DNA from: Geosiphon pyriformis uo1
Lineage: Eukaryota > Fungi > Glomeromycota
NCBI GenBank assembly: GCA_016748015.1
Contig: JAAOMT010000590.1
Location: 186,001 to 250,000 of the forward strand
Direction of reading: 5' to 3'
Length of the DNA stretch: 64,000 bases
Below the pieces are notes generated by a model. That model searched no databases. It was not told the origin of the DNA and worked only from the letters and a program-made list of their open reading frames with translations. Below, piece by piece: positions 1-64,000 of this stretch. Both the position numbers and the translations under genes were made by a program. Every line of letters begins with the position of its first letter. The stretch's first letter is position 1.

Positions 1-2636
1 TAGCATTTACTATCATCAAACAGAACAATACTAAAGCAGTTACTACTTATTTAAGATATTTTTATAGAAATCTGCACCAAATTCAAGCCATCAATACTAA
101 TTATTTCACAGTATTACAAATTCTAAATCAGTTTATTTGCAGTCTATACAGTAGTATTCTTTAGTATATATGCTCATTATATCTACAAACACTTCAAAAT
201 GCAGTCACAAATGTTCAAGATTTTGAATTGCCTAAATTAAAAACCAAGCATGTCCAAGCCATTAATCTAGTGATGAACAGATTATCTGAATTAAATACTA
301 AATTAAAACAATTTGGTAAAGCCATTAATCAGATGCTAAAAAGATATTTAGTTAACAATCAGACAATTTATTAACTTTTATAATACTATGAGAATTAAGA
401 AAATTTAAATCAGTTTTAGAATTAGTCATATCTAATATTATTATCATCAACCAATTAACAATAGCAACAGAAGATATATAATTGCCACTATTGTAGTAAA
501 AAAAGACACCTAAAAATAAATTGTCACTTAAAACTAAATAACCAATGATTAGAAAATCAATATTAAAATTTCAATTGCAAATTTCAAACTTTGAACTACA
601 TTAGTAATTTATTATCTGAACAATACTATTATTAACCATATTACTTTCCACTGATGCAACTGATTAATTAGCCATTAATTTATCAAACCCCAATATCAGT
701 AATCTATTAACTGCCTTAGCTCCAAATAATGTATCAACTCTAACCAATTCAAATCCAATTACAAAACTTACTTCAAAATAGAAGTCAAAGGCCAAGAACC
801 ATTCAAATTTAACAGAATTGAAAATTGGTGATGGTAATACACCAACTAATTCCCAGTTTGTCAAACCAATTATCAGAAACACAACAACAAAATCTAAGAA
901 ATCACTATACCCAAAACCCGAATATTCAGAACTATTTAAGCCTTCTTGTTATTCAAAAAGATACTTAACTTAAATCACAAGAACCCAATAACAATTTACT
1001 TATCTCTTATAATATTCTACCAGTTTCATCACTGAAAACAAATTACTTGCTGTAATATTTCTCTTTAAATTCAAGAAACCAGTTAAAATGTTTCTATTTA
1101 ATAGAGTTATTTTTAAAGCTAAACTTATTATAGTTATATACATTAATGCCAAAGTAAATAGCCATCTGATCAAATTAATTTTGAACAACAGTTTAGCAAA
1201 TAGCATTATTACTAAACAACTCATGGACTAATTAAGTTGCCAAGTTGATAGAACTGTCAGCATTAAGATCATTACAGCTGATAGAATAATAAAGACTCCA
1301 ATTAGTAAAATTGATAATTTCTCTTTTGAAATCAATAATATTATTAGGCCAATCAAAATATTAGTAATAAAAGCCACACAATACCAAACTCTTACTGGTA
1401 ATAACTGGCTGTTTAAAACCAATACTGTGCTTAATTAGACCATCCAAAAACTGCAACTTAGTTAAAACAGTCAAAATACTAGAGTACTAGCCATATGCAA
1501 ATACTTTAAACCAAACAACACCACTCAAGTGCCACTAATTAAATTGAAAAAAGAAAAAAAAAACCTACTTAGAAAGCTTACCAAGTCTCTTAGGCTGACA
1601 ATGACTATAACAACTTATTATCAGTACTTACATGAGAAAAAAAAAGAAAAAAAAGAAAAAAAAAGAAAAAATGTTTCAAATAACCATTTTTACATATATT
1701 CTGTACACCACTATTAATAAAAGCCAGTCAACTTATTATTAATCTAAACTAATCTGTATTAATTATGATAAGAAATTGTTAACAATAAGTGCATGTTGTA
1801 GTGACAACAAGAAATAGTCTACAGCAACAAAATATTACTGTCACTCATGTATTCTAGAATGTTTTGGATGACCAAAAAAACAAAAAAAATAAAACAACAA
1901 ACCATGTTTTGCTTGTAAAAAAACTCTTCTAGATAAAAGAATGTGAAATAATATTTCTGGTCATAAAAAAATATGTAATAAATCATGTCAATACATAATT
2001 CTCATAAGTAAATGGGTAAAAAAAGGAATGCTAATAAATACTGTCTAAAGAAAAGCTGTAAAACATTTAGATAGTTGCCTATATAACAATGATAAAATCT
2101 AGTAAATAACAATTACCAAAATTAAAAACACATTTCCAAAAGAAATAAAAATACTTAAAAACAACCCATTAGAACCTGAAAAGATTATTTAGATTTCAAA
2201 CCCCAATATTATTTTTAACATTATGAATCTAGAACAATTCCACAAGCACTATCAAAAATTAACACTCACTAAAAAAAAGCAAAAGCAATAGTTAAAACAG
2301 TTCAATACCCAATTATGTGACTACTGTTTAATTTTATGTAATTTCTAGTATTGTAATGATTGTAACATTATTTACAATTTATTACCATGCATAATTTATT
2401 TGATTTCCAAAGAGAAAAAACTAATCAGTAAGTGTACAATAGAATCAAAATCGAAATTTAATCCCAATTCAGACTCTAATAATAATAACAACAACAATAG
2501 TTCCAACTTTTTTCAAAATGGCAACAATAACTATAATGATTCAAACTCTAATTATAACTCTAAACAATATATTGTGCTTCCAGATCTATTGATGAAACAA
2601 GAACTTATATAGTTTAGTAATAATGATAAAAATATT

Positions 2637-3025
2637 ATGCCAAAATATACATATAATACTGATGCAGAGTTTAATCTTAGATATTCAAAGAAAACTGCCA
2701 TCAAATTAGAACCACATTTACATACCAATATAGATCTGAAAATAACACTGGAAATTTTGACAACAACAATAGTTCAATTAGCATTTAGATTTAATATAGC
2801 AAAAAGAGGGATTAACATTAAAGAAAAAATAATTAATGCAGAATATGTAAAAAATATTATTACAATGCTATAAAATGATTCAGAAAAAGGATACACAATT
2901 GAACCAAATAAAAAGATAGCACAGACAATATTTTTACCTTTGATAAAAGTAGCTTATTTAATATCAATAAGAATAAAAAAAGAATTAGAGATAACTGCAA
3001 AAGAGATAAAAAGATTTAGATTCAT
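2637..3025 (+). pseudogene. dUTPase domain in Gypsy A pol (degenerate)
   Basis: TDAEFNLRY (DAGFDL), QLAFRFNIAKRGI (RSSLA), KIINAEYVKNI (GIIDAGY.G.I), KIAQ and a decayed RG..GFGS: the five trimeric dUTPase motifs with G>A damage. Confidence 0.88.
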
Positions 3026-4890
3026 GAATAAAATAAAAATATCAGTCAATATGGCAAAGGAAGAAACAATTAATAAGAAAAAAATTATTTTTACCAATTA
3101 ATCAGTTTTTATTCCCTTATATAACTAGTATATGTTAGTAATAAAGAGAAAAATGAAGGACCAGCCCCAGATTTTTGAACCAGAACTAACTATTTGTAAA
3201 CCAGAAAAAATTAAAATTACCAATCTTTACATACTGGCCAAGAACTATAAATACATCAAAATTTCTATTAACAACACAACTTGAAACATCATTAAAATAC
3301 CAAGTAAAACTATCATCAAATACTTAAGCACTGAAGTTGAAGACCAACTATTAAACACCATTCCAGATTTTTCATAACTGTGTGAATATGTGGATATTAC
3401 ATTACAAACAATATACAGATAAAAAGAATGTTACTTGCTCTAATCAGAACAATTAGAACAAATGAACTTAGAAAACTTAGACTCACTTCAATATATATAG
3501 CTCAAAATGTTGCTTAACAATTTCACTAATATTTTTGCCAGTAAAAATAAATTTGGCAAAACTAATATCATCCAATACCAAATTAAGATAAAAGATGCAA
3601 TGTCAATAAAACAACAAACATACAGAATACTACCAACAAGTCATAAGATCATCTGACAAGAAATCAACAAAATATTGGACAATAAGTTAATTCAACTATC
3701 CATAAGTCTATGGTTATTACTAGTGGTACTAGTCTGGAAGAAAAATAAAAAAATTTGTTTTTGTGTAGATTATAGAAAGCTTAACAGTATTATTTATGAA
3801 AACAACTATCTAATTCTATGAATTCAAAAATTATTTGATGTATTTAGAGAAAAAAATTGGTTTTTAACATTAGATTTAGACAGTAGTTATTAACAAGTAG
3901 CCATAAAATCAGAGGATAAAAAAAAAATAGCATTCACAATTAGAGAAAAAAACTTCAAATTCAATATTATGCCATTCAGCTTAACTAATGTTCCAGCTAC
4001 TTTCCAATGGTTTATAAAAATTGTCTATACTAAATTACTATAAAAATTAGTAGTAGTTTATTTGGATAACACTAATGTGTTCTTAAAAACATTTAATGAT
4101 TATCTCTATTATCTTCAACAAATATTTGAGAGATTAAAAAGAGCCAAATTGAAACTGAATACAAACAAGTGCTTTTTTGGCAAAACAGAACTGAAATTCT
4201 TGGAATATATTGTAAGCAAAAATGATATTAAAATGTATTCAAATAAGATTAAAATAGTCAAGAACTTTTTAATACCAACAAATTTCACAGAATTAAGAGC
4301 ATTTTTGAGATTTGTTGAATATTATTGCTGCTTTATCCAGAATTTTCTAAACTGGCTCAACCACTTTACTAGCTTCAAGCAAAGAATGTGAAATATGAAT
4401 GAACTAAAACCCAACAAAAAGCTTTCAATATTTTGAGAAGAAAGCTTATTCAAGCACTAGTATTAATATATTCAGATTATAGCAAGCTATTTATCATTAC
4501 TATTAACACATCTGATCAAGCATTGGGAGCAGTATTGTCACAAAAAAAAACAGATAAATAAGAACATCCAGTGACATATGCTAACAGAAGTTTGAGTTCA
4601 ACCAAAAAAAACTATAGAATTTTAGCACTAGAACACTTAGCTATTTATTGAGCTGTCATTAAATGAAAAAAATATTTGAGTTAAAAGTTTGACATATATA
4701 CAGATTACAAAAGATTAACATTAATCCAAAAACAAAAATTTGGAGATGACTATTATACAAGATGAAAAATATAACTATTATTATTCAATTATATAGTACA
4801 TTATAAAAAGGGAAAAAAAATAGAAATGCTAATGATTTGTTATGAATAAAACAAATTTAAGAATATTTCAACCCAAAAATATAACAAAAA

Positions 4891-6240
4891 ATAAACACAC
4901 AAAAATATTAACAACTCCAATATTATATTAATATTCAATAGTTTAAGAAAAAATTATCTTAAAAAAAACAAAACAACATAAAACAACAAGCAAAATATTT
5001 TATTACTTACCAAAATATATTATACCAAAAAAACAGAAAATACCCAGATCAGACACTTAAAGTAATTACAGAACCAAAAAAAAAACAATACTATTCAACA
5101 TATACTCAGATTTAACAACAAGACATTTTTATAAAGAAAAAACCATAGAAAGAACCAAGAAAAAATATTATTGGCCATTTATATATAATATATTCAAAAT
5201 TGTAATGTTTGTTAAAAAATAAAAAGAACAAAACCCAGTGAATCATTAAAACTAATTAAAATAAGACAATTATTCAATTAAATTGAAATTAACTTAGTTA
5301 AATTATTGATAATAATCAGTAGAGGCAATTATTATATAGCAGTAGCTATGAACTATCTTACAAAATAGCCAGAAGCAAAAGCAATCCAAAAAGCAGATGC
5401 AGAATCTATAACTGAATTCATGTACTAAGATTTGATTTATCAACATAAATGTCCAAAAGAATTATTATTAGATCAAAGAATTCACTTTGTGAACAGAACA
5501 CTAACAAAATTGAATCAAAGATTTGGAATTAAAAGATCATAATCATCATTATATTATCTACATACAAATGGCTTAGTCAAAAAATTTAACAGAATATTGT
5601 GTGAAGCAATAGCCAAGATCAGCCAAAAAAACCAAGACAAATAGGATTTGTTTATACCATCAATACAATTGCTTATTAAATAATAAAGCAAGATACTACA
5701 CAAACAATACCATTTAAATTTGTTTATAATAGAACAGCAATATTACCAATTGAGATAAATATCAACACATATCTAACTGAATCAATAATAGAAGACAACT
5801 TCTAAAAAACATTGTTAAAAAGAACATACAAACTAATAAAAACTTTGGAAAACAAAAGACAAAAGGCAGCTGATAATATTTAAAAGTCACAAAAAAAAAA
5901 AAAAAAATAACATAATAACTAATTATCAGATAAATTAGTTAAATTCAAAATTAAAGACAAAATACTCTTATATTGTATTAAAATAGAAAAACAATAGAGT
6001 AAAAAATTTGATTCCAAATAGAACAGACTATTTTATATTGAAAAAATTCTAGAAAATAAAGCTTATAAACTAAGATAGAACAACAAAATCTTAGCTAAAG
6101 CAGCACATAAAAACCAACTGAAATCATATTACAATATAGTATCATCATTTACCAATAATATTCTATAACTGGAAGTACAATAAATATTAGTCCAATCAGA
6201 TAAGATTTCATGAAATCTAGAATCAATCATAATTATTAAT
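4891..6240 (+). pseudogene. Gypsy A integrase (HHCC, DDE core, GPF/Y-type tail; no chromodomain seen)
   Basis: Decayed YYWP..C..C, YLTK.PEAKAI, CPKELL.DQ, HTNGLV.KFNR; colinear with the Gypsy B integrase. Confidence 0.85.
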
Positions 6241-6291
6241 ACAAACATGTTAAATTGATCTATAAAAATAGTATATAAAAACACAGTAAAC

Positions 6292-6944
6292 ATGACAACA
6301 GCAACAAGAAAAAATAAAAATTTCAGACCATATTTACTCAATGGCTTAACAACTATTCTAAGCCATAAATCAACAATAATTAGACATAGAAATTGTCATT
6401 AACCACCAAAAAATTTGCTATTGAAACACAAAAAGAAAAAAAAATCTCATATTAGTAACCACAGAACCAAATAAAGTATTGGTTAAATAAAATCATAGAA
6501 AAAGTAAAGAACACTTTTAGAAAAATACCAAAAATAAGTTCAACAAAAGAACTAACCAAAAAAAACTAGGAGCTATATATAAAACAACTTTCAATAGTAT
6601 ACTGTTATTATCAGCTAAAACAAAAGCTAAATATTCAGAAATTGTACATCAATAAATCCAAAAAAATATTTAATCAAGAAATAGTACAACAGATTGAAGA
6701 GTTTATTGAAAAAAAAACAAATTCAAGAATATATATTAAAACAATTTACCAACTATATACTGTATTTCAAAACTATTTAGAAATATTACTACACTAAAAA
6801 ATAGAAACAATAATTGTTAACCAGTAGAAATAAATAAACAACTCTTAATGCAAAAAAATAAGGAACAGAATTGAATAAACAATATTAGAAAGAAAAGTAA
6901 TAGACTTAATTCAAAGTGAAGATTTTGACAGAGCTCAATATTAA
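6292..6944 (+). pseudogene. Gypsy A extra 3' ORF (ORF3), unknown function
   Basis: Reads YCYYQLKQKLNIQKLY...EEFIEKKTN...KTIYQLYTVFQNY...DFDRAQY*, homologous to ORF 16951-17391. Start position approximate. Confidence 0.75.
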
Positions 6945-6958
6945 AAAGAAAGAGATAA

Positions 6959-7885
6959 TATTATTCATAGAAAAATACAAAGAAAGAAAACTGGAAAAAC
7001 AAAAAAAAAATAGATTAATAAAAGAATAGTATTTAACATGTGAACACAATATCAAAAAGCTATAACATATTGTTAGCAAATTATGGCATACTATTCAGTA
7101 ATATAAGCAATATTAATAAATTAAAGCACAATTTTCAGCAATATGAGCAATGTTAGTAAATTAAAACATATTGTTCAAGAAAATGTAAGATCTTATAGAA
7201 CAAGAAATATGTATATATAGTAAGAGTATTAAAAACAGAAAAGACAGAATTTATCTTAGAATTAATATCCATAATTAATTAATTATCCCATATCTTTCTT
7301 TTTAAAAAGATAGTTTTCTATAACTTAAAGTAGAATTTAATTACATATTAATAAAAATATCAATTATTACCTAAATTAATATTATTGTTATTTAATTAAG
7401 GAATATTAATTATTTCTATTCTATTAATACTTTATGTTAATAGAATCCAACATGTAACTACATTAGATCAATAGCTCTTAATTATGATTATTGACAGAAT
7501 ACTAATTTTTTATTTTTTTTTGTTGTTTTGTTGATTTACTAACTGATTAAAAAAATTAAGTGACATCAAAAATAGTCTGATAAAAGACTCAGAAATAAGA
7601 GTAGAGAACTTAAAAATTGAAAATAACTTATTAAAAGGGCACAATTGTGAGAATAAATTAGCTACTATGCTAAAAAAAAAATTTGACAGAATAATCATTT
7701 CAAAAAGTTACTGAAACAACTATTGAATCTCTGTTTATTATACAAAAAACTCAGCCAAAACCTTTAAATCAACCAAAATCTTTAAAGCACAAAAACCATC
7801 AGATATTACCAATATTACCAAGCTATTAAGCACTAAGTTACAGATTTGTTATTTTTTTTCACATCTTAAATAAGCACCTGTAACA
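6959..7885 (+). repeat. 3' LTR of Gypsy A
   Basis: Follows the PPT, ends TGTAACA, homologous to LTRs at 45719-46583 and 61141-62057. Confidence 0.88.
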
Positions 7886-8250
7886 TTAGACTGAAATTTG
7901 AATAATTAGAGCTAAGTATAAGATGATTATAGAAAAACATAATTTAATTGTACTTAATAGTTTGGTGTTTTCTGAGGTCCATGATCTGTTATCTCTGCTT
8001 TTTGATGATGTTATTAAGTTACTTAGAATTGCTAAGATACATGATATTAGCTTTGGCTTTTATAAATTTTGCTGTTTTTTTTCTGGTATTAATAACATAG
8101 TGTTTGTTAAGATAGATTAATAGTATTGCTCTAATTAGTTTGAGTGACTGGTCACATGTAAAAAATACATGATTTGCATTTAATTTAAATTAGTTTAATG
8201 TATTATATTAGATAGTATTTAGGCCTTACTCATTAAGCATAATAAAAAAT
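7886..8250 (+). mobile_element. 3' end of a LINE (ORF2 C-terminus, 3' UTR, A-rich tail) into which Gypsy A inserted
   Basis: 8120-8250 matches the LINE 3' UTR at 52668-52797. Confidence 0.75.
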
Positions 8251-11200
8251 AATAATATTAATATAAAATAATATACAATAATATAAAATTATACAAAATA
8301 ACTAATAATAGTATAGAATAATTAATTATAATATAAAAAAAAAGTAATAGTTAATAATAACAAACAATTAAAAACAATTTTATAAAACTAGAAAATATGT
8401 ATAAAAATAAATAGTTTTAATAGATAAAAAAAGACAGACAGAAATTAAATTTATTTAATATTTTATCTTTAACTTCAAAATTTTTTTATCTTATTTTTTT
8501 TTTTTTATTGCTTAACGAGTGCAGCCCAAAAGCCATCTAATACAATACATCAAACTAAGTGATCTAAACTAGGTGCTAATTATGCATTTTTTATATATAA
8601 CTAGTTATTTAAACCAATCAAAAACACATTATATTAAAGTCTTAAAAGAAAACTTACTCAGAAAAGACATCCTTTGAATAATTTCAAACAATATAGCACT
8701 ATTATGAACTAATCTAACCAGTTACTCAGCTGTTTTAAAGGCATCAGTCTTTACAACAGCAGATTTATGTTCTCAAAGCAACATCAAATTAAAAAACACT
8801 TTATTATCCAAATCAACTAGGTGCTCTGAATTACCAGACATATTAACATCCTCTATGCAACACTTTTTTTTTAAAAAACCACTTTTTTTCCCAATTTATT
8901 AACAATTTTACTAAAGAAACTCATATGTACCAAAACTTTATTGACTTTAAGACTAAGGTTACTGCTTAAGACCAAATCCCTATTAATAAACTGTTCAAAC
9001 AATTTGATCATAGAACCAATTGGTTTAACAATAGACTCAACCAAAACAGAAAGCTTGACCAAATCAGACTCCAAAAAAGCCAACCAAAAAAACACCAAAG
9101 GATTGTCAACAACCATAGAAAAAGAAATAAAAGCTGCCAAGGAAGAAAACTCAGAAAAATTCAGAAAAACAGAAGCTTTTGCATAAAAAACACCACTCAT
9201 AAAACATGATTTAAACATCTTGAGAGCCTTAGAAGAAGAAAGTGGAGATACTCTACAGTCTACAGCCAAATAATCTACTTTTTGATACTTAAAACAGTGC
9301 TAATAACCAGAAGTTTTCTACCGAATATGGTATTTTCTTAAAGTACTAGTCTTGACAATCACAAAATTTAAATTAAACTGAAAACCAAATATAACCAAAG
9401 CAAACTGAAAATAATGACCAGACTTAGGAAAATAAAAAATAAAACATGTCCAATTACCAATTTAAGAAATCATATTACTAATTTCAAAGACAGTACAGTT
9501 AAAAGAAAGGTTAATCAACTTGGTCTTGAACTTATTATAAGACAGAATAGTCTCATTTTAATTTACCAAGAAAAGAATTCTAACACTATTCTTGTCCACT
9601 AAAACTAATCAATGATTTAAAACAAACACAGCAGAGTTCAATTTCTCAAAATAAACAACTACATATTGCCAAATGCCAACAGATTTCAGCACAACATAAG
9701 TGACATTACCAAACACACCAAAAGCTGTCTTAATGTTAGTAGCAGACACACCTAAAGACACATTACACAATGCAACAACAGCAGAAAAAGAACTAGATTC
9801 AGAAACTATCAGAGATTTAACAATTTTGAAAGTGGTAAAGTAAAACAGAGTTTGTAAGCTCAACCAAAAATACAGCATCTAGAAAACTTTGAGAAGCAAA
9901 CTCTATACAAAAAAGCTTCACACTGTTCCTAAAAACAGATTTTGCATCCAAGAAACCATGTACAGACTGAAAAATAGTCTTAACATGAGCCAATTTTATC
10001 TTAAAAGTAGCATTAAGCACCAGAAAGAAGGCCATTCACCCAGCAAATCTTTGATAACTAGCAATAATTTCTCAAACACCACCAGCAGCAACACCAGAAA
10101 CCAGAAAAAAAGATAAATCAGTTTCTATTTGGTTAGTTCAGTTTTCAAAAACAGATAATACCACAAAAAATAATTGTTTTGCTTCTAAAACTGGCAAAAA
10201 TTTGCTAAAAAACATCACATTTGACAACACAGCCAGTAGTTAATCTTGATCTATTTTGAATGATATGCTGGATAATACAACAGAAACCTTATCTGAGATT
10301 TTACTTGGAACCACAAAGGGGTTTGATGTAATAATAGCAGAGGCAAATGACTGCTCCTACTTTTCTAAACTTTTGGTCTTTTTAATTATTTTTTTTGAAA
10401 AAAAAATGCTAGCAGCACCAGATATTAAAGCTATAGAGGAGAATATCGGCTTGTTAACTGGTTTATTATTAAACACTTATGGGCTCTTAATAGAAGTAGA
10501 GACAATACTGAGACTAACCCAAGTATGTCTCTTTGAGAGAACTTTAACTAGTGAAAAACCAGCCAAAAATAAAGAAGTTGTTTTAATAACTATTAAAGAT
10601 AGCTTTTCACAATTATTAGGTAAAAAGAAAACTTCTAAAACATTCTGTCTGGTTGCTTTTACAACAGAGAAAGCTTCTCTGGTTGAAATTTTATTAGATA
10701 TTTCAGGAAAAATATTAAGTACAGCTTTTTTACTTTTTGCTTTGGTCGTGATCATAAAATTAAGGAGACAAAGAGTTTTCTTTATTTTTTTATACTTTTT
10801 ATTAATCAAATAAAAATTTTATTATTCAATTCATAAATATATAATTTTAATATTCTGATTGTTAAAATCTAATTAATTGGTTTTTTTATTTTTGTTTTAG
10901 ACCAAATATTATTAACATAAACATTTTTAAAACTTTAATAACTGTTTTTAATCATAATGATTAAAGAAATACTAATTTTTTTTTTTTTTTTTTTTTGTAA
11001 AGTAATAAAATTAAAAATTGACTGTTTTAAAATTAGGCTTTGTAATAGTTTAGTAAAAAAAAACTCTTCTTAAGTATTAAATCTTAATAATTGTAATCAA
11101 CTAGCTTAAAAAACAACACAAATATAATAATATTATTACAAAAACAATATTTTTGTGTCTTATAACCAAAAAACTTAACAAATAAAACTTTAAATAAAAA

Positions 11201-11326
11201 AATCTTTAGATATTAATAGATTAATTTGTAATCAAAACCAATTTATTTAGAAAGCCATCCAGTTTTTATTATTAAATTATAAGTACCAAATATTATGATT
11301 ATACTTACTAAGTTTATTTATAATAT
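8251..11326 (+). repeat. Old LTR split in two (8251-8490 and ~10790-11326) by the ORF1-only element
   Basis: The two halves are colinear with the uninterrupted LTR at ~57204-58141. Confidence 0.7.
8491..10779 (-). mobile_element. ORF1-only (HAL1-like) non-autonomous non-LTR retroelement, copy 1
   Basis: Short 5' UTR, one decayed ORF (ATG 10755, stop 8629-8631, ~708 codons) with RRM-like segments, a CCHC knuckle (~9270-9300) and a coiled coil, then directly the LINE-type 3' UTR and poly(A). No EN or RT. Confidence 0.82.
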
Positions 11327-11503
11327 TATATATAATTATTACATAAGTTATATTTATTTAAAATATGAATTATTATATTATATATATAAAAAATATGAAT
11401 TATTTTTATTTTAAAATATTTTATTATTATATTATAATAAATAATAATGAGATTATATATATTAAATAAATAAAATTTAATTTTTATATAAATTTATTAA
11501 TAT

Positions 11504-14500
11504 TTTTTTTATGTATTTAATGAATATAACTTAACTACTATTTAAAAATTAGAAACAAATTAATTATTTTAGAATTAAATTCAGTTTATATACTTTTTAT
11601 ATATAACTAGCTACTTAAATCAATTTAGACTATATTATATTAATACTCCAAAAAAAAATTATTTAAAGAAAATATTCTTTAAACAATCTTAAACAATATA
11701 GTACTATTACTAACTAATTTAACCAATCATTTGGTTGTTGTTATAAAATGATTTTTTTAATTATTTTAATTGTCAATATTTCGTTTTAATTGTAATTAGT
11801 CTTTTGTAAGTTTTTCAATTCTATTTGTATAATAATATTAATATTTATACTGAAGATTTTTTTTTAATGTCACAATATAAGTTATTTCTTAATTCTAATT
11901 GTTATATGTATTTATGTACTTCTTTTAAAGACTGAACTGAAATCTATTCACTGTTTGGAGTTTTTTCTAAGACTATCTTTGCAATTATTTAATGTGTTTT
12001 TTTAATCTAAAAACATAAAATATTAATAGTCTTTAGTATTTTTCTTAATTCTTATAATAAAGTTTTTATAAATTAATAATAATATAAATAATTTTGATCA
12101 AAAATTATTCTTTCAAAAAATTTAGTTGATAAATAATAGTTTCATTTAATAAATAATATAAGTAAGTTTCTTAATACTTTAAATTATAATAATTTAGTTT
12201 TCAATATTCTTTTTTATTTTTTTTTGATTGAAAATTTTTGTGAATATTTATTTTAAAAGTAAAGACTAAAAGATAATTAAAGTAAAACTTTTAGATAAAT
12301 TGTTTGATAACTTGTTTTTATAATTTGTTTTATAATTTGTTGTTTTTCTTAATATTAAAGCTATTATATATATATATGTTTGTAATTCTATAAGAAAACA
12401 TATTGTAATACTTTTTTTTAATATCTTAATCTGGTATTTACTGTTATTATTAATTGGTATTGGCCATTATTGTAAGCTGGTACTTGCTACTATGTTAATC
12501 ATTATATTTCTAAGATTATTACTACGCTATATTATAATTAGATAATTTATATTATTTTATAATTTTTTTGCTAAATTCTTGAATTATAATATTGTTTTTA
12601 AAACATTATTTTTGACATTAATAGATTTATGTTTTCATGATAATATTAAGTTAAAAAACATATTATTATTAATTGTAAACAAACTCACATAAAAACCAGA
12701 TATATTAATATTTTTATAGCTACACTCAGTTTTCAAAACAATTATTTTTCACTTTAACTTACTAACTACTTTGCTAAAAATATCTATATGTACCAAAATT
12801 TTATTGATTTTAAGATTAAATACACTATTTAAAACCAAATTACTATTAATAAATTGTTCAAACACAATAACCAAAGAACCAACCAGCTTAAAAATAAATT
12901 TAATCAGAGCAAAAAGCTTGACCAAATCAGATTTTAAAGAGATTAACTAAGAAAAAACCACAAAAATATTAGCTATTATATTAATAAAAGAAACAAAATC
13001 AATTAAAAAACTAAAAAGTAAAAAAAACACAGAATTAGCAATCTTGACATAAGACTTAATACCAATAAAATAAAACACAAAAGCCTTAAAAATCTTAAGA
13101 AAAAAAAGTAAAAACATTTTATAATTAGCCGTCAAATAATTTAAACCTTGATACTTAAAACAGTATTAGTATTCAGAAATTTTTTATTAGATATAATACT
13201 TCTTCAAAATATTAGTTGAAATAATAATAATATTTAAATTATTTTATAAACTAAACATAATCAAAATTGGATAAGTAAAAAATAAAACAAGTCTAATTAC
13301 CAATTTAAAAAATCATATTACTAATTTTATAAACAGTACAGCCAAAAAAAAATTGACTAACTTGGTTTTAAACTTATTACAAAACAATATAGTCTTATTT
13401 TGATTTACTAAAGAAAAGATCTTAATATTATTTTTATTTAATAAAACTAACTAATGATTTAAAACAAAAATAGTAGTATCTAAATTTTTAATATAAATAA
13501 CCATATATTGCCAAATACCAGTGGGTTCTAACACAATACAAATAACTTTTCTAAACACATTAAATGGTATTTTAATATTAGCAACAGATATATTCAAAGA
13601 CATATCACATAATACAATAGCAGCAAAAAAAAACCAGACTCAGAAACCACCAAAAATTTGATAATTTTAAGAATAATCAAACAAATAAAGCTCTTAAGCT
13701 TAATTAGAAACAAACTCTATACAGAAAAGTTTTATATTGTTTTTTACAAATAATTTTACATTCAAAAAACCATATATAGATTAAAAAACAGCTTTAATAT
13801 AAGCCAATTTAATTTTGAAAGTAGCATTAAACACTAAAGTAAAGGCCATTAATCCAACAAACTTTTAATAATCAGTAATAGTTTTTTAAGCAATATCAGT
13901 AACAGCATTAAAAACCAAAAATAATAATAATAAATCAGTTTCTATTTGGTTAGTTCAGTTTTTAAGAACAAATAACTCAACAAAAAACTATTGTTTTACT
14001 TTTAAAACTGGTAAAAATCTGTCAAAAAACACCATATTTGACAACACAGTCAGTAGTTGATCTTGATTTATTTTAAATAACATATTAGATAATACAATAA
14101 AAATTTTATCTAAGATCTTATTTATAATTACAAAGAGATTTAGTGTAATAATAACAAAAGCAAGCAATTACTTCTCACTTTTAAAATTTTTGATTTTTCT
14201 GACTATTTTTAAACAAATAGTGCTAGTAGCATTAAGTATAACAATAATAGTTGGAAAAACCAACTTATTAATTGGCCTATTATTAAAAATTTTTGGTTTT
14301 TAATAAGAATAAAGACAATATTGAAACTGATTTAAGTGTGTCTCTTTAAAAAAATCTTAACTAGTGAAAAACCAGTTAAAAATAAGAAAAATGTTTTAGC
14401 AATTACCAAAACAGCTTTTTATTATTACTACTTAGAAAAAAAGTTTCTAAGATATTTTGTCTAGCAGTTTTTACAACAAAGAGAACTTTTCTGGTTAAAA

Positions 14501-14594
14501 CTTTATTATTTATTTTAAAAAAAGTATTAGATACAGTTTTTTTGCTCTTTGCTCTAAATATGATCATAAAATTAAAAAAACAAAAAGTTTTTAC
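11504..14594 (-). mobile_element. ORF1-only (HAL1-like) element, copy 2, more decayed and interrupted by a solo LTR
   Basis: Colinear with copy 1 from the same 5' end to the 3' UTR and tail. Candidate TSD TTATTAATAT at 11494-11503 and 14595-14604. Confidence 0.8.
11739..12591 (-). repeat. Solo LTR of the Gypsy B family
   Basis: Homologous to 16065-16937. TTGT TSD at 11735-11738 and 12592-12595. Flanks rejoin to match ~8715-8770. Confidence 0.9.
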
Positions 14595-16064
14595 TTATTA
14601 ATATAAAATTAATATAAAAAACAATATTATATTTTTTTATATAAATTTTAAATTTTAAATTTTTTTATTATTATTTTTAAAAAATTAAATCTAATAAAAA
14701 ATTCTTAAATATTAATATTACTATAAATATTAAAATTTAAATTACATAATTTTTAATTATAAAACTGTTTTTTTTATTTATTAATATTTAATGAATAAGG
14801 TCCAAATATTACTTAGAACAATATATCAAATTAAATAATCTAAACTAGGTACAAATTATGTATTTTCTACACATGACCAGCCACTCGAACCAATCAAAAC
14901 AATACTACAAATCTATTTTAACAGACACTGCATTATTAATACTAGAAAAAAAACAGTAAAGCTAATAGAAACCCAAATACCTCAACAATCCCAAACAACT
15001 TAACAACCCCATTGGAAAGCAGAAATGATAGACCACAAACCATGAGAGACACTAATTTATCATGTGCAATTAACCCTTTTTTTTCATAAACACTCTATAT
15101 TTAGTCTTAACCAACTATATATCAATATGATAAGCTGCTTCCAAGCTCTAAACAAAATTAATAATATATTTACTGGCAACTTTAACATCATTAAAAATGG
15201 ACACAGTCTCTAAAAACCAATTTTAAAACAATACATCTTTACACAAAATTGTATAAAAAACATTATCAGAAATACACAAAGAAAACATCTGCAAAATCCA
15301 AAATAATGGCAAGCTTAAATCTGATAAAACATGCTATTAAGACAAGTATAATACAAGCAGGTTCTTATAAATCTTAGAATCTATCATATACACAAAAAAA
15401 TAATCAAAACTTTTCACTTCTCCACAATATAAACATAACACACTTGAATAATTATTATAATATAAATGCTTCTGAACAGCAACTGATAGGTAATAGTATA
15501 GAGCTTTTATAAAATATGATTGCAAACTGGTCATAGACTTATTTATAAAACCAGCTGCTATATGATAATTGAAATACCAACCAAATCAGTACAAAACCAA
15601 TTCACATCACCAACCAAGCTTTTGTTAATAACATCAAAACTAGAACCAATCTTTTAACAAGCACGATAAACAGCCCCAAAAATTTTCTGAGCAAAATAGT
15701 AAATGTTTCTTAACACTGCAATATTACCAGTCCTAATAAATTTATTCTTGACCAGAACAAAAAGCATTAAATTTAAATTAGCAGCCAAGCCAGCCTGCTT
15801 ATCAGCATGCTTATTCCCTAAAACACTTGAATAATTTTTAACTTTGTACCAAGAAACACAATGCCTTTTTTTTCTAATAAATTCCACAACACTATTCTGT
15901 TTTATCCAATAATAGTTGCAAAAATCTGGCAAAACCAAAAACAACTCAGCAATACAAGTGTCCAAAGCAGCCTAACTGTTCAAGTACACTATAACTAAAC
16001 TCTCAGAAGAAACACACTCCAAATCCAAAACAATAATCTGTAATTCTACTATTATAAAGGGCAC

Positions 16065-16937
16065 TGTTACAGGATGGTCTTCTTGTTATATTTAATTGCC
16101 AATATCCCGTTTTAATTGCAATCAGTCTTTCATGAGTTCCTCAATTCTATTTGTGTGATAATATTACTGTTATACTGAAGGCTTTCTTTTTAATGTCACG
16201 ATGTAAGTTATTTCTTGATTCCTGATTGTTGTGTGTTTATGTACTCTTTCTCAGAGACTGAACTGAAATCTATTCACTGTCTGGAGTCTTCTCTGAGACT
16301 ATCATTGCAATTGCCTGATGTGTTTCTCTAATCTAGAAACACAGAATGTTAATGGCCTTTAGCACTTTTCTTAATTCTTACAATAAAGCTTTTATCAATT
16401 AGTAACAACATGAATAATCTTGATCAAGGATTATTTTTCCAAGGGATTCAGCTGATGAATGATAGTTTCATTCAATAAATAATACAAGTAAGTTTCTTAA
16501 TACTTTGGATTGTGATAAATTAGTTTTAAATATGCTTTTTCATTTCTTTTTGATTTAAAGATTTCTTGGGATATTTAATTTGAAAGTACAATTTAAAGTG
16601 GAGTTTGTTAGATAAAATTGGATCTATTGCTTGATAAGTTATAATTTTTATTACTTGATTGTTTTTTCTCAATATTAAAGCTACTGTATATATACATGTT
16701 TGTAGTTCTACAAGAAAACACATTGTAATACTTTCTTTTTGATATTTCAACCTGGTGTTTGCTGCTATCACCAGTTAATGTTGGCTGCTATTGTGAACTG
16801 GTGCTTGCCACTATCATGAGATGGTGTTTGCTACTATGTTAATTATTATCTTTCTAAGATTATTACTGCATTATATTATGATTGAATAGTTTGTATTATT
16901 TTTATAATTCTTTTTGCTAAATTCTTAAACTGTAACA
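16065..16937 (-). repeat. 3' LTR of Gypsy B
   Basis: TGTTACA...TGTAACA termini; about 94% identical to 24895-25767 by manual comparison. Confidence 0.95.
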
Positions 16938-16952
16938 TTATCCCCTCCTTTC
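16938..16952 (-). promoter_or_regulatory. Polypurine tract of Gypsy B
   Basis: Minus strand GAAAGGAGGGGATAA abuts the 3' LTR. Confidence 0.9.
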
Positions 16953-17657
16953 AAGATTGAGCTTTGTCGAAATTGAAGTTAATTTCTTCATTAAATTCTA
17001 AGTTACTATAGTGGTTCAATACTGTGTTATTAATTTGTTGTTGTAATTCTTGAAATTGCAAGTTGGTAAGTCGTCCAATACTATTGGTTATTATTATGTT
17101 TATGGTTGGGTCCAACAATAGTTTGTAACAGTTTTCAAATGCTTTGAAAATTCTGTAAACTGTTTTTGAATGGAATGTAGTGTTGGTTTTTTTAATGAAA
17201 AATTCTAATAGTTGGATAGTTGTTTTATCAAACACTCTAGTTGAGTCTTTTGAGTATAATATTTGTATGTTTAAGTGCTTTCTTAGTTGATAATAACAGT
17301 AGTTAATTGGAAATTTCGTTTTCAAGTTGCTAAATGTGTCTGGTGCTAATTCACTTATTTCTATTTCTTCCATTATTAATGTATTGCTCAATGTTATCTC
17401 TAATTTTTCAATAACTTTGCTGATAAATTTGTTGTTATGTTTGGTAATATTATATGGTTTAAAATTATGTTCTTTTCTTGTTTTTGGATTTTCTATTGTT
17501 CTTTTTATGTATGTTATTTTGGAGCTATTAACTGTGATTTCCAGATCAGATTTTAATTGTTGTAAGCTTTCAACTAATTGTTGAGTTATATTATTGATGT
17601 TTTTTGGAATAAGTATTATTGTTTTAATTTTGACTGCTATTTTGGAATCTTTTGCAT
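16951..17657 (-). pseudogene. Gypsy B extra 3' ORF (ORF3), unknown helical protein
   Basis: Open frame 16951-17391 extends upstream to ~17640; ATG at 17657 is separated by a probable 1-nt homopolymer slip. Stop overlaps the PPT. Confidence 0.78.
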
Positions 17658-17703
17658 GTGTTTTTATGGTTATTAAATCATTTTTGCTGTGATCTAAGAT
17701 TAA

Positions 17704-19072
17704 TTATCTTTTTGAATAATGTTCAATTAAAACTATTGGTTCTAAATCTTGTGGAATTTGTTTTGGTAGAATTAAAGGTAATTGTGTTCCAATTCTGGAT
17801 GTCTTTGTTGTTATTACTGATTTACTGTAATAGAATTTCAGCTGGTTACCATGTGCTGCTTTTCTTAATATTTTATCATCTAGTTTTAGCTTGTATGCTC
17901 CATTTCCAAGTATTTTATGAATATAAAATGGTCCATCCCACTTGTAATCAAATTTTCCACTCCATTGTTTTTTCATTTTTGTACGATGCAACAATACTTT
18001 ATCTCCAATTTTGTAGCTAATTATATTATCTGGTAACTGGTTATTATGTCTCATTTTTTGTTGTTTTTGTGATTGTTCAATATTTTGTGCTGCTTTTCTT
18101 CTTTTGTTTTCTAAAGTTCCCATTAATTCATATGTTCTTCTAAGTAGTGTTTCCTAGAATGTTGCTTCTGTGATAGTGTCACTTAGATAAGTTGAGATAG
18201 TAAGTTCAACTAGTAATATGGCTTTTCTTTCATAAACTAGTTCAAATGGTGTGAATTGTGTAGTATTTTGTTTTATTGTTCTATATGCTAGTAATACTGC
18301 TGGTATAAACAAATCCTATTCTTTTTCATGTTCATTACTAATTTTCGCCAGTAATTCACATAATGTGCGATTAAATCTTTCAACTAATCCATTTGTTTAA
18401 GGATGGTATGGTGATGACAGTGGTTGCTTGATTCCAAATTTTTGGCTAAGTTCTTTTAAAATGCTGTTTACGAAATGTGTGCCTTAATCTGATAGCAATT
18501 TTTGTGAACATCCATGCTGGTAAATTAAGTCTTCATGTATGAATTGAGCTACAGAAATAGCATTAGCTGTTTTAATAGCTCTAGCTTCTGGCTATTTGGT
18601 AAGATAGTTTATGGCTACTGTAATATAATGGTTGTTTCTTGTTGTTATTAATAAGAGTTCAACTAAATCAATTCCAATTCTGTCAAATGGCTGTCCAACT
18701 TTTATTGGTCTTAATAATTCCATTGTTTTTGCTCCTCCTTTTTATTGGCATGGGTCACAATTTCTTATGTATTGGATTATGTCTGAACTTATTTTTGGCC
18801 AATAGTAATGGCTAGTTGTACATTGGATAGTTGCTGTTTTTCTAAAGTGGCCTGAATGAATATCTGAGTGCATGTTAAATAAAATAGTTTCTTTTTCATC
18901 CATAGTTATAACTCTTAATAGATTATCTAGATTTTGTCGATTCCAGTAATAAAGTATGTGATTTTGGATGAAATAGTGTTTTGCTAATTTTTGGAGCTTA
19001 ATTAGCCATTTCTTTGTTTATTTGTAGTGTTTTCAAGTATTGCCTAAGGTTTTTGTAAAGATGATTGTTTAT
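17704..19072 (-). pseudogene. Gypsy B integrase
   Basis: HSDIHSGHF...YYWP...C.PC, FDRIGIDLV, HP.TNGLVERFNRTL, KWDGPFYIHKILGNGAYKL; no chromodomain seen. Confidence 0.9.
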
Positions 19073-19101
19073 TGTTGTTGTGGCGGGTGGATTGGTGATT
19101 T

Positions 19102-22100
19102 TTATGTGTGTCTCATTCTTGACAAACAGTCAGCATTAGCATTTTTGGTATCTTCTTTGTATTTGATAATATAATTATATAGTGCTAACATTTGTGACCA
19201 TCTGGCATATTTTTCTTTTAGCACATTCTTGTTAATTAACCAGACCAGACCTCTATGATCTGTGATAATCTCAAAGGGTTAGTACTGTAAATATGTGTCA
19301 AAGTAAACACAACTACAGACTACTGCTAAGCATTTAAGTTTATATGCTACATAGTTTTGTTCTGCTATACTGAGACTTCTGCTGACATAAGTAATTACAC
19401 GTTCTCTTCCATTATCATTTTTTTGTGACAGAATGACTCCAAGTCCAGTTCCAGAGACATTTGTAGCCAAAATAAATTTTTTGTTGAAATTCGGATAGAT
19501 CATTATTGGTGATTCAATAAGCTTTTGTCTAAGGTACTTAAAAGCTTTTTGTTGTGCTTCAGTCTATTCAAATTTTACATTTTTGGATAGTAGGTAATTA
19601 AGGGGTTTGGTGATGTTTGAAAAGTTTTCTACAAAGTGGCAGTAGTAAGATGTGAGTTCTAAAAAGCTTCTAACTTCTGAAATGTTTCGAAGTACTGGAA
19701 AATTTTTCACTTTGTCTATTTTTGATGGATCTGGTTTTATTCTATTTTTTTCAACTATGTGTCCTAAAAATGCTAGCTTATTTTTTCCAAAGAAACATTT
19801 TTTTAGATTTAGTTTAAGTTTAGTATGTCTCAATCTCTCAAAAACTTGTTGTAAATGTTGGAGATGATCCGTGAATTTTGACGAAAAAACATTTGTATCA
19901 TTCAAGTAGACAACAACGGATTGCCACAGGATTCTGAAGTAAATTATGTCCATTAGTCTTTGGAATGTCACAGAAACATTTGTTAATCCAAATGGCATTA
20001 CATTGAACTCATAATTGTCATTTTGTGTTATGAATGCTGTTTTATGCCTGTTCTTTGGGTCCATTTTCACTTGTCAGTACTCACTGGTCAAGTCCAGTGT
20101 AGAAAACCATTTTGCTTCTCTAAAAACGTTAAAGATTTTGTCAATTAACAGTATTGGGTATGAGTCTTTGGTTGTTTTGCTGTTTAGTTTGCAATAGTCG
20201 ATGCAAAATCTAATTTTTTTATTTTTTTTCCTTACTAAAACAACTGGTAAGGACCATGGGCTTATTGATGGTTGTATTATTCCTTTTTCTAACATGCTTT
20301 GGACTTTTTCTCTGATAAAATTATGCTTCATTAATGAGACATGGTAAGTGCGTTGTTTTTCAGGTCTGGTATCTCCAGTGGGGATTTGGTGTTGAACCAA
20401 GTTGGTTCTTCCAAATTTGCCATTTCATGAAAATATATCAGAATATTTTAAAATTAATGCTTTTAATTGTCATTGTTGGTCAGGATCCATTGTTCTAATG
20501 TTTAATTTGGCCAATTTTTCTGGTGTAAATTGATAGCATTCTAATGGTTGTTGCCAATTTATTGAAGTGAGTTCACAGTAGAAAGTGATTTCTGAGAAAT
20601 TTAGAATTTCTTGTGGTGTTGATGCATTTTCTAGCTCTATTCCAAAGTATCCAATAATAGTATCTTCCAGAATGTAGACAGGTTCTTCTGTGGTGTTTGC
20701 AATAAGAATTTTTATCTATTGAGCTTTATCAGCTGGAATAAAAAGGTTAGTAAGTCCTATGAGAAACTGTTGGCAAGTTTCTGGGTAGAGTTCAAATATT
20801 AGGTCTTTTTCTTTAATTGTCCTTTTTATTTTTATTTCTGATTTTCCATATGGTAGAAGCATCATAAACTATTCATTTTTAATTACTTCATCTTTTTTCT
20901 TTATTGTTTCAGCAAAATTCTCTTCAATTCCTTTTTCTGTCAATCCAAAACCAAAAGTTCCTCTCGTTGTTTGTAACAATTCCTTATGATTTTCTACTGG
21001 CACAAATTTCCCAATTTTTACCAATGGTAAAAAAATTGCTTGTACAATTTTTTCCTTAGATTCAATGGTATAAGGCTTTTTTGAATTGTTTTGTAGCAAA
21101 ACCATCAAATTTCCAGTGTATCCGAAGTCAATTACTCCTCCTTGAATGCTTATTCTTTTTTTCGCGAGGCTTGATCATGATGCTATTTGAACCATTATTC
21201 CTGGCAGAATTTTAACCACTATTTTTAGGTCGATTTTGGTGATGCTCCTGGATGGTAACGTTGTGGATTGGTCTTCTGGATAACATAGATCAAATTTGGC
21301 ATCAGTTGGATGGACTCTTTCAAGTATTATTCCTAAGTGCCCATTGTCAAAGTATTGAATGTCAATCACTTGTTCTAGGTCGGTATAGGCTACAAATTTT
21401 TCTGACTTGGGACCATTAGATGAGTTTTGTTGATTTATTAATTGATTTTGAGACTGCTGATTCTCAATTTCCATTTTTCTTTCTAAGTTTCTTTCATCTC
21501 AACATTCTTCACAGCACTGATTTTGGCACGGGATAAGACAGTTTTTGCAGAGATAAGTATTGATTTGGGTGAGGTATTGTTTTTGCTTTTGTTGAGTGGA
21601 GCATAGTTGTTAGTAGTAGTTCTGGAATTTGTCCACTAGATCAAACATGTTGTAGCTGGCAACTTTGTTGGCTACTTTGGCTGACTCTTTCTAGCATTGT
21701 ATTTTTTTGGTGGTTTCTTTTCTTACTTTGGCTTGTGTAGTGTTGTACAACTCGTCCTTGTCATGTGAATAGTGCTGTAGTCTTTTTAACACTCTGTTGA
21801 ATGCTGCTTCAAACGGCATTCCTCCTTTTACCCAGTCACAGATGAGAATCATGTATTGGCAAGTTGCATCATACATTCCTTCTCTGTCTAGTATGTCATT
21901 CTAGTCACACCCTCTTGGTAACGGTTTTCCACAAGTGAGACACAGTTCCTTGTCCCATTTTCCATGTCTTTCTGAGTAACCATATTTTTTTTGTTACAAC
22001 AGTTACAATAGTAGTGGGTGGGGTTTCTTGGGTCTTTGTCTGGTGCACTGCACACAGTCATAGATGAGAGTTTCTTCTTGCAAACTGAGCATTCTAGCTT

Positions 22101-24812
22101 TGGTCTGTGTCACTGGTGGCTCCTTCATGGACTTACCTGGTTTCATTCGGATCTTTCTTTGCTGGTCCACATTGGTACGGCTGGTAGTCCTGTTCTTTGG
22201 TCATCAGCCCAAGAGAGCTGATAGGTTTTGATGGCTGGTAGTGCTGGATTTTCCTCAAATTCAAAGATAGATCTTTGGTTGGCACTGGTTTTTTGGAAGT
22301 GGCTACAGGTGGCTGGAATTCTGGCCTGGTGGCCATTATAATTAATTAGAAGCTCTTAGGTGGTCCAGTTTAGGGTGGCATTGGCTTTTGTTAGCCAGTC
22401 ATTCCCTACTAATGCTTGATATTGTGTAGTATTCATTACTAATACTTTTGTAGATATTACTATGCCATTAATTTCAAAAGAAAATGAGTCGATTTTGTCA
22501 TGAGGCAGCTTTGTACTTCCATCGGCTGTTATGATTTGGGACATCGCAGCATAATCAACTTTAAAACCCAGTTGGTTTACTAGTTGAAGCATTATGATGC
22601 TTCCAGCGGATCCACTGTCTAAGATAAGTTTGATTGAAGTATTGTTTACAGTGGCTTCTATATACATAGCAGTGATTGGGCATTTTTTGTCCAATGCTGC
22701 TCCACTGAACATAGCCTCATTTTCTTCTAATTCAAAAGGAAAAATAGCTGTGAGACTGCTATCTTCAGTGGCAACTGCTGGTAGTATTGTCTGGCTCAAT
22801 TTGTTGAAGGAATTTTTGGTTTTGTTTATGTTTCTACTGTCATTGTTTCCGATGATTAGATTTTCCAGTATATTAAGGTAAGTTTGTTGATAATTTTGGT
22901 AGTTTGGATTAGTTTGCTGATTGGTTCCAGTGCAGTTTGGATTCCTCTGAACCAATGCATTCTGGTTCCACATGGGCTAATTTCGGGCTTTGGGATGCCA
23001 ATTCAGGTTGACTATTATGGGCTGTTGCTAGTAAGTTCTTTGATTTTAATATGTGGTAGAATATTGGCATGGTATTGGCATGTACTGGTTTCTGGGTATT
23101 TGGAGTGACATGTAGTAATTATTTTCATGTGCTTCCTGCATCATTCGTATTCGACATTGACTAATCAAATGTCCTACGCATTTGTAAAAATAGCAGGCAC
23201 ACATTTCTGTTCTGAATTTTTGGCACAGCAAGCAATTATTTCAACTGTCATTAACTTCCTGGCTGCATTTTTGGAGTGGTTAGTATGTATTTCTTCTTGG
23301 ATTTAGAATAAGGTAACTTTCTATTTTTTTAGAGAGTTTCTTCCCTAATTGTGTTACTCTTTTCTCTAATGTTTCTGTCTTATTTTCCTCCATTACCATG
23401 TTAACTATTTGACTATGGTTAGCTTCTTTTTCAGCCAATTTAAGAGCTCTGGCGAGCATAACAGCTTTTGGTAAGAAATTAAGATGGACAGGGCATACTC
23501 TTCCTAAAATGCTGCTTTTTAATCCTTTAATAAACTGATTTAAAACCTGAAGATCAGTGTAGTATTCTTGTTCAATTGCTTCAATCTGATGGCAAATTCG
23601 ATTGAATTGAGCAAGATATTGGGTGACAGTTTCACTGGTATTTTGCTTGATAGTATTGAATTTGTTCTGTAGTTGGATTATGGCATTTGGGTCACTAAAA
23701 TACTCCAGGAGTGTATTTTTAAATTTGGTGAAGCTTGTGAGTTTTGTTTCCAGGCTTTGATACCACAAGTCGGCTGTGCCTTTCAGGAAGAAAAGTAATG
23801 TTTGAATTGCTCTTTGGTCATTCCAGTTATTTGCCTGGATGGCTTTTTGTGCTTCTCTGAGTCATGTGTGCACGTTCATTTTTTCTTCCTCTCCTGAGAA
23901 ATCTGTTAGTCTTGCAATGTATGGTGTGGTCATTTCATCGCCGTTTTCTACTGGTGGGCTTATTGGTCTAAGAGAAGGTGGGATGATATTTCCTTAAGCA
24001 TTCCTGAAGGTGGCTTTTTTTATATCTAGTTCTTCCTCTTGATCACAAGTTTCTTGGTTTCTGGACTGGCTGCTTGTTCCAGTGATTGGTTTTGTGATTG
24101 TTTTTTTGCTGGTCTCTTTTTTGGATTCTGATTTAGACTTCTCTTTACAGTTTTCAAACCCCATTCCAAATTTTGGCTGAAAAAAAAAGTTTTGGAATAG
24201 TGATAAATATCCTCCTGTAATTGGTATGTCTTTCCAGTTATGTTGTTTAATTTTATCAGTATAACTAGGAGTTCTTGGCATTTGTAGAGTTGATGTTGAT
24301 AATGATACAGCTCCTAATGGAATTTGTATCTTATTTTCTGGTAAAAAATGATATGATTTATCTTCTGGTGAATAAATACGTTGTTTTTTTATTGATTAAG
24401 TGACAGTTTTCTTTGGTGTTTGAGCAGGTGTTCCTAGTTTTTGCTGGTTACTTTCCTGATTAGTTTTTGAATTTTCTTTGGTTTTGTTGGCACGTTCCTT
24501 AGTGTTTCCTGTGAATATTGAAAAATTTTTGTTGGCATATTGCTCAATTTCTCGATGAATTTTGACAATAGTTGCGGCTATTACTGCTACTTTTTTTGTA
24601 GTGTATTGTGATAATTCTCTATACAATCCAAGTTTTGTGTCATGTGATTCTTCTTTCTTTCCTATATGATAATTTATTCTGGCGTTGATATAATAAGTAA
24701 GAGCAGATTCTGCTGGACAACACTCTTCTGGTAGTCCAAGATCACTTTGATTTTGTGTGTAAATAGCACAGCAGAATTCAAGAACAGTAAGATTAGGGGT
24801 TTTTGTTGCCAC
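19102..24812 (-). pseudogene. Gypsy B gag-pol (N-terminal extension, capsid, CCHC, protease, Cys-rich domain, dUTPase, RT, RNase H)
   Basis: ORF fragments 24396-24812, 23280-23768 (capsid), 23046-23231 (CCHC), 22356-22973 (protease), 20074-20400 and 19564-20070 (RT), 19279-19503 (RNase H); ends NADCLSRMRHT*. Confidence 0.92.
20935..21335 (-). pseudogene. dUTPase domain in Gypsy B
   Basis: HPTDAKFDLCY, QIAS*SSLAK, GGVIDFGYTGNL, KIVQ, TRGTFGFG. Confidence 0.92.
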
Positions 24813-24878
24813 TTTTGTCTCTTCCTTTTTAGCAATGAATTATTGCTAATTATTATTTCCTTTTTAATTTTCTTTCTT

Positions 24879-24892
24879 CGTAGGGTTCACCA
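24879..24892 (-). promoter_or_regulatory. Primer binding site of Gypsy B, probably tRNA-Trp
   Basis: TGGTGAACCCTACG lies 2 nt after the 5' LTR and resembles the tRNA-Trp PBS TGGTGACCCCGACG. The tRNA identity is inferred. Confidence 0.7.
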
Positions 24893-24894
24893 AA

Positions 24895-25767
24895 TGTTAC
24901 AGAATGGTTTTCTTGTTATATTTAATTGCCGATATCTCATTTTAATTGCAATCAGTTTTTCATGAGTTCTTCAATTCTATTTGTGTGATAATGTCACTGT
25001 TATACTGAAGGCTTTCTTTTTAATATCGCAATGTAAGTTATTCCTTGATTCCTGATTGTTGTGTGTTTATGTATTCCTTCTCAGAAGCTGAACTGAAATC
25101 TACCCACTGTCTGGAGTTTTCTCTGAGGCTATCATTGCAATTGCTTAATGTGTTTCTCTAATCTAGCAACACAAAATGTTAATGGTCTTTAGCACTTTTC
25201 CTAATTCTTACAATAAAGCTTTTATCAATTAGTAACAACATGAATAATCTTGATCAAGGATTATTCTTCCAAGGGATTCAGCTAATGAATGATAGTTTTA
25301 TTCAATAAATAATACAAGTAAGTTTCTTAATACTTTGGGTTGTGATAAATCAGTTTTAAATATGTTTTTTCATTTCTTTTTGATTTAAAGATTTTTTGGG
25401 ATATTTAATTTGAAAGTACGATTTAAAGTGGAGTTTGTTGGATAAAATTGGATCTATTGCTTGATAAGTTATGATTTTTATTACTTGATTGTTTTTTCTC
25501 AATATTAAAGCTACTGTATATATACATGTTTGTAGTTCTATGAGAAAACACATTATAATACTTTCTTTTTGATATTTCAACCTAGTGTTTGCTGTTATCA
25601 CCAGTTGGTGTTGGCTGCTATTGTGAACTGGTGCTTGTCACTATCACGAGATAGTGTTTGCTACTATGTTAATCATTATCTTTCTAAGATTATTACTGTA
25701 CTATATTATGATTGAATAGTTTGTATTATTTTTATGATTCTTTTTGCTAAATTCTTAAACCATAACA
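24895..25767 (-). repeat. 5' LTR of Gypsy B
   Basis: Direct repeat of 16065-16937, adjacent to the PBS and followed by the TSD. Confidence 0.95.
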
Positions 25768-28700
25768 GCACCAATTTATTAACCTTAATGCCAATACCTA
25801 AATCCAAGTCAAAAAAATATGCAGCTGCTCCACATCTCATTTCATACATATCCAAGTTCCTCAAAAATTCATCTGTGTACACACTAATAACATCCAAACC
25901 AGCATTAAAAAGACTCTGTGTTAATTTAAAAAAGCCACCAGAATTACAAATATCCAAAGACTGAGAGTTAATATTACATGATCCAGTAAAAAGCAAAGAT
26001 CTGGTCAAGAAATTACATGTTAAATTGAATTAGCAAAAGACTAGGTCTTTTGAATCAAGTTTTTTTTAACTGCAAAAGCTCTTTTAATTGAAGATCAATT
26101 TCTTTTTGTTATACAATTGGTTAATAAAAGCAATTTCAAATCTCTTGAGTGAACATAAAACATTATAAAACATAGAATCTCTTAGAACAAAAACATTGGA
26201 GTGCTGTCAGAAAGACAGAATGCAGAAAGACAAATATTGTTAAAAAACATATTACAATCCAAAAAAATTCTTACTATACCAGCCAAAAAATTATTAACTG
26301 GACTGATTTTTAGATTAATGCAAAAAGTAAATGAAAAACCAACTTATGACTTGTAGATCTAAAGACCAATAATCAAACAATCGACCAAAAATCTCTTTAG
26401 CATTTGAAAAACTTAATACTAAAGCTGCTTTACTTTTAGTCTGTAACTGTTCAAATGTTTTTAAGTTATACAATAAAGAATAGTAAAGGGCCTTATTAGG
26501 AAAATCTTTTGGCAGACCAGTTTTTGACTTCAAACCTTTCCTAATCAGTATATTTCATTTAGTACACACATTCTTAGAAACAAAACTAAACTGAGTCTTA
26601 TAATTTACTATAAGTTGTAGTATAGCGAAAACTAAATAAAAAAACTGCTTGTCTGAGATAGCTTTTCTTAAAACCAAATTAACAAAAAAACTGACATCTA
26701 AATAAGTCTTGGCCAAATTAGGTTTGGATAAGCCCTCTGAAGACAAAAAAATACCAAGATACCTGTAAAACTCTTTTCTATGAGCAACAAAAATTGGTAA
26801 ATTACTTATCAACAATAAAACATCTTTTACTTTCTGGTTGATAAGAATGACAACAGTCTTTTTATTATTGATCGAAATGTTATTGATCTTAAAAAAGCTA
26901 CTAGCAATGTTTAAAATGTATTAAATAGCCATTTGGCTACTTTTAACCCAAATTGTGTTGTCAACAAAAGCACTAACTACAAGAAATGATGATAACTCAT
27001 CTATGTTCTTTAGTTTGTTAGTCTTGGCAACAAATTTAGTATCAATATAATAACCATACAAGCTTTTCTGCTGTTTGACTTTACATAACAGAGGATTATA
27101 AAAAATTCTCTAAAGCAGAGAAGAGAAAACTTCACTCTAGTTTAGACTATTATGCACTTGATATCTATCTGTTAAGCCATAGTCAGTTATGACCCAATTA
27201 ATTTTACTATTGTGAATGTTCCCAAAGAACTAGATAAACTATTTACACATTTTAATCTGAACTAAACTGTTTCTCAAATAACATTATTTCACAGAATTGT
27301 AAGCCTTCTGTATGTCTTGTAAAACCAACCAAAATTCATGGTCTTTTTCCAAAGCATTTTTAACTACAAAGCCAATGACAAAGATAGGAGATTGAGTGGT
27401 AATTCTTTTTAGCACAGAAAAATTGTTACCACAAAGAACATTAAATTCATTACAGGCCAAAAAAATTTTATCAGAAAGTAACTTAAAAAGAATTTTATAA
27501 GTAGTCTTAATTTTTTATTTATTTATTTATTTATTTAATGAGTGAAGCCCAATCACTATTTAATACAATACAACTATCTAAAGTTCTAAATTAAATGTGA
27601 TTTATGTATTTGCTACATGTAATTAGCCACTTGGCCAATCAAGGCTATATTATACAACTATATTAACCATAACTTTGCCAGCAACACCAGCAAAAAACAA
27701 ACAGCCAACATCCAGACCAAAATTGGTGATATGATCTCTCTCAATACTCAGTAAATAAGCAACACCACCTGAAATCCTAGTAGAAAGACTCCAAACAATA
27801 TTGTATAAAGACTTATCCACATGAATCAACCCTTAATGCTCCATATTAATCTAAAGCTTCAAATTAGACACCCAGATTTGCTTTCTATGGCCAGTAATCA
27901 CACCTTGAACAAACTCAATAAGATTACATGTTGTGAACTTAGTATTTTCAAAAGAGGCCTTAGCTTCCATCAACCAATCTTTAAATATAAACCTCTTGCA
28001 TAGAACTGTATAAAGTTTAATGTCAGAAGCAGATAAGATGTGTATAAGAGACAGAACCATAACAGCACCAATTTATTAACCTTAATGCCAATACCTAAAT
28101 CCAAGTCAAAAAAATATGCAGCTGCTCCACATCTCATTTCATACATATCCAAGTTCCTCAAAAATTCATCTGTGTACACACTAATAACATCCAAACCAGC
28201 ATTAAAAAGACTCTGTGTTAATTTAAAAAAGCCACCAGAATTACAAATATCCAAAGACTGAGAGTTAATATTACATGATCCAGTAAAAAGCAAAGATCTG
28301 GTCAAGAAATTACATGTTAAATTGAATTAGCAAAAGACTAGGTCTTTTGAATCAAGTTTTTTTTAACTGCAAAAGCTCTTTTAATTGAAGATCAATTTCT
28401 TTTTGTTATACAATTGGTTAATAAAAGCAATTTCAAATCTCTTGAGTGAACATAAAACATTATAAAACATAGAATCTCTTAGAACAAAAACATTGGAGTG
28501 CTGTCAGAAAGACAGAATGCAGAAAGACAAATATTGTTAAAAAACATATTACAATCCAAAAAAATTCTTACTATACCAGCCAAAAAATTATTAACTGGAC
28601 TGATTTTTAGATTAATGCAAAAAGTAAATGAAAAACCAACTTATGACTTGTAGATCTAAAGACCAATAATCAAACAATCGACCAAAAATCTCTTTAGCAT

Positions 28701-30332
28701 TTGAAAAACTTAATACTAAAGCTGCTTTACTTTTAGTCTGTAACTGTTCAAATGTTTTTAAGTTATACAATAAAGAATAGTAAAGGGCCTTATTAGGAAA
28801 ATCTTTTGGCAGACCAGTTTTTGACTTCAAACCTTTCCTAATCAGTATATTTCATTTAGTACACACATTCTTAGAAACAAAACTAAACTGAGTCTTATAA
28901 TTTACTATAAGTTGTAGTATAGCGAAAACTAAATAAAAAAACTGCTTGTCTGAGATAGCTTTTCTTAAAACCAAATTAACAAAAAAACTGACATCTAAAT
29001 AAGTCTTGGCCAAATTAGGTTTGGATAAGCCCTCTGAAGACAAAAAAATACCAAGATACCTGTAAAACTCTTTTCTATGAGCAACAAAAATTGGTAAATT
29101 ACTTATCAACAATAAAACATCTTTTACTTTCTGGTTGATAAGAATGACAACAGTCTTTTTATTATTGATCGAAATGTTATTGATCTTAAAAAAGCTACTA
29201 GCAATGTTTAAAATGTATTAAATAGCCATTTGGCTACTTTTAACCCAAATTGTGTTGTCAACAAAAGCACTAACTACAAGAAATGATGATAACTCATCTA
29301 TGTTCTTTAGTTTGTTAGTCTTGGCAACAAATTTAGTATCAATATAATAACCATACAAGCTTTTCTGCTGTTTGACTTTACATAACAGAGGATTATAAAA
29401 AATTCTCTAAAGCAGAGAAGAGAAAACTTCACTCTAGTTTAGACTATTATGCACTTGATATCTATCTGTTAAGCCATAGTCAGTTATGACCCAATTAATT
29501 TTACTATTGTGAATGTTCCCAAAGAACTAGATAAACTATTTACACATTTTAATCTGAACTAAACTGTTTCTCAAATAACATTATTTCACAGAATTGTAAG
29601 CCTTCTGTATGTCTTGTAAAACCAACCAAAATTCATGGTCTTTTTCCAAAGCATTTTTAACTACAAAGCCAATGACAAAGATAGGAGATTGAGTGGTAAT
29701 TCTTTTTAGCACAGAAAAATTGTTACCACAAAGAACATTAAATTCATTACAGGCCAAAAAAATTTTATCAGAAAGTAACTTAAAAAGAATTTTATAAGTA
29801 GTCTTAATTTTTTATTTATTTATTTATTTATTTAATGAGTGAAGCCCAATCACTATTTAATACAATACAACTATCTAAAGTTCTAAATTAAATGTGATTT
29901 ATGTATTTGCTACATGTAATTAGCCACTTGGCCAATCAAGGCTATATTATACAACTATATTAACCATAACTTTGCCAGCAACACCAGCAAAAAACAAACA
30001 GCCAACATCCAGACCAAAATTGGTGATATGATCTCTCTCAATACTCAGTAAATAAGCAACACCACCTGAAATCCTAGTAGAAAGACTCCAAACAATATTG
30101 TATAAAGACTTATCCACATGAATCAACCCTTAATGCTCCATATTAATCTAAAGCTTCAAATTAGACACCCAGATTTGCTTTCTATGGCCAGTAATCACAC
30201 CTTGAACAAACTCAATAAGATTACATGTTGTGAACTTAGTATTTTCAAAAGAGGCCTTAGCTTCCATCAACCAATCTTTAAATATAAACCTCTTGCATAG
30301 AACTGTATAAAGTTTAATGTCAGAAGCAGATA
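25758..30332. repeat. Apparently identical 2278-bp tandem duplication (25758-28035 = 28055-30332), assembly artefact
   Basis: Identical ORFs at a constant 2297 offset; the two copies are separated only by a 19-bp adapter. Confidence 0.93.
28036..28054 (+). other. Tn5 mosaic end / Nextera adapter contamination
   Basis: Exact AGATGTGTATAAGAGACAG. Confidence 0.98.
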
Positions 30333-33300
30333 AAGCCAAAGATTAAAGAACCACAAATAATAACAAATTTGCACTAATAAGAGACTTCCAAAGAAAAAAA
30401 TGCTTGCTCAATAAACTTTTATGTGTTAAAAAGTCTGAGTCACAAACAAAACTATGATCTGAACACATAAAACACTAAGATAGCTGCTATTATACAAGCA
30501 CTTCATAACAGCCACAGGCAGTTTTTTGTGTAAAGCTTTCATTAAATATGTGTACAAGCCAGAAGTGGCTTTGCTTGTATATCCAGCAGACATGTGGGAA
30601 TTAGGGTGCCAGATTGAGGCAATACAAACCCAATAAATGTTGCCAATCTATGAATAATCTATGATGCTCAAATCTGATCCAAATTCCCATCAAAAACACC
30701 TAATAGTGTTATTTGTTGTTCTAATGAAGCAGCATGTATTGCCAAAAATTGCCTTACCATTTGCCATTAAAAATTTCTCTTTGACATTTGCTAAAAAAAC
30801 AAGCCCCAATGAGGTGGCCAAATCAGCCAACCTATTAGTATGCTTATTACCCAACACACCAGAATGACCCTTTATCTTTGCTTAAGTAACAGAAATATTC
30901 CTAAATTTGACCAAATTACTAATATAACAGTGCTCTATCCAGCACCTGTTGTGAAAATCAGGGACCACTAAACTTAACTTGGTCTGGCAAGCATCCAAGA
31001 AGGCCTGACTGTCAAAAAAAACTGTGACTTTAAAGAAAGCCAGAATGCACTTGAGAGCCAATACAACAGCCTGCATTTCAGCCAAGGTAAATGATAACAA
31101 ACCATAAACTTCCACCCCTATATGCAAATTCAGATCAGAAAAATAGACAGCAGCCTCTCCAACAGCACTAGATGTACCAAAGTTTTTAACAAAATCATTA
31201 GCATAAATCAAGATCTCAGGCAAAAAAGCATCTTTCAGATTAGAGTAAATAAAATTAATGTTGTTTGTGGTAGAAATATCCTGATAAGAACAACATTTAA
31301 AAGTTGATGAAAGGTCTTTAACTAGGCCACCATCTTTGACAAACTCTGAAACCAACATGAACCAAACAGGAACTGGACCCCTGGGATCTAATAATTTTTA
31401 ATGGCAAAAATCCTTCTAACTAAAACATTCACCATGGCTGTTCAAAAATTGATCTGCAAAAATAATCTCAAATTGCTTCAGTAATCTGTAAAACCAGAAG
31501 TATAGCGACTGACCCAAAACATTTAAAACAGAAAAACTATGCTTAAAATAAAAAGCATTGAATGAACCATTGGCCAAGGAGATCTTATTACACAAAAAAA
31601 TTTTGGTAACACCAGCCAGAAAATTGTTTGCAGAATTGACCATCAACTTAACAGGAAATTGAAAAGGGTTCCAAGATACCCAGTCTAAAACCTGCAAATT
31701 CATTGAATTATATTCAAAAAGCCAGTCTATTATTTCTTTACCATTAGCAAATTACAATACTAACACCACTTTTTCTTCTGCCTGAACTTGTTCAAAAGGT
31801 TTTAAATTGTACAAAAAAAGATGGTACACAGCCTTATTAAGAAAATTTTTGGACAAACTGGCTTTAGACTTCAACTTCTTTCTAATCATATGATCTCATT
31901 TCTCACATGTGCTCCAATTGACAAAACTAAACTGAGTCCTGTATTCTACTATGGACTGTAAAACACCCAAGACTAAATAAGAGAACTGTTTGTCCGAGAT
32001 TGTTTTGCATAAAACCATAAATGAAAAAAACTTCACATCCGAATTTGTCTTCTTTAGACTTAGACCAGAAAGACTTTTAGTCAACAGAAAAATGCCCAAA
32101 TACTAATAAGTCTTACCAGCCTTCATGATTAAAATTGAAGATCTACTAATCTCCAAAGAGATGTTACTGGTTTTTGGATTAATAGAAATAGTAACTATCT
32201 TATCTACATTAATTGATATGTCCATTAAATCAAAGAATTCACTAGCAATATTCAAAATGTTTTGTGTCACTGTGCGACAGTTGCCAACCCAAATGGTATT
32301 ATCCACAAAAGCACCAGCAGCCATATATAAAGTCAGACCAGTATTCAACTCTATTCTGCCCATTTTGACCACAAATTTGAAATCAACCCAATACCCAAAA
32401 AGTAATTCATGCCTCTTGACTTTACACAACAAGAAGTCATAAAAAATTCTTTACAGAAGAGGAGAAAAAACTTCATCCTGTTCCAGACTATTATGAACTT
32501 TGTAACCTTTAGACAAACCAAAATTTATTATAATCCTATTCGTATAGCTATTGTAAATACAGTTAAAAAACTTAACAAACTTTTTACACATCTTGATCTT
32601 CTCTAAACTTTTCTTTAAATGCAACCAGCCTACTGAATCATAAGCCTTGCACATGTTCTGAAAAATCAACCAGATTTTTCTGCCCTTTTTCAAAGCATTC
32701 TTTACAACAGATCCTACCACAAAAATAGAAAATTGAGTAGAAATACTCCTCAAAACCAAAAAATTGTCACCATGCAGAACATTATATGTGTTACAAGCCT
32801 TTAAGATTTGATCAGACAGAATTTTTGAAAAAATTTTCCTAACAGTCTCAATAAGAGCAATAGGTCTGATATTTGTCAAAACTCCTTCCCACTCATAAGA
32901 TTTCAGAATTATTGATACCCAGGCTTCTTTTCAGGCATCAGAAATGGATTCACATGCCAGACACAGGTTGAGTAGACAGAAAAGAATGGTCAGAACATGT
33001 TTATCATAGTGCTTTCACATTTTATTAGAGATACCAGACAATTCAGCAGCTTTGCTGTCAGGAAGATCCTTGATTACCAACAAGAACTCATTGGAATCAA
33101 TTAGCTCTATCACACCAGAAAATACACTATTATTAACATAATTGAGAGGTGCAAATTGTCTTTGCTAATAGGAAAAAATAGTAAATTTAATTGCATGTTT
33201 TCTGGTCCAATTTTCCATAATTGAATCAACTTTGTCTTTAACCAAATCTGGCTCTAAAACCAAATCTCTATTATTAACCAAATAATCTAATGTAACTTTT

Positions 33301-36170
33301 TTAAAAGACTTTTCCAACACACTCCTGATCATTTAACTCTTATTGTTTGCAAAAGCTTCCATGTGCTTAGCAATAGCTGCCCTAATTCGAGAATTCTTAG
33401 TGGTCTTGGAATCTGAAAACTTATGAGATTTATAGAATTTTCTAAAATACACTAATGATTGTTCAACCAACACTTTGTCATAATCAATGTCCAACAATCT
33501 TTTGAACTCCACAGCCTGGTCAAAGTTCAAATCAACTCACTTATTAACCAAAACCTGAAATTTTTTCAAATTCCTTAACTTATATGCTTTCAAAATTTTT
33601 GCCATCAACAGTTCCAACTTGTAAAATCTAGAAGATGCAACAAATTTGACTAATCCACCATTCTTGGACCAAGTTCTTACTAGAGCAGCTTCTTCTGTAA
33701 AGCACACCACCTGACAAAGCAGTGGTTGTCAAAGCAGTGGCCAAAGTTAACTCTCCAAACTTCTTCCAAACTTCCTCACTGATGTTGCTGACTTTGTATT
33801 TCTACTTATTTTTCATAGCCTGTTTGCATATCAAATTGAGCTGAGAATTAAAAAAGCCCCTTAAACCAATGTCTACTGACACAACCAAATAATCAAAATT
33901 AAAGAATTCAACTGGATAATAAACATATTGGTTGAAAAAAAAACTGTGAAGGCTATTGCTAACTAAAATAAAATCTATACACTTCTGAACATCTTTAGAA
34001 TTAGATCATGTGAGAAGTTTGTGCAAAAAAAAACTCTGCAAAGAATCAAGCAAACCCAGATCCAAAAATTTCTTAAAGCTTGTACTATGGCCAAAGTCAT
34101 TTTCATTAAAGTTTCTACTAAGAACAACAAAAGTACTGCCATTCAAAGTCTTAGCCATTATTAAATTGATGACATGTAAGTAAGCCAGTCTTTTCTTCAA
34201 AGTAGCTCTTGCATATAAGCCCAAAACTGTCACTAAAAGTTTGTCCCTAAAAAGTAACTTCACAGAAATAAGTTGATCTGGCACTTCAAAAACTTTACAC
34301 ATATACTGTACTAGAGAAACATTCATAATTATGGCTACACTCGAATCCAAGTAACCAAACTTTAAACCAAAAGTGAACACTCAGACACCATCAAACTTAT
34401 TTATAATCCATAGATAAACTTTGCCCCTCAACTTTGTCTCAGTAACCACAGAAATCATGTTGCCTACATCTATATGCTAGCAAATAATATCTTTTTGTTT
34501 GGCAGGATTGTTTATGTTTCTGACATTACACATAGACACTTTCCACACCAAACTATTCATTGAGACAAATGGAGAGCTAAAAAACCCAAACCAGAACACA
34601 AATGATCTAATTTTTTCAACACTGAACTGATTGAGACCTCCAAAACTACTATTTTTGATTCCAAACTGCCCATCTTAAACATCAGAACCTTAGAACTACT
34701 CGAGCTGAGATCAGAGACTATATTATTAGCAGCTGAAAAAGGAGGAGTAAACAGCGTTAGCACACTATTCAAAGCCATATCTATGTCCAAATATGATGTC
34801 AAAGATGTAGGAATGGCCAGAAAAGGAGTACAAGAAAAGATTACCAACAGTACTAGTTCCACAAAACCTAACTTTTTCAAAATACTGGAAACTTGATCTG
34901 CCAAGAGCTCTAAGGAGCATTTCAAAGAGGCCAAATAAGAGTTCAAAAAAGAGTTACCAGTTGAAACCAGAGAAGAATCACCATTTGAACCCAAAGCACC
35001 AAAAGAAGAGAAACCAAAACCAGAGATGGGGCAAAAACTAACAGACCAACCAATAAGCAAAACCACTTGTGCCCAAGATTTGCCATTAAAAGCAGTAAGG
35101 TGAGATATTAAAACACTCTTTCTCTCATACAACTTTGCTAACTGAAGACAATGTTCATTAGAAACAACCTTTTTAAATGTTTTTGAGAGCTTAGAAAGGA
35201 ATGCAACTAATGCATTACATTCCAAAGTGGAATAACCAAATCTCCCACATTTTTTGCACTGAACCAGATCCAATCTTGCCCAAAAAAGCTTAACACCACC
35301 AAGAATCAGTTCCATGAGAAAAGCAGACTCCAATGTCTTATCAGATTTAAAACAAACAACAGTACAATAAGTTCTGTTGTCAGTTTCCAATGAATAATTA
35401 ATGAAGCAAGTTTTCCTATCAGTCCTATTCAAAAGATTACCCAAATTATAAGCTGTAGTTCTCATAGGCAGTGTAAACAAAAGTGCCTTAAACTAATCTC
35501 TAAACACCCAAATCTCTCTATCATCCACAGTCTTAACCATATGCACTGAATTTTTTCTGATCAAGAATGACCATCTTGAGACCAATAGATCAGTATGATC
35601 AGATTTGGCAAACTTCACCACAGCCCTCTGCCATAACCTAATTAGTTGAATTTTGATTGATTTAATTTTTCCAAATTCAGTAACTATAGTGACAATCATC
35701 TCCTTTGGTGTATCTATGAGAATTTCCTTAATTACTATAGCCTGATCTGAACAAATTCTTTGTTTCTTGATATTGCTGTTTATGTTGATCCCCTTATTTC
35801 TGGCCAATAATGCAGCCTTAATCATGTCCTCCTTAGAAGTAAATGTAGATTAAATGATTCTCTCAAACTTTGAAAGAGTAATAGCCCTCCCAAAACCATT
35901 GATTATTGAAAAAAAATTTCTGATGAGTTGAGTTTTTGCTGTCGCCGATTTTTTTTCCACAGTCGAGAGATTAATATTCAATACAAATGACTTCTTGACA
36001 AGTATTTTCACTGGTACTTTGGTAATTTTGGGGTCAATTCACTTCTTTTTCAGAGAAAAATTAACATAAGAAAAAAGGGTGATTTTATCATCATCCATAA
36101 CAAAGTTGGGAGAACTAAGAAAAAAATCAAAATTAGCACTAGTATTGAACTGCTTTGCTTTGGAAGTGGT
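29810..36170 (-). mobile_element. LINE C, 5'-truncated (ORF1 to 34557; ORF2 ~34560-29947), inserted in the LINE B RT; its 3' end is also in the artefactual copy 27513-28035
   Basis: TSD GTCTTAATT (29801-29809 or 27504-27512, and 36171-36179), (TAAA)n tail, APE, RPIALIE, AGAFVDNT, RNase H. Confidence 0.9.
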
Positions 36171-36283
36171 GTCTTAATTAGTGCAATTAGTTTAGTATTA
36201 GTTAGCACACTTTCTTACTTATACAGTTTAGGAATCATTGACACTCAAGCTTTTCTTCACAGTCAAAACACAAATTTATGTAT

Positions 36284-36919
36284 TGTTATTACATTTCTTA
36301 TTAATTATTACATGTATTAACCACTCTATTTTTAGATAGTGATTATTAATTTGATCAATAATCTGATCATTGATCTAGTTATTGACCTGATCATTAATCA
36401 CTTTTAATAACTATATAAGCAATGAATCTCTTAGCTGTGGAAATGCATATAAGAATCAAAGAAAAAAAAGCAATAAAATAATAATTTCATTTCAATCTTT
36501 CTCTTATCACTAAATTTTCTTTCTTTATTTTCAAGTATCTGAACATCTTGGGATAAAAAATTACTTGTTGGTTATTCTCTACTTTTTTTCTGAAATATAT
36601 AATTATAGCATTCAAAGATTATTGAATAAATATGACTGAAAAATACATTTGATACCTGATATTGAATTTTAAGAGCACCAATGTGAGGCATAAAATTATA
36701 CCAGGCGTGATCATTTGTTGACAGTATAGACTATCCCTCTATCTTTAGATTCCCCAGTTATCTTTTGAAAAGTATAGCAACTGAGATATTTTATGAGACT
36801 GATCTCACATATTGAATTCTTATTTATTTAATTCGCTTTTTAAAGTTTTAATTCCTTTCATTACTCTACAATCCTGTTTTTCCTTGCTATTTGTTAGCTT
36901 GTTACTCCAATCTGTAACA
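36284..36919 (+). repeat. 5' LTR of Gypsy D
   Basis: TGTTA...TGTAACA; direct repeat of 43185-43825. Confidence 0.9.
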
Positions 36920-36924
36920 TAAAA

Positions 36925-36941
36925 TGGTGCTTCCTATAAGG
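36925..36941 (+). promoter_or_regulatory. Primer binding site of Gypsy D, possibly elongator tRNA-Met
   Basis: TGGTGCTTCCTATAAGG lies 5 nt after the LTR and resembles a TGGTGCYCC.GTGAGG-type PBS. The tRNA identity is inferred. Confidence 0.6.
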
Positions 36942-38325
36942 TTGTCAAAATCCACTTTGTTTCTTATTGTATAAGTGATTATTCATATCTGTTACAACAA
37001 TTAGAAAAACACTTTGAAGCATACAACAAAAATGATCTAGACTTTATTGAACTCAATCCTTTGTTCTTCTGCTTGATTTGCTTTTCTATTGAAGAACAAT
37101 CTAGCAGACAATTCCAAGACTTTTGGAATTGGTTCCTAAATGAACATTCAGCTGAAACCTATACAGTTTATACAACTTACTACTTTAATCAAGCTTATAT
37201 TGAAGACAACTTTAAAGAAAGAAACAACAGCATTAATCAACTTTTATACTCAACAACCTTTGAACAACAGCCCCCTAATTTCGAATATTTAAATCATCAA
37301 ATTCACATCTAAATTGCTGCCCATCAATCAGTTGAGACTCTCTTTAAAACAAAAAAAGAAAGCTATCAAACTGCTTCTGTTTTTGATCTTTTTTCAAGTA
37401 AATCAGAACATTCTACACAAACAATTACTTCTGAACTAATGGCTAATAACTTCATGCAAGCAAATATTTTAGCTGCTCTTCAAGATATACAAACTGCTTT
37501 GAGATAAAGAAACAATATCCCACTATCTTTATTCAAAGATGATACACAAAATCCAATTAAATGATTGAATGATTTTGAAAGAGCAGCTACTGCAAACCAA
37601 TATGATGCTAAATACAAGTTTTAAATCATTGGTGGTTACCTTTAAGGCTCTCTTGCTACTTGGTTCTCACAAAAAACTGATGCTGGTGTTTACCAAAGAA
37701 TTATTAAATGGACACCAACAAATGCTGAAGAAAAAAATATCTTTTTTACAACCTGGTTTAAAACTAAATTTAAAACTCCTATTCTGATATCCAAATGACA
37801 TATAGAATTAAAAAGAAAAACCCAAGGTCCTAAGTATGTCAAAGCAATCAGAAAATTAATCAAGCAAGTAAACTCTAAAAAAAACTAGACAAAAAAACAA
37901 AAGATTCATTCCTTTATAAAAGAATTGAAAACTGATTTTTTCTATGCTCTTTGGCCCCTCTTGGCACTGAAAGACAATTCCATAATGAATATGGTTATTG
38001 AATTTGCTCAGAGAATAGAAGACAATTAAAGAATGCAATTAGGATTTACACTTCCAGTTTTTGCTTTTGCTCTTGTTATGGCTTCTGCTTTCTAAATGGC
38101 TGCTACTTTTTTTGCTGCCCAAACTCAAGACTTAAATGAATAGTTAATAGATAGACTTACAGCTAATCTTGCCCAGTTACTGGAACTCTTAACTTAAACA
38201 GTTAAAGAGAATCAACAATCCCAAAAACCCAGATTTAAACCTCATTTTAATCAACTCTAGCAACCCCCTTATCAAAAACAACAAAATTGTGGCCCACTTG
38301 TGTGTTATTACTGTGGATTAACTGG

Positions 38326-39192
38326 TATTACAAGTAATTATTTTGGGTTTCAAATTAAATAACAAATTCATAACTTGGTACTAATTCACTTGATAACATT
38401 GGTAATATCTGAAAGTTGTTTATATCTAAAGGTTTAATTGTCTAAAGGTTTTGGTTGAGTCCTTTGTATAATAGACAGAGATTCACTTATTGTTTTATTT
38501 ATAGCTTCTCAGAACCACAATTCCATCAAATTTTTTTCTCAGCATAATGATTAATAATCCTTCTAATAAGCTATCCTTAATTAAGTGTTTTATTCTTATT
38601 TTTGAGTCTTTTACCAGTTACTTATATCCTGATGTCAGTATCTTCACATATTAATCTTTTTAATCAAGTTAGTAAAAATAAACAAAGACAGAAAATAAAA
38701 TAAAGAAAAATAAAAAATAAGCCAAGGCAATAAATGTTAGTATTCCATCAATAGCCATAATCAAGAGTTATTGTTCTAGTGTGGTTAAGTATCAATTACT
38801 ATCAACATAGAGTGTTGATAGTGGAAGAGTGAATTAAAAGAACAAATAATTATTTATTGATATTTGAGAATTAAAAGATTGCTTAGATAAAATCTAAACT
38901 GAAAGATCTGTTTTTTCTACTTCTAATACTACTGCTATATATACATAATTGAGATTCTTCAATTTCTTAATTTTTCACACCAGGAATCTTGGAATTTCTA
39001 GAATTCTGCAATTCCTTTGAGAGGAATCCTGGAATTCTGGAATCCTGCAATTCTTTGTATAAAAATTCTGAAATTTCTGAAATCTTGCAATTCCTTTGAG
39101 AAGAATCCTGGAATTTCCCATTTATTATGGCTACTTTTGATTGGCTAATTTACAGTATATGCTAATATATTTTCTATATTCTATAAGTAACA
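38326..39192 (-). repeat. Solo LTR inserted in the gag zinc knuckle of Gypsy D
   Basis: Flanks rejoin to CY.CGLTG|HFSRNC; decayed TSD CTGG/TTGA; R/U5 is the reverse complement of ~46000-46583. Confidence 0.88.
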
Positions 39193-42100
39193 TTGAACAT
39201 TTTTCTAGAAATTGCAACAATTTTTTTTTGTCTCTTCTAGCTTCTAGAAACAATAATAATTAAAACAACAGAACAATTAACAATAATATTCCCAACTAAA
39301 GACCCAATCATGCCAACATCAATTTCTTTGGAGAGAATTCCCTAATTAAAGCCACTGTTTATTAACCTTTAAACTAGTAGGCATACCTCTAAAGGGTAAG
39401 AGTGCAAGCCAATTAAAAGAAAACTCTTTTTATGCTTTTAACCTAATTAATAATAACTATAATATAGATGAACTAACAATTAACTCCTCTGACTTAACAA
39501 GAAAGAAAAAAAAAGCCAAAGTTGATTTTGTTCTAAATCCCAATAAAGCCTCAACTTCTACTGCTAATAACAATAAACCACTAAAGACTAAAGTTTTTAA
39601 GAATTCTCCAAAGTTGGAACTCTCAGAAATTGTACAAAAATCTGGACCCTATTCTGTTGTAAAGAATCTTATAGAAACTCCAACACATATCACTTTTGGC
39701 CAGTTAATAACTCATTTTCAGTTCAGAAAAAATCTTTGCAAATCATTGATACCAAAAAAAAAACACCAAAGACCAACAAATGCTCCCATTAAGCTGAACT
39801 TGTTGACAACAGCAATGTTACTCCTTTAATTTGTAAAGCCCAAGTGGCTGGTTACTTCATTAATTTGATCCTAAACAGTAAATTATCTGTTAGTGTATTT
39901 GCCAAACATTTTCTTGAAGCAATTGACAGAAAGATTGATAAGCCTTCCATTTGATTAATGACCAACATATATGGTAACAAGAAAAAAAGCTTGAGTATAG
40001 CCAAAGCTATTCCTGTTTGCATTAATAGTATTAACATTGAAACTGACATAGAAGTATCTAAAGCCAAGTAATACACAATAATTGTTGGCAATAAGTGGCT
40101 CAAAAAAGCCAAAGCATTACTTGACTATAAGTTTTGTGAACTAACCATTAAATATGGTAAAAAGTCCATTGTGGTTAAGTGCTGTTATTGGACAACTCCT
40201 CCAGTACTAAAGCAAAACCAAGAAGAAGAACAATTAAATGAATCAGATAATAATGAAAGTGATGAAAAAAAAGATCAAGAAGAACAAAAAAAAACTGCTG
40301 AACTTGTCTATACTATTTTTATCAGCAATGGCAAGCTATTAAACAATGTTAAAGTTGACAAAAAAGAAATCATGATAAATGGCAAGCTAATCTGCTGGCC
40401 CTATTATGATATCCTTAGAAAAACCTTTAATAGAAAACCTGGAAAGAAAGCAAAATACAGTTATTAGTGGTATGGCTTTTGCATCAGGTGTTGGTGCAAT
40501 AAATTTTTGTATTCTCCTAGTAATGAATACAAATTCTGCTTGATCTATTACAAAGATTAAAAGCCAATTAGTTTAATACCCAAAGAAAAACTAAAAGAAG
40601 TACAAAAGTTTTTTGAGAATAAACCTCCTGAAATCCAATCACTAGTTGCAGAACAAAGAAAACCTTTTCTTAAAGAAAAAAAAGTGAACATTGAAAATTT
40701 GTTGGCTAAAAATAGCCCAGTTATCTCAAAAGAAGGCAATACTCCTGGATGAACTCATGTGATACAACACACTATCACCACAAAAATAATTTATTTTATT
40801 CATTTGAAGTCTTATTAATTCAATCAACACAATAATGAGTTTATTAAGAAAGAGATAAACCAGATAAAAGATCTTAAATTCATACAAAAAACCAAGAGTG
40901 AATAAGCTTTTCCAGTTGTAATAGTATTCAAAAAAGATAAAACTCTACACTTCTGTGTCAACTACTGCCAATTAAATGCCATTACTATAAGAGATATATA
41001 CCCACTCTCCAAAATTGATACAATGCTAGATAAATCCAATAATGCTGCTTTCTTCTCAACTATTGACTTAATTGCTGAATTCTGGCAAGTAGAGATGGAT
41101 CCAAAAAGCAGAAAAAAAACTGCTTTCATTACCAAGTATGGTATCTATGAATTTACAGTCATGCCTTTTGGTCTTATTAATAACCCTTCCACTTATTAAT
41201 GCCTAATGGACAAAATATTTGAATCAGTAAAAAAAAACTTTGTTCTGGTCTACTTAAACAATATAATGGTCTACTCAAAAATCTGAAATGAACATTTTAA
41301 ACATTTGCAGATGGTTTTTGACCTGCTCAGAAATGCTGGTCTTAAGATCAACCCAATTAAATCTTTCTTTGGATGCCAATTCACCCAGTGTCTTGGTCAT
41401 CTTATTACAAAAAATGGAATCTTCTCTGATCTAGCTAAAGTTAAAAAAGTTTAAAACATTAGACAATTAATGAATGTTCCTGAACTATGCTCTTTCTTTG
41501 GTTTGGCTTCTTACTATCATAAATTCATCAAAAATTTCTCCAAAATCGCCTTTTCTCTCAATCAGCTACTCAAGAAAAATGTCAATTATTATTGGGGCAC
41601 TTATCAACAAAAAGCTTTTGAAATTCTAAAGAAAAAACTTGTTACTGAACCAATTCTCAAGCAACCTAATCTGGACCAACTTTTCATTTTTTACACTGAT
41701 ATATCTGGTTATGGACTTGGTACTGTCTTTTTACAGAAAGATAAAAATAGCAGAGAACATGCTATAGCATATGTCAATAGATTTTTCATATCAGCAGAAA
41801 AGAACTATTCAGTTACTAAACAAGAATGTTTAGCAGTAGTTTGAACTACTAGTTACTGGAATCAATATCTTTTTGGTGTAAAATTTCTAGTAGTAACAAA
41901 TCATTAAATTTTGGTTTGGCTGCACAATAAAAAAAAACTAAAACACAAATAAATAACTTGTTGAATACTCCACTTGGATGAATTTGACTATAATATTCAA
42001 CACTACAAAAGAACAAATCATCAAAATGCTGATGCTTTCTTTAGACTTACCATTCAATGATAGTACAACCTCTTAACTAAATCAACTTAATTATTAATAA

Positions 42101-42747
42101 TACCTTCATAAACAAACATGATAATGAACTTGGACAATTACTCTGTCTTAATGAAATTTTTGGGTAAAAAACAATCACTAGAATACATTCGACAGCAAAG
42201 AGAACATTTGTGCAAACAATCAAATTTCTATTTGATCTGCCAAAACCAATTATATAAAAGAAACAGAAAAGATTCTAACCACTTCTAAAGAGTTATTAAA
42301 TTTAAAAAAAGAGAAATTGTAATATACAACATGCATACTGACTTATTAGTTGGATACTTTGGAAAAACAAAAACAATTCAGAAAACTTTAGCTTGCTATT
42401 ATTGGTCTATTTTGGAAAAAAACATTGCTGAATACATCAAAATCTGTAATATTTGCCAAAAAAAAAGCAAACCCAATTGCAAAGAAGATATCCATCTAAT
42501 CTCTGTTAATTAACTATTTGACAGAATTGGTATAGATGTTGTTTGACCTTTAACAATAACTTCTAATGGCAATAGATACATTATTACAACTACTGACCTT
42601 CTATACTTTCCATAAGTATTAGATCAAAAACTATTCAAATGCTATTCTGATCATTAAAAAACAAACCACCATAACAAATAACAGTGGAACACATACTGTT
42701 ATTAGACCAAAAAATTCATTACCAAAAAAGAAAAAATTGGTAGCAAA

Positions 42748-43215
42748 ATGAATAAATATCTGTTAGAAAATATAACAGCAACTATACTCTCATTTTCTAG
42801 CACAATTGGAAAAACAATCCAAGAAATCTTGTCCATAGACAAAAATTTGTCATATGAAAAGCAATTAAAACTCTATAGTCACCTTGAAGAAATCATAAAA
42901 GATATGAAATTTATGAAGAAAACAATTTCAAAGATATAGACAGAAATTTTGGGCATTATACAGTTAGATGTCTCAAGAGTTTTAACTATTGCTAAAAAAA
43001 CCAAAACTTTAATACAAAGATTTGGTCTCTTGGATACAAAACTCATTTTATCTCAAGTATTATATATCCTATTCACAAAAAATTTTAACAAACTAGTTAG
43101 TCTTGAGTTAGATAAAACTCTTCAAATAGATTACACTATAAATAGCTTAATTTCACCAAAGCTTAATCTCTTTGGAGAGAATGATATTATAATTAAAACC
43201 TACACTTCTTATTAA
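42748..43215 (+). pseudogene. Gypsy D extra 3' ORF (divergent, ORF3 position)
   Basis: ORFs 42748-42939 and 42949-43215 are in one frame split by a single stop, and run into the PPT/LTR. Confidence 0.6.
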
Positions 43216-43825
43216 TTATCACATGTATTAGCCATTGATGTCATATAATTAATCACTCTATTTTTAGATAGTAATCATTGACCTGATCATTGACTACTTT
43301 TGATAGCTATATAAGCAATAAATCTCTTAGCTATAGAAATACATATAAGAATTAAAGAAAGAAAAGCAATAAAATAACAACTTCATCTTAATTCTTTTCT
43401 TATCACTAAATTCTTTTTTCTTACTTTTAAGTATCCAAACATCTTGGAATAAAAAATTACTTGTTGGTTATTCTCTACTTTTTTCCTGAAATGTATAATT
43501 GTAGTATTTGAAGATTATTGAATAAAACATAACTGAAAAGTACATCTAATATCTGATATTGAATTTTAAGAGTGCTAACATAAGACATAGAATTATACCA
43601 GATGTAATTATTTGTTGACAGTATAGACTATTTTTCTACTTTCAGATTTCTTAGTTGTCTTTTGAAAAGTATAGTGACTGAGATATTTTATGAAACTGAT
43701 CTTGCATATTGAATTCTTACTTATTCAATTCACTCTTTGAAGTTGTATTCTCTTTGATTCTTTTCATCACCTTACAATTCTGTTTTCTTTTGTTATCTAT
43801 TAGCTTGTTACTCCAATCCATAACA
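43185..43825 (+). repeat. 3' LTR of Gypsy D
   Basis: Follows a purine tract (~43174-43184), ends ...TAACA and is followed by the GTAT TSD. Confidence 0.88.
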
Positions 43826-45658
43826 GTATTAAACAAAGATTTAAAAAGTCTAAAAGCATAATAAGCACCAAATTATTATAATGCTTCCAAAGCTCATTCG
43901 TAATACCAGACAAATCTACAGCTTTTTTATTAAACAGGTCCTTAACCATGTGCACCAAATTATCATAACTGATAGCAGTTATAACACCAAAAAAAGCATT
44001 ATTATCAACATAAGCCAATGGCAGATATTAATACTATTACAAATTGGGAATACTATCCAACACTATTCTTTTTCTTGTCCAACCCTCTATAATTAAATCA
44101 ATCTTATTTTTAATATTAACTAAATCCAGAATCAATTTACCTTCAAAAACCAAATAATCTAATATCATATTATAGAAAAGATGTTCTAATACACTCTGAA
44201 TAGTGTTGGTTTTTATCAACTGCAAAACTTTTCATCCATTTATTAATGACAGATCTAATACTTAACTTCTCAGTCTTTAATGACTTGGCAAGTTTGGATG
44301 CATAATATGACTTTCTTATACCAAACAGAACAGAATACACATGAATAAAATTTGCATCAGAATTTACAAGATTCTGAATAATTAATGTCTTGTTACTGTT
44401 CAAAGAAATCCAACAGTTCATTAAAAAAACAAATCTATTAACACTCTCCTTATGAAAAGTCTTAACAATCTTTAAAACCAAAATTTCTCATTTATGAAAC
44501 CTAAAAAATTTTTTGGTGAAAACACCATCAAAGTTTCTAAACCATCTTTTTTTGAATATCCTATTAGCCAAAAAAATTACTATTTTGTGAATGGTATTTC
44601 ACATTGCATCCAAATCCAAAACTTTTTAGAAGTGACAAATTCATTAAAGAACATTGCAGTATTGGCTGCTGTAGCATTTTTAAAAGTGTTCTATTTTACT
44701 TCATTAGTATTTTTGATATTAAACTTCCAATAATCTTTATTTGTCTGTTTACACATAGAGTTTAACTGCACATCTAACAAGTCTTTTAAGTCCACAAAAA
44801 CAAAAACAGCATAGTAATTGGTGTCAAAATATTTTTCAACATTTATTATACCATGATCTACTATTATATTAACCAAGTTTGAAGAAATAAATACATAATT
44901 AATCATCTTTGTGATACTCCTTAAATTCTTTTATGTTAATGTATTTACAACTAGACTTCCAACCAGCAAATTAACTAATCCCAAACTAAAGCATTTTTTA
45001 AAACTAGCACATCTGTAAGATCTGTTTTTATTGAAATCTCTATCTAAAATTAAAAAAAAAAACTCGTTAATGGCTTTTGCAATTAAAAAATTAATATTAT
45101 CTACTTAAGAAATTTGGGCTGTCAATAAAGCACTAACATATAGTTCTAAAATCGAGACAAAAAGTTTATTCTTGAAAAGCAATTTGACAGATAGCAGCTG
45201 GCCAGAAATCTTTAAAACCTTACACACATGTTTTGTCAAAGCAATATCTATAATAATTGTAACATCAAAATCCAAATAACTAGAATCTACACCAGAAGTA
45301 AACACTTAAATACTATTAAATTTGTTTTTAATCTATGAACAAATCTTTTCTTTTAAGTTGGTCTCAGTAACAACAAAAATTAAATTATTTATATCTTTGT
45401 GCCAATAAATGATATTTTTCTGTTTGGCAGGATTGTTTATTTTTTTGATATTGTATGTGACAATTTTTTATACTAAACTACTTAAATAGATTATTAGAAA
45501 ATTAAAAAAAAACTTTTTTCTCTCTTATTTCCAAAAATCCTCAAAAAGCACGTTTTCTGAAAAAAAAGTTTTTTTAATTTTTCTTGTTAGTTTATATCAT
45601 TATTTTTTTAAGTAATAATCCTTTTGTTGTGGATTTAAAAACTGTTTCTGGCAGTGAT

Positions 45659-48018
45659 ATGTCTAAAAAAAAGCACCCAAAGGTGCTTTCTATGGTCCTG
45701 CTGGTGGTTCCTTTGTGCTGTTATTCATAAAAAGAAAACAGATATAGAAAATAGCAGACCAATGAGAGAATAGTATTTAGCAGATGAGCATATTGCTTAG
45801 CAATATAGAGCAATGTCAGAAATCATGGCACATTGCTCAGCAATGTGAAGCAATGTCAGAAAACATGGCATATTGCTTAACAATGTGAAGCAATATTAGA
45901 AAATTAGAGCACATTGCTTAGCAATATGAGCATTGCTCAAGAAATTATAGCACATTATTCGGAAATATGAGTGATCTTGTAAAACATCAATTATGTATAT
46001 ATAGCAGTAGTGTTAGAAGTAGAAAAAGAGAATCCTTTAGTAAGAAATCTCCCATTTACAAATATTGAATAAATAAATTATTTATCATCCAAATCCACTC
46101 TTCACTATCAACACTTCATGTTAATAGCAATTGATACTTAACCACACTAGAACAATAGCTCTTGATCATGGCTATTAACAAATACTAACTTGTGCATTGC
46201 TTTGGCTTATTTCTTTAAGTCATTTCTTTTATTTTTTTGTCTTAATTGTTGTTATTACTAACTCTATTGAGGATTAATGCATGGGGTACTGACATCAGAA
46301 TATAGCACTGGTAAAAAACCCAGAAATAAACATAGAACACTCAATTGAGATTAGCTTACCAGGAAAAACACTGGCCATTATACTGAGAAAAAAATTGACA
46401 AAACTGTAGTTTCAAAAAGCTATGGATAAAAACTATTACCACTGAATCTCTGTCCATTATACAAAGAATTCAACCAAAATCTTCAAATAAACACACCTTC
46501 AGATTGTCATCATTGACAACAGCCTTGAGCACCAAGTTACAGGTTTGTTATTTATTCTAACAACCAAGTAAACATCTGTAACAGTACAGAAGAAAAAAGT
46601 GGTTCTTGGAAATGTCAAACACTCTGGTGATGAGAAAGATATCTCCTTGAGTAAATCTAGTTCTGGTAATAGTGTGTATTCTAATGTGAATAGTTTATCT
46701 GGTGATGATAAGGATGTTGGCATAACTGGTATGAATAGTGGATCTCATCTAGGCTCAGCTGTTACTACTCCCAAGACAAAACGTGTTAATACTGGTGTTG
46801 GTTTTGGCTCCTCACTTAGCTCTCCCAATTTTTACATGGAAGATGATAAGATTGTTTTTCCTTTTCGCTTACCCATCTCTCTAGACAAAAAGTGGATTGA
46901 CCCAAAAATTATCAAAACTCCTGTGGAGGTGTCAGTCAAAAAATCATTCACTTTGGACATTAATCTTTCAGCAGTAGAAAGCAAATCTGCCACAGCTAAA
47001 ACTCAAGTTATCAGAAAAAATTTTTCATCAGTCAATAGTTTTGGAGGGGCCATTATCTCTTCAAAATTTGAAAGGATCATCTGATCTATGTTTACTTCTG
47101 AGGAGAGCATGATTAAGACTGCATTATTGGCCAGAGAAAAAGGGATTGTCATAAACAATAATCTTAAGATACAAGGAATGAGGTCAGATTGGGCTGTGAT
47201 AATCAAAAAAATTCTCATGGATATGCCTAAAGATATGATCATCACCACAGTATCTGAATTTGGAAAAATTAAGTCAATTAAAATTCAATTAATTGGAATG
47301 TGGCAAAAGGCTGTGGTGGAGTTTGCTGAATTAGACCAAGCTGATTTGTTAGTCTCTAAGTGGTCATTCCTGATTGGTAAGAATTTTGTGTGCATAGCCA
47401 AAACAGTGGAGAATTGTGAGACTTGGGCATTAAGGGATTGATTCAGAGTGCTTTTGTTTACTTTGCCAGTGGAAACAATGGCATATGATCTTGGGACTCT
47501 TTTGGATAGGGCTGGTAAAAAAACTTGTGTCATAAATAGATCTCTGGAAACTGGTAATAGGATTTGTTGTGCTGTAGTCAATTTTAAATTTAATAATGAT
47601 CTGGAGTCTGCCTTTCACACAGAGCTGATTCTTGGCAGTATTAAACTTTCTTGGGCAAGAATAGATCTGGTTTGGTGTGAAAAATGTGGAAAGTTTGGTC
47701 ATTCTGCTATGGAATATAATGCATCTGTTGCATCCTCACCTAAGCTTTCAAGAACATTTAAAAGGGTTGTGTCTAATAGACATCATCTTCAGTTGGCTAA
47801 GTTGTATGATAAAAAAAGTGTTCTAATATTTCACCCTACTGCCTTTGGTGGCAAATCTTGGGCCCAGGTGGTCACACTTGTTGGTCCTTCTGGTGGTTTT
47901 TGTTTCAGTTTTGGTTCCAGTTCTAGCCTTCATTTTTCTGGTGTCTCAGATTCAGACAGTAGTTTTCCTCTCACTTCAGCCAACACTTCTTTTTTGAGCT
48001 CTCTTTCTTTCTCAATGA
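45659..48018 (+). pseudogene. LINE F ORF1 (RRM-like plus CCHC), interrupted by a solo LTR, C-terminal part deleted
   Basis: WQKAVVEF RRM-like motif and CEKCGKFGH knuckle; homologous to 34557-36170. Confidence 0.85.
45719..46583 (+). repeat. Solo LTR related to Gypsy A/E, with a 40-bp palindromic U3 array
   Basis: TGTTA...TGTAACA termini; TSD GTGC/GTAC (45715-45718 and 46584-46587). Confidence 0.92.
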
Positions 48019-51000
48019 GTAATTTGGTGTGGAAAGCAGTTACATGTAATGTCAGAGGCATAAACAATCCTGCCAAACAGAAGGATATTGTTCGATAGCA
48101 CAAAAATATGGACAACATAATTTCTGTGATTACTGAAACAAAGTTGAAAGGCAAAGTTTGTTTTTGGATTATGAATAAGTTTGATGGCATTTGAGTGTTT
48201 ACCTCTGGTTTAGAGTCTGGTTATTTGGGTGCAGGTGTTACCATAATTATGGATGTTTCTCTAGTAAAGCATGTATACAAAGTTTCTGAGGTGTTTGGTC
48301 AACTTATCTCTGTAAAATTGCTCTTTAAAAACAAACTTTCATTGACAGTTTTGGGCTTGTATGTGAGTACCACCTTGGAAAAGAGGCTGGCTCACTCCCA
48401 TAACATCAATTTAATGGTGGCTGAGACTTTAAATGGCAGTACATTTGTTGTTCTTAGTGGTAACTTTAACAAAAATAATTCTGGTTACAGTGCAAGCTTC
48501 AAAAAATGTCTGGATCTGGGTTTGTTTGATTCTTTACATAGTTTTTCTTTGCACAGACTTTCCATATGGTTCAATTTGAGAGGTATTCAAAAGTGCATAG
48601 ATTTTATATTAGTTAATGATGGTCTTCACAGTTTGTCTTTTAACCAAAAAGTTTACTGTCCAGCTGAATTTTTTGATTCTGACTACTTGGTAGTATCAGC
48701 AGACATTGGTTTGGAGGGCTTTCTCAATTCTCAGCTTAATTCAGTATGCAAACAGGCCATGAAAAAAAAATGGAAATACAAAGTTAGTGGTGTCAGTGAT
48801 GAGGTTTGGAAAAAGTTTAGAGATGCATTATTGGCTGCTTTTTCAAAGTCAGCTGGTAATTTTGAATATCACACCACTGAAGGTAATATCAATAGGATGT
48901 GGACACTCCTTTGTCAAATGGTGCACTTTGCAGCAGAAGCTACTCTCATGAAAATATGGTCTAGGGATAGTGAGTTGGTTAAAACTTCTGCTTCTTCTAG
49001 ATTTCACAAGTTAGAACTTTTAGTGGCAAAAATTTTGAATGCATACAAATCAGGTAATTTAAAAAGACTTCAGGCTTTAGTTAATAAATAGGTCGACTTA
49101 AACTTTGACCAAGCCGTAGAGTTCAAGAGTTCCTTAGACAATGGTCATGACAGAGTATTGGTTGAACAATCACTAGCATATTTTAGGAAATTATATAAGT
49201 TTCGCAAGTTTTTGAAATCTAAGGCTACTGAGGACTCATAGATCCGAGTGGCAATTGATAAGCACATAGAAGCTTTTGCAGACAACAAAGGTCAAATGAT
49301 CAGAAGTGTGTTGGAGAAGCTTTTTAGAAAAGTCATGCTGGATCATCTGATTGATAATGGAGATTTGGTCTTGGAATCAGATTTGGTCAAGGGCAGGGTG
49401 GATTTAATTATGGAAAATTAAACCAGGAAATGCACAGTCAAACCTTCAATGTCTTCTTGTTGGCAAGTATAATTTTCTCCTTTTGATTATGTCAGTAATA
49501 GTGCATTTTCTGGTGTGATAAAGCAAATTAATTTTGATGAGTTTTTATTGGTGGTTAAAGATCTTCCTAATAGCAAAGCTGCTGGTTTGTCTGGTATCTC
49601 TAATAAAATATGAAAGCACTGTGATAAGTCTGTTTTGGTCCTTCTTTTGCATTTGCTCAACTTGTGCTTATTATGTGAATCTGTTCCGGATGCCTGGAGA
49701 GAAGCCTGGGTATCCATGATTCCGAAACCTTATGAATGGGAAGGGGTCCTGACAAACACCAGACCTATTGCTCTTATTAAGACCTCTAGGAAAATTCTTT
49801 CAAAAATTCTATCTGATTGCATTTTGAGAGCCTGCAACACACATAATGTTCTGTGTAGGGACAATTTTTTGGTGTTGAAAGGCACTTCTATTCAGTCTCT
49901 TATCTTTGTTGTAGAATCTGTTGTGGAAAATGCTTTGAAGAAGAGCAGAAAACTCTGGTTGGTACTTTAGGACATGTGCAAAGCTCACAATTCGGTAAGC
50001 TGGTTGCATCTAAAAGGTAGTCTAGAGAGAATCAAAATGTGTGAAAGGTTTGTCAGGTTTTTTGGTAGTATCCACAATGGCTGCAAGAATAAAGTTATGA
50101 CAGACTTTGGTTTGTCTAAGGGTTACAAGGTACACAATGGTCTGGACCAGAAAGAAGTTTTTTCTTCTTTTTTGTGGAGAATTTTTTATAATTCTCTGTT
50201 GTGTGAAGTAAAAAAACATAAGTCATTCTTTGGGTATTAGGTTGATTCCAAATTTGTGGCCAGAACATATAAAGTTGAGTTGAATACTGGTTTGACTTCT
50301 TATTTGGCTGCTGGTGCTTTTGTGGATAACACCATTTGGGTTGGCAATTGTTGTACAGTAACACAGAACATTTTGAACATTGCTAGTGAGTTTTTTAAAT
50401 TAATGGATATATCAATCAACACAGAAAAGACAGTTGCTATTTCTATTAACCCAAGAACCAGCAACACCTTCTTGGAAGTGAGCAAGTCTTCTATTTTAAT
50501 CACGAAATCTGGTGAGGTTTATTAGTATCTAGGTATTTTTCTATCAACTAAAGATCTTTCTGGCCCAAATTTAAAAAAGGCAAATTCAGATGTCAAGTTT
50601 TTCTCATCTATGGTTTTATGCAAAGCCATTATGAACAAGCAGTTCTCTTATTTGGTATTAGCTGTTTTACAGTCCATAATGGAATATAGAACTCAATTTA
50701 GCTTTGTTAGTAGAAGCATATGTGAGAAATGGGACTATATAATTAGAAAGGGATTGAAGTCTAAAGCCAATCTGTTTAGGGACTTTTCTAATGAGGTGGT
50801 ACACCATTCTTCTTTTTACAATTTGAAGCCCTTTGAACAAGTTTAGGCAGAAGCAAAAGTCTCGTCAGTGTTACAATTTGCTAATAATAGTGGGTTAATG
50901 GGTTGACTATTTGGGCACAGATTAATGAACTTGCAGGTTTTGGGCTGGGTTTTTTGGAACTCTCTTCAATTTCCTGTTAAGTTAATGATCAATTCAATGA

Positions 51001-52667
51001 ACAATTTTCTGGCTGGTGTTGCTAAAAATTTTTTATGTAATGGCATCTCCTTAGCTAATAGCTTGCTCAATGCTTTTTGTTTCAAGCGAGGTTTTTCTGT
51101 TCTGGATGTTTTGGGCCAAACTATGTATCTCTGGATTTGCAGATCACTAAAGCATTTTGGGATTATTTTTGTAGACCAGTTGTTAAACAGTCATGAAGAA
51201 TGTTTTAATTGGAAGAATTTTTGCCATTGGAAATAACTGGATCTTAGAGACCCAGTTCCCTTATGATTCACGCTGGTTTTGGATTTTGTCAAGAATGGTG
51301 GTTTGGTTAAAAGTTCTTCTTTTGCTTTTGAGTTCTCTTCCAAGTTGGATGTTTCTGATATGGACCACTTTGGTTTTGTCCATTCTAGTTTGAAAGATGC
51401 TTCTTTGCCAATGATCTTAGTTTATACTGATGGTTCTGTTAAAGGCTTTGGTACTTCTAATGCTGTCAGAAGGACTGCCGCTTATTTTTCTGATTTAAGT
51501 TTGCACATAGGTGTGGAAGTCCATGATATGCTATCATCTACTCTAGCTGAAATGCAGGCTGTTGTGCTGGCTTTTGAGTGCATTCCAGCTTCCTTAGATG
51601 CTTGTCAGGCCAAGTTGAGGTTGGTGGCTCCAGATTTTCACAACAGATGCTGAATAGAATGCTGTTATATTAGCAATTTGGTCAAATATAAAAACATTTC
51701 TGTCACCTGGTTAAAGGTGAAAGGTCACTCTGGTATTTTGGACAATGAGCACGCTAATTGGTTGGCTGATTTAGTCACATCATCAAGACTTGTTCTTTCA
51801 GCAAATGTCAAAGAAAATTTTTTAATGGCAGATGGTAAGATAATTTCTGACAATGCACGTTGCTTCACTAGATTAACAAATAATACTGTTAGACGTTTTC
51901 AATGGGAATTTGGATCTGGTTTGAGTGTTGTGGATCCTTTACGAGTTGGGAACATAAACTGGGTTTGTATTGCCTTAGTATGGCATCCTGATTCTCACAT
52001 GTCTACAGGATATATAAGCAGAACTACCACCAGTTTGCACACATATTTGATGAAAGCTTTACACAGAAAGCTACCTATAGCTGTTAAAAAGCACTTATAT
52101 GATCAAAGTTATCCTAGTGTGTTTTGTGTACGTTGTGGAGAGGTGGATTTTTCAGATAATTATTTTGTTTGTTGCTTGGACTTTTTGACGTGTCAAAGCT
52201 TGTTAAGTGAGCATTCCTCTCTTTGGAAATCTCTTACTGGGACAATTTTGTCATTATTTGTGGTTTTGTAGTCTCTAGCTTCTTTTGTTTCTAATGGTGG
52301 TCTTTACACATCTTTGTGCAAGTGTCTCGTGTTTGAAGATTGGTTGGCAGAAGCTAAAGTGTCTTTTGTAAATACTAAGCTTGCAATGTCTAATTTGGTC
52401 AAGTTTGTTTGGAGTATGATTATTGGCCATAGGGAGCAAATTTGAGTGCTTAATTCAAAACTTCGAGCTGAAATGGAGCATTATAGGTCATTATGTACAG
52501 ATAGGTCTTTATGTAATATTGTTCGGGGTCTTCCTGCTAAGGTTTCTGGTGGTGTTGCTTATTTACTAGGAATTGAGAGAGGTTATGTGACCAACTTTGG
52601 TCTAAGTATTAGCCATTTGTTTTTTGCTGGTGCTGTTAGTGAAATTACAGTAAATATAGTTGCATAG
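48015..52667 (+). pseudogene. LINE F ORF2: APE endonuclease, reverse transcriptase, RNase H, zinc finger (~1550 codons, many stops)
   Basis: TCNVRG, TETK, GNFN (GDFN), IDFI, RPIAL, AGAFVDNT (FVDD), VYTDGS, AEM.A, VKGHSGI..NE.A, CVRC. Confidence 0.93.
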
Positions 52668-55600
52668 TGTAGTCTTAATCAGTCGAGTGGCTAGTTACAT
52701 GTAGCAAAAGTATGAATCACATTTAATTTAGAACTTTAGATAGTTGTATTGTATTAAATAGTGATTGGACTTCACTCATTAAATAAAAAATAAAAAAAAA
52801 CTACTCATTAAAGAAAGAATTGAAGAAGCATACTATCAGCCAAAACCAAACTATTAAAACAAGTTGAAAAATTCAACACTAAAGCAGAAAAGTCTTCCAG
52901 CATATTTTCTAATTTAATTACATTAGAAAAGACAGACAGATCCAAAATCATAGCAGTTTTACTACTAGTGGTCTCACCTAAACCCTTTTCTATCACTATA
53001 TTATCTACTTAATCTTGTAATAAAAAGAGTTACTGGCAGTTAACATCTAGGGCTAGGCTAAAAAACTGCTAGTATTAGTGATTCTAATCTCTTAGCCAAC
53101 TCACCAATTTGTTTTGCAAGATTGGCAAGACTGTTTTTAATACTAACCAATCATATTTTCAATCTATTTACAACAAAAAGAGGTTTATCATTATTAATAG
53201 AACCAAAACACAACTTATTATCAGAAAGTGCATGTAAAAAAAGAACACCAATAACTAATATCCAAGTTTTACTACCAAAAACTAAAAAATAAGGGATGGA
53301 TGCAAATTTTTTCTTGTAAATTCTTGCCAACCTAAACTAATTCTAAGCTAAAAGAGAAGCTCTTCTGCTCTTTGAAGCTGATGGCATTTTTATTGATCTA
53401 TAAACAAGAGATATATAATCTGAAATCTTATAAACAGAACACAAAGCAAAAGACAGACATGACCAATAAAGACCAATCTCTTTTATAACCAGGATCATAG
53501 TTATTGCATTTACTATATCCAACTCAGAACCAAAACAAACAGTAACACAATAAGCATAAATATAATTGGTGGAATTATAATCAATGAAGCAAGTTTTTTT
53601 ATTAATAGAACCAATAAATTCTTATATATTGTGAACAGTTGTTTTCATAAAGAATGTATAGAGTAAAACTCTATATTTATCTCTAAAGTTCCATATTTGT
53701 TTATTGAGATCAGCTCTGGCTATATAAACTGTATCTTTTTCAATAAGAATAGACTACTTAAAAGCCAAGAAATTAGCCTGATTTTGATCTTTCAATTTAA
53801 TGATCACTTTCTGTCAGAGACTTACCAGTTATATCTTAATTGACTTAATGTTACTAAACTCAACTACAGCAGTACATATAGCCTCAACAGATGTTTTTAC
53901 AAGAATTTTTTTTAACACAATTGCCTAATTCATATGATTGTTAACAGAATACTTGAAATCAGTATTTACAATAATACTTCAATCATTTGCTAATTTAGTC
54001 ATGGCCATCATTGCCTTTTCAGAAATAAAAGAAACCTAGATAATTCTACCAAATTTTAAGTGAGTAAAGACCTTTCCAAAACTATTCACACTAGAGAAAA
54101 TTTTTCTGACAAAATTCAATTTATTTTAAGAGAATTTACCAGCCACTATTACAAAATTAATGTCAAGAACAAAAAATTTCTTAACTGAAACTTGAACTGT
54201 GAGTTTAAGAAAGAAAGGAGGAGGAAACAAAAGTGATTTATTTAACACATTACTATTACTATCACTGTCTATATTAAAATTAATTATATCTAGAGGCTTC
54301 CCAAAAACACACTTCATAACTATTTTTTTAGGTTCTTTGAACATCATTTTAGCATTATTACTATCAGATTCTTTTTCACTTTTCTGTTAAAAGCTTGTTT
54401 TTTTACCAAATATTCTTTCTCTATATCTATACTTTTTAATTCAGTAGTATTTCTACTTACATGTCTAACTGAATTACTAAAAACACTATTAACAAAAGCA
54501 CTAATCACAGCAATAAGTTTTTTTAATAAACTATCCTTGCACTTTTTTTTAGCAGAAGAATCAACAACAGCAGAACCAAAAATTAACTCCTTCTTGAATT
54601 CTTTTATAACAAAATTATTACTATTACTAACAACCTTGTATTTAAACAGAAAAAGTTTGGAAGTATCTAATTGAATAGCAAAAAAAAGCAAAGCAACAAA
54701 AAACTTCTTTCAAAATATGCACTTTTTTAGGAATTTTGGATGTAGAGAAAAAAAAAGTTATTTATATTTAGTAAATTTACAATAAAACTGTTTTTTAGTT
54801 TGTTAAAATAGTTTTAAAATTAAAATTTATTAATTAATTTATTATTTTAATGCTTTATATTAAAGTTTATTTTTTTTTGTTGTAATTAATTTTGGGCCAA
54901 TTAATAAAACATATAAATTTTAGTTTATTAAAATTACAAAATTTATAAATAAAAAATTTAAGTTTTTAATAAATTTAATTGTTTTTTTTTGATTATTTGT
55001 CATAAATTTAAAAATTTGATTTACTTTTATAAAAACCCAAATTTAAAACATTGTTAATTTGGTTGTTGGTTTGTTTAATAGTTATAATTAATTTTAAAAA
55101 ATACAAAACTTATTTAATAAAATAAAAAATTAATTAATTTTAATTAATTTTAATAATTATATTATATAAGGCATATAAAATAACAAAATAAAATTCTATA
55201 AATTAACAACAAAAAATTAAATACATTAACATGTTTATAATAAACAAATTAAAAAATTATTTAAGTAAAATAAAAATAATAATTTAAAAAATAATAATTT
55301 AAATATAAATAATTAATTATATATAAATAAAATAAAATAAAATATAAACTGTGTTTATTATAATATTTGTTTTTTGTTTTAAACACTATCTTAAAAATTT
55401 AACCAATAAAATATTAAAATAAATATATTTTTTTAAAATATTTTTGTTATTTTTATATATAATAAGATTAAATTATTAAAAATACCAATAAAAAATATTA
55501 AGAAATAAATAATAGTTATAAAAATTTATTATTAATGTTAACTTTGCAATTGTTAATTTAAACAAAAAAATATATAAAAAAAATTATTAAAATCAAAAAA

Positions 55601-55759
55601 ACAAGCCTATTATAACACATAAATTTAAATTTGTCATAATCTTAAGGTTATTTGTGAAATATTTATTTTATTATTGGGTATTTTTCAAGTACATATTCTG
55701 TCTAAGTACATAAATATATCTGGTTCCAAGAGTGTGCATTTATAAAAGTATTACTGTAG

Positions 55760-56803
55760 TTATTTTGATTCTGATATTACAGGGGCCGAATTTTCGGTAA
55801 CAGTTACAGAAGATTTCTTTTTGGAGAACGAGGTATTTTTAAAAGGGATTCCAAATCCGCTCATTAGCATTCTACAATCCAAATTAGTCTTAGCGGATGC
55901 ATTGAAAAGAATATCAAAACCAGTCATTACAGGGTACATATCGATATTTGGCTCGATATCTGGAAAGAATGGCATTGCTTGAGCTGGGACTCCCATCCCA
56001 ATATTACCCCTTCCATCTCCTGCTTTCTCCGGCAATCCATACCATTCCTTTAATCGTGGTAACACAATTTCGACAAATTTATCGAGAAATGTGTACATTG
56101 CAAGACCTTTGAGAACTACTTTACAACCGACGGGCATACCTAAAATTCAAAAAAGAAATTTAAATTTCAAAAATTCATCTAGTCAACCTGAACTGAAATG
56201 AAATCGGGTAACCAAGTTACCCTCTCTCAGTTTCCAAGATGCTACATTATTCTTTGAATAAACGATTGTTGGTCGTTGGGAAGTGATAGCTTGCATGGCC
56301 ATAAGTCCACTCATTAAATGTTGTTTACTGTAAACAGCGTCTTTCATCATGCAATGCACGTGAATTTCCTGCAATTCTGGGACACTTTTTACTGAACTAG
56401 GAAATAGTTTCGGTTTTCTTGGAGGCTTTGGCCGCACAACGAACCCTTTTTTGTATGGGTTCTCGGGAACCTGGGGATTTTCGCCCTTTCCGGACAACTC
56501 TTCAGGCGGTTGCAATTTCGAATTATGAGGGCTACTGTGTCTATAGGTTAGTATCATCAAGTCTTCAGCGAGGGTATTGAGATAGTGTTCCTCGAAACGG
56601 TTGAGTGAGGTACGGTTTGGAAAGAACTCGGGGTCATTTGGAAGTCTGGCTCTCGCTTTTGGTATTGGACCAGAGACTCTTGGTATTACTTGTTTAGGGC
56701 GTTTGTAGTGAAAGGAGGCTACATATTTTGGATTGTGGATTATTAATTGACACCAGGAAGAACGGCATAAATTTTTTCTTTTTTGAAGAAAAGAAAGTGA
56801 CAT
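55760..56803 (-). CDS. MRPL7: Mitochondrial large-subunit ribosomal protein uL5m (L5 family; yeast MRPL7-like), 2 exons join(56221-56803, 55760-56139), 320 aa
   Basis: L5 motifs VPELQEIHVH, ITSQRP, WKLREG|MPVGCKVVLKG..MY.FLDK...VLPR, GDGRGNI.MG, FFPDI, GFDI. The 81-nt GT..AG intron 56140-56220 restores the frame. Basic, Ser-rich N-terminus fits a transit peptide; CpG is retained. Confidence 0.93.
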
Positions 56804-57019
56804 GGTTGTTCTGGCGCTTGGAGATGATGGGTGTTGATCAGATCCAAAAAACGAAAAAACATGACTGGTAGATAAATAATTATGTCATTGTTTAATCAAA
56901 TGTAATTATTTCAATCAATTGTAGCTTTCTCAACTAGTCAAACTTATAGTTATACCTCGCTTTTATACCATTCCAAAATTACCAATGGATGTGGCCTCTC
57001 ACCTAAATTCAAAAGGTTC

Positions 57020-58141
57020 AGCCATACTATTAGACAATTTATTAAAAACTATCATAGTTAATAACATAGAACAAATGACAAATACACAGCTTAAAGATCT
57101 ACAAAAAACAATACTTGACACAACAATTGAATATTATATTAGAAGAACAATTTTTGCAGATACATATAATTTCACAGAAGCTTAATTTTAAAAAAGAAAA
57201 ACATAATAATCCAAAATAACACAGAATAATGCATAATAACTTAAGATAATGCAAAATAATACACAATAATACAAAATAACTAGTCATAATATAAGATAAC
57301 TAATTATAATATAAAAAAACAAAACAATAACAAAAATAACAAACAATAGTTAATAATAACAAATAATTAAAAACAATCTTATAAAACTAAAAAATATGTA
57401 TAAAATTAAATAGTTTTAGCAAATAAAAAAAAACAGACAGAAAATAAGAACATATTTCCTTAAAAATATATTTTAGCTTTAAAAAAAACTTGATAAATCT
57501 TTTTTATCTTATTTTCTCTATATTTTTATATTTATAATTAAATAAAAATATTGTTTAATTTACTCATATATAATCTTAGAATATGTAATATCAAAATCAA
57601 ATTAATTGTTTTTCTTATTCTTGTTCCAGGCCAGATACTATTAGCATAAATAACTTGAAAATCCTAATAACTTAAACCAATTATTCTTGATTATGACAAT
57701 TAATAATACTAATTTTTTTTTTCTTATTTTTTTTCTTTTTTTTGAACTTTTTTTTTCTTTTAATAGAGCAATAATATTAAAAAAATCAACTGTTTAAGAA
57801 TAAATTTTATGATAACTTGGTAAAAAAAGAAAGTTTTTTTTAAGTTTAAATATTAATTTTATCTTGTTAGCTTATCAAAAAAGCAATATTAAACTTTAAC
57901 AACTGTACTTAATTAGTTTAAAGAAAATAGTTCATACATATTTAAATGTAAACAGTTAAATCATATCTTTGTATTTTATAATTAAAGAACTCCACAAGTA
58001 AATTCATATATATTAAAAATTTTTAAAAACTAATTACACTAATCTGTTACTTATAGCAAACAAAAAAAACCTTTAAGCTTTTTTACTTAAATATAAAACA
58101 CCAAACATTACTATTATATCTTACTAAGTTTATCTATAATA
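57020..58141 (+). mobile_element. Gypsy G remnant: ORF3 C-terminus, PPT and decayed LTR (~57204-58141)
   Basis: ILLDNLLKTIIVNNIEQMTNTQLKDLQKTI...YNFTEA* aligns with the ORF3 end LLLDPTINIIITNSIGRLTNLQFQELQQQI...FNFDKAQS*. The LTR matches 8251-8490 plus 10790-11326. Confidence 0.75.
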
Positions 58142-58339
58142 ATAATACTTTTCTTAATATTTACAACTTTAATTAAACTGTTAACTAATTTTATAATTAT
58201 AAATAGACTTGTATTAAAAAAAATAATTTAAGAAAAAAAATAAAATTGATAAAAACAATCTTATTTTTTTCAAATTTTGGTGTTTTTATTATAAATAAAA
58301 GATTAATAAAAGAAGGTTTTTGTAATATTTATAAGTAAA

Positions 58340-58910
58340 AAACAAATATTTTATTTTATTTGCTTTTTTTTGTTATTATTAAATTAATTAATTCAAAAAA
58401 TAAACATTAAAATTATATTATCAAAAATAATTTAATAAAAAACACAAAATTAAAACATAAAATTAACTTAAATAATTCATTAAAAAAATAAAAACACTAA
58501 AATAAATTGATTATTACAAAAAAATAAAATATTAAGTATTAAAAGTTATTAAAATTGAATTTTTGTTTTTTATACAAAAAATTCAATTATAAAAATCTTT
58601 AAATAATATAACTAATTCACAATATTAAATTATAAAATATAATTTAATATATTTATTTATAATATTAATAATATTTAAAAATTTTGGTAAATTTAATAAT
58701 TTGATGATTTTTAATATTTAATATATTATTTTTTAATATAATAATTGGTTTATTTTAATGTTTTTTACTTTTTTTAATTTTTTGCAAGTTAATTTTATGT
58801 TTTAGTTTTTGTATTTTTTATTAAATAATTCTTAAAATTATAATTTTAATGCTTATTTTTTGAATTAATTAGTTTAGTAATAAAACAATAATAAAAAATA
58901 AATAAATAAA
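58340..58910. repeat. Imperfect inverted repeat of two very decayed LTR-like segments (~58340-58560 and ~58700-58910)
   Basis: ttaattcaaaaaataaacattaaaattata...aaaacataaaattaactt recurs as a reverse complement. Confidence 0.6.
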
Positions 58911-59289
58911 AATTAGTATTTTATTAATTATAATTAAGAAATATTAATTTAATATAGTAAACTTGATAATTTTATATTTTATAAACTAAATACAAAATTA
59001 AATTAAAAAAATTTAATTAAGAATAATATTATTTTTACAAATTAACAAAAAATCTAAGAATTTATAATTTAGTTATATATTATTTAAATTTAAGTAATTT
59101 AAAAAAAAACCAAAATAATTTTTAATATATTTTATGTAATATTTAATTATAATTAATTAAAAAATTTAAAATTTAGTTTTTAATTTAAAATTTATTTTTG
59201 TTAAATAATACAGTTTTAATTAATTTAAATAATTAATTATATGTAAAAAATATATAAGCTGTATTTATATAATTTGAAAAAAAAAGATT

Positions 59290-61140
59290 AAACTTCTTTT
59301 TTTCTTATATTCAAAATTTACAAAAAGAGTACATTTGTTAAAACAAGGTTTTAATTATTTAGTACAATAAATCCAAACTATTTCTGCTTGATTATAAAGT
59401 TATTATTAGTCTTAATATTATTGTTATAAAAAAGTCTATTAAAAATTTTGGTTCTAGTACTAATGCCAAATTTATTATATCAAAAAAAAAAGAGATAGTG
59501 TTTTGGAAGATAGTATTAATAACAAAAAAATTTTGCTAAGAGATTGAGCAGTTGCTCTTGAGACTTAGAAACTAGTAAATCCACTAAATTTGATAGTGTT
59601 GACATAAAAGTAAAGTGTCTGGCTAAAGAAATCAATATTAACTATAGTAAAAGTAATGCTTTTGCTGAGATAAATTCTGATTAAATACCAAAAAGTTCAT
59701 GAATAAAAACCAAAAAAGCATTGAAAAAGCCATTGGAAAAAATCAATTTCTTGAATAATAGTAATAATAATATTCTTTTGAATGCTTCTTTGATACTTTC
59801 TTTCTTTTAAAAATCTGGTCAATGTTTTTATTAGAAAGTTTTTTACTTTTGATATTAGATTAAACTAGGTTGCTAAAAAAACATCTCAAAAGAAATGCAT
59901 AGTGATTAGAAAACTGTTTTCAGAAATTAATAATTTTGAAAAAACATTTATTTTCTCAAAATTTGCTGGAATTATTAAAGTGATATTTACTTCTAAATCA
60001 AGTTTAGAGCAGACTATTAATAAGACTAAAAATGCAAAAATTCTGGTAAACACTAATTTTAGGAATCTATTGAATGTTCAAATTAGACTGTAATAATAAT
60101 AAAAATTCCAATTGGTACATTAACCAAGACTGTACATGCTGTACTATTCAAGTTTGAAATAATTAAGTTAATTAAAATGCAGTTGGTAAAAATATAACAA
60201 AAAACTATAATAGAATTTGAGCAATCAGATTATACTGATTTGATTACTGCAAAATGATTTATTTTAATTGAAAAAGATGCTATACAAATTACAAGAACCA
60301 ATATAAACAAAAAAAATATGGGATATTAAAGATTATAATAGGACATTGCTCTATACTCTGCTTTTGAGAACTAATATCCATAATATCTGGTACTTTATTA
60401 GATCAATAGATAAGAAAACTTGTATAATAAATCATTATTTGATTATATATGTTTAAGCTAAATGTATTATTGTTTGTTTTAATTTTCTTAAATCAATGTA
60501 TGCTGTTATGAGAATTATATCAGTACTAAAGAGTATTAATTTATATTGGTCTTATATCAGTTTAACTAAATGTGCCAAATGTGATTGTTTAGATTATATG
60601 TCATTAAACTATACTATTAGTAAGAAAATTCTTTTTAGTAGTTTGTTTTATAAGGTTTTTTAGATACTAATAAAAACAGACTAACTGCCATTTATACCAA
60701 ATATTTGATTTCTGTTGTTTATTTTGTTGCTTTTGGTAATGTTTCTTGGACTTCAGTTATTGATAAAATTTTTTTTTTCCTTTTTTCTATACAAAATAAT
60801 CTGGCTAATCTTGGTTTCTCCTTAGAAGCAAAGTTTTTCTTACTAGTATTAAATGAATTAGATAATAGATTTTCTATTATTGAACACAATCTTATTAGCC
60901 TTATGAAGCAAGTAAGTGAGTTGGCTAAAAAATTGAATGTACTTGGGTTAATAGTTTCTTAATTTAGCCCTAGATATTAACCATTAGTAACTCTTTTATT
61001 ACAAAATTAAGATATAGATATAATAATAAATAAGAGTTTGGGTGTAGTTACTGATAGTAGAACTGTTGTGAAAGTAACATTTTTGGATAAGTTAATAATT
61101 TTTAAGTTGAAAAACAGTTTGATAAGTCTTTTAAATATGA
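59290..61140 (+). mobile_element. LINE H 5' UTR and decayed ORF1, cut by Gypsy E
   Basis: 5' motif like 45511-45570; IRKLFSEINNF..SKFAGIIKVIFTS is homologous to the other ORF1s; coiled-coil tail. Confidence 0.8.
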
Positions 61141-64000
61141 TATTACAGGTAATTATTTGAGATGTAAAAACAAATAATAAACCCATAACTGGTGTTCAAT
61201 AGCTAATATGGTTGGTAATATCTGAAAATTTTCATAATCTAAAGGTTTTTGTTTGAGTTTTTTGTATAATAGACAGAGATTCAAGTTGGTTGTTTTAGTT
61301 ACCTTTCAGAATATTCAATTCTGTTAATTTCTTTCTCAGCTTAATGGCCAGTAATTTTTTGGTAAATAATCCTCAATTTATAATTGTCTACCCTCTTTCT
61401 AAAATTTTTTATCAGTGTCTTTAACATCAATAACTCTATGCATTAATTTTTAATTAATTAGTAAATAACAAAGAAATAAAATAAAAATAAAATAAAAAAA
61501 ATAACAAAAAAAGTAAAAAAATTAGTATTCTATTAATAGCCATAATTAAGAGCTTTTGTTTTAGTATGGTTAAGTATTAGATATTATCAACATAAAGTGT
61601 TAATAATAGAAGATTAGTCGAGATTCTCAAACAGTCAGTAAAAACATAAATTAAATAAAATAAAGAGTATTTTTATTGATATTTAATGATTTCACTTTGG
61701 TTGATAATAACTATTCTTAAAGTAATTATTTAATAAATAAGAAAAAGATTTTTTCAAATCAATTTAATATTTTTCTTGCTTTTACTACTACTGTTATATA
61801 TACATAATTTGGATTATATAATGTTGTACATATTTTTAAGTAATATTTTATAATTTTTTAAACAATGCTTATATTGTTAAACAATATGTCATGATTTCTG
61901 ATAATACTTCATATTGTTAAGTAATATGTCATAATTTTTTAACAATAGTCTATATTACTAAACAATGTGTTTATGTGCTAAATACTATTCTCTTATTGGT
62001 CTATTTTCTATTTGTTTTTTTTACTACTTTTCTTGTGTTTTTTTTCTATAAGTAATATTATCTCCCTCTTTAATATTGAGCTCCATCAAAATCTTCATTT
62101 TGAATTAATTCTATTATTTTTTTTTCTAAGACTGTTTGTTCAACTCTGGTTTTTATGTCTTTCACTTGTAAGTTGTTTATTTTTCTCTATTAGTTAATGA
62201 TTATTATCTCTATTTCTGAGTATAGTAGTATTTTTGAATAATTTTGAAATATAGTGTATAGTTAATAAATTGTCCTAATATGTAGTATTAAATTTGTCTT
62301 TTTTCCAATAAAGTTTTCAATTTGTTGTATTATTTTTTGATTGAATATTTTCTTAGATTTGTCAATATATAATTTTTGAATATTCAGCTTTTGTCTTAAT
62401 TAATAATAACAATATAATATTGGAAATTGTTTTGTTTATTGTTTCTAATTTTTTTTGTTAGTTTTACTATTGAAACCATGATGGGTATTTTTCTAAATGT
62501 ATTTTTTACTTTTTTTATTATCTTATCTAACTAGTTTCTCATTTGGTTCTGTGGTTATTAGTATAGTATGGTTCTTTTTTTCTGTTTTTTTGAGTATTCT
62601 GGTAGTAAATAGTCTGATAATTGATAACAATTTCCATTTTTAATTATTGTTGATTCAAGATTTAAAGTAATTGTTGAGCCATTGTGTAGATGTAGTCTGG
62701 TATTTTTATCTTTTATCATTGCTTTTATTGCATATACTGTGTTTTTATATATTATTCTGGTTAATTAATTTAATGTGTTTGTATTGATGATTATGATTGG
62801 TTCTAGATTTTGTAGAATTTCATTTGGTTGGACTAGTATTTGTTGTATTTCCAGTTGTGAAATATTATTGGTAAATGATGATGCTGTATTGTAATATGGT
62901 TTTAATTAATCTTTATATACTGCTTTAACTAAGATTTTATTATTCCATATTAGTTTATAAGCTCTATTTTCTAAAAAATTTTTAATGTAAATGGTTCATC
63001 TTATTTGAGGTCAAATTTTCTACTCTATTGTTTTTCTACTTTAGTATGATGTAAAAATACTTTGTTTTCAATTTTAAATGTGACTGGTTTATCTAGTAAT
63101 TAATTATTATGTCTTTTTTTTTGTTTTTTTGTGATCTTTGAATGTTATTAACTGTTCTTTATCTTTTGTTTTTCAAGGTTTTTATTAATTTATATGTTTT
63201 TTTTAGCAATATTTTTTGAAATTTAAATTCTGTTATTGGTTTTGTTAGATATGTGTTAATATCTATTTCTACTAATAATATTGCTGTTTTACTATAAACA
63301 AGTTTAAATAGTGTTGCTTGTATGATATCTTGTTTTATTGTTCAATAAGCAAATAGTACTGATAGTACAAACAAATCTCATTTATTCTGGTTTTTTTGGC
63401 TGATTTTTGCTATCACTTCACACAATGTTTTGTTAAATTTTTCAACTAAGCCATTTGTTTGTGGATAATATAGTGATAATAATGGTTTTTTGATTCCAAA
63501 TCTTTTACTTAATTCTGTTAATATTCTGTTTACAAAATAAGTTTTTTAATCTAATAATAATTTTTTTGGACATCCATGTTAACAAATCAAATCTTGGTGC
63601 ACAAATTTGGCTATGAATTCTGTATTTGTTCTTTGAATTGCTTTCATTTCTGGCCATTTAATGAGATAGTCCATGATTACTGCTATATATTTGTTGTCTC
63701 TGCTGGTGATTGTTAATGGTCCAACTAAGTCAATTCTAATTCAATCAAATAATTGTTCTATTCTAATTAGTCTTAGTGGTTTACTGGGTTTTGTTTCTCT
63801 TCTTTGTTAACAAGTATCACAATTTTAAACGTATTGAATAATATCCAAATACATTAATGGCCAATAATATCTCTTTCTGATTCTCTTTATGGTTGTTTTT
63901 TTATGGAAATGTCCTGCTATTAGATGTGAATACATGTTAAATAATATTGTTTCTTTTTCTAATTCTGTAATTACTTTAAATAGTTGCTCTGGATCTTTTC
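61141..64000 (-). mobile_element. Gypsy E (family of A): integrase, ORF3 (~62072-62740), PPT (62058-62071), 3' LTR (61141-62057); continues beyond window
   Basis: Reverse complement is colinear with ~5040-7885. Confidence 0.9.

What the first reader, a model, noticed from the sequence alone, without database searches (positions are those of the whole stretch)
16951..17657. Conserved unknown ORF3 in the env position of several divergent Gypsy families
Seen: between integrase and the PPT, elements A (6292-6944), B, E (~62072-62740) and remnant G (57020-57185) encode homologous proteins (YCYYQL+..LNIQ.LY...FI.KKTN....KT.Y....F.N...LL...I..II.N.I...TN.Q..(E/D)L...F..AQ), with the stop running into the PPT. 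D has a more divergent ORF in the same place. Protein similarity persists where DNA and LTRs have diverged, which implies selection. No signal peptide or transmembrane segment is evident, so it is not an env. Inference: a soluble helical accessory protein, perhaps a DNA-binding regulator or anti-silencing factor, defining a poorly described fungal Gypsy lineage.
Basis: partly seen in the sequence, partly recalled or inferred. Interest (0 to 1): 0.8.

Follow-up and report, generated by a model that had tools for sequence, protein, structure and literature searches.

The report
Unknown third gene in fungal retrotransposons
Five families of Gypsy-type jumping genes in a symbiotic fungus carry, just behind their integrase, a conserved third gene for a protein that matches no catalogued family, is predicted to be soluble and helical rather than a viral envelope, and likely binds DNA or RNA to help the element get expressed.

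Summary
Real. Element B carries a separate ~222-codon gene (17619-16951, minus strand) between the pol stop and the polypurine tract. A, E and remnant G carry homologues; D's ORF is not detectably related. The true start codon (17619) has decayed to ATA, so this copy is dead. All named homologues are Geosiphon pyriformis gene models, in five families 22-40% identical, each found behind integrase. The pol stop sits at the same place in A, B and E while the spacer changes frame, so this is not a pol extension. Between families pN/pS is 0.45-0.64 against 0.84-0.87 in shuffles, much like integrase. There is no hydrophobic segment, so it is not env. The predicted core is all-helical and basic, and no Pfam family matches. 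Best guess (0.4): a trans-acting nucleic-acid-binding accessory regulator. Anti-silencing is untested, and ParB/DUF1016-like helix-turn-helix likeness stayed weak. One metagenome contig shows the same layout in another element, with homology unproven. Non-env ORF3s are a known class, and this scan noted similar unknown fungal Gypsy ORF3s in other genomes; this protein family appears undescribed.

The parts
16951..17619 (-). ORF3 of element B (family F1): 222 codons plus TGA; start codon decayed to ATA (Met in other copies); no internal stop
17620..17703 (-). 84-nt spacer between pol stop and ORF3 start; holds the 11-mer ATAAAAACACA (17667-17657) shared with the 55-nt spacers of A and E, a candidate expression signal
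   Evidence: 175 of 20000 shuffles reach that length
17704..18900 (-). Integrase (H2C2, rve core, SH3; no chromodomain hit) ending in TAA at 17706-17704; 6 stops in 398 codons
16938..16952 (-). Polypurine tract, overlapping the ORF3 stop
   Evidence: sequence
16065..16937 (-). 3' LTR of B (TG..CA), 93.9% identical to the 5' LTR; 52 of 53 differences are transitions
24895..25767 (-). 5' LTR of B; 4-bp target duplication GCAC at 16061-16064 and 25768-25771
22356..24839 (-). gag (with long N-terminal extension) and protease of B, broken by stops
20941..21327 (-). dUTPase domain between protease and reverse transcriptase
   Evidence: PF00692, E 7e-18
19564..20073 (-). Open part of reverse transcriptase
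   Evidence: RVT_1, E 4e-18
6314..6944 (+). ORF3 of element A (family F2), broken; pol stop at 6256-6258
62070..62709 (-). ORF3 of element E (family F2), broken; pol stop at 62767-62765
57021..57191 (+). Remnant G: last ~55 codons of an ORF3 closest to family F3, then a decayed PPT
   Evidence: (51% to P0017, E 2e-13)
42745..43200 (+). Element D: unrelated ~150-codon frame (one stop) after a truncated integrase, running into the PPT; not a detectable member of this family

Best explanation
This is a separate, selected third gene of a group of Geosiphon Ty3/Gypsy retrotransposons, and its product is likely a soluble accessory protein that would be made from its own message and would act in trans by binding nucleic acid to raise or protect the element's expression. 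Shown: separate gene in the slot after pol in five families; conserved start; purifying selection between families; no hydrophobic segment; window copies dead by transition-dominated decay. Predicted: a short N-terminal helix plus beta-hairpin and an all-helical core of about 120 residues. Inferred: a subgenomic (spliced or internally promoted) mRNA, nuclear action, and binding to the element's own DNA or chromatin to favour transcription in a host that probably methylates its transposons.
For: Separate gene: the pol stop follows the same aligned residue in A (TGA), B (TAA) and E (TAA), while the spacer is 84 nt in B (same frame) and 55 nt in A and E (+1). The N-terminal block (Met, helix, then ITIN and a Tyr) is seen in full-length models of F1, F2, F4 and F5, and in a looser form in P0017 of F3. 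Five families among 175 stored proteins (86, 49, 20, 11, 9), 22-40% identical; the most distant, F5, is confirmed by hhalign at 98.7%. Each family occurs behind integrase: window copies for F1 and F2, gene models with integrase pieces in front for F3 (2), F4 (4) and F5 (3). Selection: pN/pS B-A 0.64 vs shuffle 0.87 (6 of 1000 as low), B-E 0.45 vs 0.84 (0 of 1000); integrase controls 0.49 vs 0.75 and 0.42 vs 0.70; the true frame is the lowest of six for both pairs. Not an obvious enzyme: columns shared by 4-5 families are mostly hydrophobic, aromatic, Gly and Asn; no shared Cys, His or Asp. pI 8.5-9.3 in 5 of 6 proteins. Core model pLDDT 73.9, pTM 0.66, all helix. One contig in run X3 joins the last ~50 nt before the PPT to sequence matching the integrase zinc-finger region (28 of 30 letters), i.e. 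a derivative without ORF3, consistent with ORF3 not being needed in cis. Context: LTR elements cover 41.2% of this genome (PMC11952901, passages); CG methylation and small RNAs at transposons are reported in the relative Rhizophagus irregularis (bioRxiv 10.1101/2021.03.30.436303, passages).
Against: Nothing here tests binding or function. No Pfam or PHROG family reaches significance. Profile comparison with ParB HTH gives 0.1-0.2% and with DUF1016_N 0.2-6%, so the helix-turn-helix idea is only a faint lead. One of six proteins (P0017, F3) is neutral (pI 6.9), and AT-rich decay inflates Lys and Asn. Few basic residues are shared across families. The codon alignments were protein-guided, which slightly favours low pN, and rest on three decayed copies. 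Within family A-E the signal is not significant (55 of 1000), though integrase is not either (532 of 1000). Element D of the same window has no such gene, so it is not universal.
Confidence: 0.4

Rival explanations
1. Rev/CERV-like RNA factor: the protein binds the element's unspliced genomic RNA and promotes its export, stability or packaging.
For: Small, basic, helical, separate gene. Precedent: CERV of C. elegans Cer1, made from a spliced mRNA and needed for gRNA export (PMC10309623, abstract). Several gene models join ORF3 to one recurring acceptor in the LTR, which hints at splice sites in these elements.
Against: No sequence likeness to CERV was tested or found; no Arg-rich RNA-binding stretch is shared by the families. 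The model joins use different donors and may be gene-prediction artefacts.
Confidence: 0.2
2. Integration cofactor: the protein partners integrase or host chromatin and steers insertion, doing the job that a chromodomain does in chromoviruses.
For: It always sits directly behind an integrase that has no chromodomain hit. B's 4-bp target duplication GCAC fits an earlier scan note that insertions in this genome centre on present or decayed CpG (unchecked beyond this one site).
Against: Target preference can come from integrase alone; ORF3 is a separate gene, so it would need its own route into the particle. One target site is not a test.
Confidence: 0.15
3. Structural or spreading factor: a particle-associated or cell-to-cell/nucleus-to-nucleus movement protein that replaces env in a coenocytic fungus.
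For: It occupies the env slot; long C-terminal helix in the model.
Against: No hydrophobic segment and 1-3 Cys; no match to any envelope family.
Confidence: 0.12
4. C-terminal extension of Pol reached by read-through or frameshift, or cut off in this copy by a CAA-to-TAA mutation.
For: In B the ORF is in frame with pol behind a single TAA, and such stops are common in this copy (6 in 398 integrase codons).
Against: The stop lies at the same aligned place in A, B and E; the frame differs between families; the gene has its own conserved Met. None of 3 longer hits is a clean Pol-ORF3 fusion.
Confidence: 0.05
5. Neutral relic: captured DNA carried along without function.
For: All window copies are dead; within F5, 441 of 597 amino-acid differences fit a single C>T or G>A change; within-family dN/dS signal is absent.
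Against: Five families keep a 190-235 aa frame at 22-40% identity with low pN/pS between families; 27 of 49 F5 models are the same 221-aa frame (biased by gene calling).
Confidence: 0.03

Closest known systems
Non-env ORF3s of Ty3/Gypsy-like LTR retrotransposons in bdelloid rotifers (PMC5408684, passages) and plants (PMC5718144, passage)
   Same: Separate ORF downstream of pol, often ~210-230 aa; family-specific; the rotifer elements also carry dUTPase between PR and RT, as B does.
   Different: Rotifer ORF3s are env, TM proteins, GDSL esterases, DEDDy exonucleases or coiled coils; this protein has no TM segment and no enzyme match, and is in a fungus.
'Additional ORF with unknown function' in fungal Gypsy elements (Novikova et al. 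2010, PMC2864245, passages)
   Same: Fungal Gypsy elements with an extra ORF of unknown function; dUTPase also reported between PR and RT.
   Different: That survey centres on chromoviruses; B's integrase has no chromodomain hit. I did not see its sequences (supplements are old .doc files, not read), so identity with this family is untested.
CERV of C. elegans Cer1 (PMC10309623, abstract) and VANC anti-silencing proteins of plant MuDR transposons (PMC13547354, passages)
   Same: Element-encoded, lineage-specific soluble accessory proteins acting in trans; functional models for what ORF3 may do.
   Different: No sequence match found to either; VANC belongs to DNA transposons and derives from MAIN-like proteins; function here is untested.
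DUF1016_N (PF17761) / ParB-type helix-turn-helix domains
   Different: Probabilities 0.2-6% (DUF1016_N) and 0.1-0.2% (ParB); 1 of 30 shuffles matched the best score; not a supported relationship.

Membership tests
Ty3/Gypsy LTR retrotransposon | Two LTRs with TG..CA ends, target duplication, PPT | tested here: met
   LTRs 93.9% identical, TSD GCAC, PPT
Ty3/Gypsy LTR retrotransposon | Domain order gag-PR-RT-RH-IN | tested here: met
   Pfam gag, protease, RVT_1, integrase in this order in B; RNase H of B seen in translation only
Chromovirus | Chromodomain at integrase C-terminus | tested here: not met
   No chromodomain hit at E<=0.01 in 17707-18900 or in ORF3
Non-env ORF3 accessory gene | Separate ORF between pol stop and 3' LTR | tested here: met
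Non-env ORF3 accessory gene | Purifying selection between families | tested here: met
   (three decayed copies only)
Non-env ORF3 accessory gene | Expression from a spliced or subgenomic mRNA | not testable with these tools
env / env-like | Signal peptide, fusion peptide and TM anchor | tested here: not met
   Maximum KD19 0.27-0.96 in 6 of 6 proteins; no dedicated signal-peptide predictor was run
env / env-like | Homology to a viral fusion glycoprotein | tested here: inconclusive
   No significant Pfam match; fold searches
Enzymatic ORF3 (GDSL, DEDDy, 2OG-Fe dioxygenase) | Pfam domain and conserved catalytic residues | tested here: not met
   No Pfam hit; no shared Cys/His/Asp columns; all-helical core model
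ParB/DUF1016_N-type HTH | Profile or fold match to the HTH domain | tested here: inconclusive
Anti-silencing factor (VANC-like function) | Sequence-specific binding and loss of methylation at target elements | not testable with these tools
   Needs experiment

The most novel reading that the evidence does not exclude
ORF3 is a retrotransposon-encoded silencing suppressor or transactivator with an uncatalogued fold, inherited by a whole Gypsy lineage of early-diverging fungi (including the element on L087), and it helped LTR elements fill 41% of the Geosiphon genome. It would be a fungal retrotransposon counterpart of plant VANC proteins.
Probability: 0.15. Interest if true: 0.85.

Novelty: new variant of a known kind. 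Interest (0 to 1): 0.45.

Why it matters
Fungal Gypsy elements are usually two-gene (gag, pol). Here one protein family has been kept behind integrase through the divergence of at least five families in a genome that is 41% LTR DNA, so it probably helps the elements spread. If it counters host silencing or exports RNA, it gives a concrete, testable handle on why LTR elements expanded in Archaeosporales. Practically, at least 175 'hypothetical protein' models of G. pyriformis contain pieces of this transposon gene, many spliced to unrelated repeats, and should not be counted as host genes.

Full report
Setting. The window is 28% G+C and packed with nested, decayed repeats. No whole genome is held. 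Protein hits place it in or next to Geosiphon pyriformis: 10 of 10 hits, 3 of 3, all 36 hits of the unindexed phmmer search (names) and the 120 listed of 336 profile hits are gene models of that species. A paper reports 41.2% LTR DNA in that genome (PMC11952901, passages).

Element B. It runs on the minus strand from LTR 25767-24895 to LTR 16937-16065 (93.9% identical), with a GCAC target duplication. It encodes gag, protease, a dUTPase (E 7e-18), RT and integrase with H2C2, core and SH3 parts and no chromodomain hit. It is dead: 9 stops in 828 gag-protease codons and 6 in 398 integrase codons; 52 of 53 LTR differences are transitions.

The observation. A stop-free frame of 250 codons (17703-16951) follows the pol stop; 0 of 5000 base shuffles gave that. 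Its stop begins the polypurine tract. tblastn and a family HMM find homologues in A, E and remnant G and nowhere else in the window. The real start is 17619: close gene models begin with Met at that codon, which has decayed to ATA in B; the aligned codons in A (6314) and E (62709) are ATA too. D has its own ~150-codon frame in the same slot, behind a truncated integrase, but it does not match the family.

Separate gene, not a Pol tail. In B the frame continues pol behind one TAA, which in so decayed a copy could be a mutated sense codon. But pol ends at the same aligned residue in A, B and E, and the spacer is 84 nt in B and 55 nt in A and E, so the relative frame differs. The N-terminal block (Met, helix, ITIN, Tyr) recurs in full-length models of the other families. 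The spacers share one 11-mer (175 of 20000 shuffles), a modest candidate for a promoter or splice signal.

Breadth. The 175 stored proteins sort by best BLAST into five families (86, 49, 20, 11, 9), 22-40% identical, whereas the integrase tails of such models are 60-65% identical to B. The most distant family is a true homologue (hhalign 98.7%). Families F3, F4 and F5 include models with integrase pieces directly in front, so all five sit in the same slot. Many models are spliced to LTR or unrelated repeat sequence and are probably gene-prediction artefacts. Outside Geosiphon, one metagenome contig (L087, 38% G+C, integrase tail 47% identical) shows the same layout: SH3 tail, a 210-codon ORF (one internal stop) overlapping the pol stop, PPT, LTR. 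Its best alignments fall on the C-terminal helices, but scores are not significant, so it is a candidate only.

Selection. With aligned base pairs kept and columns shuffled, pN/pS is 0.64 against 0.87 for B-A (6 of 1000 shuffles as low) and 0.45 against 0.84 for B-E (0 of 1000); integrase controls give 0.49 against 0.75 and 0.42 against 0.70. Within the A/E family neither ORF3 (55 of 1000) nor integrase (532 of 1000) is significant, as expected for copies that diverged by decay; in F5, 441 of 597 differences fit a single C>T or G>A change. Raw Nei-Gojobori values (0.19-0.43) overstate the effect because transitions dominate. Caveats: three copies, protein-guided alignment.

The protein. About 190-235 aa, no hydrophobic segment, 1-3 Cys, pI 8.5-9.3 in 5 of 6. 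No significant Pfam or PHROG family. AlphaFold2 gives an uncertain N-terminal helix and hairpin and an all-helical core at pLDDT 73.9, pTM 0.66. Shared columns are hydrophobic, aromatic, Gly and Asn, not a catalytic set. I tested a by-eye likeness to ParB-type and DUF1016_N helix-turn-helix domains with profiles built: 0.1-0.2% for ParB, 0.2-6% for DUF1016_N, a faint lead at most. Fold, complex, Atlas and RNA attempts are listed under Tried and rejected.

Mechanism. Shown: a separate, selected, non-envelope gene behind integrase. Inferred: it needs its own message, as ORF3s typically have (PMC5408684, passages), and it acts in trans; one contig of run X3 skips integrase core and ORF3 but keeps the last ~50 nt before the PPT. 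I commit to a nucleic-acid-binding regulator of the element's expression (0.4), ahead of an RNA export factor like CERV (0.2; PMC10309623, abstract), an integration cofactor (0.15), a structural or spreading factor (0.12), a Pol extension (0.05) and a relic (0.03). That the host silences transposons by CG methylation and small RNA is taken from a relative (bioRxiv 10.1101/2021.03.30.436303, passages), not shown for Geosiphon here.

Known and new. A downstream ORF3 that is not env is a known class (PMC5718144 and PMC5408684, passages), and fungal Gypsy elements with an added ORF of unknown function have been drawn (PMC2864245, passages; its supplements were not read and may list such ORFs). My searches found no paper describing this family or any Glomeromycotina ORF3; the Geosiphon genome paper did not appear in them and was not read, and Repbase-type libraries were not available. 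Earlier scan notes describe comparable unknown fungal Gypsy ORF3s in other genomes; I could not test whether they are this family. Verdict: new variant of a known kind; real, undescribed protein family, function open; interest 0.45.

Noticed in passing
window 20941-21327 (-): Element B carries a dUTPase between protease and RT (PF00692, E 7e-18), an arrangement reported for basidiomycete and rotifer elements.
   Followed up: partly
L087:194-826 (+): Metagenome contig with the same pol-ORF3-PPT-LTR layout; its 210-codon ORF starts 16 nt inside the end of pol, which would allow coupled translation. Homology to the Geosiphon family is unproven; hhalign to DUF1016_N 14.7% in a different register.
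   Followed up: partly
window 16988 joined to ~18768 (run X3, record 17): A deletion derivative with a shortened LTR that lacks integrase core and ORF3 but keeps the last ~50 nt before the PPT; contig depth 131 against 3.3 for an ORF3 contig in the same run (depth is not copy number). Possibly an amplified non-autonomous family.
   Followed up: partly
window 23864-25100 (-): The gag frame of B appears to start inside the 5' LTR and has a long N-terminal extension with a conserved helical block also present in model P0012; unrelated to ORF3 by hhalign.
   Followed up: partly
window 42745-43200 (+): Element D (LTRs 36290-36919 and 43201-43825, 80% alike) has a truncated integrase followed by a different ~150-codon ORF with no Pfam match: a possible second, unrelated ORF3 type.
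   Followed up: partly
window ~16290-16330 (-), in the 3' LTR: At least seven gene models splice ORF3, from different donors, to one acceptor in the LTR; real splice site or prediction artefact is unresolved. About half of LTR depth in X1 shows a 2-nt insertion at 16229 that shifts that frame.
   Followed up: no
   Followed up: partly
window 25758-28036 and 28055-30333: Two 2279-bp copies 100% identical in tandem among otherwise decayed repeats: a very recent duplication or an assembly artefact.
   Followed up: no
window 55760-56884 (-): The only clear host gene seen: ribosomal protein L5 family, probably mitochondrial; remnant G begins about 140 nt from it.
   Followed up: no
window 29815-36170 and 46764-52798: Two decayed LINE-like elements (RNase H-like C-terminus, zinc-knuckle ORF1; weak Pfam rows), about 75% alike, in opposite orientation.
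   Followed up: no
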